Source: an uncultured Rhodothermales bacterium (GTDB lineage: Bacteria; Bacteroidota; Rhodothermia; Rhodothermales; VXPQ01). Taken from it: 64,000 nucleotides of DNA. The notes beneath the pieces were generated by a model. The model had not been told where the DNA came from and ran no database searches. It saw only the letters and a list, made by a program, of their open reading frames with translations. Below are positions 1-64,000 of the stretch, in pieces. The position numbers and the translations under genes were made by a program. Location of the stretch: contig CBFGRV010000006.1 of assembly GCA_965651265.1 (NCBI GenBank), positions 22,595 through 86,594 of the forward strand. The letters run 5' to 3'. How positions within the stretch are numbered: the first letter of the stretch is position 1; the number at the start of each line of letters is the position of its first letter.

Positions 1-561
1 CGCCAGCAGCGTGCCGAGCGGGATGCCGATAATCTGACCAACGGCGATGCCGCTCATGACCCAGCCGTTCGCCCATCCGCGACGATGGTACGGAAAATAG
101 TCCCCGACGTAGGCCACGGCCGCACCGCTCAGTGTTCCCCCTGCTGCCCCGGCGATCGCACGCACCGTCAGCAGTGAGAGAAACGTGTCGGCAATGCCGT
201 GGAGCGCCAACGAGACCGACATGAAACCCGTCCCGATCAACAGAATGCGCCGCCGTCCGATCTTGTCGGAGATAGGGCCGGTCAGCAACGCAAAGATGCT
301 CAGCATCACCGCGTACGAGGTGATGAGCGTCCCGAGAAGGGCCTCCGGGACATGGAGCGACTCACCGATCCGAGGCAGGATCGGGGAGATTATGATCACC
401 TGGCTGCTGGCGGAGAAGACCATCAGCCAGAGGGCAAACAGGATGAGGCGGTCGCTGGATCGAATCTGGGACGCAAAAGCTGTAAATGCACGACAAAGCC
501 GCGCGCGTTGAACACATAGGCGTCGGATCAGCCGACACTTCCATATCGAGAGGGCTTTCAT
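1..561 (-). CDS. MFS transporter, N-terminal part (runs off the window edge; start codon uncertain)
   Basis: Manual minus-strand translation gives ...DRLILFALWLMVFSASSQVIIISPILPRIGESL...GPISDKIGRRRILLIG...GDYFPYHRRGWANGWVMSGIAVGQIIGIPLGTLLA, containing MFS motif A (GxxSDKxGRR). In-frame ATG at 561 is preceded by AAGGAA. Not in the ORF track. Confidence 0.85.
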   Translation of the reverse strand, partial: MKALSIWKCRLIRRLCVQRARLCRAFTAFASQIRSSDRLILFALWLMVFSASSQVIIISPILPRIGESLHVPEALLGTLITSYAVMLSIFALLTGPISDKIGRRRILLIGTGFMSVSLALHGIADTFLSLLTVRAIAGAAGGTLSGAAVAYVGDYFPYHRRGWANGWVMSGIAVGQIIGIPLGTLLA

Positions 562-720
562 CGGTTCCTTGCCGGTGCGAACGGTTACGAGTGACGGAGC
601 GCGATGCGCCCTTATTCGATTGTAGCGACGTCAACCTCGACTGACACATAGCTGTCACCGGGCCGCTCTAGTCTTTAATTGAAACGCATTCGGAGCGAGT
701 ACGAGCTGAGACGCAGCTGA

Positions 721-2451
721 ATGAATTACCGGTGGATCCTACGGCCCTATGCACCGGACCCTCTGGTCGAGGAGGTTAGCCGATCGCTCAATGACCTCCC
801 TAAGGCGCTGGCGCGTGCACTCGTCGTGCGCGGGATCGATTCGTTTGAACGAGCGCGGCATTTCTTCCGGCCGTCTCTCGACACCCTGCACGATCCGTTC
901 TCGATGGCCGACATGGACTTGGCCGCGGCCCGCGTGGTGGAAGCGATCGAGCGGAGTGAACAGATCCTCGTTTATGGTGACTATGATGTGGATGGAACGA
1001 CAGCAACCGCGTTGCTCGTCTCTGCCCTCCGCTCGATGGGCGCGAAGGTCTCGTACTTCATTCCTGATCGCTTCGATGACGGATACGGACTGGGAACAAG
1101 CGGCATGGATCGGGCCGCCGCCCGCGGGGCCGATCTGATCGTGGCGGTCGATTGCGGCGTCACATCGATTAAGGAGGCCGCCCATGCGCGAACCCTGGGT
1201 TTGGATCTGATCGTGTGCGATCACCATACCCCTAAAGAGCAGCTCCCGGACTGTGCCGCCGTTCTGGATCCGAAAAGGAACGACTGCGACTATCCGTTCA
1301 AAGAGCTGTGTGGGTGCGCCGTCGCCTTCAAGCTCGTACAAGCCGTCCTCGCAAAGCTGGGCCGCTCGCCGGAGGAGGCGAATCAGTATCTGGATCTCGT
1401 CGCCGTCGCCACCGCAAGCGACATCGTGCCTGCTCAGGGAGAGAATCGCGTCTTGCTCTACTTCGGATTGCAGATGCTGCGGAGCACACGTCGGCCGGGT
1501 CTGCAAAAACTGGCAGAGCTGGCGGGGTTGGATCTCGCCACGGCATCCGCGAGCAATGTCGTGTTCACGATCGGGCCGCGGATCAACGCGGCCGGCCGCC
1601 TGAGCAGCGCCGAGAAAGCCGTCGAACTGCTGCTGGCCGATGACCTTGCCGCGGCCCACCATCTGGCCTCGGAGCTCGAGGGCCTCAACAAACGCCGGCG
1701 CGATCTCGATAGGGCGGTGCTAAAAGATGCCGAAAGCCTGGCCGAGCGTCAAATCACATCCGGTACCCGGCACAGCATCGTCCTCCATCGTGAGGATTGG
1801 CATCTCGGCGTACTTGGCATCGTCGCCAGCCGCCTTGTCGAGCGATTCTACAAGCCCGTCGTCCTCCTGGGCACGAGCAACGGCGTTGCGAAAGGCTCGG
1901 CCCGTTCCATTAATGGCGTCAATGTGTTCGACGCGCTCTGCGAGTGTCGTGACCTCCTCCTGGAATTCGGTGGACACGACTTTGCCGCCGGCATGTCGTT
2001 GGAGCCTGCAAATGTTGATCGATTCCAACGCCGCTTCGATGAAGCTGTCGCGCAGGCCATCACACCCGAGCTTCTGGATCCCGTCCTCCACATCGACGCC
2101 GTCGCCGACATCGACCACATCGATACGCGCTTCTGGGCCGTCTTGAAACAGTTCGCCCCGCATGGACCGATGAACGACCGCCCATTGTTTCAGTCGAACA
2201 GGCTCCGGCTCAGGGGTCGATGTGGAACGATCGGGCGCGACGGCAAGCACGTGAAGTTCGCCGTTGCGAACGGCTCGAACCGCAGTATGGAGGCCGTCGG
2301 CTTTGGTCTCGCTCACCGGCTTCCCCTACTCGAAAAGAGCGCACGAGAAGGCCTGCCGATAGATATCGCCTATAGCGTGCACGAAAACACATGGCGTGGG
2401 ATAAGCCGGCTTCAGCTTCGGGTCGAGGACGTTCGGATCAGCCCGGCGTGA
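721..2451 (+). CDS. recJ: Single-stranded-DNA-specific exonuclease RecJ
   Basis: DHH-family motifs YGDYDVDG, VDCG, DHH, GPRINAAGRL, GSARS, GGHDFAAG; 576 aa. Confidence 0.97.
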   Translation: MNYRWILRPYAPDPLVEEVSRSLNDLPKALARALVVRGIDSFERARHFFRPSLDTLHDPFSMADMDLAAARVVEAIERSEQILVYGDYDVDGTTATALLVSALRSMGAKVSYFIPDRFDDGYGLGTSGMDRAAARGADLIVAVDCGVTSIKEAAHARTLGLDLIVCDHHTPKEQLPDCAAVLDPKRNDCDYPFKELCGCAVAFKLVQAVLAKLGRSPEEANQYLDLVAVATASDIVPAQGENRVLLYFGLQMLRSTRRPGLQKLAELAGLDLATASASNVVFTIGPRINAAGRLSSAEKAVELLLADDLAAAHHLASELEGLNKRRRDLDRAVLKDAESLAERQITSGTRHSIVLHREDWHLGVLGIVASRLVERFYKPVVLLGTSNGVAKGSARSINGVNVFDALCECRDLLLEFGGHDFAAGMSLEPANVDRFQRRFDEAVAQAITPELLDPVLHIDAVADIDHIDTRFWAVLKQFAPHGPMNDRPLFQSNRLRLRGRCGTIGRDGKHVKFAVANGSNRSMEAVGFGLAHRLPLLEKSAREGLPIDIAYSVHENTWRGISRLQLRVEDVRISPA

Positions 2452-3470
2452 TCAGGAGGAGATGCTCTGCCAGGGGCCGGGAGCACGGCTTCGCGAGAGC
2501 CACGGGAAATGTCCGCGCGCTGCATCACAAATTTCGTCCACGAATAGCGCATCTTTGACGGCAGACTCTCCCAGAAGAAGCGGCTTCCGGGAGAAACGGC
2601 GAAGCTCGGCTCGAAATAACAATTGATGGTGCATCCGCGACAGACTTCATGGCGGCCCTCCATCTCGCGGTGCCGAGCAACGGTATCGGACTGCCATAGA
2701 TCGAAAAGCCGGCCCTCGATGGGCAGCCGCTCCAAGCCGTAGTGGTAGCACGGTAGCACGAGCTCATTGAACGGAGAGATCACGACGCAGGTCGACACGG
2801 CGCGACAGACGGGGTCGTCGGGGTCATTGCCGCCTCGACGGCGCAAGGTCAGAAAGGCATTGTTGAGGTAGGTGTAAGGCTTCCGTGCAAACCGCTCCAT
2901 CTGAGCCAGCACCTCATCTCGCAGTCCGGCGCCGAGCTGATTGTACTCGAAGAGCGGATTGATGATGAGAATGAGCCGGTTGGGATAGGAAATGGTCTCG
3001 TAGATCTCCTCGAGGCGGTGGACGTTTTCGTTCGTGACCGTGAAGAGAAGGTCGGGGCGCTCGCCCAGCGAGAGCGCGATATCGATCGACTCCATCAACT
3101 TGTCGAAGCAGCGCACACCCCTCGAGGCATTGTGCTCCTCGGCACGCGAGGAATCGATCGAGAAATGCAGCATATCGATGAGTCCGGCCAGCTCTCGCGC
3201 ACGTTTCGGATACAGAAGCCCGTTCGAAGTCACGGTCGTGATGAAGCCCAACTCCTTTGCGAGCTGGAGCAGCTCGGCAAGATCGGAGTGGAGGAGCGGT
3301 TCGCCCCCGGTGAAGTCCACGATGCGAACCCCCAAACGCTTGAGATCATGCAGATTGCGCCGGGCATCCTCGATGGCGATCATCGGCGACGGCTGCTCCC
3401 AGATATCACAGAAGCCGCATTTCGCGTTACAGCGGTAGGTGACGTAGTAGTTGCAGAGGACGGGCTTCAT
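2412..3470 (-). CDS. Radical SAM protein with C-terminal SPASM/twitch-like Cys cluster, function unknown
   Basis: CNAKCGFC (CxxxCxxC), FTGGEP, and C-terminal CRAVSTC...PC...CRGCTINC; overlaps the recJ 3' end by 40 nt. Confidence 0.9.
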   Translation of the reverse strand: MKPVLCNYYVTYRCNAKCGFCDIWEQPSPMIAIEDARRNLHDLKRLGVRIVDFTGGEPLLHSDLAELLQLAKELGFITTVTSNGLLYPKRARELAGLIDMLHFSIDSSRAEEHNASRGVRCFDKLMESIDIALSLGERPDLLFTVTNENVHRLEEIYETISYPNRLILIINPLFEYNQLGAGLRDEVLAQMERFARKPYTYLNNAFLTLRRRGGNDPDDPVCRAVSTCVVISPFNELVLPCYHYGLERLPIEGRLFDLWQSDTVARHREMEGRHEVCRGCTINCYFEPSFAVSPGSRFFWESLPSKMRYSWTKFVMQRADISRGSREAVLPAPGRASPPDHAGLIRTSSTRS

Positions 3471-3511
3471 GATTCAAAGGTAACCAGCGAGTGGTCGGCG
3501 CTCCAGCGTGT

Positions 3512-5506
3512 TTAGCGCGGTGTTCCGAATTCCACGAGAAGATCGAAGCGAATCGACATGTCGAAGTCGTCTCCGAGCGGATGGTATCGGGCGGTGTCCC
3601 GGAGTAGATTGGCGAGCGTCAGGCGCAAGTGAAGACGTCCAGCCAACAGACGCTTGTAGACGGAGAGATCCATCATCGTAGCCGAGCGAAGGTCGGGCAC
3701 CGCCCCGTCGAGCGAGGCATACTCGAGCCAGGACGCGCCCGATTGCCGGACAATCGAAGCCTCCAGTTCGAAATCAGGAGCGAACGGTCCGTAGATGGAT
3801 AGACCGAATTTTCGGCTCGGAACGGCGCGCCACACATCGTGGAACGGCTCATCGCCGGAGACAACTCCCTGAACGTGCGCGTAGAGTCGTTGGCGTCCGG
3901 GAAGCATCCTGCTGGCATATTCCATCCAGGCTATGGCGAGCGTGCCCTGAGCGTATCTGTAGGTCAGCTCTGTCACAAGCGGGCGTCGATCGCCAAGACT
4001 GATCGATCGATCGTAGATGTAGGTGTCGGCGGCAACGCGAACTCCAACTCCCGCTGCAACCGCGTGGCGCCGGTTGGGCGTCCACGTCCATTCGGCATCT
4101 CCCGTCGCTCGCACGACGATCGCGTCATCGGGCCCCGAAACCTGATCGGGGAATTCCGGGATGCCGGCACCGCGGCGCGCCCAATCGTCGACGATGTTCT
4201 GCTCGTGCGGCAAATCCTCGATGATGGTGACGTAGAAATCGCCGCGATGGAAGCGATCGGGCTGGACGGTGATGCCGGCGTACGCCTTCAGGGCAGAATG
4301 GTCGAGATCGGTTGTGAGCATCCCCCCGCCCTGGTACTCGACCGTCTCCGACATCCGACCAGCAATGGCGGCGTAAAGCGCGCCGGTAAACCGGCCGACT
4401 TCGTCCACCGGAAGGCGATCGAAGCGCGCGGTGCCACCCAGAACGACGACGCGTCGCGTAAGCGTTCGACCGATAGCGGAGTTCAGGGTGAGGCTCCGCC
4501 GATCCCATTGTAGCGGAATGCTTCCGCCGGCGGGATTCTCCGCGTACAAACCCACGACGGAGATCTGATGCCGCAGCGATGTCCGGCGCGTGATATTGTG
4601 CTGGAGGAGCGCAGAGACATTGGCCGCGCGATAGCGCGTCGCGACTTCGGCCGACGCATGCGGGAGGTACGGATACAGTCGACCGGCGGCGGCCAGACCC
4701 ACGATGCGCGCTCCGAAACCGGACCCGTCCCAGGAGGCCGTCACCACCGGAGAAATCATCTCATTCCTGGGTGGGCTGTGCATCGGATCGAGCCGGACCA
4801 CCCGCTGCAGGACGGGCGGCTGCGTCAGATAGTGACGTTGGAAAGCGCCGGCGACGCGGAAGCCGGCTCGCTCGCCGCCGGCTTCCGCCACAGATCGAAA
4901 ATCCGGGCCCTGCGTGTCGACGTTGGGAACGTCGTCGACATAAGCGAACGGACCCGGATCTCCGACCTCACTAGTCGAGGTGATCCCCGCTTCGACGCGA
5001 GCCCCATCAACCACAGGGCGCGTGTGGATGTGGATGGCGCCCCGTCCGGCAAAAGTGCCGAAAATGAGGGCAGGTTTCGCGACGATCTCGATGCGGTCGA
5101 TGGCCTCCACCGGGATGCCAATGAGGTGGAGTGAGCCCGTGTCCAGAAGCCCCAGCTCAACGAGATGGCCGTCCACGTAAACGGCGGGTCCCGGCTCGTG
5201 GAAAGACGATAGCCCATTTAACTGAAATCGATGCCCGAATCCGTCGACGGTGGCGCCTCGGGCGGCCTGCACGTAGCGCAATGCCTCAGCCAGCCGGGTA
5301 ATTCCTTTGCGGCGGAGTTCGTCCCCATCGATCACTTGCTCGGCACCGTATCGCTCGGTCTGCTGCGCGCGGGCGTCTACAGCCAGGAGTGCCGGCGCTA
5401 CCAGCCACATCATGGCGAGCCAGAGCCCGACAGACGGGATCATCGAGTACGTCGGCGGCACCTCCATCCCCAAGATGCTTCTCACCGGAGTAGGGGGCGT
5501 AGCCAA
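3512..5506 (-). CDS. TonB-dependent receptor-like outer-membrane protein
   Basis: Signal peptide, plug-like segment (VIDGDELRRKGITRLAEAL...PAVYVDG...IPVEAIDRIEIV...GAIHIHT), beta-strand-rich body. Confidence 0.75.
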   Translation of the reverse strand: MATPPTPVRSILGMEVPPTYSMIPSVGLWLAMMWLVAPALLAVDARAQQTERYGAEQVIDGDELRRKGITRLAEALRYVQAARGATVDGFGHRFQLNGLSSFHEPGPAVYVDGHLVELGLLDTGSLHLIGIPVEAIDRIEIVAKPALIFGTFAGRGAIHIHTRPVVDGARVEAGITSTSEVGDPGPFAYVDDVPNVDTQGPDFRSVAEAGGERAGFRVAGAFQRHYLTQPPVLQRVVRLDPMHSPPRNEMISPVVTASWDGSGFGARIVGLAAAGRLYPYLPHASAEVATRYRAANVSALLQHNITRRTSLRHQISVVGLYAENPAGGSIPLQWDRRSLTLNSAIGRTLTRRVVVLGGTARFDRLPVDEVGRFTGALYAAIAGRMSETVEYQGGGMLTTDLDHSALKAYAGITVQPDRFHRGDFYVTIIEDLPHEQNIVDDWARRGAGIPEFPDQVSGPDDAIVVRATGDAEWTWTPNRRHAVAAGVGVRVAADTYIYDRSISLGDRRPLVTELTYRYAQGTLAIAWMEYASRMLPGRQRLYAHVQGVVSGDEPFHDVWRAVPSRKFGLSIYGPFAPDFELEASIVRQSGASWLEYASLDGAVPDLRSATMMDLSVYKRLLAGRLHLRLTLANLLRDTARYHPLGDDFDMSIRFDLLVEFGTPR

Positions 5507-6087
5507 TCCGGCGTTTCGAGCACCAGCGCCAATCCACCCGTCACGTGAACGATGTCGATCGGCGTCGACGTGTAGACGCGCAGCATTCCTGTCCGAACCA
5601 TGACTCGCACCTGCCTCGATACCGGGACGCGCGCGCCGATCGAGCCCCCCAGCATGAGCTCACTTTCGCGGCGGGCGTACCCGATGGGCTGCTCGTCGAA
5701 CATCATAAGGTACATTCCGGCGTGGAGGGTACCCTCGACGATCAGTCGATCCACCAGCTCGAGGGAATGGCCCCATCCAAATTGAAGGAGCGTACTCCAG
5801 AAATCAGCCTCCGGCCCTGCTTGAAAGCAGTTTCTAGCTACACCCACGCCAAATTCCAGATCTCCGATGCGTGCCGGAACTCGCAGGTGGGCGCCGGGCG
5901 TCACCCCCGTCGTCCAGTGATCTTGAAATCGGCCCTGGCCCAGGTCCCATCCTGCCGTGGCAGAGACGATCAACCGTGAGTACGGCTCCGTCGAGGCCCT
6001 CTGGGCAACGCTATCCGTGGCGAGGCCAACGGAGCCGGCAAGGAAAGCCAGAGCGGTTAGTGCGGCAATCTGGAGGTGGATCGTCAT
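5482..6087 (-). CDS. Small outer-membrane beta-barrel-like protein
   Basis: Signal peptide then alternating amphipathic strands. Start moved from track TTG 6111 to ATG 6087 because 6111 lies inside a promoter-like motif. Confidence 0.6.
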   Translation of the reverse strand: MTIHLQIAALTALAFLAGSVGLATDSVAQRASTEPYSRLIVSATAGWDLGQGRFQDHWTTGVTPGAHLRVPARIGDLEFGVGVARNCFQAGPEADFWSTLLQFGWGHSLELVDRLIVEGTLHAGMYLMMFDEQPIGYARRESELMLGGSIGARVPVSRQVRVMVRTGMLRVYTSTPIDIVHVTGGLALVLETPDWLRPLLR

Positions 6088-6108
6088 GTCTGCATCGGAA
6101 GGCCTGGA

Positions 6109-6116
6109 CAAAGATA
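6109..6116 (-). promoter_or_regulatory. Bacteroidota-type -7 promoter element TAnnTTTG
   Basis: Minus strand reads TATCTTTG about 22 nt upstream of ATG 6087. Confidence 0.45.
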
Positions 6117-6343
6117 GCAGACCCTCGCCCGGGAATCGATGGAGGAGGGCCGCCGCCTCGTTCGACGCCGCTCAACGCCTTTGGAGCGCGGAGTAGGTAA
6201 TTCTGGACGGTCTTTTCACCATGTCGTCACGACTCCGCCGTGAAACCTTACGAACCTACACGTACCTCAAGCTTTATTTAGGTTTTTGATGCAGTGCGTG
6301 CGCCTGGCCAACTCACGCGGCATTTCCAACAATCAGTTCAGTT

Positions 6344-7831
6344 GTGATGCACGACAAGGCCTTGGACCTTGTGCCCGTTGGCTATTACGTACTGGACGAG
6401 GCGGGCCATGTCGTAGATGTGAGCGCAGCAGGCTCAGAGGTCTTCCGCACGGAGATCGATGACCTCATCGGTCAACATTTTAGTGACCTGGTATTCCCGG
6501 CTGACGTCGCCGAATTCCGCGACTACCTGCAGCGTGTAGCGAAGTCTTGTGCCCGCGAATCCGCTCGTCTCAGGCTCCGCCGAAAGGATGGATCCGTTTT
6601 CCCGGCCGATCTCTTCGGCCTCTCGGAGAAATCAGTAGACGGATCCGCGGAGCGATTCCACGTCTCCGTCATTACGACGGCTGGAGAACTGATCCGCGCC
6701 AAAGAGGAGGCGGAGCAGATGATTCGCCTCAAGAACGCCTTCGTGGCCAACATGAGTCACGAGATCCGCACCCCTCTGACGGGGATCATCGGGTTCGCCA
6801 CCGTGCTCGCCAAAGAGCTGCCCGAGAAGCATCGCGAATTTGCGGAGCTCATCGAGGAGAGCGGCCGAAGGCTTCTGGAGATGCTGAATTCCGTCCTCGA
6901 CCTGGCTAAGCTCGAGTCGAACGAGATGAGGCTCGAGCGGCGGAAGATCGACGTCGCGGCCGAAGCGCGCCGCGTCGTGGCCCTGCTCGCACCCATCGCC
7001 CGCGAGAAGGGCGTCCGGGTGCTCGTCGAGCTCGACGGCGATGATCATTCACCCACCATCCAATCCGACCGCGCCGCACTGAATCGCATCCTCCACAACC
7101 TCATCGGAAACGCCATCAAGTTCACGGATGATGGAGAGGTGACTCTCCGCATTGGCGTAGAGGACGATCTCGTGGTCTGCACCGTGTCGGATACGGGAAT
7201 CGGGATCGATCCGGAGTTCATCCCCCACCTCTTCGATGAGTTTCGGCAGGAGAGCTACGGCACGGATCGGTCGCATCCCGGGTCCGGATTGGGCCTCACC
7301 ATCACGAAGCGGCTCGTCGAGCTGCTCGGCGGCGAGATCGTGGTGTCCAGCCGCAAGGGAGAAGGCTCTACGTTCTGCGTCCGGATTCCACGAGGAGCGG
7401 ACGCTTTCGATGACCCAGGCCTGGATGAACAGGCCTCCGACGATGGCCCAAAGACGGCGGTGTCCACCGGTTCACATCACATCCTTCTCGTGGAGGACAA
7501 CGTGGATACGCAGCACCTGCTCCTGGAGCTGCTGGAGGAGCACTTCGATGTGACCGTCGTCGGCAATGCCAACGACGCCTTCGAAGCTGCGAGCCGAGCT
7601 CAGTTCGATTTCATCCTCATGGACATCCACCTGGGAGAGGGGCCGGATGGCGTCACGCTCCTGAAACAGCTTCGCCGGCTCCCGGAGTATCGCGAGACGC
7701 CGGTAGTGGCGCTGACCGCTTATGCCTTGCCGGGCGACCGCGAGAAGTTTCTCGAGCAGGGGTTCACGGCCTACATGAGCAAGCCGTTCGATGTGGATGA
7801 GCTGCTCGAGTTGGCCCTTCAGCTGGGATGA
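6344..7831 (+). CDS. Hybrid sensor histidine kinase (PAS-HisKA-HATPase-REC)
   Basis: PAS-like N-terminus, H-box MSHEIRTPL, NLIGNAIKFT, DTGIGI, GSGLGL, GEGSTF, receiver ILLVEDN...FILMDIHL...YMSKP. Confidence 0.95.
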   Translation: MMHDKALDLVPVGYYVLDEAGHVVDVSAAGSEVFRTEIDDLIGQHFSDLVFPADVAEFRDYLQRVAKSCARESARLRLRRKDGSVFPADLFGLSEKSVDGSAERFHVSVITTAGELIRAKEEAEQMIRLKNAFVANMSHEIRTPLTGIIGFATVLAKELPEKHREFAELIEESGRRLLEMLNSVLDLAKLESNEMRLERRKIDVAAEARRVVALLAPIAREKGVRVLVELDGDDHSPTIQSDRAALNRILHNLIGNAIKFTDDGEVTLRIGVEDDLVVCTVSDTGIGIDPEFIPHLFDEFRQESYGTDRSHPGSGLGLTITKRLVELLGGEIVVSSRKGEGSTFCVRIPRGADAFDDPGLDEQASDDGPKTAVSTGSHHILLVEDNVDTQHLLLELLEEHFDVTVVGNANDAFEAASRAQFDFILMDIHLGEGPDGVTLLKQLRRLPEYRETPVVALTAYALPGDREKFLEQGFTAYMSKPFDVDELLELALQLG

Positions 7832-7885
7832 TCGCCCTAGTCGGACTAGGCGAATCGCGATTGTCTGAATGGAGAACGGACAGGC

Positions 7886-10291
7886 TTAACCCCCCTCCTC
7901 GTCCTCGCCATCATCCGAGCCATCGGGCGTCTGGATGTCGACATCCTCCAACACTCGCTGAGCTCGGTTGAGCGAATCTGCCGTCTCGACGTCCTCGATA
8001 TCCTCGTACGGTTCCTCCATCTCGTATTCGGATCCATCTTCCTCGAGGTCATCCTCATCGAATGGATCGCCGAGAAGGCTGTCGGACCGTATGCGAAGGG
8101 AATCGCGCACGACCCCGATGGAGTCCAAATACGCCGCATAGCGCATTTCGGCGTCATGATAAGACGTGTCGGGGGGCTGTGGCTCTACCCACCCGGCCGG
8201 GGGGCGGAACCGTGCTTCGGTCGAAAGCACATCGTCGGCGACACGGCGCGCATTCCGGTAAAATTGCCCGACGACCGGCAGCGCCGTGTGCGCGCCTTGC
8301 TGATAGTACCGGCTCTGGAAGTAGATCGAGGGACTTGTGAAGCCCACCCATGACCCCATCACCAGGTTGGGGTGCACCAGGATGAACCAGCCGTCGGCGC
8401 CGTTCTGCGACGTACCCGTCTTCGCAGCCACGTCGCCCCGTACCCCGTACGATCGGATGCGAACTCCCGTGCCGTAGTCCACCACACCGCGCATCATGTC
8501 GAGCACCGAGTAGGCGACGGTCGATGGAATCGCGCTGCGGCTCTCGCCGCTGAACCGAGCGATGACATTTCCCCGTTGATCCTCGATGCGCGTGACGAAG
8601 ATCGGCTCTCTGTAATGGCCATAGTTGGCCAGCGTCCCATAGGCGCCAATCATCTCGAGCAACGATACGGGGCTCGTGCCCAGCCCAAGGGAGGGCACCA
8701 CGTCGAGCTCACTCTGGATGCCCATCCGGCGCGCGTAATCCGCCACCCGGCTCGCGCCGACGCGCTGCACGAGCTGCGCGGTCACCGTGTTCTTGGAGTA
8801 GGCGAGCGCATCTCGCAACGTGATCATTTGCCCTGATGCAGACCCCACATTCCGAGGTGACCACCTTCGCCGGGTGTCCGGATCCACGTAGGTCACGACC
8901 TCATCGCGCACGAGGGACACGGGCGAGAAGCCGCTCCCCAGGGCCGCCGCGTAGACGAACGGCTTGAAGGTCGAACCCGGCTGTCGCTTCGACATCGCCA
9001 CGTGATCGTATTGCACCTCCCCGAAATCGCGCCCCCCGACCCAGGCCACCACGTGGCCGTTCGACGGGTTCATGGCGGCAAAGCCGATTTGCACCTGTCG
9101 AAGTTGGTTCTTCAGGCTGTCGACGAAGGCGGCATCCGCACGAAGTGAATCGATGGCGGCTCCGTCATCGAGTCCCGCATCCGTCATCTCGCGGTAGCGC
9201 ACGGTACGCCGGATCATCGCGTTTACATTCTCGGGATACCCATTCCAGAATCGCTCCACGCCCACCGTTCGGTTCGCGGCATCCTGCAGACGATCCCCGA
9301 CCTCATCGACGGCCGACTGCGCCGCCTCCTGAAGGCGCGAATCGATGGTCGTAAACACGCGCAGACCACCCGTGTACAGGTTGATGTCGTAGCGCTCGGC
9401 CCAATCATCCAGCCACTGCCGGAGGTACTCCGCGAAATGTGGCGCCAACCCTTCCGCACGATTCAGGCGCTTGAAGTTGAGCGTGGAGGGCACGTCCCGC
9501 ATTTCCTCAAACTCCTCGGGCTCGAGGTAGCCGTGCTCGACCATCTTCTCGAGAACCACATTCCGCCGCTCGTGCGACCGTTCCGGATGCCGCACCGGAT
9601 TGTAGTAGGCCGTGCCCTTGAGCATGCCGACCAGCGTCGCCGCGCCTTTCGGGTTGAGTTCCGAGGCGGGCACCTGGAAGTAGGTCTGCGCGGCCGCCTC
9701 GATGCCGAACGCGTTATACATGAAGGGCACGGTGTTCAGGTACATCTCGAGGATGTCGTCTTTGTCGTACATCGACTCGATCCTGACGGCCGTAATCCAT
9801 TCCTTGATCTTCCGGGTCACCATCCAATCGTCGTAGATCCCCGGGAAGGCGTTCCGGGCGAATTGCATCGTGATGGTCGATCCGCCCTGAACGTCGCCGG
9901 CCAGGGTCCGGAAGAAGGAGCCGACCGTCCGCCACAAATCGATTCCGTGGTGCTTGTAAAACCGGTGATCCTCCGTTGCGATGAGCGCCCGGACGACCCA
10001 CGGCGAAATCTCGTCCAGCGTCACCCACCGGCGGTTCTTGTCCTGGTAGGACGTCAGCTCGACCCCGTCGGCCGAGTATACCACCGTGGCCTGCTCGAAA
10101 CGTGACTTCTCCAGCTCGTCCGTCGAGGGCAGCTCGGTCAGCAGCACGATCCAATAGGCCAGCATTCCGACGAGCCCGACACAGACGGTCAACAGGATGA
10201 TGGTAATGGGCCGGGTGCGGCGATCACGAAGCCGCTCCCTGACCCGCTCGATCCGTCCCACCGCCACTTTCTGCCAAGGGTACCCTTCCAT
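7886..10291 (-). CDS. Class A penicillin-binding protein (PBP1A family) with acidic C-terminal tail
   Basis: Transglycosylase motifs ATEDHRFYKHHG, QGGSTITMQ, RKIKE; transpeptidase GSTFK, YSKN, KTGT; single N-terminal TM helix. Confidence 0.95.
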   Translation of the reverse strand: MEGYPWQKVAVGRIERVRERLRDRRTRPITIILLTVCVGLVGMLAYWIVLLTELPSTDELEKSRFEQATVVYSADGVELTSYQDKNRRWVTLDEISPWVVRALIATEDHRFYKHHGIDLWRTVGSFFRTLAGDVQGGSTITMQFARNAFPGIYDDWMVTRKIKEWITAVRIESMYDKDDILEMYLNTVPFMYNAFGIEAAAQTYFQVPASELNPKGAATLVGMLKGTAYYNPVRHPERSHERRNVVLEKMVEHGYLEPEEFEEMRDVPSTLNFKRLNRAEGLAPHFAEYLRQWLDDWAERYDINLYTGGLRVFTTIDSRLQEAAQSAVDEVGDRLQDAANRTVGVERFWNGYPENVNAMIRRTVRYREMTDAGLDDGAAIDSLRADAAFVDSLKNQLRQVQIGFAAMNPSNGHVVAWVGGRDFGEVQYDHVAMSKRQPGSTFKPFVYAAALGSGFSPVSLVRDEVVTYVDPDTRRRWSPRNVGSASGQMITLRDALAYSKNTVTAQLVQRVGASRVADYARRMGIQSELDVVPSLGLGTSPVSLLEMIGAYGTLANYGHYREPIFVTRIEDQRGNVIARFSGESRSAIPSTVAYSVLDMMRGVVDYGTGVRIRSYGVRGDVAAKTGTSQNGADGWFILVHPNLVMGSWVGFTSPSIYFQSRYYQQGAHTALPVVGQFYRNARRVADDVLSTEARFRPPAGWVEPQPPDTSYHDAEMRYAAYLDSIGVVRDSLRIRSDSLLGDPFDEDDLEEDGSEYEMEEPYEDIEDVETADSLNRAQRVLEDVDIQTPDGSDDGEDEEGG

Positions 10292-10443
10292 ATTGCGCTC
10301 TCCATTCGAAAGATCTTCGGTTCAACCCGAGCCCTCCGGGGGAGTTGTTGTGTGGGGTAGGGCTGCGGTGACGTTCTTGGAAACCTTGGAAGGTCGTTGC
10401 GTCGGCCTGCTATATTGCACGCTTCATAACACCGGCCTACACC

Positions 10444-12111
10444 ATGCTCTGCCTCGTACACGGCTACGGTTTGACTGGATCGGGTAGCAACCAGTGGACG
10501 CGATCCATCGCACGCGGGCTTTGCGAACTCGGCGAGACCGTACACCTGGTGTGTCAGGAAAACCGCCCTGAGCAGTTCGATTTCATCGCAGAAGCGCACG
10601 CCTACGATCCGTCGGGCGAGCCCACGTTGCTGTTTCGGAGGAATGTCCCGTTCCGGGGACGCTGCATCATGCATCGGCCCCTACTCGAGATCCTTCCGAC
10701 GTATGTCCGCCCGGCGCCCGGTGTCACGTCCATGGCCTCCATCCTGGACCTTCCGCGGGAGAAGCTCGACGATTACGTGGCGCGCAACGAGGCCACGCTG
10801 CGCCGCATCCTGGCGGATCACGACATCAGCGCCGTGCACGTGAATCATGTGGTGTTGATGGCCGTCGCCGTACACCGGGCGTGCCGGGCCGCCGGCGTAC
10901 CATTCGGCGTGATGCCGCATGGCAGCGCCATCGAGTATGTCGTCAAGCACGACGAACGCATGCGGGAGCTCGCCCGCGCGGCCCTTGCCGATGCGCACAC
11001 GATCTTTTTGCTCAGCGATGAGATGCGCGAACGCATTCAGTCCGTCTTCCCGGAGATCACGGACGCCGAAGCGAAGATGGTGATGGCCAGTGCCGGCGTC
11101 GACACCCGGCAATTCCAGGTGATCCCGCGATCCGCCCGCATGGAGAGCATCGGTCGGCTAAAGGATGCGATGGCGGATTCACCCCGCGGCTGCCGTCTCG
11201 ATCAGCAGCGCGCCCTCCACGAGGGCCTTCGAGAAGACCTGGAGCTCGACGAGCTGCTCGCATTGCTGGCCGGATTCAGTGATTTCCCGCCGAAGCTGCC
11301 CGACGAGGCCGTCGAGAAGCGGTTGGATGGAATCGACTGGACTTCCGATGACATCATCCTGTATGTCGGGAAGCTGATCGGATACAAGGGCCTGCCTGCG
11401 CTCATTGTGGCCTTTCCGGCCATCCTCGAACGGCGCCCGAATGCCCGGCTCATCGTGGCGGGAAGAGGCAATCTCCGCGGCGCACTCCAGGCGCTGGTCT
11501 ACGCCCTTGCCGACGGCCACCGGCGCCTCGCACGAAACATCCTCGAGTGGGGTGGCGCCGTGGAAGGTGAGGAACGCCTCCCGTTCGAACGGCCCATCCA
11601 CTTCTTGCACAATCTGGAAAGACGCGACCTGCTCGATGCTTACTTCGAGCGAGCCGCATGTGCCGATCTGATCGACAAGGTCATCTTCACCGGGTATCTC
11701 GAGCATCATCTTCTTTGCCACCTCTTCCCCTGTTGCGACGTCGCCATCTTTCCGTCGGTCGTCAAGGAGGCTGCCCCCCTCGTGGTCCCCGAGGCCATGG
11801 CATCCGGATGCTTTCCGATCGGCACGGACTACGCCGGCATGGGAACGAGCCTCGACGTGGCGGCCGAAGCCGTGCCCGACGATATCGGCCGGCTCATGCG
11901 GCTCAGGCACGATCCGCGCTATACCACTTGCGACATCGTGGAGAACGTCCCCCGTGCCCTGGAGCACACGGACGATTACAGAGAAGCATTGCGGGATCTC
12001 GCCGTGCGGCGCTACGACTGGCGAAGTGTCGCCGGGTCGCTAGCCACGCACATGAAAGCCATGGCAGGCTATGCTTCGACGGCGAATTGGAGCGACGCGA
12101 GCCGTCTGTAG
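10444..12111 (+). CDS. Glycosyltransferase family 4 (GT-B), unusually long (555 aa)
   Basis: HGYGLTGSGS N-terminal loop, AGVDT, YVGKLIGYKG, E-x7-E motif EAAPLVVPEAMASG. Confidence 0.85.
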   Translation: MLCLVHGYGLTGSGSNQWTRSIARGLCELGETVHLVCQENRPEQFDFIAEAHAYDPSGEPTLLFRRNVPFRGRCIMHRPLLEILPTYVRPAPGVTSMASILDLPREKLDDYVARNEATLRRILADHDISAVHVNHVVLMAVAVHRACRAAGVPFGVMPHGSAIEYVVKHDERMRELARAALADAHTIFLLSDEMRERIQSVFPEITDAEAKMVMASAGVDTRQFQVIPRSARMESIGRLKDAMADSPRGCRLDQQRALHEGLREDLELDELLALLAGFSDFPPKLPDEAVEKRLDGIDWTSDDIILYVGKLIGYKGLPALIVAFPAILERRPNARLIVAGRGNLRGALQALVYALADGHRRLARNILEWGGAVEGEERLPFERPIHFLHNLERRDLLDAYFERAACADLIDKVIFTGYLEHHLLCHLFPCCDVAIFPSVVKEAAPLVVPEAMASGCFPIGTDYAGMGTSLDVAAEAVPDDIGRLMRLRHDPRYTTCDIVENVPRALEHTDDYREALRDLAVRRYDWRSVAGSLATHMKAMAGYASTANWSDASRL

Positions 12112-13826
12112 AGCCCTTCGATCGAAGAAAGCTCGCCGTGCGTGCCGGATTGGATGATCCGCCCATCCTCCAGAACAAGGATGCGATCCGCGTGCTGAAC
12201 GGTCGAGAGCCGGTGCGCGATGATGAAGGTGGTTCGCCCCGACATCAGACGCTCCAGGGCTTCCTGCACCAGCGCCTCCGACTCGGAGTCCAGCGATGAT
12301 GTGGCTTCATCGAGCAGCAGGATGGGGGCATCCTTCAGGATGGCGCGGGCGACCGACAGCCGCTGCTTTTCCCCGCCGCTGAGCTTCACGCCTCGCTCGC
12401 CGATAACGGTATCGTATCCGTCCGGCAGTCGCGTGGCGAACTCATCTACATTGGCCGCGATGGCCGCCTCGATCACCTCCTCGTCAGATGCCTCGAGGCG
12501 GCCATAGCGAATGTTCTCCATGATGGAGGTGTTGAACAGGTAGACATCCTGCGGAACGACGGCGATCTGCTCGCGCAGGGAACGAAGGGTCACGTCACGG
12601 ACGTCGACGCCATCGACGAGCACACGCCCTTCGTCCGGTTCGTAGAAGCGTGGAATGAGATTGAGGAGCGTCGTCTTGCCGGCCCCGCTTCGCCCCACGA
12701 GCGCGATCGTGGCGCCGAGAGCTACCTCAAAGCCGACGTCACGGAGGACGGGCACGTCGGGATCGTACCGGAACGAAACGTTTTCGAACGTCACCGCTCC
12801 CGAGACGCGTCCCAGCGGCCGAGCGCCCTCTCGATCCTGGATGGCCGGCTCCGTCTCCATCAAATCGAAAATCCGCTCCGACGCACCGGCTGCCGTGTTG
12901 AAAATGCTGTACAGGCGTGCCATCCCGCCCGTGCTTCGGGCGATGAAGAAGGCGTAGAAGATGAAGGCGACGAGATCGCCCGCCGTCAGCCGCCCGGCCA
13001 GCACCTCAATCCCGCCGAACCAGAAGATGGCCACCAGCGCACCGAAGAAGAGCAACCCGATGATGGTGGAAAAGAGGATGCGCTCGAGGATGGTGCGGCG
13101 CGAGGTGTGGAAGAGGTCCTCGACGGACGTGCCGTACCGGCCGACTTCGTGCTCCTCGCGCGCGAACGCCTTCACCACGCGCACGGCCGCTAGGGCCTCT
13201 TCGGCGATGGCCGTGGTGTCGGCGAGGCGATCCTGGATGTCGCGAGACAGGGCCCGGATGCGCCGGCCGAAGTAGCGCGCAAGCAGGGTGGCCGCCGGCA
13301 CGATCACGAATATCAGGGCCGACAGGCGCCAGTTCAGGAGCACCATCAAGGCGATGGATCCGATCAACGAGAGCGACTGCGAGAGTAGATCCACCATCGC
13401 AGAGGTGACGGCCGTGCGGATCGATCCCACGTCGTTCGTCAGCCGGGACGTGAGATCCCCGATGCGCTGGTTCGCGAAAAAGCGCAGGTCATGCCGGGTC
13501 ATGCGCTCGTAGAGCCGCTTGCGCAAGTCGGCGACGACGCGCTCGCCCGTCCATTCGAGCAGGTAGGTACCGCCAAAGCTGAGCGCACTCTGGGCCACGA
13601 ACAGCGCGAGCAGGATCAACGCCATGCGGTTCAGCAGCGACTGGTCGTCCGCCTGGAAGACGGCGTCGATCAGCGCTCGTACGCCCATCGGAACGGCGAG
13701 CCAGACGACGGAGCCAACCATCGTGAGGATGACGGCAACCGCCAGACGGCGGCGATACGGTGCGGCGAACTGAAGCATCCGGCGCACGGCAGCGATCAGA
13801 CGATATGGCGCACCCGTTTCGCTCAC
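12069..13826 (-). CDS. ABC exporter, fused TMD-NBD (MsbA/multidrug type)
   Basis: Six TM helices, Walker A GRSGAGKT, signature LSGGEKQ, Walker B LLLDEATS, IAHRL. Confidence 0.95.
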   Translation of the reverse strand: MSETGAPYRLIAAVRRMLQFAAPYRRRLAVAVILTMVGSVVWLAVPMGVRALIDAVFQADDQSLLNRMALILLALFVAQSALSFGGTYLLEWTGERVVADLRKRLYERMTRHDLRFFANQRIGDLTSRLTNDVGSIRTAVTSAMVDLLSQSLSLIGSIALMVLLNWRLSALIFVIVPAATLLARYFGRRIRALSRDIQDRLADTTAIAEEALAAVRVVKAFAREEHEVGRYGTSVEDLFHTSRRTILERILFSTIIGLLFFGALVAIFWFGGIEVLAGRLTAGDLVAFIFYAFFIARSTGGMARLYSIFNTAAGASERIFDLMETEPAIQDREGARPLGRVSGAVTFENVSFRYDPDVPVLRDVGFEVALGATIALVGRSGAGKTTLLNLIPRFYEPDEGRVLVDGVDVRDVTLRSLREQIAVVPQDVYLFNTSIMENIRYGRLEASDEEVIEAAIAANVDEFATRLPDGYDTVIGERGVKLSGGEKQRLSVARAILKDAPILLLDEATSSLDSESEALVQEALERLMSGRTTFIIAHRLSTVQHADRILVLEDGRIIQSGTHGELSSIEGLYRRLASLQFAVEA

Positions 13827-14569
13827 GTCTGGAACTCGGGGTGTGGTCCGCGATCGATCAGGTGGGCCACGGTGTCCATGTGCCGGCGGAGCGTCTCGAA
13901 GCCTACCTGTTGCCGCGCCTCTTGCCAGCCCATCCAGCGCACATCTTCAATGTCTTCCTCGGCCTGCGGCACGAACGACTCCGCATCCGTCGCCATCTCG
14001 AACCAGTAGGTTGTCTTGACGCAGAATCGGCCATCCTCGGGATAGCCGTGCACGGTCGACCCAAGGGGTTGGATCAACCGCACCTCATCGATGCCGATCT
14101 CCTCTTCCACTTCGCGACGGGCACAGGAGCGGATATTCTCGCCCGCATTGCATTTTCCTTTCGGCAAATCCCATCGACCGCGCCGATAAATCAGCAGGAT
14201 CTCGAGGCCGCCGTCACCGCGTCGAGTCAGAAAGCCGCCGGCTGCGGTCACCGCCTCCGGCTCCATGTATGGGTCGAGGTTGAGGACCGCCTCGGCGGTA
14301 AAGCTGGAGGCACCCTCGGCGGCCATGCTCCGGTCGATCACCAGGATGGGGCCCCGGCAAGAGTCGCGCGCCTCTTCGAGACTGGCGAAGACCACCCCGT
14401 TTGCGCCGAAGGATGACTTGCGAGTGGTCGCAATGGAGCTTGCTTCCTCCCGCGTCGCGCAGTAAAAAGAAAGCATGCTGGTCTGTGGGCGGGTCTCCAT
14501 GGCGCCGTGAGACGAGCGGTGTATGCAACGGATCCGATACGCCCCCGATTTCATATCGAGGACCGGCAC
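13823..14569 (-). CDS. Nudix hydrolase (true start probably downstream of 14569)
   Basis: Nudix box GKCNAGENIRSCARREVEEEIG preceded by AAGG...WDLPKG. Confidence 0.9.
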   Translation of the reverse strand: MPVLDMKSGAYRIRCIHRSSHGAMETRPQTSMLSFYCATREEASSIATTRKSSFGANGVVFASLEEARDSCRGPILVIDRSMAAEGASSFTAEAVLNLDPYMEPEAVTAAGGFLTRRGDGGLEILLIYRRGRWDLPKGKCNAGENIRSCARREVEEEIGIDEVRLIQPLGSTVHGYPEDGRFCVKTTYWFEMATDAESFVPQAEEDIEDVRWMGWQEARQQVGFETLRRHMDTVAHLIDRGPHPEFQT

Positions 14570-14700
14570 CCTTTATTAAGTAGACCGTTACTTATGTCTA
14601 GTGATATTGCGACCGGCACGAGTCTGCCAGAAATGGCCTCTCGATACATTTCCGGTCAGCGAATGGAAGCCCGCATGTCGAGAATACTGGTGGAGATGTT

Positions 14701-15105
14701 ATGAGCGAAGGCCAATTGACACTCACTCTGCTTCACGACCTGGCGCTTCTCTATCTCGGACTTGCGCACGGGGCGGATGAAGATCTGAACCCGGCCGAGG
14801 CGCGCCAGATCTCGGCGAGCCTGCGAAGATGGCAGCCCGACAAGGATCCCAAGCTTATCGATCATGTGATCCGCGAGGCCACGCTGACCTATCTCAACGG
14901 CGCCAATACCGATCGCGTTCGCGAGGCGGTCAACGTGCTCAAGCGAGCCCTGCCACAGGAAGTCAGGACGACTATCCTTCACGATCTCAGCGACATCGCG
15001 CGCGCCGACGGCGAAATTCTATCGGAGGAGAAGGACTTCATCCTTCAGCTCGCGAACGAGTGGGACCTCGACTACGATTCGGGGATGACGGACCCCGGCC
15101 TGTGA
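14701..15105 (+). CDS. TerB-family (tellurite-resistance-like) protein
   Basis: Two half-repeats LAHGADEDLNPAE and IARADGEILSEE, typical of TerB-like proteins. Confidence 0.7.
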   Translation: MSEGQLTLTLLHDLALLYLGLAHGADEDLNPAEARQISASLRRWQPDKDPKLIDHVIREATLTYLNGANTDRVREAVNVLKRALPQEVRTTILHDLSDIARADGEILSEEKDFILQLANEWDLDYDSGMTDPGL

Positions 15106-15109
15106 TGGA

Positions 15110-16378
15110 ATGATCCGAATCGATGACGCGCTCGTCCGGCCGTTTTTAGACGAGTCTTTCTCCGGCCTCCTGCGCGATGCCGAGCTCGCACACGAAACCT
15201 TCCTGTCGAAGAGGGGCGCCGGTGGCGATCTCACGGGATGGCGCGATTTGCTCCTCCAACCGAACGATGCGCTCCTCGAACGCATCAATGAGATCGCGGA
15301 TGAAATCCGCCGTGACGCCGACGTGCTTGTCTGCATCGGAATCGGCGGCTCGTATCTCGGCGCGAAAGCCGTCATCGAGGCGCTCACGCCCTACTTTGGC
15401 GGTGACACAGGCCCCGAGATCGTCTTCGCCGGGCACCACATCAGCGGAGCCTACCTGCGCGAGCTTCTCGACCACATCGAGGGGCGCTCCGTTTTCGTGA
15501 ACGTCATCTCGAAGAGCGGGACGACGCTCGAGCCCGCCCTCGCCTTCCGCTACGTTCGTCAGATGGTTGAAGCGACCTTCGACGATGCGGACCGCCGGAT
15601 CATCGTCACGACAGATCCGGAGAAGGGTGCCCTGAACAGGCTGCATCAGGAGCGTGGGTATCGGAAGTTCGACATTCCGCCCGATGTCGGCGGGCGCTTT
15701 TCCGTACTCACTCCGGTCGGCCTCCTTCCGATCGCGGTGGCCGGCATCGATATCGTCTCACTTTTCTATGGGGCCGTGGCGGCGGCCGAGGATCTGACCG
15801 AGGCGGCCGACAACGACGCCATCCGGTATGCGGCTGTGCGAAACGCCTTTCTGCGACAGGGGAAGGCCGTCGAACTCCTCGCCGTCTTCGAGCCGCGCCT
15901 TCGAGGACTCGGAGAATGGTGGCAGCAGCTCTACGGAGAGAGCGAGGGTAAGGATCAAAAAGGCCTATTTCCCGCCATCGCTCAGTATTCGACCGACCTC
16001 CATTCGTTCGGGCAATACGTCCAGGAAGGTCAGCGAACTTTGATGGAGACGTTCTTGATGGTCGATAATGATGAGGGCGCGCTGCGCGTTCCCGGCTCCG
16101 AGGACGATCTGGATGGATTGAATTACCTGCTGGGCAAGACTGTGAGAGATGTGAACAGGGCGGCCTACGAGGGCACGTCGCAAGCTCATTCGGCCGGAAA
16201 CGTACCCAATCTCACCGTCTGGCTCGACCGCATCTCGCCCGGCACGATCGGCGAAGCCATCTATTTCTTCGAACACGCCGTCGCCGTCTCGGGCTACCTC
16301 CTGGGCGTGAATCCCTTCGATCAGCCGGGCGTCGAGGCCTATAAAAAGGAGATGTTCCGCCTATTGGGCCGGCCCTGA
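15110..16378 (+). CDS. pgi: Glucose-6-phosphate isomerase (short type)
   Basis: GIGGSYLG, ISKSGTTLE, VGGRFSVLTPVG, QLYGESEGK, DLHSFGQ, NPFDQPGVEAYK. Confidence 0.97.
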   Translation: MIRIDDALVRPFLDESFSGLLRDAELAHETFLSKRGAGGDLTGWRDLLLQPNDALLERINEIADEIRRDADVLVCIGIGGSYLGAKAVIEALTPYFGGDTGPEIVFAGHHISGAYLRELLDHIEGRSVFVNVISKSGTTLEPALAFRYVRQMVEATFDDADRRIIVTTDPEKGALNRLHQERGYRKFDIPPDVGGRFSVLTPVGLLPIAVAGIDIVSLFYGAVAAAEDLTEAADNDAIRYAAVRNAFLRQGKAVELLAVFEPRLRGLGEWWQQLYGESEGKDQKGLFPAIAQYSTDLHSFGQYVQEGQRTLMETFLMVDNDEGALRVPGSEDDLDGLNYLLGKTVRDVNRAAYEGTSQAHSAGNVPNLTVWLDRISPGTIGEAIYFFEHAVAVSGYLLGVNPFDQPGVEAYKKEMFRLLGRP

Positions 16379-16419
16379 GGTCTGAGTGCTCGATGGGAGG
16401 CGAGGGGTCACGCCGTGCC

Positions 16420-16850
16420 CAGGCCTTATCCCCATCACGTGGACAGGTCGTGGAAAAGCTGGAGTTTATCCTGTACTCCGCCTCTTGCGGCTGATCGGTG
16501 TGCACATCGAAGCGGTTGCTCACACGTCCCCACTACGATTCCCACCCAAATTCACGCCCAAAGGCGGAGTGTACAACTTTCGCGAATGTTTCCACATGCC
16601 CGGGCGTGAATTGCGGTGAATTCGTGGAGATCTCGGCCTTTAGGCCAGAACGTTGCCGAGCCCGACCGTTGCATCCTCATCGGCTCTGGTTGATTTCTCC
16701 GTGGCAATAGGCTCGCATTGTCAACAACGTCCGACGCCGGCGACGTGGACATCCCCCTCATCCACATTCCCACAGGCCCAACTACAACCTCCTACTACAT
16801 CTTTTAAAAGATATATCTGATATAATAGAGGCCGTGAATCTGTGGGTAAG
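16420..16850. other. Candidate chromosomal replication origin (DnaA-box cluster plus basal unwinding element)
   Basis: Boxes with 7-8/9 match to TTWTNCACA at 16426, 16449(-), 16516, 16588, 16718, 16758, 16766, 16841(-). The tandem 16758/16766 pair is followed by GGCCC, CTA/CAA-type triplets (16779-16803) and a tract with 23/26 A/T (16802-16827). Confidence 0.7.
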
Positions 16851-16887
16851 CCGGCCTATCGCCGGTTGATCTTAACGAACGGACATC

Positions 16888-17727
16888 ATGATCAAGAGAA
16901 TCCTGCTGGCGCTGGACGTCGACTCCGACACGATCGTTGCCACCGACTTCGCCGTAGAAATCGCACGGCGATATGATGCTGAAATAACCGGCCTGGCCGT
17001 CGTCGACACAGGCAGCATCGAGGCCGGCACGCGCGGTGCTGGAATCGGCAGCATGTACTACGCCGAGAAACTGCGTGAAAGCCTGACCGCGGAGACGAGA
17101 GCCAAGGCCAGGGAACTCATCGACCAGTTCGAGAGCGTCGTGACGAAGAAGAACGTCGCCTACGAAGTGGCCGTGCACGAGGGCGTCCCCTACCGGCGAA
17201 TATTGGAGGACATCAAATACCACGATCTGCTTGTGGTGGGTCGAGAGCCACACTTCTTTTACGGCCGTCCCGACCATAAGACGGACACGCTGAGCCGGGT
17301 CGTCAAGGAAGCCACAGGCCCGGGCCTCGTGGTGGGTGAGACACGCGAAAGAGCCGAGCGCGTCATGGTAGCCTATGACGGCAGTCCTGCGTCGGCTCGG
17401 ACGGCGCAGTATTTCCTGCACCTGCTGCCCTTCGGGAGGGACATCGAGGTGGAGATTGTCAACGTGCATGACGGGAACGAGGCGGAGTCGGAGCTGATGC
17501 TTGACATGATGGCCACCTACTACTCCAAGCACGGTCTGCGGGCCAGAAAAACGAGCATTCGCGGAGACGATCCGGCCAGAATCATCACAGAGCACGCCCT
17601 CAACATGGAGTGTGACGTGATCGTGGCCGGAGCCCATTCCGTGTCAAAGATCAAAGAGCTGGCATTTGGATCGACTACGGCGTCCCTTCTCGCAAACTGC
17701 CCGCGCCCCATGTTTCTGTATACTTGA
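16888..17727 (+). CDS. Universal stress protein with two USP domains
   Basis: KRILLALD...; second domain VMVAYDGSPAS; VAGAHS...FGSTTASLL. Confidence 0.92.
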   Translation: MIKRILLALDVDSDTIVATDFAVEIARRYDAEITGLAVVDTGSIEAGTRGAGIGSMYYAEKLRESLTAETRAKARELIDQFESVVTKKNVAYEVAVHEGVPYRRILEDIKYHDLLVVGREPHFFYGRPDHKTDTLSRVVKEATGPGLVVGETRERAERVMVAYDGSPASARTAQYFLHLLPFGRDIEVEIVNVHDGNEAESELMLDMMATYYSKHGLRARKTSIRGDDPARIITEHALNMECDVIVAGAHSVSKIKELAFGSTTASLLANCPRPMFLYT

Positions 17728-17776
17728 TGGGGCCTTCCCGGACTTCGAAGCCGGCCAAGGGTCGGCGGTTGCTCCG

Positions 17777-20179
17777 CTAGTAGGTTACGCGCTCCACGCG
17801 CCGGCCATCGAAGCGAAGCCAGACGGCGCCCGATTTGCCGGTCACCTCCACATGAAATCCGCTACGGTCCAGACGCTCGAGCACGTCTTCATCAGGAAGT
17901 CCGTATCGATTTCGTTCGGCCACGCTGACGATAGCCGGCGGCGAGGCACCCTCCCGGACGGTCGAAAGGAACGCCGGCGCTGAACTGGTACGCGAGCCGT
18001 GGTGGCCCACTTTCAGGGCGTCGCTGCGTAGCCAATCGCGAAACGTTCGGACGAGGGCCAGCTCGGCATCGCGTGGAGCATCTCCCGTCATGATGATGCT
18101 GGTCGCGCCGTACGAGATGCGCAGCACGACCGAATGGTCGTTGGGGGATGTCCCGATAGTCCACTCGTTCGGGAAGAGGACGTAGGTTCGCACGTTCGGA
18201 TCGATCTGCAGCGTGTCGCCGGCCCGCGCAATCTGCTCCGGTATCTGCAGGCTGTCCAGGAGCCGTCCGGTTTCACGGTAGAGGTCTGTCGGATGCTCGA
18301 AGCCGGATCGCACGACGCGGCCGACGGGCATTGCACGGAGCACAGCGGGCAATCCGCCCAGGTGGTCGTTGTCCGGATGGGTAATCACTACGGTGTGCAG
18401 GTGCCGAATGCCCAGACGATCGATCTGGGGCAGGATGACGTCGCTTCCGGCATCGCCGTATGCCGACCGAGGGCCGGCATCCACGAGCATGGCCTCACCG
18501 TTGGGAAATTGGACGATGGCCGCGTCGCCCTGCCCTACATCCAGCATGATGACCTCAAGATCCGGAATCCATCGCCGTTCCATCACCCCAAACCAGATGT
18601 GTCCCACAATTACGACGCCGGCGAGGAGCAGAAGCGTCCATCGGTGCGATGGATCGCGCCAGCGGCCGATGGCCAGCACGCCAAGCACCATCGCGATGAT
18701 GGGGGCCGGATGATCGATGGTCCATTCCAGGAGGGCCCAACCGGCATACCGGTCACCGACTTCCGAGACCGTAAGCAGCGATTGGGCCAACACATCCGAC
18801 GAAGCGCCGATCGTCGTCCCCATCACGGACGATAGCTCGCCCGCCATGATCGCAACGAGTCCGGATACGAGAAGCGCCGTCGTGATGGGAATGGCCGGCA
18901 GGTTCAAAAGGAATCCGGCCATTGCCGCCTGCCCGAAGTGATAGAGCACCACCGGCAGGGTGCCGAGCGTGGCAGCCGTGGTCACCAACAGCGATGAGTG
19001 CAGGTACCCGAGGGTCTTGGAAGCGGGCGCGGCAAACGACCGTTGGAGCTGCGGCATCAATCCAACGATCGATCCAACCGCCGCCATCGACAGCTGGAAA
19101 CCCGGCTCGAACAGATGTACAGGCCGGAGCACCAGAATGAGGAGGGCGGCCACCCCGAGCGTATTCATTGAATCCGTGCTCCGCTGAAGCGTTGTCGCCA
19201 TCATGAAGAGCAGAGCCATGACCACGGCCCGCACGACAGATGCCGTCCCGCCGGCGAGCACCATATAGGCCAGCAGGAGCAGGGCCGTTGTGATGGTGCG
19301 AATGAGTTCCACGCGACGCCATCCAAAACGAAATCGCATAAGGATGGGCCCGAGGTGCTTGTAGAGGATCATGCCGACCACCATCACATGGAGTCCGGAG
19401 ACGGCCAGTAGATGAAGCAGGCCCGTGCGTGCGAAACGATCGCGAACCGCAGTGTCGATGGCCCGCTTGTCGCCTAGCAGCAGGGCACGCATGACGCCTC
19501 TGGCCTCTCGATCGAGCAGAAAGCGATCGATGCGCCGCTCTATGGCATGGCGGACGTCAGCCGCAACACAAGCGAGGCCGGACCTGCGGGACGCGACGAC
19601 CGCGGCGCTCTCCGCGAACATGCGCACGTAGATTCGTTGCCTTCGTAAGTACGCCCCGTAGTCGAAATCGCCCGGATTCCGTCGCCGGGGGAGATCGGAT
19701 AGTTCGCCGCGCACACGGACCACGTCACACGTGCGGAGGCCCGGCGCGGCATCGGCGACGTAGACAAGCAGCTTTCCAGCGGGACCGCCCGCCTCGGGCT
19801 CTAGAACTAGCGTGAACCGTACAAGTCGTCCGCTCTGTGCGGGCTCATCGGCGATCCAGCCTTGCACGTCGACCTCGGTCCCCAGCGGCAAGTGGGAGAT
19901 GTGGTCTGCTCGAGGAGTGACGTAGTCCTGATACCGGAGCACGCCGGCCGCGACGACCAGCACGAGGGCGGAGGCGGTCATCATGACCTCCGTCGAAGAG
20001 AGGATTCTCCCTTCGCCAGCGAGCAGGGCTCCGGCGGCCGGTGCAAGCCCGGTGGCGGCCAGGAGGAGTCCGCCCGAGAGCGGCAGATCCATCCCATGCG
20101 CCAGACCGATCCCGCCGGCGAAGCAGCCGGCGATAATCAGCCCGGGGTAAGCATTCCAGCAAATGCCGCGAGATGACAT
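17777..20179 (-). CDS. comEC: ComEC/Rec2 DNA internalisation competence protein
   Basis: OB-fold NPGDFDY, GLLHLLAVSGLHV, beta-lactamase domain LDVGQGDA, HPDNDH, KVGHHGS; GGAGG RBS. Confidence 0.95.
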   Translation of the reverse strand: MSSRGICWNAYPGLIIAGCFAGGIGLAHGMDLPLSGGLLLAATGLAPAAGALLAGEGRILSSTEVMMTASALVLVVAAGVLRYQDYVTPRADHISHLPLGTEVDVQGWIADEPAQSGRLVRFTLVLEPEAGGPAGKLLVYVADAAPGLRTCDVVRVRGELSDLPRRRNPGDFDYGAYLRRQRIYVRMFAESAAVVASRRSGLACVAADVRHAIERRIDRFLLDREARGVMRALLLGDKRAIDTAVRDRFARTGLLHLLAVSGLHVMVVGMILYKHLGPILMRFRFGWRRVELIRTITTALLLLAYMVLAGGTASVVRAVVMALLFMMATTLQRSTDSMNTLGVAALLILVLRPVHLFEPGFQLSMAAVGSIVGLMPQLQRSFAAPASKTLGYLHSSLLVTTAATLGTLPVVLYHFGQAAMAGFLLNLPAIPITTALLVSGLVAIMAGELSSVMGTTIGASSDVLAQSLLTVSEVGDRYAGWALLEWTIDHPAPIIAMVLGVLAIGRWRDPSHRWTLLLLAGVVIVGHIWFGVMERRWIPDLEVIMLDVGQGDAAIVQFPNGEAMLVDAGPRSAYGDAGSDVILPQIDRLGIRHLHTVVITHPDNDHLGGLPAVLRAMPVGRVVRSGFEHPTDLYRETGRLLDSLQIPEQIARAGDTLQIDPNVRTYVLFPNEWTIGTSPNDHSVVLRISYGATSIIMTGDAPRDAELALVRTFRDWLRSDALKVGHHGSRTSSAPAFLSTVREGASPPAIVSVAERNRYGLPDEDVLERLDRSGFHVEVTGKSGAVWLRFDGRRVERVTY

Positions 20180-20539
20180 CGTGTCTCCACCTCCGCAAGT
20201 CCTCGGACGCCCCTACGAAAAGGGTCCTTTTCCACTAGACACGCGGAGCGCGAAAATATCACCTCGGCCACGATCAACTCCGGGTCACGACGACTCTCCG
20301 TCCCCCAGCATATCCCCGCACTCATCTCACCTTTCTCGTAATTGTCGAGGCCCACAAGAACCTCCCCCTCCCTCGCGAATATGAGCCATCGCAGCACCGC
20401 CGCGTCAGCGGCTCACTTCCATCATCACCGCTCGAAAAACCTGTAAAGCCTCGAACAAAAACACCTGTTTTCGACGAAAGGCTTGTACATTGCCCACGCG
20501 GCTGTGAGCTGCCGCGCACGAAGGAGTCGAACCTAGATC

Positions 20540-21019
20540 ATGAGTAACCGTCGCGAGGCTAGAGAGCGGGTCATGCAGGCGCTCTATGCGTACGAGATCG
20601 CCCAGGACGACGTGCGGCATATCATCAACACCCTCATCAAGCCGCACTTGAATGAGGATCGTGAGAATCTCAAATTCGCCGAAAGCCTGTTTCTGCGGAC
20701 CATCGACCAGACGCCGGAGCTGGATGAAATCATCGGCCGGTATGCGGAGAACTGGGACCTTTCGCGAATTGCCTTGATCGACCACATCGTCCTCCGGATG
20801 GCCATCGCCGAGATGCTGACTTTCGAAGACATACCTCCGAAAGTGTCCATCAATGAGGCGATCGAAATCGCGAAGCGGTACAGTACGTCGAAGAGCGGAC
20901 AGTTCATCAACGGTATCCTGGATGCCGTCCTGCTCGATCTAAAGGAGAGGGGACGACTGAAGAAGTCGGGGCGAGGCCTGATCGGAATGCAGTCCATCCG
21001 CGACAGAACGCCATCCTAA
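20540..21019 (+). CDS. nusB: Transcription antitermination factor NusB
   Basis: RREARERVMQALY, IPPKVSINEAIEIAKRY, FINGILD. Confidence 0.96.
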   Translation: MSNRREARERVMQALYAYEIAQDDVRHIINTLIKPHLNEDRENLKFAESLFLRTIDQTPELDEIIGRYAENWDLSRIALIDHIVLRMAIAEMLTFEDIPPKVSINEAIEIAKRYSTSKSGQFINGILDAVLLDLKERGRLKKSGRGLIGMQSIRDRTPS

Positions 21020-21051
21020 CGTAAACCTCCTACGGACTGCGTAATTATTGG

Positions 21052-21708
21052 ATGGGGCTCATCGCGATTGGAGACGTTCACGGCTGCGCACGAACGCTGG
21101 AGGCGCTGATCGATCAGATCAACCCGTCGCAGGATGATCATCTGGTCTTCGTAGGCGATTACGTCGACCGCGGCCCGGACTCGAAAGGCGTCATTAATTT
21201 TCTCTTCAACCTCCGGGAGGACCACACCTGCACTTTCCTCCGGGGCAATCACGAGGCCCTCATGCTGGACTACCTCGATCGGGGGGAGTTCGAAATGTGG
21301 CGTGTGAATGGGGGGATTCCGACGCTGGAGAGCTATCGCGCCTCAAAGGACAAAATCGAGATTCCGGAGAGCCACGTCACCTTTCTGCGGCAGACGAAGC
21401 TCTTCTATGATGCTCCCGAGTTCTTTTTCGTCCATGCCGGATTGCGGCCGGAGTTCAGCATCGACGAGAACCTGCAGCGCGGGGACGAGCGGGTTTTTCT
21501 GTGGGAGCGATCCCACCTTCACGCCCGGAAGTTCGCGTGGGAGAAACCTATCGTTTGCGGGCACACGCCGCATTCGGAGCCGATCAATCGCGACAAACTC
21601 ATCATGATCGACACGGGATGCGTTTACCACACGCACCCGATGCTGGGTCGGTTGACAGCGGTTCGGCTACCGGACCGAGAGTTCATCTCGGTTCACTATC
21701 GAGGATGA
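21052..21708 (+). CDS. PPP-family metallophosphoesterase (Ser/Thr phosphatase-like)
   Basis: IGDVHG, GDYVDRG, RGNHE, FVHAG, GHTP, IDTG. Confidence 0.92.
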   Translation: MGLIAIGDVHGCARTLEALIDQINPSQDDHLVFVGDYVDRGPDSKGVINFLFNLREDHTCTFLRGNHEALMLDYLDRGEFEMWRVNGGIPTLESYRASKDKIEIPESHVTFLRQTKLFYDAPEFFFVHAGLRPEFSIDENLQRGDERVFLWERSHLHARKFAWEKPIVCGHTPHSEPINRDKLIMIDTGCVYHTHPMLGRLTAVRLPDREFISVHYRG

Positions 21709-21724
21709 TGCGCGCGGCGCGCAC

Positions 21725-22264
21725 TCAGATCTGCAACCAGATTCCGGCCCGCAAGAAGGGTCGCTGGATACCCAGCTCGGCGAAGTAGAACCGGTTGCCC
21801 CCCAACGTCGACGAGAACCGGAGAAAGGGCTCGAGGAACAGGCTGAACGGGTTTTCGGCGCGGCTCGATTCACCCACGGTGAAGAACAGGCTCGGGCCGA
21901 ACCGGAGTCCCACGTCAAAGTCACGGTCGACGTTCTCGGGTGTACCGATTACGCGCATGATGCCGAGCACGCGAACGGCGGCGCCGATCCCGGCTGAGAC
22001 CTGCAGCGTCCCCTGGCCGCCGGCGAATGACGGTGTCGCGTCGCCGTAGAGCACACCTTCGACCGTGTAGAGGGCGCGCGGCGACACGTACCCCAGCTCG
22101 ACGCCGAGCCCGGGCACGAGCCCGGGACCGACGATGATGTGGGGTGCTCGGGCTAGCTGAGCGGCCGCCGGTACAACGCCAGGCCCGATCGCCATCAGCC
22201 CGAACACGAAAAGCATGGTGGAACAAACAAACCCTCCTCTGATTAGCGGGCTGGTCTTTTTCAA
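21725..22264 (-). CDS. Hypothetical exported beta-strand-rich protein
   Basis: Signal peptide, amphipathic strands, terminal aromatic-containing strand (GIWLQI). Confidence 0.55.
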   Translation of the reverse strand: MKKTSPLIRGGFVCSTMLFVFGLMAIGPGVVPAAAQLARAPHIIVGPGLVPGLGVELGYVSPRALYTVEGVLYGDATPSFAGGQGTLQVSAGIGAAVRVLGIMRVIGTPENVDRDFDVGLRFGPSLFFTVGESSRAENPFSLFLEPFLRFSSTLGGNRFYFAELGIQRPFLRAGIWLQI

Positions 22265-22318
22265 CGGTCGTCGCGGACGGCTGGATAGCGGGCTGTACTC
22301 ACGTCTAATTTAGAGAAG

Positions 22319-23413
22319 ATGGCGCTTCGTTGCGGCATAGTCGGCCTTCCGAACGTCGGTAAGTCCACGCTCTTCAACGCGCTCAGCGACGCGGGCGCGG
22401 CATCGGAGAATTATCCCTTCTGCACCATCGAGCCGAACGTGGGCGTAGTGCCCGTTCCGGATGAGCGGCTGGCCGAGCTGGCGCGGCTATCGAGATCCGC
22501 GAAGGTGACGCCGACGGCCATCGAGTTCGTCGACATCGCGGGCCTCGTCGCCGGCGCCTCCCGCGGCGAAGGTCTCGGCAATCAATTCCTGGCGCACATC
22601 CGCGAGGTCGACGCCATCGTGCATGTCGTACGCTGCTTCGAGGACCCCAACATCGTGCACGTATCCGGCTCGGTCGATCCGCGGCGCGATATCGAGATCA
22701 TCGAAACCGAACTCCTGCTGAAAGACCTGGAGACCGTCGAACGGCGCATCGAGCGCACGGAGAAGCAGGCGAAGGGCGGCGACAAGAAGCTTCGCGAGGA
22801 GCTTGCCTTCTATGGGCGAGTGCGGGATCATCTGTCCGAGGGCAAGCCCGTCCGCGGCTTCAACGTACGCGACGAGGAGGCCGGATGGCTCGAATCGCTC
22901 TTCCTCCTGTCGGCCAAGCCCGTTCTCTACGCCGCGAACGTGGCCGAGGACGACCTCCCCGACGGCAACGAATACGTCGACGTCGTCCGGGAGATTGCGG
23001 CGGAAGAGGGTGCCGGCGTCGTTGTCTTTTGCGCCGAGCTGGAAGCGCAGCTGGCGGAGCTAGACCCCACCGAGAGGCAGGCCTTCCTGGATTCGGTAGG
23101 CTTGAAGGAGTCGGGGCTCGAGCGACTGGTCCATGCCGCCTACAGCCTGCTCGGGTTGATCACCTTCTTCACGACGGGCCCGAAGGAGACGCGGGCCTGG
23201 ACGATCGAACGCGGTACGAAGGCGCCCGCGGCAGCCGGCAAGATCCACACGGACTTCGAGCGAGGCTTCATTCGCGCCGAGACGATCAAGTTCGCCGACT
23301 TCATCAAGCACGGCTCCGAATCGGCGGCCCGCGAAGCCGGCGTCATGCGAGCCGAAGGTAAAGACTACGTAGTCCAGGACGGCGACGTTATCCTCTTCCG
23401 CTTCAACGTCTAA
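22319..23413 (+). CDS. ychF: Ribosome-binding ATPase YchF
   Basis: [43 protein letters not shown], ends FRFNV. Confidence 0.98.
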
Positions 23414-23433
23414 CCGGCAGCCAACCAGCAACC

Positions 23434-24153
23434 CTACAACAGCTTGCCAAACGTAAGGGTGATGGTTGGTGTGCCGAAGTTGCGCTGGGCGCCCTCGACC
23501 TGCGGCTCCATCAGTTGAATCCCCTGGAAGAAGTGGGTCAGCGAGTAGCCGATCCGGACGCCCTGGGTCACCCGTTTGCTGAGCCCAAAATGCGCCCCCA
23601 GCGCGATGGTGCCGCCCACGCCCATCCGAAAGTCCCCCTTCGGCAGCGCACCGATCGAGTCGAACGTTTCCTCCTCGCTCGAATCGTAGCGTCCGTTTCC
23701 GTTGGTATCCTCGAAATACGGGTACTCCCATCCGATCGTCGGGCCCGCCGTCACCTGCACGTACGGCCGAAAATTGTCTGCGATGGTTTCACGGAACAAC
23801 CGGTGGATGATGCCGGCCTGCACCGGCGCCATCAGGAGATAGTTCGCCTTGTAGGGGATGTAGCTGCTGCCAAATCGAAAGAACTTGCTCTCTCTTTCGT
23901 CCTTACCCGAACCGAAGCTGATCTCCGTCATGAACGATGTGGAGCGCGTCAGCTCGCGGTGGTAATAGCCTCCGAGCCCGAATCCGCTATTCGTCAGCAG
24001 GATCTGGAATCCGATGCCGGACCCGTATTCATTGCGCCGCTCGGTCGGATCGGTCGGATGATCCTGTGCGCGCGAGGAGACTGAAGAGAACGAGACGAGC
24101 AGCAGGGCTGCGAGGGCAGTTCGCAGCGGGAGCGTGGATCGTTGATACAACAT
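23434..24153 (-). CDS. Hypothetical outer-membrane beta-barrel-like protein
   Basis: Signal peptide; Gly/aromatic alternating strands; ends TITLTFGKLL. Confidence 0.6.
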   Translation of the reverse strand: MLYQRSTLPLRTALAALLLVSFSSVSSRAQDHPTDPTERRNEYGSGIGFQILLTNSGFGLGGYYHRELTRSTSFMTEISFGSGKDERESKFFRFGSSYIPYKANYLLMAPVQAGIIHRLFRETIADNFRPYVQVTAGPTIGWEYPYFEDTNGNGRYDSSEEETFDSIGALPKGDFRMGVGGTIALGAHFGLSKRVTQGVRIGYSLTHFFQGIQLMEPQVEGAQRNFGTPTITLTFGKLL

Positions 24154-24263
24154 GATCGAGGCAGGGGCGGGATGTGGTCATCTCCCGAAAAACCCGTGCG
24201 ACCGTTGAAAGTTCTTACGATATTCTTTGTCGCCATACTCACCATCCTATCCGAGGCGAGCCG

Positions 24264-25094
24264 ATGCGCCGCTGTATTTCACTCCTCAAGACAGGGCTCT
24301 GTGCTCTACTGCCGGCCGGCTGCATCCTCCTCCTGATGAGCTGCGGCGACTCGGAAATGGGCGGCGCCGTCGAGGTCCCGGAGATGGAGACGAAGGCCGA
24401 CAGCGTGGCGATGCAGGTATTCGAGGCCTTCGGCGGCCCGGAAGCCTGGGCTTCGCTTCGATATCTCCGCTTCGACTTCGGTGGCGGAACGGAATCGACG
24501 CGCAACATCCGCGCGAGCCATCTCTGGGATCGCCACACAGGGGACTACCGCGTCGAGATGATGGGCGGCCAGGACACCGTCTACGTGGCGCTGTTCAACG
24601 TGAACACCCGCGAGGGAGACGTCTATCTGAACGGAGAACCCGTCGAGGGGCCCCGCCGCGAAGAGTTGCTCGAGCAGGCCTACGTCCGCTTCATCAACGA
24701 CACGTACTGGCTCCTCATGCCGGTCAAGATGTTCGACCCCGGAGTCACTAGAACCTACGTGAGCGACTCCTCCTCGGCCGGCACGGAGGTCATCCAGCTC
24801 TCCTTTGCGGATGTCGGGCTCACGCCAGGGGATCGTTATTGGGTCTACGTGGATGCGGCGACGGGCCGCGTCGATCGCTGGGCCTTTCACCTTCAGAGTC
24901 ATCCCCCCGATCACGTCCCGGTCCCCATCGAGTGGACGGCCTACAAGACGCTGCAAGTCCCCGCCGGAGAAATCCTCGTCGCCGAGCGTAAGGTCCGTGA
25001 TGGCTTTGTGACCTACACGGACAATGTCGAGGCCCCAAGAGAGGTCGAAGACGGAGCCTTCACCGACCCAAATCCGATGCTCACCGGCTCCTAG
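24264..25094 (+). CDS. Hypothetical lipoprotein
   Basis: Lipobox-like LLMSC after a hydrophobic stretch; FINDTYWLLMP segment; start set at ATG 24264. Confidence 0.6.
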   Translation: MRRCISLLKTGLCALLPAGCILLLMSCGDSEMGGAVEVPEMETKADSVAMQVFEAFGGPEAWASLRYLRFDFGGGTESTRNIRASHLWDRHTGDYRVEMMGGQDTVYVALFNVNTREGDVYLNGEPVEGPRREELLEQAYVRFINDTYWLLMPVKMFDPGVTRTYVSDSSSAGTEVIQLSFADVGLTPGDRYWVYVDAATGRVDRWAFHLQSHPPDHVPVPIEWTAYKTLQVPAGEILVAERKVRDGFVTYTDNVEAPREVEDGAFTDPNPMLTGS

Positions 25095-25097
25095 CTG

Positions 25098-26363
25098 TTG
25101 GATTTCCGCCTTCTGATTGCCCGGCGCTACCTCCTCGGGCGCCGGCAATTTACGCTCATTTCGTTCATCACCGGCATTTCGGTGGCCGGCGTGACCCTCG
25201 GCGTGGCGGCGCTGATCGTGGTTTTGTCCGTGATGAACGGGTTCTACGACTTCGTCCAGAACCTGCTCGTCTCTCTGGATCCCCACGTGCGCATCGTGAG
25301 CGCGGAAGAGGCGAGCATCGCCAATGCGGATTCACTCATCGAGGTGGCGCTCGCGCTCGATCACGTCGAGCATGCGTCCGCCTACGTCGAGGGCAAGGCC
25401 TTGATCATGCCGGAGCGCGGCGCCGACGTGAACAAGGTCGTCATCGTTCGCGGCGTCGATCCCGAGGCATACGCCGGCGTCAGCGATGTAGTCGCGCGAA
25501 CGGGCCTCGGAAGCTTTGCGCTCGACCGAAAGGAAGGGCGCCCGGGACTCGTCGCCGGGATGTCCCTCGCCCGCCGCATGGCTCTGGCGCCGCCCGGCCC
25601 CGGCGAGCCGGGAAGCCATGTCGCGCTGCTCTCCGCCCCTGCTCTCGAGCGGATGCTCGTCAGCGCTTTTGGCGGCATGCCCTACATGTGGTTCGAGGTG
25701 CGCGGGCTCTTCGAGCTGGATGCCGTTTACGACGAGAGCCACGTCTTCGTATCCATCGAGGAGGCGCAGCGGCTGTTTCGGATGGAACGCGGCGTGTCCG
25801 GCATCGAGCTGCGGCTGGATGACCTGAACCGGGCCGACGCCATCAAAGCCGACCTGGAAGCCCGCCTGCCCGCCGACCGGTACGAGGTCTTGACCTGGTA
25901 CGACCTGCAGCGATCCCTCTACGACGTCATGCGGCTCGAAAAATGGGGCGCCACGGCGATCCTCACCCTCATCATATTGGTCGCCGCCTTCAACATCATC
26001 GGATCGCTCACGATGATCGTCATCGAGAAGCGCCGCGATGTGGGCGTGCTTCAGGCCATGGGAGCTTCCCGGCGGGATATCAGGAAGATATTCATGCTGG
26101 AGGGTGCTCTCGTTGGGGTCGTGGGTACGTCGCTGGGGTTGCTTCTGGGCCTGGGCCTCGCCCTCCTGCAGAAACACTACGCGCTCGTTCCGCTCGCCGG
26201 CGCCGAGTCCTTCATGATCGATGCCTATCCCGTCTCCATCCGGTGGCTGGATGTGGTGCTGGTCTCGGCGGTCGCGCTCACGCTCTGCACGCTCGCGGCC
26301 ATCTATCCGGCCGTTCGCGCATCGTCCATCGAGCCGGCTTCGGCGGTGAATGTGGAGGGGTGA
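25098..26363 (+). CDS. LolC/LolE-family (FtsX-like) ABC permease
   Basis: GVTLGVAALIVVLSVMNG, periplasmic domain, AAFNIIGSLTMIVIEKRRDVGVLQAMGA. Confidence 0.9.
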   Translation: MDFRLLIARRYLLGRRQFTLISFITGISVAGVTLGVAALIVVLSVMNGFYDFVQNLLVSLDPHVRIVSAEEASIANADSLIEVALALDHVEHASAYVEGKALIMPERGADVNKVVIVRGVDPEAYAGVSDVVARTGLGSFALDRKEGRPGLVAGMSLARRMALAPPGPGEPGSHVALLSAPALERMLVSAFGGMPYMWFEVRGLFELDAVYDESHVFVSIEEAQRLFRMERGVSGIELRLDDLNRADAIKADLEARLPADRYEVLTWYDLQRSLYDVMRLEKWGATAILTLIILVAAFNIIGSLTMIVIEKRRDVGVLQAMGASRRDIRKIFMLEGALVGVVGTSLGLLLGLGLALLQKHYALVPLAGAESFMIDAYPVSIRWLDVVLVSAVALTLCTLAAIYPAVRASSIEPASAVNVEG

Positions 26364-26369
26364 GGGGAT

Positions 26370-26594
26370 GGGAGATGGGAGATGGGAGATAGGAGATGGG
26401 AGATAGGAGATGGGAGATAAGAGATAAGAGATAAGAGATAGGAGATAGGAGATAGGAGATAGGAGATGGGAGATAGGAGGGCGGAGGGCGGAGGGCGGAG
26501 GGCAGAGGTCAGAGGTCGGAGGGCAGAGGTCGGAGGGCAGAGGTCGGAGGTCGGAGGTCGGAGGTCAGAGGCCGGAGGTCGGAGGGCGGAGGTC
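26370..26594 (+). repeat. Two abutting heptamer tandem arrays: (RRGAGAT)x15 at 26370-26474 and (RGAGGKC)x17 at 26476-26594
   Basis: Counted unit by unit. Variants GGGAGAT/AGGAGAT/AAGAGAT, then GGAGGGC/AGAGGTC/GGAGGTC with one AGAGGCC. Confidence 0.97.
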
Positions 26595-26717
26595 AGACCG
26601 CCGGGTCCGGGTTAAGGCGATCTCAACGAGCAACCAGTAACCGGTTCTTGGTCGAATGACCAATGATTTATATACTGCACGCGCCAATTTGGATGACGCC
26701 ATCTTTCTGCGCCGCGG

Positions 26718-27518
26718 ATGATTCACAAACAGTTTCGTATGAACGGAATCCCTGAGCGTCCCGCGAAGCCGCGGGATTTCGGACTCACGTTGATGCTCGA
26801 TAAGGGTTTGGCTCCGCGCCAGGTGGAGGACGTGCTGGACGTAGCGTCCGAGTACGTGGATCTCGTCAAGATGGGATGGGGAACGGCCGCCATCACGCCG
26901 AGCCTCGAGCGCAAGCTCGAGATCTACCGCAGCGCCGATGTGCCCGTCTATTTCGGCGGTACGCTCTTCGAGGCCTACTTCTTGCGCGATCAACTCGATG
27001 ACTACAAGCGGCTCCTCTCCGCGCTGCGCGTCGAGCATGTCGAGATCTCCGACGGCACGCTGCTCATCCCCCACGACGAGAAGCTGCGCTGCATCGAGTC
27101 GTTCGGGCGAGAATTTACGGTGCTCAGCGAGGTCGGCTCGAAAGACAACGAGCGGATCATGCCTCCCTACCGATGGGTTCGCGCCATCGAGGCCGAGCTG
27201 GAAGCGGGTAGTTGGAAGGTCATCTGCGAGGCACGCGAAAGCGGCACGGCCGGGCTCTACCGGCCGAACGGCGAGGTGCGCTCCGGCCTGGTGGAGGAGA
27301 TCGCCGACCTCATCGATCAGAATCGCATCATCTTCGAGGCGCCCAAGAAGGCCCAGCAGGTCTGGTTCATCCAGCAGCTGGGCACGAACGTAAACCTCGG
27401 CAACATCAGCCCCGAAGAAATCCTTCCGCTGGAAACACTGCGGCTGGGGCTGCGCTCGGACACCATGTTCGAATTCTTCTCGCATCCGAGCATTTTGACG
27501 ATCCATCACGAGGAGTAG
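26718..27518 (+). CDS. comA: Phosphosulfolactate synthase (ComA family)
   Basis: PRDFGLTLMLDKG, VKMGWGT, FGGTLFE, EISDG, SEVGSK, EARESG, FEAP, VNLGNI, ETLRLGLRSDT. Confidence 0.9.
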   Translation: MIHKQFRMNGIPERPAKPRDFGLTLMLDKGLAPRQVEDVLDVASEYVDLVKMGWGTAAITPSLERKLEIYRSADVPVYFGGTLFEAYFLRDQLDDYKRLLSALRVEHVEISDGTLLIPHDEKLRCIESFGREFTVLSEVGSKDNERIMPPYRWVRAIEAELEAGSWKVICEARESGTAGLYRPNGEVRSGLVEEIADLIDQNRIIFEAPKKAQQVWFIQQLGTNVNLGNISPEEILPLETLRLGLRSDTMFEFFSHPSILTIHHEE

Positions 27519-27652
27519 GCACCCTCGCCGTGGAGCGGCCTCCATCGTGAATTGAAGAAACAAATCATCTGAGGCCGTCTTTAAGCGTCCGGTCGCCGCA
27601 GCCTCCTGCCGGCACGCGGCCGGCTGTCCCCCACAACATCGACGAAAGAACT

Positions 27653-27889
27653 ATGTCACGGAAAGACGACCTCACGGGTCGGGGGCCGAGGACCGGCAAC
27701 CACGTTTCGCACGCCAACAACAAGGCGAAGCGCCGGTTCAGCGTCAATCTCCAGAAGAAGCGTTTCTATATTCCCGAGCAGGATCGCTGGGTGACGCTGA
27801 AGGTCTCCACGAAGACCCTGAAGACTATCAATAAGAACGGAATCCAGGCGGTGATCGATGAGGCGAGGCGCCAGGGCGTGCGCGTCTGA
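27653..27889 (+). CDS. rpmB: 50S ribosomal protein L28
   Basis: TGNHVSHANNKAKRRFSVNLQ. Confidence 0.95.
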   Translation: MSRKDDLTGRGPRTGNHVSHANNKAKRRFSVNLQKKRFYIPEQDRWVTLKVSTKTLKTINKNGIQAVIDEARRQGVRV

Positions 27890-27950
27890 CCACTCGTCCG
27901 TCTGACGTCAAATTATCGCCGCCCGCCGCCACGAATCGCGGAATTGAGTC

Positions 27951-28121
27951 ATGGCTAAAGCAAAAGGAAACCGCATCCAGATCACGCTCGAGTGCACGGA
28001 GGCGCCCGGTACGTCACGCTACACGACGACGAAGAACCGCCGCAACACCACCGAGCGCGTCGAGCTCAAGAAATACAATCCGGTACTGCGCAAGCATACG
28101 ATTCACCGGGAGATCAAGTAA
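27951..28121 (+). CDS. rpmG: 50S ribosomal protein L33 (no CxxC pairs)
   Basis: Manual translation [56 protein letters not shown]; 56 aa, below the ORF-track cutoff. Confidence 0.95.
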
Positions 28122-28123
28122 CG

Positions 28124-28300
28124 ATGGCAAAGAAGCAGACATTCGGCGACAAGGTCCGGAGACAGCGCGGCGCGGGCCGGCAGATGGCCAAGATCGTGTC
28201 CGCAGAGAAGAAGCCGAACGGCCAGTACCGCTTCAAGCAGAAGATGGTGCTCGCGGAGGATGTCGCCGCAGAGATCAAGGCGGCGAAAGAGGGGCTGTAG
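28124..28300 (+). CDS. Small basic protein, DUF4295/bL38-like
   Basis: MAKKQTFGDKVRRQRGAGRQMAKIVSAEKKPNGQYRFKQKMV..., 58 aa, starts 2 nt after the rpmG stop; position and the AKIV...G.Y.FK pattern match DUF4295. Confidence 0.7.
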   Translation: MAKKQTFGDKVRRQRGAGRQMAKIVSAEKKPNGQYRFKQKMVLAEDVAAEIKAAKEGL

Positions 28301-28312
28301 ACAGGCGTTATT

Positions 28313-28386
28313 CGGGGCGTGGCGCAGTCCGGTAGCGCATCTGCTTTGGGAGCAGAGGGTCGTCGGTTCAAATCCGGCCGCCCCGA
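28313..28386 (+). tRNA. tRNA-Pro(TGG), CCA not encoded
   Basis: Acceptor CGGGGCG/CGCCCCG, anticodon arm TCTGC-TTTGGGA-GCAGA, T-loop GTTCAAATCC. Confidence 0.96.
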
Positions 28387-28484
28387 CACGTAAGGGCCCG
28401 GGCACTGCGGCGACGGGCGATGAATGCGGCACGTTTCGGAGGGCCAGCCCGAATCCAGGCACACGGCTGCTCGATGTCCGCCAG

Positions 28485-28558
28485 GCGCCCGTAGCTCAAC
28501 TGGATAGAGCAGCGGACTTCTAATCCGCAGGTTGCAGGTTCGAGTCCTGCCGGGCGCG
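28485..28558 (+). tRNA. tRNA-Arg(TCT), CCA not encoded
   Basis: Acceptor GCGCCCG/CGGGCGC, anticodon arm GCGGA-CTTCTAA-TCCGC, GTTCGAGTCC. Confidence 0.96.
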
Positions 28559-28687
28559 CCCTCTTCCCTCCTGGCGCGCCCGCATCGATCCTTCTCTGCT
28601 CCGCGACACTGCGAACTCCATCCTCTCTTGTCCCGGGTCTTCTGGCCGCGGTTCGGGCAATAGGCGAGCCCTCCCGCCGTTTATCAC

Positions 28688-28716
28688 TTGCCGCGGCATC
28701 CTCTCCGGGGTATATT
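28688..28716 (+). promoter_or_regulatory. Sigma70-like promoter for the four-gene module
   Basis: TTGCCG (28688-28693), 17-nt spacer, TATATT (28711-28716). Confidence 0.5.
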
Positions 28717-28793
28717 CCAATCGGCTTGACGTGTTGGCGCCGCTTTTCTCAGCAGGCCGCGGCACGCTTCGTCGAACACCTCTCTGCCGACCG

Positions 28794-29381
28794 ATGCATC
28801 ACCCTCAAACAGCAACCGCCGGCGTGGTGGCTCGCCCGACGAGCCTCATGGAACGGCTCAATACGATCTGGCACGAGCGTGCGCTGCAGATCTTCATGGC
28901 GATCGTACTGGCGCACTGGGCTGAACACCTGGTCCAGGCCTATCAGATTTACGCGTTGAAGATGCCCCTGCCCGAAGCGCGCGGCTTGCTGGGGTACTGG
29001 TATCCGTGGTTGGTGGCGTCGGAGACCCTCCACTACGGCTATGCGCTGGTCATGGTCGTCGTGCTGTGGGTACTTCGGACGGGGTTCACCGGCCGATCCT
29101 ACACGTGGTGGATGGTGGCATTCGGCATCCAGTTCTGGCACCACATAGAGCACGCGCTGCTGCAGGCCCAGGTGCTGATCGGAATGAACCTGATGAATGC
29201 GCCTGTGCCGATTAGCATCCTCCAGATATGGATTCGCCGGCCCGAGCTGCACCTGATCTACAATGCGGCAGTATTCTTCCCGATGATCGTGGCGATGTAC
29301 TACCACCTGTTCCCGTCGCCCGAAGAGGAGTCACAGATGCAGTGCAGTTGTGCGATTCGTCCCCGAGCCGCGATGGCGTAG
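28794..29381 (+). CDS. His-rich integral membrane protein with duplicated HxxEH / E(x)LH motifs (DUF6008-like, tentative)
   Basis: About four hydrophobic helices; HWAEH...ETLHY and HHIEH...ELHL; C-terminal CSC; start set at ATG 28794. Confidence 0.7.
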   Translation: MHHPQTATAGVVARPTSLMERLNTIWHERALQIFMAIVLAHWAEHLVQAYQIYALKMPLPEARGLLGYWYPWLVASETLHYGYALVMVVVLWVLRTGFTGRSYTWWMVAFGIQFWHHIEHALLQAQVLIGMNLMNAPVPISILQIWIRRPELHLIYNAAVFFPMIVAMYYHLFPSPEEESQMQCSCAIRPRAAMA

Positions 29382-29778
29382 TACGCGCGCCGGCGCGCGT
29401 CGTGCGCTTCTCCCTTTTACGCTTCTCCTGCTCGCATTTGGAGTCGGCTGCGGAGCGAATGAATCGGCGGACAACGTAGCGGTTGACTGGGAGGTCGCTC
29501 CCGATCCACCCTCGGTGGGACCCGTCGTCGTCGCCGTGGGGTTATCCGGTGTGGACGGGCAGCCGATTCGCGGTGCCTCCGTTCGGCTGGAGGCCACCAT
29601 GACCCATCCCGGGATGGCACCGGCCATTGCGGCGGCCGAGGAAACGGCGCCGGGGCGGTACGAGGCCGGGCTGAGCCTCTCCATGGCCGGCGACTGGCTG
29701 TTGATCGTCCAGGCCGAACTGCCGGATGGCCGGATTCTGCAGCGGCAACACGATTTGCGAGGTGTGTCCGCGCCCTGA
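29350..29778 (+). CDS. YtkA/FixH-like lipoprotein
   Basis: Lipobox-like FGVGC; LEATMTHPGMAP, PGRYEA, MAGDWLLIV pattern of YtkA-like Ig-fold domains. Confidence 0.75.
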   Translation: MRFVPEPRWRSTRAGARRALLPFTLLLLAFGVGCGANESADNVAVDWEVAPDPPSVGPVVVAVGLSGVDGQPIRGASVRLEATMTHPGMAPAIAAAEETAPGRYEAGLSLSMAGDWLLIVQAELPDGRILQRQHDLRGVSAP

Positions 29779-29806
29779 TGGTCGATTCGGTGAAGCGTGA
29801 CGGGAA

Positions 29807-31300
29807 TTGCGCGGTTTGATGCAGAGCCTCCCCATCATAGGCGACGAAACGGCCGTTCAGACGCGCGGTCGAACGAGGGGCTTCGACGTGCTCGAGCTGC
29901 CCGTTGTGGGGGCCTTCCTCAAGTGGCACGGCTCGCGCCGCACGATGCAGGCCGTGATGCTCGTCGTTGCCGTGGTGATGATCGTGCATGGCTTCCTCGG
30001 GCCGCAACTCGCCCCGCGGAATCTGGCGACCCTGCTCACCTGGGTGCACTACCGCGGGCTCCTGGTGCTCGCGCTCCTCGTGGCGGGGAATCTCTTCTGC
30101 ATGGCGTGTCCGTTCATCCTGGTGCGGGACCTCGCCCGCCGGTTCGCCAGGCCCGTTCTGCACTGGCCGGCGCGGCTGCGGTCGAAGTGGCTCGCCGTTG
30201 GGCTATTCGTGGCCGTGCTTTTCTCGTACGAATACTTCGACCTCTGGGGCTCGCCACTGTGGACGGCCTGGCTGATCGTGGCCTACTTCGCGGCCGCCCT
30301 CCTCATCGACTCCTTCTTTACGAACGCTTCCTTCTGCAAGTATGTCTGCCCCGTCGGGCAGTTCAATTTCGTGGGATCGACGGTTTCGCCTCTGGAGGTC
30401 TCCGTGCGCGATCACGACGTGTGCGCCTCGTGTACCACACTCGACTGCATCAAGGGTACGCGAGCGGCGCACGAGCCGTCGCTCGTTCTACAACGAGGGT
30501 GCGAGCTCGCGCTCTTCCAGCCGAAGAAGGAGGGCAACATGGACTGCACCTTCTGCCTGGATTGCGTGTACGCGTGCCCGCACGACAATATCGGCATTCA
30601 CGCGCGGCTGCCGGGCAGCGAACTCTTCGGGGATCCACGCCGGTCCGGGGTGGGCCGGTTCTCGCGGCGGCCGGATCTGGCGGCGCTCGCCCTGCTCTTC
30701 ACGTTCGGCGCCCTCCTGAATGCTTTCGGGATGGTGAGCCCGGTCTACGCCGTGCAGGAGTGGCTCGCCGGGCTGCTGGGGACGACCTCTGAGTTGCCCG
30801 TCCTCGCCACACTGTTCGCCGTCGCCCTCGTCGTCGAGCCCGCCGTCCTGATCGGCGGTGCCGCCTACGCCACGAAACTCGCGACGGGAACGTCCGACCG
30901 GCTGGCCGGGATCGTCGTGCGCTTCGCCTACGCGCTCATCCCGCTCGGCTTTGGCATCTGGCTCTCGCATTACAGCTTCCATTTTCTGACCGGCATCTGG
31001 ACGGTCGTCCCCGTCATCCAACAAATGCTGCTGGACGCGAGCATCACCGTCTTTGGATTACCGGCCTGGCATCTCACGGGCGTCCCGCAGGAGCTCGTGC
31101 TTCCACTCGAGCTCGGATTTCTCGGCCTGGGCGCCGTGGGAACGCTGCTGACGGCCTACCGTATCGCCGAGCGCGAATATCCGGAGCAAGCCGCCAGGGC
31201 TTTCGTGCCGTGGGCCATTTTGAGCCTGATGCTCCTCGCCGCCGCCGTCTGGTTGCTCTATCAGCCCATGGAAATGCGCGGGACGTTTCTGGGCAGCTGA
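29807..31300 (+). CDS. Membrane polyferredoxin (NapH/FixG/RdxA-like 4Fe-4S binding protein)
   Basis: FCMACP, FCKYVCP, CASCTTLDC...GC, CTFCLDCVYACP; many TM helices. Confidence 0.85.
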   Translation: MRGLMQSLPIIGDETAVQTRGRTRGFDVLELPVVGAFLKWHGSRRTMQAVMLVVAVVMIVHGFLGPQLAPRNLATLLTWVHYRGLLVLALLVAGNLFCMACPFILVRDLARRFARPVLHWPARLRSKWLAVGLFVAVLFSYEYFDLWGSPLWTAWLIVAYFAAALLIDSFFTNASFCKYVCPVGQFNFVGSTVSPLEVSVRDHDVCASCTTLDCIKGTRAAHEPSLVLQRGCELALFQPKKEGNMDCTFCLDCVYACPHDNIGIHARLPGSELFGDPRRSGVGRFSRRPDLAALALLFTFGALLNAFGMVSPVYAVQEWLAGLLGTTSELPVLATLFAVALVVEPAVLIGGAAYATKLATGTSDRLAGIVVRFAYALIPLGFGIWLSHYSFHFLTGIWTVVPVIQQMLLDASITVFGLPAWHLTGVPQELVLPLELGFLGLGAVGTLLTAYRIAEREYPEQAARAFVPWAILSLMLLAAAVWLLYQPMEMRGTFLGS

Positions 31301-31347
31301 TCGGCCTCGTGATTCTGGCCGTTGATTCTTACAGGCACCTACTACTC

Positions 31348-31887
31348 ATGACGAATCGCACGAGCTCGCGGAAAGGCCGTCTTGCCGGCACGATCGCCGT
31401 GCTTCTCCTCGTGCCGTTCCTGCAGGCGCACGAAGGGCCGCCCTTCCCCATCGTGGTCGACCACGAGATCGGGCCCATGCTCGTTTCCGTGTGGACGGAC
31501 CCCGACATCGGCATCGGCACCTTCTTCGTCGTCTTTGAGGCCGCCGGCGATGCCGTCCTCCCCGACGATCTCGCCGTCCAGATCGGTATCCGGCCGGTAT
31601 CGGGCCGGCTCGAGGAGGTGCTGTACCGCGCGGAGCCGCAGCGCGTGCGGAAGGGCGCGCGCTTTTTCACGGAGGTGGAATTCGATCAGGGAGAATGGTG
31701 GGATGTCCGCGTTATCGTGGAGAGCTCGGCGGGCAGCGGTGAGATCCACTCACAGGTCGAGGCGACGCCCGACGGCACCCTGGGACCCATCAGTCTGGTC
31801 ATCTTTCTCCTGCCCTTCCTGGCCGTCGGTTTTCTCTGGTTCAAGGCGGTGATGCGAAAGCGCCGGATGAGCGCGGAATCCGCATAG
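31348..31887 (+). CDS. Exported, C-terminally membrane-anchored protein with predicted mature N-terminal His
   Basis: Signal peptide ...LLLVPFLQA|HEGPPFPI; C-terminal TM helix plus basic tail; start set at ATG 31348. Confidence 0.65.
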   Translation: MTNRTSSRKGRLAGTIAVLLLVPFLQAHEGPPFPIVVDHEIGPMLVSVWTDPDIGIGTFFVVFEAAGDAVLPDDLAVQIGIRPVSGRLEEVLYRAEPQRVRKGARFFTEVEFDQGEWWDVRVIVESSAGSGEIHSQVEATPDGTLGPISLVIFLLPFLAVGFLWFKAVMRKRRMSAESA

Positions 31888-32041
31888 CGAAGAGCAACAA
31901 TCCTGTGAGTCGCGCGGACGTTGCAATTCAGAAGGCACCGCGGCATCCCGCCCAAGTTGAGCTGAGGTAGGGCGGCAGGGCTGGCCTGGTCCCGGGCTAT
32001 GTCGCTATCCCCAAGATGCTTCACCAGATACGTGTACTGCC

Positions 32042-32449
32042 ATGATGAATCGGTACTTCTATCGTGTGATGCCCCTCGTGACGCTCGCCGTCTCGGCCGC
32101 ACTCGCCCTTCAGCTTTCGGGATGTCTCGCAGCAGGTGCTGCCGCGGGTGCGGCGGTGGGCGGCTGCGCGCTCCTCGATCGGAATGAAGACCAGCGTGTC
32201 ACCGCCGCCGAGTTGTCCGACGGCCTCTTCGACGCGTGGGATGCAAATGACGATAACGAACTTTCCCGGCCGGAATTCCAGGAAGGCGTGTCCACCAGCC
32301 CGCGCTACCAGAGCTGGTCGGTCGAGTTCGGAAATTGGGATTCGAATGCCGACGATATGCTCGCGCGCTCGGAATTCCGTTCCGGCGTGGGCGGCAGCCC
32401 CGATACGGCGGAGTGGCTGGACGATCAGTGCGACGACCTGGGCCTGTAG
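32042..32449 (+). CDS. EF-hand-like lipoprotein
   Basis: Lipobox-like LSGC; three loops DRNEDQRVTAAE, DANDDNELSRPE, DSNADDMLARSE. Confidence 0.7.
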   Translation: MMNRYFYRVMPLVTLAVSAALALQLSGCLAAGAAAGAAVGGCALLDRNEDQRVTAAELSDGLFDAWDANDDNELSRPEFQEGVSTSPRYQSWSVEFGNWDSNADDMLARSEFRSGVGGSPDTAEWLDDQCDDLGL

Positions 32450-32737
32450 ACCCACACTACAGATAGTTTCGGCATTACGGATTCTGGATCCGCCGGCCAG
32501 AACCCCGTGCCGGCAGGGCTACCGTCGACAGGCATGGCGGCGGCAGACGCCGTGTGCCGGTGGAACTCCTGTGAATCACCCCGGAGTCCTGCGTGAATCG
32601 TGAACCTCGCGGCCGGTAAGCGGTAAGAGTCGTCCTCGCGCAGGGGTGGAGCGGCTGCCCGCATCGGGGCCGGTTTCGGGGAACCGATTTGTGGACGTGG
32701 GACGAGCCTCCGTCGAACCCTCGCGCAACCTACCGAA

Positions 32738-32808
32738 GGTGACGTGGCCGAGGGGTTAGGCAAAGGTCTGCAAAACCTTGTACGGCGGTTCGAATCCGCC
32801 CGTCACCT
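32738..32808 (+). tRNA. tRNA-Cys(GCA), CCA not encoded
   Basis: Acceptor GGTGACG/CGTCACC, anticodon arm AAGGT-CTGCAAA-ACCTT, GTTCGAATCC. Confidence 0.95.
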
Positions 32809-32837
32809 CAACAGGGGAGCGCCTTCGGGCTATGAAT

Positions 32838-32880
32838 AAGCCTCATCCGACGAGCTTCGCGGGTGGGGCTTCATATTTTT
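32838..32880 (+). terminator. Intrinsic terminator-like hairpin after tRNA-Cys
   Basis: AAGCCTCATCCG ... CGGGTGGGGCTT stem (with G-U pairs) followed by CATATTTTT. Confidence 0.55.
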
Positions 32881-32895
32881 CGCCGTCTTAGAAAG

Positions 32896-33474
32896 TCACT
32901 CCTCCCGGCGGAGGCGGATCAGGTCCACCAGGATGCCGTGGTTGTCGCGGCCGAAGTGCCTCAGGCGAATCCGTGCCTCGGTCGGCTCCGGCACGCCAAA
33001 ATCACGCGTGTAAAGCCTGAACTTCTCATTGGCTTCGAGAATGAAGCGTTCCGAAAACGCGGTCCCGATGGTCACGTCCATCGTGTCGGTGGGCCGCCCA
33101 CGGTTGTTGCCGGCCAGCCACACCTCGAACAGATAGGTCTCGCCCGGCTCCAGCAGGTAAACTTCCTTGCTCTCGATCGTGCCGGCCCTATTGCAGGTGC
33201 CGTCCATGTCGATGTAGATCCCGTTGCCTGGCTGGACGTCGAAATGTCCGTTTCCATGCAGGTCGATGCAGCCGTCCACTAAGTTGTATTGCTCCAGGTC
33301 GGTCCAGTTGTTCTGACCGACTCCTCCGTTCTCGTTGTCGAAATCGCTCACGATCAGGATCGTCGCCGGATCGGCGGGCGGGAGCTCGATGCCGACGACC
33401 TTTTCTTTACAGGCCCCCAGTGCGAGAAACGGAAGCAGGAGGAGCGCGATGAGAAATGTCCAGGAGCTTCGCAT
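32896..33474 (-). CDS. Hypothetical lipoprotein with jelly-roll/carbohydrate-binding-like domain
   Basis: Lipobox-like ALGAC; IDLHGNGHFDVQPGNGIYIDMDG resembles DUF642-like beta-sandwich domains; start set at ATG 33474. Confidence 0.55.
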   Translation of the reverse strand: MRSSWTFLIALLLLPFLALGACKEKVVGIELPPADPATILIVSDFDNENGGVGQNNWTDLEQYNLVDGCIDLHGNGHFDVQPGNGIYIDMDGTCNRAGTIESKEVYLLEPGETYLFEVWLAGNNRGRPTDTMDVTIGTAFSERFILEANEKFRLYTRDFGVPEPTEARIRLRHFGRDNHGILVDLIRLRREE

Positions 33475-33704
33475 AATAACCTCGTCGAAATGCAGAAACC
33501 GATTCGTCCCCCCATCGCATGTCAGAGCGCCGCTCTTAACTAATAGCAAGGACGACGGCAACTTTCAAGCGGTATCGGCATCACCCGTAACGGCCTTTAG
33601 CGCATTCGCAAGCGGCGCGGCTTGCCCCGCCGTATCTTTCCGTGCGAGGCGGCCTCGCACGCCCTACGGATCCGCCACTGCCTAACCCGAGGGATCGGGT
33701 CTTC

Positions 33705-36700
33705 ATGAGCGGCTCAACCATTACCTGTCCCGTCTGCGGAACATCGAACCCCGCGGGCTTCAATTTCTGCGGGAATTGCGGCGCCCGCCTCTCCGCGTCG
33801 ACCTCCGGAGGCAGCGCCGAGCGGCGCCAGATCACGGTGATGTTCTGCGATCTGATCGGATCGGTCGCGATGTCGCTCAAGCTCGATCCGGAAGATCTTC
33901 GCGACGTCATCCACCGCTACCAGGAAGCCTGCGTGGCGGCGGTCGAGGCTTTCGGCGGATACGTGGCGCAGTATCTGGGGGATGGGATCATGGCCTACTT
34001 CGGCTATCCCGTCGTCCACGACGCGGAGGCCGAGCGCGCCGTTCGTGCAGGGCTGGACATCATTGGGCGCGTCGAGGCCCTGAGCATCGAGATCCGCCGG
34101 GCCCACCAGATCGACGTGTCCGTGCGAGTGGGCATCGACACGGGGCTCGTGGTCGTCGGCGAGGTCGGGAGCGGCACCCGAAAGGAGCACCTGGCACTGG
34201 GCGAGACGCCGAACAGGGCGGCGCGCCTGCAGACGCTCGCGCCCCCCAATGGACTCGTCGTGAGCGAGGCCACGCAGCGGCTGGTCGCGGACATCTTCGA
34301 AACGGAAGACCTCGGCCCGCAGGCGCTCAAGGGCATCCTCGACACCGAACGTGTCTATCGGATTCTAGGCGACCGGCTTCCGGAAGGCGCCACGGATCTG
34401 ACCGGTATGCCACGGCGCGTGAGCACCGTCGGACGCGAGCCGGAGCTCGAGATCATCCGCGAATGCTGGGCATCCGTCGAGGAGGGCGCGGCCCGCATCG
34501 TGATCCTGCGCGGCGAGCCCGGCATCGGGAAGTCGCACCTGGTGCATCTCTTTCGGCAAGAGCTTGCTGACGACGCTCACACGCGCATCGAGTGCCGCTG
34601 CTCCCCATTCCTCCAGGGGAGCCCCTTTCATCCCATCGTGGACTGGATGCAGCGCATCTTCAACTTCTATCCGGATCAGTCCGTCGACGAACGGCTCGAC
34701 ATGGTGGAGTTCGTCTGCCGGCAGAATACGATCACCGACCCCGATGCGCCGCGGCTGCTGGCGGGCCTCCTCTCGCTGCCGGCTGACCTCCGGTATCCGA
34801 ACCCTGGCTACAGCGCTTCGCGAATCCGCGAACGAACCCACGAGATCCTCGAAACGTTGCTGCTTCAGATGGCGGACGACTGCCCGCTCGTGTTCGTGCT
34901 GGAGGACGAGCAGTGGATCGATCCATCCACCAGAGGCTTCCTGGAGCAGTTCGCGGCCGGGGCCGGGGGCCGGCGAATACTCGTGCTGGTGACGTCCCGT
35001 GAGCGCGTGCGGGTTCGCTGGCCCAGCGATCTGCCCGTCACCATCCTCTCGCTCGACAAACTCGACGTCGATCATGTCCGCATGCTGGTCAGGGATCTGG
35101 CCGCGCCGCGTGAGCTCCCGGAATCCGTAGTCGGCCAGATCGTGCAGAAGAGCGACGGCATCCCGCTCTTCGTGCAAGAGTTCACCCGGATGGTGCTGGA
35201 GATGCATGCCCCCGATGAAGAGGAAGAGACGCCCGTACCCCTCGCATCCGCGGACCTGTCCATCCCCGTGACGCTCCATGACTCGTTGATGGCGCGGCTC
35301 GATCGCCTCCATCCCATCAAGGAAGTTGCGCAGATCTGTTCCGTGATCGGACGCGAGTTCACCTTTGAGCTGGCCCTTGCTGCCTCGCGAATGGGCGAAT
35401 CAACCCTGGCAGAGGCCCTGGTCGAGCTCGTCCGGGCGGACGTCCTCGTCGGCGAGGGCCGTCCTCCGCGCAGCCGGTACATGTTCCGGCATGCCCTCAT
35501 CCAGGAGGCCGCCTACGAGTCCATGCTCCGCACCCGGCGGGCGGTGTACCACCGGCGCATCGCGCGGTACCTGGCGGAGAAGCGCGAGGAGGAGGAGCTC
35601 GATGTGATTGCGCATCACCTTTCGCGGGCGGGCGACCTGGAGGGTGCCGCGCGCTACTGGCTCAGGGCCGGAAGGCGGGCTCACGAGCGATGGGCGAATG
35701 AGGAGGCCGTGGATTACTTCACGCGCGGCATGGCGCTGGTCAGAGAGCTCCCCGATTCTCCTGAAAACCGAAAGACGTCCTTCTTCCTGCAGGCCGGGCA
35801 TGCCGTCGCCCTGCTGCCCATCCGGGGTTACACACATCCCGGCGTGCTCCTCGCCTTTGAGCGTGCGGCGGAGCTGGCCGACGGCGTCGACGATCCGGCC
35901 GCGGCCATGCCCGTGGTGCGTGGGCTGTGGTCCTACTACACCGTGCTGGCGGATCACGATCGGGGCGCCGCACTGGCGGAATACCTCGAGGCTCTGGCTC
36001 GCAAGTCGGGACAGCACATCCTTCAGGATGAAGCCATGGCCGCCCGGGCCAGCTCGCTGATCTGGCGCGGAGAAGCCAGGGAGAGCCGAGACTTGTTCGA
36101 AACGGCCTTGGAGGGGCTCCGCGCGATTGCATCGGAGCCTCCGGCTACGCTCGCCTTTCAGCATCCATGCGTCGGTGCGCTATCCTATCTCGCCTTCGCC
36201 AACTGGTATCTGGGCGAGACGGAGGTGGCGATGGAGCGGAGCCGCGAATCCGTGAAGCTCGCGGACGACCTTGACCATCCTTTCAGCCGCGCTTTCGCCT
36301 ACGTCTTCGACGCGGCACTCAAAACGTACCTCGGACTGCGAGACGAAGCGCGCAAGAGCGCGGAGCAGTCGTTCGTGATCTCATCCCGCTTCGGTTTTCC
36401 GTTCTGGCTGAACGTCAGCCGCGTGCTGTCGGGATGGGCCATGGCGCCCACCGACGTTGACGAAGCCATCGAACAGATGCGTGGAGGCTTGAATGCTCTA
36501 CAGAGTGCGGGCGTGCGGATCTGGACCGCCTATCCCAGCGCACTACTTGCCCAGCTGCTGGGAGATGCGGGGAGGCCGGACGAGGCCCTCGAGCTCCTCG
36601 ATGCCGTCGTCGATCGAAATCGAAGCAACGGGGAAGGCTTCCTCCTACCAGAGATCCTGCGCCTCCGCGCCCGCCAGCTCGATGCACTCGACCGGCATAC

Positions 36701-36911
36701 GGAGGCGGCGGCCGATCGGAAGGAGGCGGTCCAGCTCGCTCAGCAACAGGGAGCGCGACCCATCCTGCTTCGCGTTCTCATGGATGTCATTCAAACCGAA
36801 GACCGGCCTGATCCCGCCCTCCGAGACCTCCTCCGCACGACGGCGGACGGCTACGATGATCGCCTGAATCTCGCGGACGTCACGGCCGCGCGCCGTCTGC
36901 TCGCGACGTAG
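33705..36911 (+). CDS. Class III adenylate/guanylate cyclase with N-terminal zinc ribbon, STAND-type AAA ATPase and TPR region
   Basis: CPVC...CGNC; FCDLIGS, YLGDG, RVGIDTG, NRAARLQ; Walker A GEPGIGKS; helical C-terminus; start set at ATG 33705. Confidence 0.9.
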   Translation: MSGSTITCPVCGTSNPAGFNFCGNCGARLSASTSGGSAERRQITVMFCDLIGSVAMSLKLDPEDLRDVIHRYQEACVAAVEAFGGYVAQYLGDGIMAYFGYPVVHDAEAERAVRAGLDIIGRVEALSIEIRRAHQIDVSVRVGIDTGLVVVGEVGSGTRKEHLALGETPNRAARLQTLAPPNGLVVSEATQRLVADIFETEDLGPQALKGILDTERVYRILGDRLPEGATDLTGMPRRVSTVGREPELEIIRECWASVEEGAARIVILRGEPGIGKSHLVHLFRQELADDAHTRIECRCSPFLQGSPFHPIVDWMQRIFNFYPDQSVDERLDMVEFVCRQNTITDPDAPRLLAGLLSLPADLRYPNPGYSASRIRERTHEILETLLLQMADDCPLVFVLEDEQWIDPSTRGFLEQFAAGAGGRRILVLVTSRERVRVRWPSDLPVTILSLDKLDVDHVRMLVRDLAAPRELPESVVGQIVQKSDGIPLFVQEFTRMVLEMHAPDEEEETPVPLASADLSIPVTLHDSLMARLDRLHPIKEVAQICSVIGREFTFELALAASRMGESTLAEALVELVRADVLVGEGRPPRSRYMFRHALIQEAAYESMLRTRRAVYHRRIARYLAEKREEEELDVIAHHLSRAGDLEGAARYWLRAGRRAHERWANEEAVDYFTRGMALVRELPDSPENRKTSFFLQAGHAVALLPIRGYTHPGVLLAFERAAELADGVDDPAAAMPVVRGLWSYYTVLADHDRGAALAEYLEALARKSGQHILQDEAMAARASSLIWRGEARESRDLFETALEGLRAIASEPPATLAFQHPCVGALSYLAFANWYLGETEVAMERSRESVKLADDLDHPFSRAFAYVFDAALKTYLGLRDEARKSAEQSFVISSRFGFPFWLNVSRVLSGWAMAPTDVDEAIEQMRGGLNALQSAGVRIWTAYPSALLAQLLGDAGRPDEALELLDAVVDRNRSNGEGFLLPEILRLRARQLDALDRHTEAAADRKEAVQLAQQQGARPILLRVLMDVIQTEDRPDPALRDLLRTTADGYDDRLNLADVTAARRLLAT

Positions 36912-37124
36912 CTATTCGTCCTCGACGGTAAAGCCGATCTTGACGGTCACCTGCCAGTGAGCCACCTTCCCATCTTGGATGTGCCCTCGCGTGGAGAGCA
37001 CTTCGAACCACCGCATGTTGTGCACGGTCTTGCCGGCTCGCGCGAGCGCGGTTTCCACGGCATGCTCGATACTCTGCGTCGACGATCCGGTCAGCTCGAT
37101 GATCTTGTATACGTGATCGCTCAT
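36912..37124 (-). CDS. Dodecin (flavin-binding)
   Basis: [12 protein letters not shown]...MRWFEV...WQVTVKIGF. Confidence 0.93.
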
Positions 37125-37160
37125 CGTCTCCATCCTTCTTAGGCCTCGGGTGATTATGTA

Positions 37161-38561
37161 CTACGAGACGAGCTGCATCCGATCCGGGTCCCACCGGTAG
37201 ATCCGACCGTCCCGGTAACTGAGGTTCGCCAGCAGCGCAGGCGCCGCGGCACGGAATCCGACCTCGCTGTCCTCGACCGTCTTCGAGCCGTTGCGCACGG
37301 CATTGAAGAAGTCGACGAAATGGTCGTAGCGCGAATCGTAGCCCCCGGGCACGTTGAACTCGCGCACCTCTCCCATCTCGCGGGCCATCTGAGGCTCCGT
37401 GTGCTCCTGCCGCCACTGCTGAGCGAAAGCTTCGCGGTCTGCTTCGCACCACGTCCGAACCGAGTTGTAGCCCTCGACCAGGTTTTCCAGCGACGGATCG
37501 CGCATCGGCCGCTGCGTCAGCTTCAGCCCGCCACCACCTATGCTTATGGCGCCTTCGCTGCCGATGAATTCGAAGACGGTTCCGCCTCCGCTTCCATCCG
37601 CAAAGTTGGACTGCAGAGCCAGCGTGAAGCCCGGATGCGAGTCCGTCTCAGGATACTCGTACAGGGCGAGAATGACGTCCGGCACGTCGCGCCCGTCATG
37701 CCAGTAGCGTAGCCCGCCCTGCGCCATCGCGCTCACCGGCCCGTTCGACGATAGCACATGGTTTATGCCGGTGAACAGGTGCACGAACAGGTCCCCGGGG
37801 ATGCCCGTTCCGTAATCCTGATAGTTGCGCCAGCGGAAGAAGCGGATCGGATCAAACGGATGATCCGGCGCCGGCCCGATAAACGCCTCCCAGTCGATGT
37901 CCTGCGGGGTCACGTTCGGTGGGATGGAGTACTGCCACGCGCCGATGGAATCCCGCCGGTTATAGCGCGCCTGCACCATGTTGATCTCGCCGATCGCACC
38001 GGAGCGCACCAGATCGCGCGCCTGGTGATAGACGATGTCGCTCTTGAACTGACTTCCGACCTGCACGACGCGGCCCGTGCGGCGCTGAGCGTCGATCACA
38101 TTTTGCCCATCCTCGATCTTCTGGACCATGGGTTTCTCGAGGTAGATGTCCTTGCCGGACTCCATCGCGTCGATGGCGATCTGCGCGTGCCAGTGATCAG
38201 GTGTCGAGATGATGACGGCATCCACATCCGGCCGCGCCAGGATCTCGCGGTAATCGCGCGTCGTGAAGACATCCTGACCGTAGTATTCCTTGACGCGGCA
38301 GAGGCGCGAGTCGTACAGATCCGCAGCGGCCACCAGCTGTACGCCCGGCACCATCAGCGCCGTGTCGGTATCGATGAATCCGATGATGCCGGTTCCGATC
38401 GTGGCCAGATTGATCTGATCGTTCGCGGCAAACTTCTTCGGCTGGTAAGGGATGGTCTCGCGCTGAGTGGCCAGCGCCTGCGGCACCAGTCCGGCAGCGG
38501 CGCCGGTAGCCGCAGCAAGTTTGAGGAATCGTCGTCGGGAGGATCTCTTGTTGGCCATCAT
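37161..38561 (-). CDS. Tat-exported Gfo/Idh/MocA family oxidoreductase
   Basis: Tat motif SRRRFLK, IGTGIIG, STPDHWH, YLEKP. Confidence 0.92.
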
Positions 38562-38660
38562 CGATCACGATCTGTTGGGTGGTCCGTCGGGAGGGAGCAA
38601 TGCATCCCAGGTCCCCTCTGAATATACGTGCCGACTCGAAGAGATGGGCGCTGAAGCCGC

Positions 38661-40157
38661 CTAGAACGGGGCGTCGTCGGAAGGCGGAGGCGCCGAGAAC
38701 CCGTCCCCGCCGCCATCCGGTGCTCCGTAGTACGTCGTCAGATTCTCGAATCGCGCATATTGATTGACGAACGCCAGTTGCACGGTGCCGATGGGCCCGT
38801 TGCGCTGCTTTCCGATGATCACCTCGGCAAGGCCTTCGGTCGAATTGCCGTTTTCGTCGACGGTGATTCCGTAGCGCTCGGCGCGATAGATGAAGCAGAC
38901 GACGTCAGCATCTTGCTCGATGGAGCCGCTCTCGCGCAGATCGGAGAGCTGCGGGCGCTTGTCCCCGCCGCGGCTCTCCACGGCGCGGCTCAGCTGCGAG
39001 AGCGCGATCACCGGCACGTTCAGCTCCTTGGCCAGCGCCTTGAGTGAGCGGCTGATGTGCGCGATTTCCTGCTCGCGGTTCGAGTTGCGCGAATTCGTAG
39101 TCCCGTGCATGAGCTGCAGGTAGTCGACGATCACGAGGCCGATGTCGTGCTCCGCTTTGAGCCGCCGGCACTTCGCGCGCAGCTCGAGCACCGACAGCCC
39201 GGGCGTGTCGTCGATGAAAATCGGGGCTTCGGAGAGCCGTCCGGCGGCGCGGGCGAGCGCCTGCCAGTCGCGATCTCGCATCCGGCCCGTGCGCGCGACC
39301 TGCGCGTCGATCCGGGCCTCCGAGGTGAGCAGCCGTTGTGCGAGCTGCTCCGCGCCCATCTCGAGCGAGAAGATGGCGACGCCCGTCCGGTATTGGGGAT
39401 GCAGAGCCGCGTTCCGCGCACACGTCAGGGCGAACGCCGTCTTGCCCATCGACGGCCTTGCCGCGATGATGATCAGGTCCGATCGCTGAAAGCCGCTCGT
39501 GTACTCGTCGAGCCGCGTGAAGCCGCTCGGGACCCCGGTGATGCCGCCCTCGCGGCCGTGGATCGCCTCGAGCTGCTGGAGCGTCGTCTTGATGACGTCG
39601 GTGATGGACGTCGCCGGACGGCGAAGCTGCGAATCCGATATACCGAAGATCTCCGTCTCGGCCTTGTCGAGCAGCTCGAATGCGTCCGACGCCGGGTCGT
39701 AGGCTTCGCCCACGAGCGAGGTCATCTTCTCGATGAGCTTGCGAAGCAGATATTTCTCGGCGATGATGCGGGCGTGGTACTCCACGTTCGCCGCCGAGGC
39801 GACCTGGGTCGTGAGCTCCGTGAGGTAGTAGGCACCACCGACCTCCTCCAGCTCGGACCGCCTCCTCAGCTCCTCCGTGAGCGTGATCAAATCGACCGGA
39901 TTGCTCCGCTCGAAAAGATCCGTCATCGCGCCGAAGATTTTGCGGTGCCGCGTGCTATAGAAGGACTCGGCCGTGAGGATCTCGATGGCCTTCGGGATGG
40001 CCTCCCGCTCGAGCAGCATCGCCCCCAGCACCGACTGCTCCACCTCGACGGCCTGCGGAGGCAGCCGCCCCGCCCGCTGATGGATCTCCGACACGGAGTC
40101 GGTGGCGCGGGCGCCAGGCGAAAGCCGGGGGGTGCTGGAGTCTCCGTTATCCGACAT
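38661..40157 (-). CDS. dnaB: Replicative DNA helicase DnaB (no intein)
   Basis: AEQSVLG-like EQSVLGAML, AARPSMGKT, FSLEM, IVDYLQLM, LSQLSR, LRESGSIEQDAD, KQRNGP. Confidence 0.97.
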   Translation of the reverse strand: MSDNGDSSTPRLSPGARATDSVSEIHQRAGRLPPQAVEVEQSVLGAMLLEREAIPKAIEILTAESFYSTRHRKIFGAMTDLFERSNPVDLITLTEELRRRSELEEVGGAYYLTELTTQVASAANVEYHARIIAEKYLLRKLIEKMTSLVGEAYDPASDAFELLDKAETEIFGISDSQLRRPATSITDVIKTTLQQLEAIHGREGGITGVPSGFTRLDEYTSGFQRSDLIIIAARPSMGKTAFALTCARNAALHPQYRTGVAIFSLEMGAEQLAQRLLTSEARIDAQVARTGRMRDRDWQALARAAGRLSEAPIFIDDTPGLSVLELRAKCRRLKAEHDIGLVIVDYLQLMHGTTNSRNSNREQEIAHISRSLKALAKELNVPVIALSQLSRAVESRGGDKRPQLSDLRESGSIEQDADVVCFIYRAERYGITVDENGNSTEGLAEVIIGKQRNGPIGTVQLAFVNQYARFENLTTYYGAPDGGGDGFSAPPPSDDAPF

Positions 40158-40235
40158 CTAACCTACAGGGATGAACCGCATGCGGCACGGGCATCGACAC
40201 GCGCCGACTCGGCACTTCTAAATCTCAAGTGAGCC

Positions 40236-41027
40236 TTACGACAGAACCTCCATCCCGCCCGCCACGATTTGATCGTATCGGCGTCGCAGCATCTGCACGT
40301 CCTCCCAGGTCGGACGCTTCCACTGCGGATTGCGAAGCAGGGCCGCAGGATGATAGGTCACGAGCAGCGGCAGACCATGGAAGTCATGAAATTTCTGCCG
40401 CAGAGCAGAGAGCGACGTGGGCCGGTTCAGCAACGTGGTCGCCGAGGTCTTGCCCACGCACAGAATGAGCCTGGGCCGGATGAGGGCAATCTGCTTGTAG
40501 AGGATCGGCACATGAGCCTCGACCTCGGCGGGTAGTGGATCGCGATTGTTGGGAGGCCGGCTCTTCAGGATGTTCGCGATGTACACATCGGCACGCTCAA
40601 ATCCAATCGCCTGGAGAATTTTGTCGAGAAGCTGACCTGCCCGTCCGACGAACGGCTCGCCCTTCGCGTCCTCATCGGCCCCCGGCGCCTCGCCGATCAC
40701 CATCAGATCCGCATCCGGGTTGCCCACGCCGAACACCGGGTTGGTGCGGTGTTCGTCCAGAGGAATGAGCACGGTCTTGGCAACGTAGGCCTCCACCTCG
40801 TCGAGGGTGTTCATCGAGTGAAGGGGCGAGTCGGTCGGAATCAGCGCGTGGATGCGCGCATAAGGCGAAAGGGAGACATCGGCCTCCGCGTCGGGTTCGT
40901 CGCCGAAAAGATCGCGATGGGGCATGGACTCGCGGGTCTGAGGTGAAAGGGGCGGAAGATAGACGAGCGGACCGGCGATCCGCACCTCGTGCTCCAGGAT
41001 GGTCCGAATTTCCTGTAGGATCGACAT
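40236..41027 (-). CDS. Uracil-DNA glycosylase, family 4 type, with N-terminal extension
   Basis: [39 protein letters not shown]. Confidence 0.92.
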
Positions 41028-41288
41028 GACTATTCCGATAGGTCGTCCTCCAAACTAGAGCCGGTCGTCCGCCTACTCAAGGCAACGGCAGAGTCGGTTC
41101 TGCACAAGTCGTGAACGTCGCGATGTGGACAATTAAGGTTCCGGCATTCCATCCTCTCGATGTGCCCGATCACCTTCGCCGTACACGATATGATGTGGAT
41201 GTGCCAGCAGCGTGTCACTCGATCCGCGGGACATTGGGGAAGGGCTGTCCAGGTTCTCGAAAAAGCCCAGCCCGACTGCACCGGGCGC

Positions 41289-42533
41289 TCAGGCGGCCGG
41301 CCGGCCCGGATCTGGGACGATGCGGTTCCAGATCGTCTCTGCCACGCTGGCTTTGGACATGAGCGGCAGCTCCTCTTCGCGGCCGTCACGCTGCAAGAGG
41401 ATGACGCGATTCGTATCCACGCCGAATCCGGCCCCGGCCTCGCCCAGCTTGTTCAGAACGATCCAATCCAGGTTCTTTTCGGCCAGCTTCTGACGGGCAT
41501 TCTCCAGCTCATTCTCCGTCTCCATTGCGAACCCCACGAGTACCTGCCCATCCCGCTTCTGCCGGCCCAGTTCGGCGAGGATATCTTTCGTTCTACGCAA
41601 CCGGAGCACGAGCTCACCATCCGACTTCTTGACCTTGTGCTCGGCGCGATGCTCCGGAGCGAAATCGGAGACGGCCGCGGCCATGACGACGAAGTCGGCA
41701 TCCTTCCGGCTCATCACGGCATTGTACATCTCGGATGCACTCTCGACGTCGATCCGCTCCACGCCTTTGGGCGTGGGCAAGTTCGTCGGGCCGCTGATCA
41801 GGGTCACGGCCGCCCCCCGGCGCGCGGCCGCTTCAGCGATGGCGAAGCCCATCTTGCCGGAGGAGGGATTGCTGATGTAGCGCACAGGATCCAGCGCCTC
41901 GCGAGTCGGACCGGCCGTCACGAGCACAGTGGTCCCGTGCAGCGCCGATCCATCGCCGGATCGACCCTCCACCATCTCGACGATCCGCTCGACGATACGC
42001 ACGGGCTCCGGCAGACGCCCCTGCCCGACGAGCCCACTCGCCAGCTCGCCGTGCTCGGGCGGCATCACCACGTAGCCGAAGCTCCGCAGGCGTTCCAGGT
42101 TGTGCGTGGTAGCCGGATGGACGAACATGTCGTGGTCCATGGCCGGACATACCAGAATAGGACAGCGGGCTGCGAGCACGACGGCCGTGAGCATGTTGTC
42201 GCAGAACCCCCCGGCGATCTTGGCGATGGTCTGGGCCGTGGCCGGCGCGATCACGAAAACTTCCGCCCATTGTCCGATCGAGATGTGCTCCGTCCACGAG
42301 CCCTCCGCATTCTCCGGGAAGATATCGACGAACACACGATGCTCGGAGACGGTGCCGAGGGTGAGCTTCGGGATGAATCGCTCCGCATCGCGCGTCATCA
42401 CCACGCGGACATCGGCGCCGGCCTTCTTCAGCAGGCGCACAAGCTCTACGGACTTGTAGGCCGCGATTCCGCCGGTGACACCGACTAGGATTCGGCGGCC
42501 ATCGAGCTGACGACCGGGTATCGAGTCAGCCAT
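41289..42533 (-). CDS. coaBC: Bifunctional phosphopantothenoylcysteine decarboxylase/synthetase
   Basis: GVTGGIAAYK, PAM, TAGPTRE..DPVRYISNPSSGKMG, AAVSD, VGFAME. Confidence 0.96.
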   Translation of the reverse strand: MADSIPGRQLDGRRILVGVTGGIAAYKSVELVRLLKKAGADVRVVMTRDAERFIPKLTLGTVSEHRVFVDIFPENAEGSWTEHISIGQWAEVFVIAPATAQTIAKIAGGFCDNMLTAVVLAARCPILVCPAMDHDMFVHPATTHNLERLRSFGYVVMPPEHGELASGLVGQGRLPEPVRIVERIVEMVEGRSGDGSALHGTTVLVTAGPTREALDPVRYISNPSSGKMGFAIAEAAARRGAAVTLISGPTNLPTPKGVERIDVESASEMYNAVMSRKDADFVVMAAAVSDFAPEHRAEHKVKKSDGELVLRLRRTKDILAELGRQKRDGQVLVGFAMETENELENARQKLAEKNLDWIVLNKLGEAGAGFGVDTNRVILLQRDGREEELPLMSKASVAETIWNRIVPDPGRPAA

Positions 42534-42580
42534 CTCATCTCGGGTGATTCAGGGGCCGTCAATCGACGGCATCAACCGGT

Positions 42581-42615
42581 AAAAACAAGAAAATCCGGCC
42601 TGGCCGGATTCTTTT
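42581..42615 (-). terminator. Intrinsic terminator after rpoZ
   Basis: Minus strand AATCCGGCC-A-GGCCGGATT inverted repeat followed by TTCTTGTTTTT. Confidence 0.65.
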
Positions 42616-42641
42616 GCCGACAAAAGTCGCACTGCCGTCGG

Positions 42642-42938
42642 TCATCCCTCTTCGCTGGGATGCCGGAAGTAGATCTCGTCGTTGAGCAGCTCGTCGATGG
42701 CAATCTCCGTCGGCTTCGGCTGCTTCTCGAACTCGATCGAAACGCGGGCCTGCTCCTCCTGCATCCGGAGATTCTCGATATCCGACGAGAAGCCCTCGTA
42801 GTAGGCCAGCTTCTCGTCGAGATCCTGCTTCATCTTTGCGGAAATCTGGCGCGCACGTTTGGAGAGCACCACGACCGTCTCATAAATATTGTCGGCCTTG
42901 GTGGCCAGCACATCGATGTCGAGCGTCCGAAGAGACAT
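42642..42938 (-). CDS. rpoZ: RNA polymerase omega subunit (Bacteroidota type)
   Basis: NIYETVVVLSKRARQI...FEKQPKPTEIAIDELL; located after gmk; start set at ATG 42938. Confidence 0.85.
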   Translation of the reverse strand: MSLRTLDIDVLATKADNIYETVVVLSKRARQISAKMKQDLDEKLAYYEGFSSDIENLRMQEEQARVSIEFEKQPKPTEIAIDELLNDEIYFRHPSEEG

Positions 42939-42990
42939 GGACGTATACCGAATACTATTAAGGATGTCGGAAGAATCTGATCTGAAGACC

Positions 42991-43575
42991 TCAGTCGTCC
43001 AGAAACCGGCGAATGAGGCGCAAAGTTTCCGCGACCGCCTGTTCGAGGTCGTCGTTAAGGACGACGGCATCGCACCGATCCGAGTCCGCAAATCGCAGTT
43101 CTTTACGCGCCCGCTCGAGCCTTACGCGGATGGTTTCCTCGTCCTCGGTGGCGCGGTTGCGGAGGCGCCTTTCGAGCTCCTCCTCTGAGGGCGGCCTCAC
43201 GAACACGATGAGAGCATCGTCCCCGTACAGGTCCTTGATCCGGCCTGCCCCGCGAACGTCGATGTCGAGCAGCACCGGGCCGCGCGCGGCCTTCGATTCC
43301 ACCTCGGACCGAAGCGTACCATAGAACCGGCCGGGGTACACTTCCTCGAACTCAAGCATCTCGCCCGAGCGGATGAGGTCGTCGAACCGGGCACGATCAA
43401 TGAAGTGGTAGTCGACGCCATCCCGTTCGTGTGGACGGCGGGGCCGTGTAGTGGCCGAAACCGAGAACTCGAGCTCTGGAATGGCCTCCGTGACGCGTTT
43501 CGCAATGGTGGTCTTGCCGGCGCCGCTCGGAGCCGTGAGTACGACAATGCGCTTCCCCATCCCCGAGGCGCTCAT
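42991..43575 (-). CDS. gmk: Guanylate kinase
   Basis: APSGAGKT, SVSATTRPRR..E.DGVDYHF, EEVYPGRFYGT. Confidence 0.96.
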   Translation of the reverse strand: MSASGMGKRIVVLTAPSGAGKTTIAKRVTEAIPELEFSVSATTRPRRPHERDGVDYHFIDRARFDDLIRSGEMLEFEEVYPGRFYGTLRSEVESKAARGPVLLDIDVRGAGRIKDLYGDDALIVFVRPPSEEELERRLRNRATEDEETIRVRLERARKELRFADSDRCDAVVLNDDLEQAVAETLRLIRRFLDD

Positions 43576-44453
43576 TCAACGTTCTGAACCTGCTCCCGGA
43601 TTTTCTCCAGCTCGTCTTTCATCTGGACGGCGAGGTGCGCGATCTCCGCATCGTTCGACTTCGATCCAATCGTGTTCACCTCGCGATTGATCTCCTGGGA
43701 AATGAAGTTCAGCTTGCGGCCTTCCGGATGTTCGCTGTTGAGCGCCTGGCGAAACATTTCGAGATGTGACCGGAGCCGAACGCATTCCTCGGTGATATCA
43801 AGCCGATCGGCCAGGATGGCCACCTCGGTCTCGAGCCGGGCCCGGTCGATGCGATCGTCTGAGAGAAGGTCCTCGAGCCGGGACCGCAGCCGCTCGCGGG
43901 CTTCCTCCACGCGCAAAGGCGCGCGGCGCTCAACGTCATCCACAAGCCTTTCAATGGTTCGGATTCGATCTTCCAGATCGGTGAGAAGGGCCGTGCCCTC
44001 TTGCCGCCGCATCCGTCGCATCTCGTCGATGGCCTGGTCGAGAGCGATCGTCGTCGCCTCCCACGCCGCTTCCGCCCGGTCGGAGTTCGAATTCGATGCC
44101 TCGAAGATGTCGGAGTACTGCAACAGATGCTCCAGGCGGATGGGCTCGGAGATGCCGGCGACCGCGCGAAGCCGGTTCAGCAGGCCGGTGTAGGCACGGA
44201 CGGCGTCTTCATCGATGGCGATGGGCAGCGACGCCTCTGCGGATTCATCGAGCTGAACCTGGACGGTAATGCGTCCGCGCGAGAAGGCCTTCTTGATGCG
44301 GGCCTGGACTTCGGCTTCGTACTCACTCAGACTCCGCGGCAACCGCGTGGACACCTCGCAAAACCGATTGTTCACCGATCGCAATTCCACGGTCACCGCA
44401 ACGTTGCCCACCTCGGCCTGGCCCCGGCCGAACCCGGTCATGCTGTCAATCAT
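43572..44453 (-). CDS. yicC: YicC/YloC family endoribonuclease
   Basis: MIDSMTGFG, RSVNNRF, DITEECVRL, GRKLNFISQEINREVNTIGSK. Confidence 0.95.
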   Translation of the reverse strand: MIDSMTGFGRGQAEVGNVAVTVELRSVNNRFCEVSTRLPRSLSEYEAEVQARIKKAFSRGRITVQVQLDESAEASLPIAIDEDAVRAYTGLLNRLRAVAGISEPIRLEHLLQYSDIFEASNSNSDRAEAAWEATTIALDQAIDEMRRMRRQEGTALLTDLEDRIRTIERLVDDVERRAPLRVEEARERLRSRLEDLLSDDRIDRARLETEVAILADRLDITEECVRLRSHLEMFRQALNSEHPEGRKLNFISQEINREVNTIGSKSNDAEIAHLAVQMKDELEKIREQVQNVE

Positions 44454-44526
44454 CGGCGCGAGTCGTCATGTCCTGCCCGTCGGCTTCTGGGGCGTTCGGC
44501 CTCCGTCAATCGGTCCGGTTCGACTA

Positions 44527-44618
<92 letters not shown>

Positions 44619-44723
44619 GTGATGATGAGCATTCGTGTACAGTAACCGAGCGGTATGGTTCTTAGAAAATCTCCCCAACCCCCCACGAACACAGTCAGCA
44701 ATCAGCAACCATCGAGCAGCAAC

Positions 44724-45293
44724 CTACACCTCCATTATCTCGGCCTCCTTCCTGTCGAGCATCTGGTCCACGGATGCCGTGAACTCATCCGTGATCTCCT
44801 GGAGGCGCTCCTCCCCTTCGTACCGCATGTCCTCCGAGATGCTCTCCGCATCGCACACCTTCTTGATTCGGTCCTTGATCTCGCGCCGGATGTTTCGGAT
44901 GGCAATTTTCGCCTCCTCACCCCTTGACCGGGCCGACTTGACGAGTTCGCGCCGGCGCTCCTCCGACAGCGGCGGCACCGGAATGCGGATCATCTGCCCA
45001 TCGTTCGAGGGATTCAGCCCCATGTTCGCCGTCTGAATGGACTTCTCGACAGCCTCCAGCGCTGAGCGATCCCAGGGTTGTACGACAAGCAGATCCGGCT
45101 GCGGGGCGCTGATGCTGGCGATTTGATTCAGCGGCGTTTGCGTACCGTAGTAGTCCACGCGGATGTTGTCGATCATTGCGGGCGTGGCGCGACCGGCGCG
45201 GATGCTGTGCAGTTCCGTTCGCAGCCACTCGAGGCTCTTCTCCATGTGTTCGAAGGCCTCATCCAAAAGCGTTTGAATGCGTTGATCAACCAT
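44724..45293 (-). CDS. frr: Ribosome recycling factor
   Basis: IRAGRATP, VDYYG, NPSNDG..IRIPVPPLSEERR. Confidence 0.97.
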   Translation of the reverse strand: MVDQRIQTLLDEAFEHMEKSLEWLRTELHSIRAGRATPAMIDNIRVDYYGTQTPLNQIASISAPQPDLLVVQPWDRSALEAVEKSIQTANMGLNPSNDGQMIRIPVPPLSEERRRELVKSARSRGEEAKIAIRNIRREIKDRIKKVCDAESISEDMRYEGEERLQEITDEFTASVDQMLDRKEAEIMEV

Positions 45294-45356
45294 GGTCGAC
45301 CCTATTGATGAAGACGTTCCTGGCCAATGCCAAATTAGCGCATGAAGCGGCGCCCG

Positions 45357-46091
45357 TCATTCGTTCCAGTGGACGAGTGTTCCCAGGCGCTCACCGGAGA
45401 CGAGACGTCTCAGGTTTCCCTCCCCATTCATGTTGAATACGACGATGGGCAGCGACGATTCACGGCAGAGCGTGAAGGCCGTCATGTCCATCACTCGCAG
45501 GTCTCTCCGAATGGCTTCGACGCCATGAATTTCTTCGAAGAGGCGCGCGGATGCGTCTTTCTCCGGATCGGCCGTGAATACCCCATCCACGCGCGTACCT
45601 TTCAGAAGCACGTCGGCTTCGATCTCCAATGCTCGCAGGGCGGCGGCGGTGTCCGTCGTAAAGTAGGGGTTGCCCGTTCCGGCACCGAAGATCACGACAC
45701 GGCCCTTCTCCAGATGGCGGATGGCGCGCCGGCGAATGAACGGCTCAGCAATCTCCTCCATCTTGATGCTGGACTGCAGTCGCGTGTGTACCCCGCGCTG
45801 CTCGAGGGCGTCCTGCAAGGCCATGGCGTTGATCATCGTGGCCAGCATGCCCATGTAATCGGCGTGGGCACGCGTCATCCCGCTACTCGCGTTGTTGACA
45901 CCACGGAAGATGTTGCCCCCACCGATGACGATGGCCAGCTGAACTCCCTGAGCCAGCACGGCAGCGATTTCTTCGGCATACGACCTCAAGACCTCGTCGT
46001 CGATGCCGTAAGGCTTCGAGCCGAGCAGCGCCTCACCGCTCAGTTTGAGCAGTACGCGCTTGTACGGAATTCCTTCGCCGGCCGTGGACAT
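45357..46091 (-). CDS. pyrH: UMP kinase
   Basis: [35 protein letters not shown]. Confidence 0.97.
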
Positions 46092-46128
46092 AGTCTACTC
46101 TCGAGCCAGAGTATGGTGTGGCAAGCTA

Positions 46129-46167
46129 CAAAAAAAGGGGCACGCCGGCTGTCCGGAGCGCCCCTTT
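46129..46167 (-). terminator. Intrinsic terminator after tsf
   Basis: Minus strand AAAGGGGCGCTCCGG-ACAG-CCGGCGTGCCCC followed by TTTTTTT. Confidence 0.65.
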
Positions 46168-46181
46168 ACATCGGGCGATGA

Positions 46182-47012
46182 TCATTCGCCAAGTGCGTAG
46201 CGAATGAACCGGCGTACGTCGACGCCGGCATCCCGCAGCATCTCTCGAACGCTCTTCGAGGAATCCTTCACAAATGGCTGTTCGAGGAGCACGTTGTCTT
46301 TGAAGTAGCGCTCCAATTTGCCCTGGGCGATGCGATCGACGATCTGATCGGGCTTACCCTCGTTGCGAGCTGCCTCCCGGGCGATCTCCAGCTCTTTCTC
46401 CTTCAGCTCCTGCGGCACTTCATCCTTCGTCGTGGCGACGGGATTCATCGCGGCAACCTGCATGGCCACGTCCGTGCCCGCCTCCACGATCTGGCCATTG
46501 CCGTGCATGTCCACGAGGACGCCAAGGCGCGAGCCCGGATGGATATACGAGACGATCCGTCCGCCCTCGCTCTTGAGGACGGCGAACCGCCGCACGTCGA
46601 TCTTCTCGCCGATCTTGCCGGTCATCCCTTCTATGGCCTGCTCCACGGTCTGGCCGTCCCCGAGATCAAGCGCCAGTAGCTGATCGCGATCCGACGGCTC
46701 CTCGCGCAGGACGAGCGCCACGATCTGCTCGGCGAAGCGAGCAAAATCCTCGTTGCGGGCCACGAAATCTGTCTCGCAGTTAATCTCCGCGATGGCGCCC
46801 CGGGTCTCGTCGTCGGAAAGCGCCGCGACGATCAAACCCTCGTTCGCCTCTCGGTCCGCCCGTTTGGCGGCAACCTTCTGCCCTTTCTTCCGAAGCAGCT
46901 CGACGGCCTTGTCGAAGTCGCCGCCGGCCTCTTCGAGGGCCTTCTTGCAGTCCATCATCCCGACGCCGGTCATGTCCCGGAGCCGCTTGACGTCCTTCGC
47001 TGAAATTGCCAT
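46182..47012 (-). CDS. tsf: Elongation factor Ts
   Basis: [28 protein letters not shown]; start set at ATG 47012. Confidence 0.97.
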
Positions 47013-47087
47013 GTCTATGCTAAATCCTTCAATGATATCTTCGTGCGTTCCAGCCACCGGGCGGAGCCGCACTCGACGAGACCGCGG

Positions 47088-47915
47088 CTATTCCGCGGCG
47101 GTCTCCTGCTGCTTCTCTTTGCGCGCCTGCTCACCGGCCTCTTGCACCTCTCGGGCCCGCTTGCCTTCGCTGACGGCGCGGGAAATGACGGAGGTGACGA
47201 GCTCGATCGACTTCAGAGCGTCATCGTTGGCCGGAATGGGGAAGTCGACAAGGTCCGGGTCGCAGTTCGTGTCGACCATGGCGATCACCGGGATGTTCAG
47301 CTTCCGGGCTTCATCGACAGCGATGTGCTCGCGGTTGATGTCGACGACGAACAGCGCACCGGGGAGACGCGCCATGTCGGCGATGCCGGAAAGCACCTTC
47401 TCGAGCTTCTCGCGCTCGCGAGAGTGCATCAGGCGCTCCTTCTTCTTGAGCTCCTGGAAAACATCCTCCTCCTCCATCTTGGCCAGCTCTTCCATCCGAC
47501 GGATGCTCTTCCGGATCGTCTGGAAGTTCGTCAGCATCCCGCCGAGCCATCGTTCGACCACGTACGGCGAATCGCATTCCTCGGCATACTTTCGGACGAT
47601 GTCCTTGGCCTGCTTCTTCGTGCCCACGAACAACACGTTTCGTCCCATGCGGGCGAAGCGCGAAGCGGCCTGAGCCGCCGCATCCAACATCACCTGCGTC
47701 TGCCTCAGGTCGATGATGTGGATGTTGTTGCGCTCCATGAAGATGTACGGCTTCATCTTGGGATTCCACCGTGCCGTAAGGTGCCCGAAATGGGCTCCTG
47801 CCTTCAGGAGGTCTTCGATGGAGGCACGATGGCCGGATGTCTGTCCGGTCTCCAGGGCCTCCTGGGTTTCCTGCGCCGTTTCTTCCGCTGCTGCTGCGGC
47901 TTCTACTTCACTCAT
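47088..47915 (-). CDS. rpsB: 30S ribosomal protein S2
   Basis: AGAHFGH...[29 protein letters not shown]. Confidence 0.98.
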
Positions 47916-47931
47916 CTGGATGCGTATACGT

Positions 47932-48016
47932 TTGGGTTGTTGCCTCTACCACCGTCATTCGCATGGCCAAGGCCGGTAGCCGGCCCACCCACCATGCGTC
48001 GGGAGGTATGTGTGAT
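47932..48016 (-). ncRNA. rpsB leader (t44/S2 autoregulatory-like RNA)
   Basis: Minus strand CACACATACC...CGCATGG[GGCCGGCTACCGGCC]CCATGCG...GGTAGAGGCAACAACCC: nested hairpins with the CACAC and GAGG-x-AACCC ends known for rpsB leaders. Confidence 0.7.
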
Positions 48017-48028
48017 GAAAGCAGGCGC

Positions 48029-48424
48029 CTAGCGCTTGCTGAACTGGAATCGTTTGCGCGCCTTGGGCTGGCCGTATTTCTTGCGCTCGACCATGCGGTC
48101 ATCGCGTGTCAGGTAACCGGCATCCCGCAGCGGCTTCTTCAGATCCTCGTCGAATTCCACGAGCGCCCGTGCGATGCCAAGCCGGATGGCCTCCGCCTGG
48201 CCCGACAGACCGCCGCCCCGAGTGTTGACGACGACATCGAACTGCCCGGCCGTGTTGGTGATCTCGAAGGGCTGGAGGATCGTGTTTCGTCGCCATTCAA
48301 GCGGGAAATGCTGCTCCGCAGGGCGGCGGTTGATCGTGATGGTCCCGTTTCCGGGCCTGAGATAAACCCGCGCCGTCGAGGTCTTGCGGCGGCCGACGCC
48401 GATGTACTGAGTGAGTGTTGCCAT
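48029..48424 (-). CDS. rpsI: 30S ribosomal protein S9
   Basis: GVGRRKTSTARV, GGGLSGQAEA, ERKKYG...RFQFSKR. Confidence 0.98.
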   Translation of the reverse strand: MATLTQYIGVGRRKTSTARVYLRPGNGTITINRRPAEQHFPLEWRRNTILQPFEITNTAGQFDVVVNTRGGGLSGQAEAIRLGIARALVEFDEDLKKPLRDAGYLTRDDRMVERKKYGQPKARKRFQFSKR

Positions 48425-48474
48425 AGTTGAGCCGGATAGGCTGACTTTAATCTCGTACCGTTTAAATGATCTAT

Positions 48475-48918
48475 TTAGATGGTCAATTCCTTGGGCTGCT
48501 GAGCCTGGTGCGGATGGTCCGGTCCTTCGTAGACCCTCAGCTTCTTGAGCATGGCGCGTCCGAGCGGACCCTTCGGCAGCATTCCTTTCACAGCATTCTG
48601 CACGATGAATGTGGGATGCTGCCGGCGCATCTCTTCGGGCGTTCGAAGGCGTTCTCCGCCCGGGTAGCCGCTATAGCTGAAGTACTGCTTCTGCAATTCC
48701 TTATTGCCTGAGAAGCGCACTTTCTCGGCATTCACGACCACGACGAAGTCGCCGGTGTCGACGTGCGGCGTGTACTGGGGTTTGTGCTTGCCACGCAAAA
48801 CGGTAGCGATGCGCGTGGCCAGGCGACCGACGATCTGATCGGTTGCATCCACGATGAACCACTCGCGCTCTACCTCGCCCGGCTTTGCCGAGTATGTCTT
48901 GAAGCTGTTCGCGTCCAT
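48475..48918 (-). CDS. rplM: 50S ribosomal protein L13
   Basis: [32 protein letters not shown]; start set at ATG 48918. Confidence 0.97.
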
Positions 48919-49099
48919 GAATCGAGTATCTATCTTCCTTATCTTACGGCGCGTCTTCGGAAAGGCACCCCGTGATGTATCGGCGGGACTTCGTCGACGA
49001 GACCGCGCGGCCGACGAAGCGCATCGATCGCCGAGGTACAGAGGCCGGGCGGCGTGCAGGATCGGGATCGATGACGCCTGGCGCACCGGAAAGCCTTGT

Positions 49100-49128
49100 A
49101 AAATAGGGTTAACCGCCAGGCAAGTCAA
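49100..49128 (-). promoter_or_regulatory. Sigma70-like promoter of the rplM operon
   Basis: Minus strand TTGACT, 17-nt spacer, TATTTT. Confidence 0.5.
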
Positions 49129-49314
49129 TCGTCGGCGGACCTGTATGCAGGCGGACTCTCACGCGCAAAGAGACGGCTTGTTTTTCCGAGGCCAATTCTT
49201 CCATCAATCTTGACGGATACTCACCCGACGTATATTCAAGGCACCGAAAAGGATCGCCCCACCGCCGCTTCTGCCGCGAACTCGTAGCCGTCCACCCGCG
49301 CCGACGCTGCCGAT

Positions 49315-49950
49315 ATGCCAGGAAGTCCGTTCGAGGCACTCGACGCTCTCGCATCACGTCTCCCTTTCCACCTGGAAGACACGGATGCGGCGAATGCGGC
49401 GTTCGTCCGATGGCGTTCCTCGGGGTCCGATGCCGATCGGCGCATCGTCCAGCTCTGGACCTATTGCTTCATCCGCCGCTACTACACCGTCAAGTTCGTT
49501 CAGGATTCCGGATCCGGTGCCGCCGATCTCGACGAGCTCATCGACAAGACCTTCCTGAAGGCGGAGGAGTCCTCCTCGGAGATCAAGACTCCGGACAGGT
49601 ATACGGCCTGGGTGAGCGTCATCTGCAAGAATAACTACCTGAATTACCTGCGCAGTCGCAAACCGGCGCTTTCCCTGGATGCGGAGGGAGGCCCCGAGCT
49701 GGTGGCCGAAAAGCCGGCCGTATACGACGACGTCGGCCTGGCGAGGGACGCCGTCCGCAAGGCCATCGAACGCTTACCGGCATACCTGCAGGAATGTGCG
49801 ACGCTTCGATTCGTCGATGGACTCTCTTACGAAGAGATGAGTGAGAGGACTGGGCATCCGCTACCCCGAATCCGCTCCTATGTCAATAAGGCCGTTGCGC
49901 GATTTCGCTCTGATGAGACGCTGCTCGCCTACCTCCGTAGAGAGGACTAG
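49315..49950 (+). CDS. ECF-type sigma-70 factor-like protein
   Basis: Region 2-like DELIDKTFLKA...YTAWVSVICKNNYLNYLRS; region 4 AIERLP...LRFVDGLSYEEMS. Confidence 0.75.
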   Translation: MPGSPFEALDALASRLPFHLEDTDAANAAFVRWRSSGSDADRRIVQLWTYCFIRRYYTVKFVQDSGSGAADLDELIDKTFLKAEESSSEIKTPDRYTAWVSVICKNNYLNYLRSRKPALSLDAEGGPELVAEKPAVYDDVGLARDAVRKAIERLPAYLQECATLRFVDGLSYEEMSERTGHPLPRIRSYVNKAVARFRSDETLLAYLRRED

Positions 49951-50031
49951 CAGGAGGCGCTCAAAATTCTGCGGGGGCGGAGGTTATATTTTCCGGCTTT
50001 ATGTGTCTATAGTAGTGTCGCAAGGTCGCAC

Positions 50032-51087
50032 ATGCAGAACGAGGCCCCGGATTCGTTCGGGGATCCGAACATGAACATCGAGGAGAAGATCAGGCTCTTC
50101 GCTGAGCTCTCCGGTGACGAGCGCCGGGAAGTAGAGCAGTATGTGGAGGCTCGAGGTGACAATGAACCGCACCTCAAACGGTTGCTTGAGGAAGCGAAGG
50201 GCCTGGATCACCTCCTCGCCAGTGCTCGCCGGCTCGGGACGTCGCCTCCCGACCGGGAAGCCATCGCGTTCTATGCCGTCATGCGTGGGGTAGACCGTGG
50301 TCGGCTTCCGGGGCACCTTGCCGAGGACCTGGACAGAATCGGTGAAGAGATCGCCGGAAGCGCAGACCTGCGGACGCTGCTCGCGCAGTACGAGGCACGA
50401 GCGTCGGAACTGGCGTCCGCTTCGGATTTCCACGCGCACTTCGAGGCCCTTACCGGACATTCTCGAAGGGGGCCGTCGAGAGAACCGGACGTGCGGCGTC
50501 GGGATCGCGAGCCGGCACCGCACGCTGCTGCGGTCTCCCGTGGGAAAGATGAAGATGGCGCCCGCCCGGATGCCGGCACTCGCCGATTGCTGCAGAGGGC
50601 GGGTGTGGCCGTCGTGGTCGTTGCGACTTTATACCTTGCCCTGCTCGCGCTCGGTAGGTGGGTGCAGCCGGAGTACGAACGACTCGCCCGGTTCACAAGC
50701 GACGAGCTCCGGCTCGTGGGCTACGAAAACGTTCGGGGTGAGCAGCCTGCGGACAGAGAAGTCTTACCGGACGGCGGACCCGGGCTCTCCCCCACCGCCG
50801 CCCATGTTCTGGCGCTCAATCAGCTACGAGGGGCCGAGTCGTCGTTCCTGGGCCTCTTCCCCGGATTCGACAAGCAGCGCCTCGACTCCGCCGCCGTGCT
50901 CCTGGGCCACGTCATCGAGTTGGAGCCCGACGACTCCTTTCTCGCCGATGAGGCCAGGTACTTCCTTGGGAAGGTCGAGTTGGCACGAGGAAATCTGGAC
51001 GAGGCACGCGCGAACCTCACGCGCGTGGCTTCATCACCCAGCGTACGTTCGGAGGCAGCTCAGGAATTGCTGAGCAAGATGGAATAG
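50032..51087 (+). CDS. Single-pass membrane protein, putative anti-sigma factor with C-terminal TPR-like helices
   Basis: Follows the sigma gene; TM VAVVVVATLYLALLAL; C-terminal EARYFLGKVELARGNLDEA. Confidence 0.5.
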   Translation: MQNEAPDSFGDPNMNIEEKIRLFAELSGDERREVEQYVEARGDNEPHLKRLLEEAKGLDHLLASARRLGTSPPDREAIAFYAVMRGVDRGRLPGHLAEDLDRIGEEIAGSADLRTLLAQYEARASELASASDFHAHFEALTGHSRRGPSREPDVRRRDREPAPHAAAVSRGKDEDGARPDAGTRRLLQRAGVAVVVVATLYLALLALGRWVQPEYERLARFTSDELRLVGYENVRGEQPADREVLPDGGPGLSPTAAHVLALNQLRGAESSFLGLFPGFDKQRLDSAAVLLGHVIELEPDDSFLADEARYFLGKVELARGNLDEARANLTRVASSPSVRSEAAQELLSKME

Positions 51088-51093
51088 GAGCCC

Positions 51094-52227
51094 TTACGCG
51101 TACGTATTCAGCATCACAGGCATGATGAGCATGAGCATGTCCTCATCCTCGGCCTGCTCCCCCGGCGTCACGACGCCCGCCCGATTCGGCGAGCTGAATT
51201 CGAAGACGGCGTCCTCCGCATCGATGTGGCTGAGCACTTCCGTGAGATAAACGGAATTGAAGCCGATCACCATCGGGTCGCTGTTGTAGTCGCACCGAAC
51301 CGTCTCGTGGGCCTCGCTGGACCGCTCGATGTCCTCCGCCGAAACCTCGACCCGATCCGCGTCCAGCGAGAGCCGGATCTGGTTCGTCATGCTGGATGAG
51401 TACAGACCAACGCGCTTGACGGCTGCCAGCATGGCATCCCGATTCACGACCATCCGCTTTTCGTTCTCCAGCGGGATGACCGCCTCGTAATTCGGATAAG
51501 ACTCGTCGATCAGCCTCGCCAAGATGCGGCTGTTCGCGAAATCGAATCCGACGTAGCCCTCGTCGACGATGATCGTGCAGTGCTCATCGGTGACAACCTT
51601 CCCAAGAAGAGCCATGGCTTTCTCCGGGACGATAAAGTCTGTCTGCTCGTCAGCCGTCAGTCCGTTGAGCTGCAGCTTGACGAGCCGATGACCGTCCGTG
51701 GCCACGGCGCGCCCCTCGTCCGGGCCGATCTGGAAATAGATGCCCATCATCGCCGGACGCAATGCATCCTTGCTCACGGCGAAGCTCGTCTTTTGAATGG
51801 CGCGGCGCAGCAGGGCGCCCTCCGTCTCGATACGCCGATCGGAATTAAGCTCCGGGAGCGCCGGGTAATCCGCCCCGTCGAAGCCGACCATTTTGTATTC
51901 ACCCATGTCCGTCTTCAACACGACCTGGAACTCGTCGTCGGACGCAAACTGGATCGGGAGTTCGGGGAGAGCCCTCAGCGTATCGAGCAGCCGCTTGGCC
52001 GGGACAGCGATCCGCTGGCCGGCGCCCGTGCCGTTCGTCTCGAACTGAACATTGATCCGCTGGACGATAGAAATCTCCAGATCGGTGGCGGTCAGGCGAA
52101 GGCCGGTATCATCCAGCTGCTCAAAGAGGATGCACTCGAGGATGGGCAGGGGGTTCTTCGAGGGTACGGCACCCCCGACAACGGTGAGCGCCTTGAGCAG
52201 ATCGGCACTGGAGGCAGAAAACTTCAT
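51094..52227 (-). CDS. dnaN: DNA polymerase III beta clamp
   Basis: LPILECILF, LTATDLEI, VATDGHRL, YPNYEAVIP, MLIMPV; start set at ATG 52227. Confidence 0.97.
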   Translation of the reverse strand: MKFSASSADLLKALTVVGGAVPSKNPLPILECILFEQLDDTGLRLTATDLEISIVQRINVQFETNGTGAGQRIAVPAKRLLDTLRALPELPIQFASDDEFQVVLKTDMGEYKMVGFDGADYPALPELNSDRRIETEGALLRRAIQKTSFAVSKDALRPAMMGIYFQIGPDEGRAVATDGHRLVKLQLNGLTADEQTDFIVPEKAMALLGKVVTDEHCTIIVDEGYVGFDFANSRILARLIDESYPNYEAVIPLENEKRMVVNRDAMLAAVKRVGLYSSSMTNQIRLSLDADRVEVSAEDIERSSEAHETVRCDYNSDPMVIGFNSVYLTEVLSHIDAEDAVFEFSSPNRAGVVTPGEQAEDEDMLMLIMPVMLNTYA

Positions 52228-52315
52228 GGGTCTGGTAATTCGTGGATCAGTGGCTGTTAGGCAGCGCCCGTGACGCGAACGCCCCGCTCCGTGAAAGCCG
52301 GGAGAGGCATCCGGT

Positions 52316-53866
52316 TCACCGGCTCCGCAACTCAATCTTATGGCGGATCTCTTCGATCATCTCGGCAAACTGTGGCTCCGTTTCCATCTGATTCTCCACG
52401 CTCTGGCAGGAGTGGATCACGGTCGAGTGGTCGCGCCCGCCGAAGTGGAGGCCGATGGTCTTCAACGAGTGCTGCGTGAGCTGTTTGCTGAAATACATGG
52501 CCACCTGCCGCGCCTGAACGACCTCGCGCTTGCGGGTTTTCGCCCGCACGAGATCCTCCGGAATGTTGAAATACTCACACGTGATGCGCTGGATCTCTTC
52601 GATGGTCAGATTGATGCGAGAATCCTTGATGAGATCCCGCAGCACGTCCTTCGCCATCGGCAGGTCCATCTCGCGATCGTGCAGGGTCGCGTGCGCCAGC
52701 AGCCGGATCAGCGCGCCCTCGAGCTCGCGGATGTTGCTTTTCACGTTGTGGGCGATGAACTCGATCACCTCGTGGGGGAGATCGATGCCGTCGTCTTCGG
52801 CCTTGCGATTCAGGATGGCGATGCGCGTCTCGAGCTCCGGCTGTTGGAGGTCGGCGGACAAGCCCCACTGGAAGCGGGAGAGCAGCCGCTCCTCGATACC
52901 TTCGATTTCGCGCGGCGGCCGGTCGCTCGACAGCACGATCTGCCTTCCGCCCTGATGCAGCGCATTGAAGATGTGGAAGAACTCCTCCTGCGTCTTCTCC
53001 TTTCCGCCGAAGAACTGGACGTCGTCGATGATCAGCAGGTCGATGTCCCGATAGAAGAGGCTGAACTCGTTGACTCGATTATGCTGGATGGACTGCACGA
53101 AGTCCGACGTGAAGCGCTCGCTCGATACGTACAGCACCGCGGCGTCGCCTTGCTGCTTCACGTAGTTTCCGATGGCCTGGATGAGATGCGTCTTGCCGAG
53201 CCCTACGCCGCCATAGATCAGGAAAGGATTGAAGCTGGTTGCTCCGGGTTGCTGGGCGATAGCCCACGCAGCGCTCCGGGCCAATCGATTGCAGTCGCCT
53301 TCGATGAATCGCTCGAAGGTGTACGACGAGTTGAGCTGGCTTTCGACGCGTTGCCGCCTCTGGCCTATAGCGGTCAGCGGCGCTCCGATCGGGTGGGCCG
53401 CGCCCTCGGAGAAGCCGGTGGTTGCGTGCTCGGGGCTCCTCGGCGGCGCATCCGAGGCACGCACGGCTCGTGCGGGCGAGGCTGTGGGATGCCCTGGGGG
53501 CGCATCTGCGTCGGCGTCTACTTCGGTCGCGGTCGGCTGCGGGGGACGTGAAGGGAGATGCATCGATGCACCTTCGTGGCCGCGTTCGACGTCGTCGCGC
53601 TCGATCTTGATGTCATAATACAGCCGGCTCTGAGGTCCCAGCACCTTCGCGACCGTCTTGCGGAGCAGGCTGTAGTAATGCTCCTCCAGCCACTCGTAAT
53701 AGAAGCGGCTTGGAAGCTGAACGGTCAGCTTGTGGCTGCCATCATCTTCCGTGCTAAGGTGTACTGCCCTGAGGGGTTCGAACCACGTCCTAAAACTCTG
53801 CTGGCTGACATTGTCCCGGATGATGTCGAGACACCTTTTCCAGGCTGCTTCAGGTGATTGAACCAT
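52316..53866 (-). CDS. dnaA: Chromosomal replication initiator DnaA
   Basis: [52 protein letters not shown]; Pro/Ala-rich domain II; start set at ATG 53866. Confidence 0.98.
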
Positions 53867-54009
53867 ATACCTAGCTTCAAAAAACCGCAGCGGCCGGAGC
53901 CGCGGCGAGATCAACTGGATGCCGGTCGCTGAGGACGCCACCCAAAAAGCACGCGCCTCGAGAAGGTGTCTGAGCCGGGCGGGGTTCTACCGGCGCTCCG
54001 CAGATATGC

Positions 54010-54260
54010 ACCGGTTATTCACACCGCATCAGGCCGGGCGAAGGAAAATGCCCGAGGCGTGCCGGCACGTTGCTCTCGAGAGACCAACACTTTATGCACA
54101 TGCACGCATCCGGGCTCAAACCCCCGAAAACATAAGGCTTAGCGCCTCTTCGCAAACGCGAAATCAACACTAAGCCTCGCCTGTACTGTTCTCAGCCCTT
54201 CCGCACTCTTGTACAACCTCGGGCCGCCCGAAAGGGTTGTCCACAAATTGTCCACGGCGC
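54010..54260. promoter_or_regulatory. DnaA-box cluster upstream of dnaA
   Basis: TTATTCACA 54015, TTATGCACA 54092, TTGTCCACA 54237, TTGTCCACG 54248. Confidence 0.75.
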
Positions 54261-54710
54261 CGGTTATGTCGCGACCTTCGCACCGGCACGCGAGCGAGCG
54301 GCCTGGGTCCCGGAATCGACCGCACAAACGGAGGTGCGTCGCAGCCCAATCTCCGGAACCGGCGAACGGTATGCGAGGGCTTCGGTGAGGCGGGCCATCG
54401 GCCACCTTCGGACGGCATCGACGCCGTTTTCAGTGTAACCAATTCATCCAGCAAGATCAAGCTGGCGAACGGCGATTTCATACGCCTGCGGACCGACCGA
54501 AATGCGATGGTCGACCGGCGGAGAACCGCGCAGTTCTCTGGTTCTCCGCCCCCGGTTTCTTCACGTTGATTTCGGCGAATCCATGGACGCGCTCCAGCCC
54601 CTCATGGAACGTCGAGGCGCATACCTTAGTTGTTCACGCGGCAATAATCCGGCGGACCAGCGAACGAGTGGATCGGCGGTACGGAAGCCGCCGGAAAGTC
54701 TTGATTCGAC

Positions 54711-55211
54711 ATGTTAACCATCAACGTCGGCTCGCTAGAGAGGGGCGTTCATGAGGTGCACCTCGATCCGAATGCGGACGAGCTCGAGCTCGATCCGCAG
54801 AAGTTCAAAGACGTGCATGTAACGGCGCGACTCGATGTCTCGGAACGGCGCGTGTTAATGATGCTTGATACGACGGCGACCGCCACGCTCGAATGCGACC
54901 GCACGCTCCGGCTGTTCGATCAGCGAATCGAAGGCACTTATCTTGTTGTCTTCGCCTCCGATTCCTTTTCAGCCGAAGCCGCGGAAGCCTATGACGACGT
55001 GCGCCCGCTCGAAGCCGCCGAAACTGACGTAGACATTACCGATATTGCGCGGGATACACTATTGCTCGCGATCCCGCAACGCTGCGTCGCGCCCGGCGCC
55101 GAGGACGAGGAGATCCCGACGCGCTTTGGAGCACCGGACGACGAGAACGACATCATCGACCCGCGCTGGGAGGCCCTCCGGGCCTTGAAGGCGCGAACCG
55201 ACACTAATTGA
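54711..55211 (+). CDS. yceD: YceD/DUF177 family protein
   Basis: LECDRTL, DTLLLAIP, IDPRWEALRAL; directly upstream of rpmF. Confidence 0.88.
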   Translation: MLTINVGSLERGVHEVHLDPNADELELDPQKFKDVHVTARLDVSERRVLMMLDTTATATLECDRTLRLFDQRIEGTYLVVFASDSFSAEAAEAYDDVRPLEAAETDVDITDIARDTLLLAIPQRCVAPGAEDEEIPTRFGAPDDENDIIDPRWEALRALKARTDTN

Positions 55212-55266
55212 GATAGCCTCATCAATCCAGGCGATGCCGAGCTTCGCCACCCGAACCTGATTACGT

Positions 55267-55458
55267 ATGGCCAACCCCAAACGGAAGCATTCGAAGGCTC
55301 GCACCCGCAAGCGACGCGCGAAATACTACGGCGGATTGAAAACGCCGGCGATGATGGAGTGCCCTAATTGCGGAACGGGCAAGCTGCTGCACCACGCCTG
55401 CCCCAGTTGCGGTTACTACAGGGGACGTCCGGTCATCGAGCCGAAAGAAGTACTATAG
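55267..55458 (+). CDS. rpmF: 50S ribosomal protein L32
   Basis: MANPKRKHSKART...CPNC...HHACPSCGYYRGR. Confidence 0.97.
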   Translation: MANPKRKHSKARTRKRRAKYYGGLKTPAMMECPNCGTGKLLHHACPSCGYYRGRPVIEPKEVL

Positions 55459-55496
55459 ACGGCGCCTCGTTGGAGCATCCTGACAAGGAACGCACA

Positions 55497-56513
55497 ATGG
55501 CCATTCGGATAGCGGTGGATGCCATGGGGGGCGATAATGCCCCGGCCGTGGTCATCGACGGGGCCATACGTGCGGTGGAGGAATCGTCCGACGAGATTGG
55601 AGTGCTCCTTTTCGGACCGGCCGACCGGGTCCGGGATGCTCTCCAGAGTGCCGGCGCGAGCGAGAATTCGTCGATTCAGATCGTCGACGCGCCGGAGGTG
55701 ATTCAGATGGATGAATCTCCGGCCGCGGCCGTCAAGACGAAGCAACGGTCGTCCATCCATCTGGGCCTTGGCGCCCATAAGCAGGGCCTCGCGGACGGCT
55801 TCGTGAGCGCCGGAAATACGGGCGCCGTGATGGCGGCATCCCTCTTCATCCTTGGCCGGATCGAAGGCGTCGCCCGCCCGTGCATCATCGGCTTCTTCCC
55901 GACGATCAGCGGCGTGAGTATCGTGCTGGACATCGGGGCCAACCTCGATTGCAAGCCGGAGCACCTCGTGCAGTTCGCCCGGATGGGCGCCGTTTATGCG
56001 CAGGCCATCCTCGGCAAAGAGTCTCCGACCGTCGGGCTGCTGAACGTCGGTGAGGAGCCTGGAAAGGGCAATGAACAGGTGAAAGCCGCCTACGAGCTCC
56101 TCGCGAACGAGCCCGATATCACCTTCCGAGGTAATGTGGAGGGTCGTGACCTTCTGCATCACGCCGCGGATGTCGTCGTGTGCGACGGGTTTGTCGGAAA
56201 CGTACTCCTGAAGTTTGGCGAAAGCGTAGCCTCGGTTTTTCCGCGCATGTTGGCCGAAGAGTCCGCGCGCCAGAACCTATCCGCCGAGCAGCAGGAAGTC
56301 CTTCGGCGCGTCCTGGGCGGTGTTCGCCGGCGATTCGACTATGAGGAATACGGCGGCGCACCCCTTCTGGGGATCAATGGAAATGTGACGATCGGCCACG
56401 GAGGCTCAACAGTACGGGCCATTTCGCGCATGATTTTGACCGCTGCCGCCGAAGCGAAGCACAATGTAGCCGGGGCCATCCGCGCCGCAATTGCCGGCCG
56501 GCAACCAGCATGA
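55497..56513 (+). CDS. plsX: Phosphate acyltransferase PlsX
   Basis: [49 protein letters not shown]; start set at ATG 55497. Confidence 0.96.
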
Positions 56514-56526
56514 CAGAGTGAATGCA

Positions 56527-57570
56527 ATGAATTCCAAGACGCGAGCCGCTATCACCGGCATCGGGCGCTTTCTCCCGGAAGATCGCCTTACGAACGAGGA
56601 TCTCGAGCAGATGGTCGACACGAACGACGAATGGATCCGGTCACGCACCGGCATTCGTGAGCGTCGCATCCTCCGGGATCCGAAGAAGGCGACGTCCTAC
56701 ATGGCTACCCGGGCGGCCGAGCAACTCCTCGAGAAGACGGGAGTGGCGGCCGAGGAGATCGATGCCATCATCCTGGCCACGGTGACGCCGGACATGTTCT
56801 TCCCCGCCACCGCATGCCTGGTGCAGGCCAACATCGGCGCCACCCGCGCCTGGGGCTTTGACCTCTCCGCAGCCTGCAGCGGCTTTCTCTTTGCCCTCTC
56901 GACAGGAGCCAGCCTGATCGAGAGCGGCCGCCATCAGAAGGTGATGGTGATCGGGGCCGACAAGATGAGCAGCATCACGGACTTTACCGATCGCACGACG
57001 TGCATCCTCTTCGGTGACGCTGCGGGCGCCGTATTGCTCGAGCCTTCCGAGGACGAATATGGGCTCGTCGATTTCTACCAGCGGGTCGACGGCCAGAACT
57101 GGGATCTCCTCTGCATGCTGGGTGGCGGAAGCCTCAATCCACCCACCTACGAGACCATCGACAAGCGCATGCATTTCCTTCGCCAGGAAGGCCGCGCCGT
57201 CTTCAAGTATGCCGTCGAAGGAATGGCCGATGCGGCCGTTGGCATCATGGAGCGCAACGGCCTCACGGGAGAGGATGTGAAGTTTCTCGTTCCACATCAA
57301 GCGAACCAGCGCATCATCGACGCGACGGCCCGCCGCATGGGCATCGGGCTGGACAAGGTAATGTTCAACATCGAGCGCTACGGAAACACGACGGCGGCCA
57401 CGATCCCTCTCTGTCTCTCCGATTGGGAATCGGAATTGCGCCCCGGCGACAACCTCGTGCTGGCTGCCTTCGGCGGCGGCTTCACGTGGGGTGCATCGTA
57501 CGTCCGGTGGGCGTACGACGGCTCGGAAGTCGCCGTGGAGCGCGAAGAGCTGGCGACCGCCACTACCTGA
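56527..57570 (+). CDS. fabH: Beta-ketoacyl-ACP synthase III
   Basis: [14 protein letters not shown] (Cys), [18 protein letters not shown]. Confidence 0.96.
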
Positions 57571-57587
57571 TCTCGACTCCGCACAAC

Positions 57588-58547
57588 ATGCCCAAGACGG
57601 CGTTTCTTTTTCCCGGTCAGGGCAGCCAGCACGTAGGGATGGGCCACGACCTGTTCGAGGCCTTTCCGTCAGCGCGGTCGGTGTTCGAGAAAGCCGATGA
57701 CGTGCTGGGGTTCGGGCTCTCGGATGTAATGTTCGGGCGGGAAGGCTCCGAGATCAAATCCGAAGAACGACTCCGACAAACCGACGTCACGCAGCCTGCT
57801 CTATACGTCCACAGCCTGGCCGCGATGGCCGTGCTGAAGGCGCAGGCGAAGCAGCCCGACATGGTTGCGGGCCATAGCCTTGGCGAATACAGCGCGCTCG
57901 TGGCGGCCGGAGCCATCGCCTTCGAGGATGGCCTCCGGATCGTCCGCCTTCGCGGAGAGCTCATGGCCGCGGCCGGCGAGCGACGCCCCGGCGCCATGGC
58001 GGCGGTATTGGGAATGGAGGATGACGACGTCACCAACCTCTGCCTGGAAGCCAGCGAATCGCCGGATTCGATCGTTGAGCCCGCCAATTTCAACGCCCCG
58101 GGCCAGGTTGTCATCTCCGGAGACATAGCTGCGATCGAGCGAGCCGAGCTGCTGGCAAAAGAACGCGGCGCTCGCCGGTTCGTTAGACTGCCCGTCAGCG
58201 GCGCCTTCCACTCTCCGCTCATGGAGTACGCCCGCGACGGACTCGCCGGGGCGCTCGTCGAGCTCGACATCCAACCGCCCACCTGCCCGGTCTACCTGAA
58301 CGTCACCGCGAACTCCACGCAGGACCCGGCCGAAATCCGGAGACGACTCCTGGAGCAGCTCATGGCCCCGGTACGATGGGCGCAGACCCTTCGCCACATG
58401 CACGAGGACGGAGCGCAGCGTTTCGTTGAGGTCGGGGCCGGGAACGTGCTGAGCGGCCTGGTCCGGCGTACGCTGGGTCGGGAGGTGGATGTGCGGGCCG
58501 CCGGCACGGAAGAGGAAGTTCGAGCCATTCAGCCAGAATTGGGTTAA
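57588..58547 (+). CDS. fabD: Malonyl-CoA:ACP transacylase
   Basis: FPGQGSQ, TQPA, GHSLGEY, VSGAFHS; start set at ATG 57588. Confidence 0.96.
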   Translation: MPKTAFLFPGQGSQHVGMGHDLFEAFPSARSVFEKADDVLGFGLSDVMFGREGSEIKSEERLRQTDVTQPALYVHSLAAMAVLKAQAKQPDMVAGHSLGEYSALVAAGAIAFEDGLRIVRLRGELMAAAGERRPGAMAAVLGMEDDDVTNLCLEASESPDSIVEPANFNAPGQVVISGDIAAIERAELLAKERGARRFVRLPVSGAFHSPLMEYARDGLAGALVELDIQPPTCPVYLNVTANSTQDPAEIRRRLLEQLMAPVRWAQTLRHMHEDGAQRFVEVGAGNVLSGLVRRTLGREVDVRAAGTEEEVRAIQPELG

Positions 58548-58564
58548 TCGATCCCTTTACGACC

Positions 58565-59314
58565 ATGTCCTTCGATCTCAACGGCAAATCGGCGCTCGTC
58601 ACCGGGGGCGCTCGTGGAATCGGCGCGGCCATCGTGCGCGCATTGGCAGACGCCGGGGCTCGTGTGGCGTTCACCTATCGATCCTCCGCCGACGAGGCCG
58701 AGGCCCTCGCCAAAGAATTGGAGGCCGCCGGTGTCGAGGTCATGGCGATCCAGGGCGACGCCTCGGACTTTTCTGCCGCGGAGGAGGCCGTCGGAAAGGT
58801 GCTCGAGAAGTGGGGCCGTCTCGACGTGCTGGTGAACAATGCCGGCATCACGAAAGACGGGCTGATGCTTCGAATGAGTGAGGCCGATTGGGATGCCGTC
58901 ATCAACACCAACCTCAAGAGCGTCTTCAATTTCTCTAAGGCGGCATACCGGCCCATGATGAAGCAGAGGGCCGGGAAGATCATCAACCTCTCCTCCATCG
59001 TGGGCGTCATGGGGAATCCCGGGCAGACCAACTATGCCGCTTCGAAGGCCGGGATCATCGGATTTTCAAAGAGCCTCGCGAAGGAGCTCGGGTCGCGCGG
59101 CATCACGGTGAATGTCGTGGCGCCCGGCTACGTAGCTACCGACATGACGGCTCAGTTGCCGGATGCGGCCCGCGAGGCCATGCTCGGAGCCGTCGTCCTG
59201 GGGAGGCCGGCGCAGCCCGAAGACGTCGCCAACGCGGTTCGCTTCCTGGCTTCGCCGGCGGCGGACTACATCACGGGGCACGTCCTACACGTCGACGGCG
59301 GCCTCGCGATGTGA
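58565..59314 (+). CDS. fabG: 3-oxoacyl-ACP reductase
   Basis: TGGARGIG, NNAGIT, YAASK, VDGGLAM. Confidence 0.95.
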   Translation: MSFDLNGKSALVTGGARGIGAAIVRALADAGARVAFTYRSSADEAEALAKELEAAGVEVMAIQGDASDFSAAEEAVGKVLEKWGRLDVLVNNAGITKDGLMLRMSEADWDAVINTNLKSVFNFSKAAYRPMMKQRAGKIINLSSIVGVMGNPGQTNYAASKAGIIGFSKSLAKELGSRGITVNVVAPGYVATDMTAQLPDAAREAMLGAVVLGRPAQPEDVANAVRFLASPAADYITGHVLHVDGGLAM

Positions 59315-59381
59315 GCGCCGGTTAGGACCTCCCCGAATTTCCGATCGTACACAATGGCACTTTTTCAATCGGAGTGGGGAT

Positions 59382-60848
59382 ATGCCTGAACAGAAGTCCG
59401 AACGACCTTATACGACGGTCATCGACCTGACCCGTCGCGCTCAGCGTGAGCGGCGACAGCAGGCTGACCTCCAATCGATCCAGGACCAGGACGAGGAGAG
59501 CGGTCCTTCGATCGAGGCGGAGGACCTTCCCGTGGCCGTGCAGGCCGCCTTCAGCGCCGCCGGCTGGGACCGGCTCATGCCTGTCCAGCAGAAGGTCATC
59601 CCTTATATACTGCAAGGCAAAGACCTGATCGTGCAGTCCCGCACCGGCTCCGGGAAGACGGGCGCGTTCCTCCTTCCGCTGTTTGAGCTGCTCGATCCGA
59701 GCTCGGCCACGACGCAGGCGCTCATCATGACGCCCACGCGTGAGCTGGCGAAGCAGATCAACAACGAGTTCGAGAGAATGAAGCTGGCGACGACCCAGAC
59801 GAACGAGCTTCGCTCGGTGCTCGTCTACGGCGGCGTCAAGTACGGTCCCCAAATCAGCGGTCTAAAAAAAGGGGCGCACGTGGTCATCGGCACGCCCGGC
59901 CGGGTGCTGGATCACCTACGGAAAAAGAACATGAGCCTCGAAAACCTCCGCTATCTCATCTTCGATGAAGCGGATGAGATGCTCTCGATGGGCTTTTTTC
60001 CGGACATGAAGGAGCTAAAGCGGTACCTGCCGCGGGAGCGCCACACCTTCATGTTCAGTGCCACCATCCCGCCGAAAGTGATGGCGCTGAGCCGCGAATT
60101 CTTACGCGAGCCGCAGTTCGTGTCGCTAAGCGCGGGCCAGGAGCACGTCGAGACGCTCGAGTACCATTACTACGTTACCGATCCAATGGAGAAGGATCGC
60201 GTGCTCGTGCGGCTCTTTGAGATGGAGAATCCCGATTCGGCCATCGTGTTCGTCAACACGAAGCGTGAGGTCGAATATCTGACGCAGTTTCTAAAGAATT
60301 ACGGCTACAGTGCGGATGCTCTCTCCGGTGACCTGAATCAGAAGGCTCGTGAGAAGGCGCTAGAGCGCACGCATCGCGGAGAGATTCGCTTCCTCGTGGC
60401 TACGGACGTAGCGGCGCGCGGCATCGACATCTCCGATCTGAGCCACGTTTTCATGTACGATGTCCCGCAGGATCCGGAGTACCTGATCCATCGATCCGGC
60501 CGGACGGCGCGGGCCGGCAAGGGCGGGCTCGCCATCGTGCTGTGCACGGTTGAGGATGAGACGGATTTGCTGCGTGCAGCGACGCGATACGGCATCCCGG
60601 TGGAGAAGCGGCCCGTGCCGACCCCTGACGACGTCAGCAAACGCGTAGCCGAGCGGATCATCGTGCATCTGGAAAATCGCCTCCGCGGGCGCTCGAGCCT
60701 GGAGCGCGAACGCGCCCTCCAGTTCGTGCCGCTCGTTCAAGAACTGGCACAGGAGGAGCCGGAATTGCTCGCCATGTTCCTTGATGAGGTCTACAGGGAA
60801 GGGCTGAGCACCTCAGGCGGGGTCAACGACCCCGAAGAAAGGGAGTGA
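59382..60848 (+). CDS. DEAD-box RNA helicase
   Basis: SRTGSGKT, PTRELA, TPGR, DEAD, SAT, ATDVAARGID, HRSGRTAR; start set at ATG 59382. Confidence 0.95.
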   Translation: MPEQKSERPYTTVIDLTRRAQRERRQQADLQSIQDQDEESGPSIEAEDLPVAVQAAFSAAGWDRLMPVQQKVIPYILQGKDLIVQSRTGSGKTGAFLLPLFELLDPSSATTQALIMTPTRELAKQINNEFERMKLATTQTNELRSVLVYGGVKYGPQISGLKKGAHVVIGTPGRVLDHLRKKNMSLENLRYLIFDEADEMLSMGFFPDMKELKRYLPRERHTFMFSATIPPKVMALSREFLREPQFVSLSAGQEHVETLEYHYYVTDPMEKDRVLVRLFEMENPDSAIVFVNTKREVEYLTQFLKNYGYSADALSGDLNQKAREKALERTHRGEIRFLVATDVAARGIDISDLSHVFMYDVPQDPEYLIHRSGRTARAGKGGLAIVLCTVEDETDLLRAATRYGIPVEKRPVPTPDDVSKRVAERIIVHLENRLRGRSSLERERALQFVPLVQELAQEEPELLAMFLDEVYREGLSTSGGVNDPEERE

Positions 60849-60902
60849 CACAGAGGTGCTCGCTCGTTCGAAATACACCATCCCCGGCTAGGGCCCTTCG
60901 AT

Positions 60903-62534
60903 ATGTCCCGCTTCGCGTCCGTGCTTCTTGTTCTTGGATCTATGCTGTCATCCGGCTGCTACACGCCGCAAGAGGATGCTCCCCTGGATGCCGATTCGCT
61001 GCTGGCAAAGTACACTACGGTCCGTCTGACGACCGATTTGAGCGCGCTGGAGCCGCACGAACGTGACATGATTCCGCTGCTCATCGCGGCCGCGCACGAG
61101 ATGGACTCCATGTTCTGGATCGAGGCCTACGGATCGCGCGATTCCCTGCTGGAGGCCATTTCCGATCCGGCCTCGAGGCGGTTTGTGGAGATTAACTACG
61201 GCCCATGGGACCGGCTAAACAACAATGCCCCATTCATAGAGGGTGTGGGCCCCAGGCCGCGAGGTGCGAACTTCTATCCAGCCGACATGACCGAAGACGA
61301 GTTCGAACGTGCGGCGGCAGAGAATCCGGGGCTCACGAGCCTGTATACCATGGTGCGGCGGGATTCATCCGGAGGCCTGCAGGCCATTCCCTATCACGAG
61401 TTCTTTGCGGATCGTGTCCAGCGAGCGTCGGATCGCCTCCGCGAGGCCGCGGAATTGGCTCGTGATCCCGGCCTGAAGCGGTACCTCCAGTTACGCGCCG
61501 ATGCCCTCCTTACGGACGACTATCACGAGAGTGATCTCGCCTGGATGGACATGAAGGACAACACCATCGAGGTGGTCATCGGCCCCATCGAGACCTACGA
61601 GGACCAGCTCTTTGGCTTCAAGGCGGCCCATGAGGCATTCGTGCTCATCAAGGATCGGGAATGGAGCAATCGCCTTTCGCGGTATGCGGAGCTGCTGCCG
61701 ATGCTCCAGGAAGGATTACCCGTGGACGATCCATACAAACAGGAGTCGCCGGGGACGGATTCCGATCTCGGAGCCTACGACGCCGTATTCTACGCCGGCG
61801 ATGCGAACGCCGGCGCGAAAACCATCGCCATCAATCTGCCGAACGACGAGCAGGTGCAGCTGGCGAAAGGTACGCGACGCCTTCAGCTGAAGAACGCGAT
61901 GCGGGCGAAGTTCGACGAGATCCTGGTGCCCATCGCCGAGCTTCTGATCGACGAGAAACAGCGGCAACATGTCACCTTCGATGCGTTCTTCGCCAACACC
62001 ATGTTCCACGAAGTCGCCCACGGGCTCGGCATCAAGAATGCGTTGGACGGCCGCGGGACGGTACGATCCGCGCTCCGCGACCACTACTCCGCGCTCGAAG
62101 AAGGCAAGGCCGACGTGCTGGGACTCTACATGGTCACCGAGCTCGCGAACCTCGGGGAGTTCGAAACGGATCTGATGGACAATTATGTGACCTTTCTGGC
62201 CGGCATCTTTCGGTCGGTGCGATTCGGCGCCTCGAGCGCGCACGGACAGGCCAATATGGTCCGGTTCAACTACTTCGCGGAGCGTGGCGCCTTCGAGCGC
62301 ACGCCGGCCGGCACCTACCGGGTCGACTTCGATGCCATGCAGGCGGCTATGCGAGACCTCTCACGTGACATCCTCGTGCTCCAGGGGGATGGCGACTACC
62401 CGGCGGTCGACGCCTTCGTCTCGAAGTACGGCACCATGGAGCCAACGCTGGAATCCGACCTCCATCGCGTCAACGAGCAGGGCATTCCCGTCGACATCGT
62501 TTTCGAGCAGGGGCTCGCCGTCCTGGGCTCTTGA
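60903..62534 (+). CDS. Peptidase M49 / dipeptidyl-peptidase III-like lipoprotein (HEXXH variant)
   Basis: Lipobox-like LSSGC, IGPIETYED, FHEVAHGLG, EEGKAD. Confidence 0.85.
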   Translation: MSRFASVLLVLGSMLSSGCYTPQEDAPLDADSLLAKYTTVRLTTDLSALEPHERDMIPLLIAAAHEMDSMFWIEAYGSRDSLLEAISDPASRRFVEINYGPWDRLNNNAPFIEGVGPRPRGANFYPADMTEDEFERAAAENPGLTSLYTMVRRDSSGGLQAIPYHEFFADRVQRASDRLREAAELARDPGLKRYLQLRADALLTDDYHESDLAWMDMKDNTIEVVIGPIETYEDQLFGFKAAHEAFVLIKDREWSNRLSRYAELLPMLQEGLPVDDPYKQESPGTDSDLGAYDAVFYAGDANAGAKTIAINLPNDEQVQLAKGTRRLQLKNAMRAKFDEILVPIAELLIDEKQRQHVTFDAFFANTMFHEVAHGLGIKNALDGRGTVRSALRDHYSALEEGKADVLGLYMVTELANLGEFETDLMDNYVTFLAGIFRSVRFGASSAHGQANMVRFNYFAERGAFERTPAGTYRVDFDAMQAAMRDLSRDILVLQGDGDYPAVDAFVSKYGTMEPTLESDLHRVNEQGIPVDIVFEQGLAVLGS

Positions 62535-62748
62535 CGATCCGGTTACACACCTCCCCGTCGCGGATAATATTACAGGTTCGTTTATCCGCATGATGGTATT
62601 CGTACGGTCGTGGCGTATACCTATCTAATCTGAAATTCCGAGTGCGCGCGACGAATCGCGCGCTACGTCCCGTTTCGGAAGAGACCCACCACGTCCCTGG
62701 CCCGATTCGGCCTCGTATCTCGCTGCTACGATTTTCCCTGACATAGTT

Positions 62749-64000
62749 ATGGCCGAGAAGTCAAAGAAGCCCAGCCGCCAGTCGACCACCCCATCGCAGA
62801 AACCGAATCGTGACGAGCATACCGGCGCGGAGGATTCCGAGAGGAAGGCGGTGCAGGCGCGCTCCGTGGCATCGGAGGACGCGTCGCGACAGGAGCATCC
62901 GACGGCGTCCAACGGCAGGATGCTGAGCATCCCCGAAGAAGACATCCGGGGACTTTTGCAGGTACTGCTCGACGTCCAGAGGGGTGAATTCTCCTCGAGA
63001 TATGTCGTCGATTCCGACGGGATCCTGGGGCGGGTGGCGGACACGCTGAACGACATCATCACCCAGAACGAGCAGCTCACGGCCGAGCTCGCGCGCGTGC
63101 GCGAGAAGGTCGGCGAGAAAGGGCGGCTCTCCGAGCGAGCGGTCATCTCCGGCTTTGGAGGCGGGTGGCGAAGTTGTGTCGAATGCGTCAACGAGCTGGT
63201 CGATGACCTCGTCCGGCCCATCACCGAAGTCGAACGCGTCATCGGAGCGGTGGCCCAGGGCGATCTATCACAGACCATCGATCTGGAGGTGGACGGCAAG
63301 CCCGTTCAGGGCGAGTTCCGGAGAACGGCCAATACCGTCAACACCATGGTGGACCGGCTCTCGAGCTTCGCCTCGGAGGTAACCCGCGTAGCCCGCGAGG
63401 TCGGCACGGAGGGGCGGCTGGGGGGACAGGCCAAGGTGAAGGGGGTCTCCGGCACGTGGAAGGACCTCACCGACAACGTGAATTCGATGGCCGACAACCT
63501 GACGACTCAGGTGCGGTCCATCGCCGAGGTGACGACCGCGGTCGCTACGGGCAATCTGACGAAGAAGATTACGGTCGATGCCAAAGGTGAGATCGCGGAG
63601 CTGAAGAACACCATCAACACGATGGTTGATCAGCTCTCGAGCTTCGCTTCCGAAGTGACCCGCGTGGCGCGCGAAGTCGGCACCGAGGGCAAACTGGGTG
63701 GCCAGGCCGAGGTCGAAGGAGTCAGCGGCACGTGGAAAGACCTCACCGACAACGTGAATTCGATGGCCGACAACCTGACAACGCAGGTGCGCGGCATCGC
63801 CGAGGTGACGACCGCTGTGGCCAACGGAGACCTCACCAAGAAGATCTCCGTCGACGCCAAGGGGGAGATCGCCGAGCTGAAGAACACCATCAACACGATG
63901 GTCGATCAGCTCTCGAGCTTTGCCTCTGAAGTCATACGGGTCGCCCGTGAGGTGGGTACCGAAGGGAAGCTGGGCGGCCAGGCCAAGGTCGAAGGCGTCT
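62749..64000 (+). CDS. Poly-HAMP hybrid histidine kinase, N-terminal part (runs off the window edge)
   Basis: Manual translation from ATG 62749; repeated [48 protein letters not shown] units typical of Nik1/Os-1-like poly-HAMP kinases. Confidence 0.9.
63358..64000 (+). repeat. 276-bp (92-codon) coding tandem repeat
   Basis: CTCTCGAGCTT starts at 63358, 63634 and 63910, exactly 276 nt apart. Confidence 0.9.

Follow-up and report, generated by a model that had tools for sequence, protein, structure and literature searches.

The chromosomal origin of E. coli, between gidA and mioC, is remote from dnaA, which keeps DnaA boxes of its own for autoregulation. Clusters of DnaA boxes also occur outside origins, such as datA and DARS in E. 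coli and the box clusters of B. subtilis, which are without a module of box, trio and AT tract and lie off the skew minimum. In B. subtilis oriC, the basal unwinding system (BUS) comprises DnaA-boxes 6/7, a GC spacer, the DnaA-trios and an AT-rich region (PMC6669920, PMC8287927). According to the published rule, a BUS contains a DnaA box with no more than 2 mismatches to TTATCCACA, optionally a weaker tandem box (up to 4 mismatches) before the triplets, and at least 3 consecutive 3'-NAN-5' triplets starting no more than 16 bp past the more conserved box, where the triplets sit on the strand carrying 5'-TGTGGATAA-3' and the AT-rich region lies beyond them; strand separation in a BUS depends on DnaA and needs boxes as well as triplets (PMC8287927). 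The supplementary table of that study places the BUS of S. ruber DSM 13855 (oriC DoriC ORI10020025) at 13000–13029, with the site given as 3'-AATAGGTGT AAAGGTGT GCT GATTATTAT-5' (Pelliciari et al. 2021, PMC8287927), and that of R. marinus DSM 4252, on the basis of DoriC, at the dnaA flank (29..3261599; PMC8287927).

The window, a stretch of 64,000 nucleotides (G000:C6:22595–86594) from a draft assembly of 172 contigs, 3.8 Mb and 62% GC, contains a gap between pgi and usp that is very probably the chromosomal oriC of this uncultured Rhodothermales bacterium, so placed by the relatives of its PGI, with positions 16744–16849 as the unwinding core of the origin. This locus and the gidA-mioC origin of E. 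coli are both unlinked from dnaA, but their neighbours differ and the motif grammar of the window is of the B. subtilis type. Like datA, DARS and the box clusters of B. subtilis, the locus in the window groups DnaA boxes at a distance from dnaA, but it possesses the module and has orthologues at the skew minimum. As compared with the BUS of B. subtilis, it has the same order and orientation of parts, namely paired boxes, a GC stretch of about 4 bp, 3'-GAT-5' triplets located on the 5'-TGTGGATAA-3' strand and an AT tract. It differs in four respects: the two boxes of the pair share 1 nt (8-bp phase) where those of B. subtilis are separated, a 1-nt frame shift interrupts the triplets, the far side of the AT tract is bounded by a box pair in mirror image, and the element lies 36 kb from dnaA instead of between dnaA and dnaN.

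The S. ruber site, which the profile R1 described below matches at 12984–13048, shares with the window an 8-bp-phased pair (TTATCCACA|TTTCCACA), a short spacer, CTA-type triplets, an AT tract, a right-hand TAG-N4-TGTGGATAA and an adjoining comEC, and has dnaA 12 kb off. However, neither pgi nor usp stands beside the S. ruber element, and its triplets (CTA ATA ATA) start 11 bp past the strong box, whereas the window has a degenerate in-frame set, with the good run starting 22 bp past its own strong box. The BUS-type order recognised by an earlier note on this DNA is present, but the arrangement is not new, and the origin call is an ordinary one because the matching S. ruber site is already listed as an origin.

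DnaA boxes and probable unwinding core of the pgi–usp gap

Table 1. Features of the putative origin region and of the dnaA locus (window coordinates; mismatches are relative to TTATCCACA).
Feature	Position	Strand	Remarks
pgi	15110–16378	+	Pfam PGI; left neighbour of the putative origin; linkage with the element holds within the family and in R. marinus
pgi–usp intergenic gap (proposed oriC region)	16379–16887 (509 bp)	.	top DnaA-box window
DnaA box TTATCCCCA	16426–16434	+	1 mismatch
DnaA box TTTTCCACG	16449–16457	-	2 mismatches
DnaA box GTTTCCACA	16588–16596	+	2 mismatches
DnaA box TTGTCAACA	16718–16726	+	2 mismatches
Weak inverted box CGTGGACAT	16744–16752	-	position of the conserved upstream TGTGnAnAA box; columns 4–12 of alignment A1
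Distal strong box TCATCCACA	16758–16766	+	1 mismatch; columns conserved in A1
Proximal weak box ATTCCCACA	16766–16774	+	3 mismatches; 1-nt overlap with the distal box, 8-bp phase
Short GC spacer GGCC	16775–16778	.	GCCC in relatives
DnaA-trio region	16779–16797	-	top strand CAA CTA CAA, C, CTC CTA CTA
AT-rich unwinding tract (predicted)	16798–16829 (alternatively 16796–16829)	.	25/30 A/T; tract end CTGATATAATAG
TGATATAAT, resembling an extended -10 promoter element	16818–16826	+	inside block CTGATATAATAGAG, identical in three genera
TAA TAG	16823–16828	+	candidate trios (top strand) for a right-hand module in mirror image
Right-hand inverted pair: weak CGTGAATC and TGTGGGTAA	16833–16849	-	TGTGGGTAA (1 mismatch) at 16841–16849
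usp	16888–17727	+	Pfam Usp; right neighbour; order identical in R. marinus
comEC	17777–20179	-	
dnaN	51094–52335	-	
dnaA	52316–53941	-	
Second DnaA-box cluster, upstream of dnaA (dnaA–yceD gap)	54015–54256	+	runner-up box window of the genome

The whole genome was scanned against TTATCCACA, and 500-bp windows were ranked by their boxes with no more than 1 mismatch. The pgi–usp gap ranks 1 genome-wide, with 3 such boxes and 3 further boxes with 2 mismatches, and by the DnaA-box cluster criterion for bacterial oriC it stands above the genomic background, which is 0.095 per kb for boxes with up to 1 mismatch, while boxes with 2 mismatches are common (1.4 per kb genome-wide). The gap also contains one of just 3 loci in the 3.8 Mb where at least 25 of 30 positions are A/T. 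An Rfam search of the gap gave no match. The letters quoted by the earlier note for 16758–16827 agree exactly with the sequence, and its separation of 35–37 kb between gap and dnaA is 35.5–37 kb as measured. The flanking boxes it named are found at 16426 and 16841 (1 mismatch each) and at 16449, 16588 and 16718 (2 mismatches each), but the one at 16516 is weak, with 3 mismatches. The gap is identical, with no differences, in independent metagenome assemblies. Assembler contigs from the public runs have flat depth and give neither a coverage slope nor transcription starts. Among such assemblies, comEC (17813–19450) carries many strain-level substitutions and the origin gap none.

Read against the BUS rule, TCATCCACA serves as the strong box and ATTCCCACA, between it and the triplets, as the optional weak box, while the AT-rich region reaches the A/T content given in Table 1. 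The bottom strand of the trio region reads 3'-GTT GAT GTT / GAG GAT GAT-5'. Its orientation was verified with the published BUS table, in which the S. ruber site, as written, implies that CTA on the strand reading TTATCCACA equals a 3'-GAT-5' trio. The set located 12 bp past the strong box contains one good trio out of three (CAA CTA CAA) and is degenerate in comparison with CTA CTA CAA in G003, while the sole run of three triplets, CTC CTA CTA (16789–16797), lies 22 bp past the strong box and 14 bp past the weak box. Relatives satisfy the triplet rule at 12 bp, for example with CTA CTA CTA in genus g7. The word complete, as used in the earlier note for this unwinding element, is slightly generous for this genome, given the 22 bp between triplet run and strong box. 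On the right-hand side, the spacer AGGC separates the tract end CTGATATAATAG from the weak box CGTGAATC.

For this genome we infer origin activity and DnaA binding and, with the B. subtilis BUS as the model, the following order of events. DnaA would dock on the tandem boxes (16758–16774), aided by the flanking boxes, and would oligomerise over the GC spacer onto the bottom-strand triplets of 3'-GAT-5' type, after which the AT tract would melt and allow helicase loading.

Conservation and GC skew in Rhodothermales

About 93 bp spanning the core share 78–81% identity with two other genera, and the remainder of the gap outside this core gives no alignment with those two genera. A block of 14 core positions is identical across the three genera, and the 8-bp phasing of strong and weak box is kept in alignment A1. 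The conserved order comprises two 8-bp-phased boxes, GCCC, CTA triplets, the AT tract, TAG and inverted boxes, with the A1 consensus TGTGnAnAA, N5, TTnTCCACA, TATCCACA, GCCC, CTA CTA CTA C and AT tract. A profile (R1) built from the core consensus was searched against 151 Rhodothermales genomes and gives a single match per genome in 110 of them, representing 61 of 73 genera, with E-values down to 1e-16. A BLAST match to G001 (L004) was rejected as a spurious coding match.

All 12 g7 genomes have the core layout 3' of pgi, as do most of the Rhodothermales loci compared, and the element adjoins pgi and/or comEC in relatives. R. marinus DSM 4252 has the same pgi-gap-usp-comEC order as the window. 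The same motif in relatives, which the earlier note had put forward as a check, is conserved in single copy, and in R. marinus it also lies in the pgi–usp gap. Among genomes with dnaA mapped, the element is never adjacent to this gene. In those complete genomes that were checked, dnaA is 12–230 kb from the element, and for a single weak match (E 1.2e-4) the distance is 581 kb; a bipartite origin joining both box clusters of the window was rejected on account of this variable spacing across the order and of the 36 kb between the clusters here.

Positions 13.8–60.8 kb of the window are collinear with 584–619 kb of G010, apart from an insertion of 10 kb, the additional gene usp and the inverted orientation of comEC. 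The insertion (about 10 kb at 28700–38600, lacking in the G010 region) lies between origin and dnaA and accounts for the origin–dnaA distance of 36 kb here as against about 25 kb in G010. The gene usp is not beside the origin in genus g7 or S. ruber (window 16888–20179 versus G010 586704–589190). In g7, comEC is inverted relative to this genome and R. marinus, and is co-directional with replication.

Skew was read as the cumulative GC-skew minimum and by GC3 regression, a regression of third-codon-position skew. The cumulative minimum lies 0.1–1.1 kb from the element in seven relatives, where dnaA is 23–31 kb from the element. Five of them are complete genomes from the same family as the window's bacterium, namely G010 (minimum 586407, element 586306, 101 bp apart), G013 (2092899 and 2093135, 236 bp), G006 (819223 and 818161, 1062 bp), G008 (1695157 and 1694093, 1064 bp) and G011 (237346 and 236286, 1060 bp), in which dnaA is 24–30 kb away within uniform skew sign, inside one replichore. 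G007, a closer relative with element and dnaA on one contig, has its minimum at 56534, the element at about 56950, a GC3-regression switch at 56000 and dnaA 30 kb away. The profile of R. marinus DSM 4252 (G046:C1) is a clean V (about -0.05 on the left, +0.03 on the right) with the minimum at 32002, the element at 32249–32313 and dnaA at 0.65 kb. By GC3 regression, G031 switches at 1157000, 2.4 kb from its element (1154654), with dnaA 230 kb away. The raw skew of G031 and the skew of G039, G056, G107 and G003, taken over 47–200 kb round the element, are weak or noisy with no usable signal, and gene-strand bias gives no usable switch.

The published placement of the R. marinus DSM 4252 BUS at the dnaA flank conflicts with this skew minimum and with the element in the pgi–usp gap, 31 kb away, and is probably a misprediction. 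That predictors based on proximity to dnaA would miss such a site, as the earlier note expected, is illustrated by this very genome, since it is listed at the dnaA flank while its skew minimum falls in the pgi–usp gap.

The skew check of the origin thus places the minimum at the element in seven relatives, but the window's own contig (C6) has weak skew, with a raw cumulative minimum near 52 kb of the window. In GC3 regression on this weak skew, the residual sum of squares falls from 147.4 for a switch at the element to 131.2 when the switch is set at the dnaA gap and to 125.4 when it is set at 57 kb, thus nominally favouring a switch at 50–58 kb, and the orthologues at 20–57 kb lean in skew opposite to those of G010. 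As calibration, interior GC3 pseudo-switches of comparable strength occur in 8 of the 20 largest contigs. The counter-evidence from the own contig is therefore weak, given the low and patchy skew and these pseudo-switches. The contig's skew is not taken as a mapping, and the origin assignment in this genome rests on orthology. Such GC3 flips suggest that the draft has numerous recent inversions, a mixture of strains or chimeric joins.

The dnaA flank and alternative readings of the gap

Boxes of the second cluster, upstream of dnaA, are located at 54015, 54092, 54237 and 54248; the flank holds 3 boxes with up to 1 mismatch, and a tandem pair is present. The dnaA flank was examined for triplets and an AT tract and contains neither, with A/T peaking at 63%. 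An equivalent cluster is located upstream of dnaA1 in 5/5 complete genomes examined from genus g7, where the skew minimum lies at the pgi element. This cluster, 36 kb from the pgi–usp gap, probably takes part in dnaA autoregulation and is not the unwinding site.

All same-family genomes carry two full-length dnaA paralogues with about 52–55% mutual identity, and the second copy of this genome is located on contig C99 (G000 C99:4238–5851, minus strand), with a perfect TTATCCACA just upstream (C99:5971). S. ruber likewise has two dnaA copies, while a single one is present in R. marinus and in several other families. In G010 the skew does not switch at the second copy (416 kb), and an origin at that copy was rejected. 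In genus g7, the orthologue of the DnaA encoded in the window (e.g. G010:611046–612062) aligns only from residue ~200 on (132–203 across the genus), and the g7 dnaA1 frame has about 420 aa versus 541 aa for DnaA here, which implies that the N-terminal domains of g7 DnaA are short or highly diverged.

The gap could instead be a DnaA-controlled promoter or a DnaA-titrating cluster in the style of datA, DARS or the B. subtilis clusters, with TGATATAAT driving usp and the origin in the dnaA–yceD gap, but this is unlikely. TGATATAAT, of the form TGnTATAAT (16818–26), lies 62 bp upstream of the usp ATG and, by its resemblance to an extended -10 element, could simply be the usp promoter. However, a sigma-70 promoter and terminator scan of the gap found no -35/-10 pair and no terminator, and the TAATAG block persists where comEC, not usp, sits downstream. 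A promoter may lie inside the origin and would not exclude origin function. An origin in the dnaA–yceD gap would agree with the three good boxes and tandem pair found there and with the nominal preference of the own-contig skew for 50–58 kb; against it stand the lack of triplets and AT tract in that flank, the example of g7, which has the same dnaA-flank boxes and yet has its origin mapped to the pgi element, and the orthologous element at the skew minimum in the seven relatives.

It is very improbable that the element is a recently retired origin, which would make it a relic or a secondary DnaA site in a species that alone had moved initiation to the dnaA flank. Such a move would fit the skew pattern of the own contig and the degenerate first triplets (CAA CTA CAA, versus CTA CTA CAA in G003), but all other core motifs are kept, including the 14 positions identical across three genera, the core is without differences across independent metagenomes, skew puts initiation at the element in the closer relative G007, and pseudo-switches are common in the draft. 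Chance clustering of box-like 9-mers beside an AT-rich promoter, to which the frequency of 2-mismatch boxes (1.4 per kb) might lend itself, is effectively refuted by the coincidence of the top box window with one of just 3 AT-rich loci and by single-copy conservation across the order (E down to 1e-16).

The reading of the pgi–usp gap as oriC thus remains the preferred one, and the view of the earlier note that this gap, not the dnaA flank, is the likely site of melting is supported by the skew minima of seven relatives, the single-copy conservation and a dnaA flank without an AT tract.

A possible mirror-image module and implications for the order

Rhodothermales origins may, tentatively, carry two mirror-image BUS modules round one AT tract of about 30–45 bp, as the motif layout hints. 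In this reading, the left half would have its trios on the bottom strand and run from a strong and a weak box through GCCC to CTA triplets. The right half would have its trios on the top strand, with TAG (sometimes TAG TAG) followed after 4 nt by an optional weak box and then by an inverted strong box. Of 33 lineages, 27 have an inverted box on the right-hand side of the AT tract, and in 18/33 TAG precedes this box by 2–5 or 10–14 nt, with the spacers clustering at 4 and 12 nt. In the window, the right-hand set (TAA TAG, 4 nt, weak box and TGTGGGTAA) may offer DnaA an anchor on the opposite strand. The words "inverted", "symmetr" and "both strands" are absent from the BUS paper (PMC8287927). 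If the module is real, its convergent anchors would lay DnaA filaments on both strands, which could explain the placement of two helicases.

Unless the mirror-image module proves functional, knowledge of origin function is unchanged. For public annotation, a probable misplacement is flagged in the prediction for R. marinus DSM 4252, where skew and homology point to 32.2 kb. The origin is very probably fixed for an uncultured Rhodothermales lineage, with pgi-oriC-(usp)-comEC as an old, order-wide arrangement, which is of use for replichore orientation, growth-rate estimates from metagenome coverage and origin annotation.

Follow-up and report, generated by a model that had tools for sequence, protein, structure and literature searches.

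A four-gene membrane cassette inserted between tRNA genes of a Rhodothermales bacterium is a candidate copper module

Bacterial copper acquisition and the delivery of copper to enzymes are poorly understood, and to our knowledge few copper importers have been characterised (CcoA, YcnJ/CopD), all of them recent discoveries. Within a 64,000-nt window of the genome of an uncultured Rhodothermales bacterium, the whole stretch of DNA analysed here, four genes (g1–g4) form a cassette whose closest logic would be, by analogy, that of Bacillus subtilis YcnJ/YcnI copper import combined with a CcoG-like reductase. In B. subtilis, an extracellular domain that binds Cu(II), a YtkA domain and a membrane domain holding another Cu site take part in copper import, as does an anchored protein that binds Cu(II) (PMC13344008, PMC12362106). 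The cassette appears to resemble YcnJ (CopC–CopD–YtkA) and YcnI in an extracytoplasmic β-sandwich whose N-terminal His is a ligand of Cu(II), a YtkA domain, another metal site within a membrane protein, and an anchored protein with an N-terminal His (PMC13344008, PMC12362106); domain fusions occur in both, the counterpart here being P0275, a g4-like::g1 protein. It differs in that g1 is not CopD (four helices with a His/Glu cluster, as against eight helices), g4 is neither CopC nor DUF1775, and a polyferredoxin is added.

That polyferredoxin, g3, recalls CcoG (FixG/RdxA) of ccoGHIS, a specific cupric reductase using two [4Fe-4S] clusters (PMC7558416), in its two CxxxCP motifs, two predicted cytoplasmic [4Fe-4S] clusters and an adjoining Ig-fold FixH/CcoH-like protein. 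Unlike CcoG, g3 has neither a TIGR02745 match nor the periplasmic FixG_C domain, carrying a six-helix C-terminal domain instead, and unlike ccoGHIS/fixGHIS the cassette has no adjacent CcoI (P1B ATPase) or CcoS, in a genome without a cbb3 oxidase. In the FtrABCD, FetMP and cFtr1–P19 iron-uptake systems, whose structures the g4 model matches best, a periplasmic P19-fold protein is combined with a membrane protein; a NapH-like polyferredoxin and a second small periplasmic copper protein accompany them in some systems and not in others, the polyferredoxin occurring in FtrABCD but not in FetMP. They differ from the cassette in that its proteins have no P19 or FTR1 sequence membership, g4 is anchored and lacks the His/Met copper site of P19, g2 is YtkA-like and no cupredoxin, and no Fur signal was found. 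Helicobacter pylori CrdA and Bacillus CtaK are sequence homologues of g2, with a Met/His-rich site and lipoprotein anchoring; their partners are an efflux system (CrdA) and caa3 assembly (CtaK), in contrast to g1, g3 and g4 here. Cyanobacterial FesM, a membrane Fe–S protein of the polyferredoxin class (PMC9003380), lends its name to some g3 homologues at NCBI; it is likened to g3 by name and class only, no NCBIfam model linking the two. Eukaryotic Ctr1 with Fre/Steap offers an analogy only, in reduction-coupled copper uptake, a transmembrane MxxxM and a cytoplasmic Cys/His tail motif; there is no homology (no Pfam Ctr match), the helix number differs, and the reductase there is heme/flavin rather than Fe–S.

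Judged by sequence membership, no described operon matches the full set: fixGHIS, napGH, nos and FtrABCD all fail, in keeping with the original prediction, which could name no matching pathway, and no description of the cassette was found in the literature searched. We see in the cassette, at a probability of roughly 0.45, a horizontally mobile copper module of the inner membrane, complete in itself, that would capture the metal, reduce it and hand it over; which metal is handled, that it is reduced and which way it passes are our inferences.

Insertion site and recurrence of the cassette

All four open reading frames lie on the + strand (28796–31887 in the ORF list; Table 1) and are closely spaced or overlapping, as predicted, with 32 nt shared by g1 and g2; they are putatively co-transcribed. 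Upstream stand ComA, rpmB, rpmG, DUF4295 and tRNA genes, including the expected tRNA-Arg; downstream are the EF-hand lipoprotein, tRNA-Cys and a cyclase/AAA/TPR protein. The claim that no oxidase, reductase or Cu-ATPase gene is adjacent was borne out on inspection of the neighbouring ORFs, none of which encodes an oxidase, a reductase or a P-type ATPase. The cassette here is a 4.2-kb insertion between tRNA-Arg and tRNA-Cys: in five relatives of the same family or order (L098–L102), rpmB–rpmG–DUF4295–tRNA-Pro–tRNA-Arg–tRNA-Cys runs uninterrupted, with 55–90 nt between the last two. No direct repeats flanking the inserted segment were found, and g1 is carried by just 5 of 41 relatives. The EF-hand lipoprotein gene falls outside the conserved cassette, no homologue of it adjoining the cassette in 80 other loci.

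Table 1. Features of the cassette and its insertion site (positions in the window)
Feature	Position	Strand	Description
tRNA-Arg(TCT)	28485..28560	+	Left insertion border; ARAGORN and Rfam
Inserted segment, 4177 bp	28561..32737	.	g1–g4 and one EF-hand lipoprotein gene; syntenic site of relatives lacks the segment
Promoter-like TTGCCG-N17-TATATT	28688..28716	+	Overlaps 10-bp palindrome TGCCGCGGCA
g1	28796 (or 28848)..29381	+	Four-helix inner-membrane protein
g2	29350..29778	+	YtkA/CrdA-type periplasmic lipoprotein
g3	29819 (or 29807)..31300	+	Membrane polyferredoxin of ~10 helices
g4	31348..31887	+	Exported β-sandwich protein with C-terminal membrane anchor
EF-hand lipoprotein gene	32042..32449	+	Pfam EF-hand_6, E 5.6e-6; inside inserted segment
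tRNA-Cys(GCA)	32738..32809	+	Right insertion border; ARAGORN and Rfam

The promoter-like element named in the original prediction is present, and its palindrome, TGCCGCGGCA, is found again at 28755–28764. It is the sole sigma-70-like match in 28400–32800, but shuffled sequences give 0.6 ± 0.8, so that by itself the match is no better than chance and is weak evidence. This would suit a reading in which the genes stand side by side by chance or through faulty annotation and do not work together, a reading that we regard as refuted, at a vanishingly small probability, by the conservation of gene order. Across 70 informative loci from other species, g1–g2–g3–g4 occur together in 43, g1–g3–g4 in 13, g1–g4 in 6 and g1 alone in 8; the genes are colinear in every such locus, and the order, kept in 62 of the 70 and in many phyla, is far beyond chance.

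Homologues are abundant: each cassette protein has hundreds to thousands, the cassette is present in at least 579 species genomes, and it recurs across at least eight bacterial phyla, with carriers in Balneolales, Rhodothermales, Acidobacteriota, Gemmatimonadota, Planctomycetota, Armatimonadota, Verrucomicrobiota and Nitrospinota. Its neighbours vary among these taxa, and co-occurrence in such changing surroundings upholds the view of a self-contained system. Cultured carriers include Fodinibius salicampi and Engelhardtia mirabilis, and the proteins are found in thousands in soil, compost and rhizosphere metagenomes. Separately, the only sequencing runs labelled ‘RNA’ look like DNA.

Conservation of all four genes held in part. 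Colinear order recurs as described, but g2 is missing from 13 of the 56 loci with both g3 and g4, 13 carriers of g1 lack g3 anywhere in the genome, and some Gemmatimonadota have g1 with no g4 detectable nearby by tblastn. Because those 13 g1-carrying genomes lack g3, the core is g1 plus g4, and reduction by g3 therefore cannot be obligatory.

The four proteins and what they suggest

The second gene had been called a YtkA/FixH-like lipoprotein with MTHPGM. The YtkA assignment stands (Pfam PF13115, 43.5 bits, gathering score 25.9, E 5.2e-11), as does the lipobox, whose Cys is at least 95% conserved, but FixH does not (PF05751, 17.4 bits, below the cut-off of 23). The g2 profile matches Helicobacter pylori CrdA (9ll2) at E 1.9e-6 and CcoH weakly. 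Within the motif M84-x-H86-x-G-M89-x-P ... M112-G-D-W116, which contains MTHPGM, residues M84, H86, M89, M112 and W116 are invariant in 16 sequences, and this Met/His/Met/Met/Trp set fits a putative Cu(I) site of soft ligands.

As predicted, g3 contains 12 Cys and no more, eight of them of ferredoxin type and the others in two CxxxCP motifs (FCMACP, FCKYVCP, CxxCxxxxC...C and CxxCxxCxxxCP), all at least 95% conserved. Hydropathy and charge place both termini inside and the CxxxCP and [4Fe-4S]-type motifs on the cytoplasmic side; the additional six-helix C-terminal domain presents conserved M308, H388 and H392 at the periplasmic face. Pfam Fer4_5 and Fer4_7 match weakly. The protein falls short of NapH/MauN (TIGR02163, 39.1 bits against 213, E 5.8e-10; NF007013, 33.4 against 234) and of NosR (NF046105, 19.4 against a cut-off of 1000), and the CcoG/FixG/RdxA model TIGR02745 is not among its matches at E ≤ 1. 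Its homologues go by the names of ferredoxin, polyferredoxin, 4Fe-4S binding protein or ‘FesM’, and g3 is best described from its motifs as a NapH/CcoG-class (NapH/FixG-class) polyferredoxin in the broad sense.

Weak matches of g2 to FixH and CcoH and of g3 to NapH and NosR models would accord with displaced assembly factors, fixGH/ccoGH-like or nos-like, for a respiratory enzyme encoded elsewhere, as would the role of CtaK/YtkA in CuA assembly (PMC13344008). We think this quite improbable: TIGR02745 finds nothing in the whole genome at E ≤ 0.001, g3 included; cbb3 CcoN scores at best 40.5 bits in the 97% complete genome, where the cut-off is 583; and neither CcoI, CcoS and NosZ nor any NapG- or NapA-like ORF was found near the cassette. 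Moreover, g1 is carried by only 5 of the 41 relatives although heme-copper oxidases are general among such aerobes, and as the most conserved gene it would be left unexplained.

The product of g4 proved to be anchored and exported with a His at its start, as had been claimed: the signal peptide ends in LQA, the mature protein begins HEGPPFP, and a C-terminal helix anchors it. The mature N-terminal His, following a –3/–1 signal-peptidase pattern, is present in all 20 homologues aligned and is the sole conserved His; there is no conserved Met or Cys, and the conserved carboxylates are D38, D51, D53, E90 and D113. An AF2 model (pLDDT 89) has its best PDB folds in FetP, P19, FtrA, Tp34, HftA, CrdA and DUF4426 (E 2e-5 to 6e-4), the first five at E 2e-5 to 3e-4 and TM about 0.5–0.58. 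The top Foldseek hits, to P19/FetP/FtrA (E 2e-5, probability 1.0, TM 0.45–0.58, rmsd ~5 Å, identity 8–14%), indicate for the modelled Ig-like sandwich similarity, without proving common descent. By sequence g4 is not a member of P19, FetP or FtrA (no Pfam match for g4 and 20 homologues at E ≤ 0.1), nor is it CopC or YcnI/DUF1775 (no Pfam match at E ≤ 1, homologues likewise).

These fold matches, together with ligands that comprise carboxylates and one His, invite a different reading: uptake of iron or another hard metal on the FtrABCD or FetMP plan, with g4 as P19/FtrA, g1 as a permease replacing the Ftr1 type, g3 as FtrD and electron sink or source, and copper in g2 merely a cofactor. The same modularity is known among FtrABCD and FetMP, and no FTR1 permease was found in the genome. 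Iron uptake nevertheless seems unlikely to us, given that g4 lies outside the Pfam P19 family at 8–14% identity to its structures and lacks their His/Met copper site, that g1 has no FTR1 match, that g2 is a CrdA/CtaK-type copper protein unlike the FtrB cupredoxin, and that, across 78 loci, shuffled sequence yields Fur-box-like sites as good as those upstream of g1.

The most conserved member, g1, is 194 aa long from the ATG at 28796 or 177 aa from 28848, and residues are numbered from the M at 28848. It contains the His/Glu motifs HWAEH, SETLH, HHIEH and PELH, as the original prediction had it, and a terminal CSC. The outer half of the bundle holds H23xxE26H27, E59xxH62, H98xxE101H102 and E133xH135, surrounded by Gln, Tyr and Asn; helix 4 carries P145-M146xxxM150-Y-x-H153, and the tail C166xC168. 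Searches of Pfam, NCBIfam and PDB sequences gave no match, and an AF2 model (pLDDT 82) has no fold match in the PDB. Assignment to FTR1 was rejected (no PF03239 match; motifs HxxEH, not RExxE), as was CopD (no such Pfam match at E ≤ 1). Pfam DUF6008 gave no match even at E ≤ 10 in the genome search; a distant relative, P0358, scores 21.7 bits against the gathering score of 27, and DUF6008 is on this comparison a remote lead to another uncharacterised family, no more.

Two natural fusions bear on g1. P0275 joins a g4-like domain, a transmembrane helix and g1, which argues for physical contact between g4 and g1. It also sets the orientation of g1, with a cytoplasmic N-terminus and the His/Glu cluster facing the periplasm; charge counts agree. 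Another relative, P0281, joins g1 to a Cys-rich YHS/TRASH-like metal domain. Across more than 3900 homologues, identity between phyla is 60–71% (median 66%). Among 50 divergent family members, H98, E101, Q108, H135 and Y138 are invariant and H23, E26, H27, Q30, Q33, E59, H62, H102, E133 and N139 nearly so. Distant relatives keep this His/Glu/Gln/Tyr/Asn core without the Met/Cys track, which is limited to the cassette subfamily.

Such enzyme-level conservation, the confinement of the track, a fold without PDB counterpart and the genomes in which g1 stands alone would all be expected if g1 were a new integral-membrane metalloenzyme or redox protein, founding a class with a periplasm-facing binuclear Cu or Fe centre (six His, four Glu). 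The rest of the cassette would then supply metal and electrons, with g2 and g4 as Ig-fold metallochaperones bearing soft and hard sites and g3 as electron donor. Chaperone and polyferredoxin accessory sets are typical of metalloenzyme maturation, NosL/NosR for NosZ being an example. The substrate of such an enzyme may be periplasmic or a lipid, and CRTAC1/UnbV-type β-propellers may serve as periplasmic partners or substrate holders: in 23 of 80 loci a TPR–FG-GAP–UnbV_ASPIC protein is encoded no more than 6 kb away, in 13 immediately after g4, and one g1::FG-GAP/UnbV fusion exists. We consider this doubtful, though the most plausible alternative. No substrate can be named; UnbV_ASPIC proteins occur in 39 of 41 relatives as against g1 in 5 of 41, which indicates no dependence; hhalign gives no significant sign (E 0.27) of the internal duplication that would lie behind a symmetric dimetal site; and porin linkage and the Ctr1-like MxxxM/H/CxC track suit transport better.

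A possible copper route and its meaning

In the copper module that we tentatively favour, g4, anchored on the outer side of the inner membrane through its C-terminal helix, would capture Cu(II) with its N-terminal His and carboxylates and then dock onto g1, where the metal would be held in the His6/Glu4 cluster buried in the outer half of the four-helix bundle. Cytoplasmic electrons passing through g3 (two [4Fe-4S] clusters, two CxxxCP motifs) would reduce Cu(II) to Cu(I), as in the related CcoG. Now favouring soft ligands, Cu(I) would take one of two paths: inward, by way of M146xxxM150 and H153 in helix 4 of g1, to the C166xC168 tail in the cytoplasm, or to the Met/His/Trp site of periplasmic g2, which could supply copper enzymes of the membrane or periplasm, aa3-type oxidases for instance.

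Several lines of evidence point this way. First, colinear order is conserved while neighbours change. Second, g2 is a YtkA-family homologue of CrdA whose invariant residues fit Cu(I), and the g4 model is nearest to Cu/Fe-binding P19/FetP/FtrA/HftA and to CrdA, with its invariant mature N-terminal His. Third, the fusions P0275 and P0281 link g1 to a g4-like domain and to a metal domain. Fourth, g3 belongs to the class of CcoG, a cupric reductase, and copper import in B. subtilis has the same parts list. Finally, second g1 copies in Terriglobia stand behind an outer-membrane channel gene (Alginate_exp), the arrangement expected of an uptake route, and the Fur-box signal is absent upstream. The predicted link to copper stands at the level of homology, through the matches of g2 to CrdA and YtkA.

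Other observations weigh against this route. The g1 core, invariant even in relatives without the Met/Cys track, in a protein 60–71% identical across phyla, resembles a catalytic or cofactor site more than a permease; 13 genomes have g1 but no g3, and in some Gemmatimonadota tblastn detects no g4 near g1. All redox groups of g3 face the cytoplasm, so that the electron path to an outer-leaflet site is conjecture. The g4 ligands (no Met, Cys or second His) would also suit iron or another hard metal, and its best fold matches come from iron-uptake systems.

Whichever reading holds, g1 is conserved like respiratory enzymes, yet is without name, domain family or structural relative. If the cassette serves copper uptake and reduction, Acidobacteriota, Gemmatimonadota, Planctomycetota and Balneolales would have in it their principal route of this kind, and CcoG-type cupric reductases would gain another context. 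If g1 were instead an enzyme, it would represent a new class of membrane metalloenzyme.

Insertion of the cassette between two tRNA genes

The tRNA-Arg and tRNA-Cys genes enclose five + strand genes, the first four of which make up the cassette: g1 encodes a His/Glu four-helix membrane protein, g2 a YtkA/CrdA-type lipoprotein, g3 a membrane polyferredoxin and g4 an exported, anchored protein. Read from its first ATG, g1 has 194 amino acids, in keeping with the 193–204 of its homologues; the called product, of 177 amino acids, starts at 28848, the Met from which g1 residues are numbered here. ComA, rpmB, rpmG, a DUF4295 gene and tRNAs lie upstream, and an EF-hand lipoprotein, tRNA-Cys, an uncharacterised lipoprotein and a cyclase/AAA/TPR protein lie downstream, a gene list that bears out the original observation that the cassette has no gene for an oxidase, a reductase or a copper ATPase next to it. 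A 221-amino-acid predicted lipoprotein at 32896–33561 on the − strand had no Pfam match.

Features of the locus (window positions)
Feature	Position	Strand	Remark
tRNA-Arg(TCT)	28485–28560		
g1	28796–29381	+	
g2	29350–29778	+	32-nt overlap with g1
g3	29819–31300	+	
g4	31348–31887	+	
tRNA-Cys(GCA)	32738–32809		

Five relatives have rpmB-rpmG-DUF4295-tRNA-Pro-tRNA-Arg-tRNA-Cys at the syntenic site, with 55–90 nt separating the last two genes, and the 4177 bp at 28561–32737 are therefore an insertion. It contains the cassette and the EF-hand lipoprotein gene, which showed no linkage to the cassette at other loci; no att-like direct repeats were recognisable at its borders. The distribution of g1 is patchy (5 of 41 relatives, and one of the five with an empty site has g1 elsewhere), and the cassette proteins are only about 70% identical even within the family. 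The rpmB-rpmG-DUF4295 arrangement (27653–28300) is kept in all relatives examined and, taken with the genome's many UnbV/FG-GAP genes, suggests a lineage of Bacteroidota/Rhodothermota type. Contigs from two metagenome runs (X1 and X5; window 27500–33000) join tRNA-Arg directly to tRNA-Cys, some 14 other letters separating the two, and probably derive from related organisms without the insertion.

The promoter-like TTGCCG-N17-TATATT predicted upstream of g1 is present at 28688–28716 but says little as promoter evidence, because shuffled sequence yields a similar count (one match in 4.4 kb versus 0.6 ± 0.8). A 10-bp palindrome at 28689–28698, TGCCGCGGCA, shares bases with the −35-like hexamer and occurs again 66 nt downstream at 28755–28764; the two copies may be paired operators, or a chance product of GC-rich sequence. 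A search for Rfam RNA elements, including riboswitches, matched only tRNAs. The strain occurs in metagenomes from fertiliser and compost as well as from soil and rhizosphere; three runs from compost that carry a transcriptomic label are unusable as expression evidence because their contig depth is flat and DNA-like.

Recurrence and upstream sites across genomes

When one genome per species was scanned, a relative of g1 turned up in at least 579 genomes, from which 80 loci were fetched: by record title, 41 Acidobacteriota (Thermoanaerobaculia accounting for 13), 13 Gemmatimonadota, 12 Planctomycetota, 5 Balneolaceae, 1 each from Rhodothermales, Armatimonadota, Nitrospinota and Verrucomicrobiota, and 5 with unclassified or doubtful labels. 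Gene order was colinear at all 70 loci with enough downstream DNA, with g1-g2-g3-g4 at 43, g1-g3-g4 at 13, g1-g4 at 6 and g1 alone at 8, while the neighbours of the cassette varied. Median identity to the window proteins was 66% for g1, 60% for g3, 47% for g4 and 43% for g2. The proposed conservation across phyla thus stands as colinear recurrence but not as a fixed four-gene unit, g2 and g3 being absent from some loci. Thirteen genomes, mostly Gemmatimonadota, carry g1, in some cases together with a g4-like gene, and have no g3 anywhere; from these we infer that g1 and g4 are the core and that g2 and g3 are accessories.

Five Terriglobia genomes have a g1 that stands alone; in these, g3 is located elsewhere, and two of the loci (L063 and L080) come from the same genome, so that the solitary genes are second copies. 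Each sits behind an Alginate_exp-type outer-membrane channel gene. Channel genes of this type, encoding about 500 amino acids, were seen upstream of g1 at seven loci from Terriglobia and Bryobacteraceae (L052, L066, L067, L069, L077, L080 and L083).

TPR–FG-GAP–UnbV_ASPIC proteins lie within 6 kb at 23 of the 80 loci and immediately after g4 at 13, where they have 1000–1200 amino acids and are CRTAC1-like. The loci with an UnbV_ASPIC protein directly after g4 on the same strand are L042, L048, L050, L054, L056, L057, L063, L067, L068, L072, L075, L078 and L082. In the window's genome, 13 matches to UnbV_ASPIC lie on other contigs, none adjoining the cassette. As UnbV_ASPIC occurs in 39 of 41 relatives in the window's order, against 5 of 41 for g1, no dependence between the two can be inferred.

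Two kinds of site precede g1. In Terriglobia, a TTGACC box about 120–145 nt before g1 is followed by the palindrome TGTGATCGTGATCACA (TGTGA-N6-TCACA, CRP/FNR type; L063, L067, L069, L077, L078, L080 and L083), which stands ahead of the second, porin-linked copy of g1 as well as of the full cassette. In Thermoanaerobaculia, an 8-4-8 palindrome, ATCTTAGG-CGCA-CCTAAGAT, lies about 110 nt before g1 (L012, L017, L020, L022 and L029). As putative regulatory sites read from sequence, these show dedicated, lineage-specific control and do not name its signal.

Ligands and partners of the four proteins

Neither g1 nor g4 belongs to a Pfam or NCBIfam family. For g1, searches of Pfam and NCBIfam gave no match, nor did narrow (A1) and broad (A4) sequence profiles against the PDB, and DUF6008 appeared only as a sub-threshold match to one distant relative. 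The AlphaFold model (pLDDT 82) has four long helices and no structural neighbour in the PDB by Foldseek (best E-value 3.6, TM < 0.4). More than 3900 homologues exist, all named ones labelled 'hypothetical', and a profile search over 1.84 billion representatives yielded 611 clusters. Across twenty homologues from different phyla, 66–79% identical to g1, the invariant residues include H23-W-A-E26-H27, Q30, Q33, S58-E59-x-L-H62-Y63, Q95-F-W-H98-H99-x-E101-H102, Q106, Q108, E133-L-H135 and Y138-N139 and, in the C-terminal part, P145-M146, H153, C166 and C168. The His/Glu/Gln/Tyr/Asn core is invariant or nearly so in 50 divergent members; M146xxxM150, H153 and CxC are confined to the cassette subfamily. 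Motifs of the two halves align in register; a duplication is statistically undetectable (nothing by BLASTP of the halves; hhalign E 0.27).

Enzyme-like conservation of this core, the novel fold and the occurrence of g1 on its own would also suit a metalloenzyme, a reading of g1 that we consider unlikely, if the stronger of the two rivals to copper handling. An inverzincin-type HxxEH protease was dropped because it leaves the copper and redox partners unexplained, and a heme-binding cytochrome b fails because every conserved His lies on one side of the membrane.

Natural fusions bear on the partners of g1. In P0275, a g1 relative, a g4-like domain (signal peptide, A|H-G-G, ...VWT.P...; hhalign E 1.9e-5) is followed by one helix and the g1 domain, which points to direct contact between g1 and g4. 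This domain order places the g1 N-terminus in the cytoplasm and, together with the positive-inside count, the His/Glu cluster in the outer half of the membrane. Other relatives fuse g1 to a Cys-rich YHS/TRASH-like domain (P0281), to a C-terminal HExxH (M48-like) peptidase-type domain (the distant relatives P0298 and P0387) or to an FG-GAP/UnbV propeller.

The predicted N-terminal His of g4 recurs in its homologues, 20 of 20 of which have a signal peptide and small −3/−1 residues followed by H-E/Q-G-P-P-F; since the small residues precede this motif, mature g4 begins with His. The further invariants are carboxylates and Trp (D38, W49, D51, D53, E90, D113 and W118), and in the alignment of 20 homologues neither Met nor Cys is conserved, nor any His besides the N-terminal one; neither these homologues nor g4 matched Pfam. 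In the g4 model (pLDDT 89) a transmembrane helix comes after a beta-sandwich, and the model's top PDB matches are FetP, P19, FtrA, Tp34 and HftA, followed by CrdA and DUF4426 (E 2e-5 to 6e-4, TM 0.43–0.68, identity 8–17%). The first five serve Ftr1-type iron uptake as Cu/Fe proteins of the periplasm. The P19-like fold and the carboxylate ligands would fit an iron system, which we regard as improbable. Fur-box-like sites showed no enrichment upstream of g1 relative to shuffled sequence. The genome (97% complete) has no FTR1 permease, CcoG/FixG or cbb3 oxidase.

Of the two families first proposed for g2, YtkA held (Pfam E 5.2e-11) and FixH reached just 17.4 bits. Among solved structures, the g2 profile matched the Helicobacter pylori copper-resistance protein CrdA (E 1.9e-6) and, weakly, CcoH. 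The lipobox Cys and M84, H86, G88, M89, P91, M112, G114, D115 and W116 show little or no variation and make up a soft ligand set of predicted Cu(I) type. The likeness of g2 to g4 is by fold only, with no homology by sequence (hhalign E 0.064, probability 0.9%).

The 12 Cys of g3 were likewise recovered. They form two CxxxCP motifs and two clusters of ferredoxin type, and across 59 homologues each Cys is conserved to 95% or more. The protein scores far below the cut-off of the NapH/MauN model (39 versus 213 bits) and does not match the CcoG/FixG model; sources name its homologues ferredoxin, polyferredoxin or 4Fe-4S binding protein, and a few NCBI records 'FesM'. Hydropathy and charge predict a cytoplasmic N-terminus, CxxxCP pair and Fe-S domain. 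After the Fe-S domain comes an additional six-helix domain with conserved M308, H388 and H392 on its predicted periplasmic face. Membership tests spoke against displaced fixGH, nap or nos accessories.

A proposed route for copper

In Bacillus subtilis, YcnJ, a CopC-CopD-YtkA fusion, depends on two sites, an extracellular one for Cu(II) and another in its membrane domain, and exchanges Cu(II) with YcnI, an anchored Cu(II) protein (PMC13344008, PMC12362106). CcoG is the sole specific bacterial cupric reductase known (PMC7558416). The cassette has the same parts list as YcnJ/YcnI, the best-understood bacterial copper importer—an anchored N-terminal-His protein (g4), a ligand-dense membrane protein (g1) and a YtkA protein (g2)—but builds it from unrelated folds or families and adds a CcoG-class polyferredoxin (g3). 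Because of this parts list and the added polyferredoxin, we propose copper capture, reduction and hand-over, the likeliest single reading though somewhat short of even odds: g4 would capture Cu(II) and hand it to the g1 cluster, g3 would reduce it, and Cu(I) would pass to soft ligands, either cytoplasm-ward along the g1 M146xxxM150-H153-CxC track or to the g2 site in the periplasm.

The literature searched does not describe this gene combination; it never combines YtkA with a polyferredoxin, or UnbV/ASPIC with copper, and does not mention DUF6008. As a type, the cassette is already familiar, with periplasmic metallochaperones, a membrane metal protein and a polyferredoxin; the family of its central protein, g1, is new.
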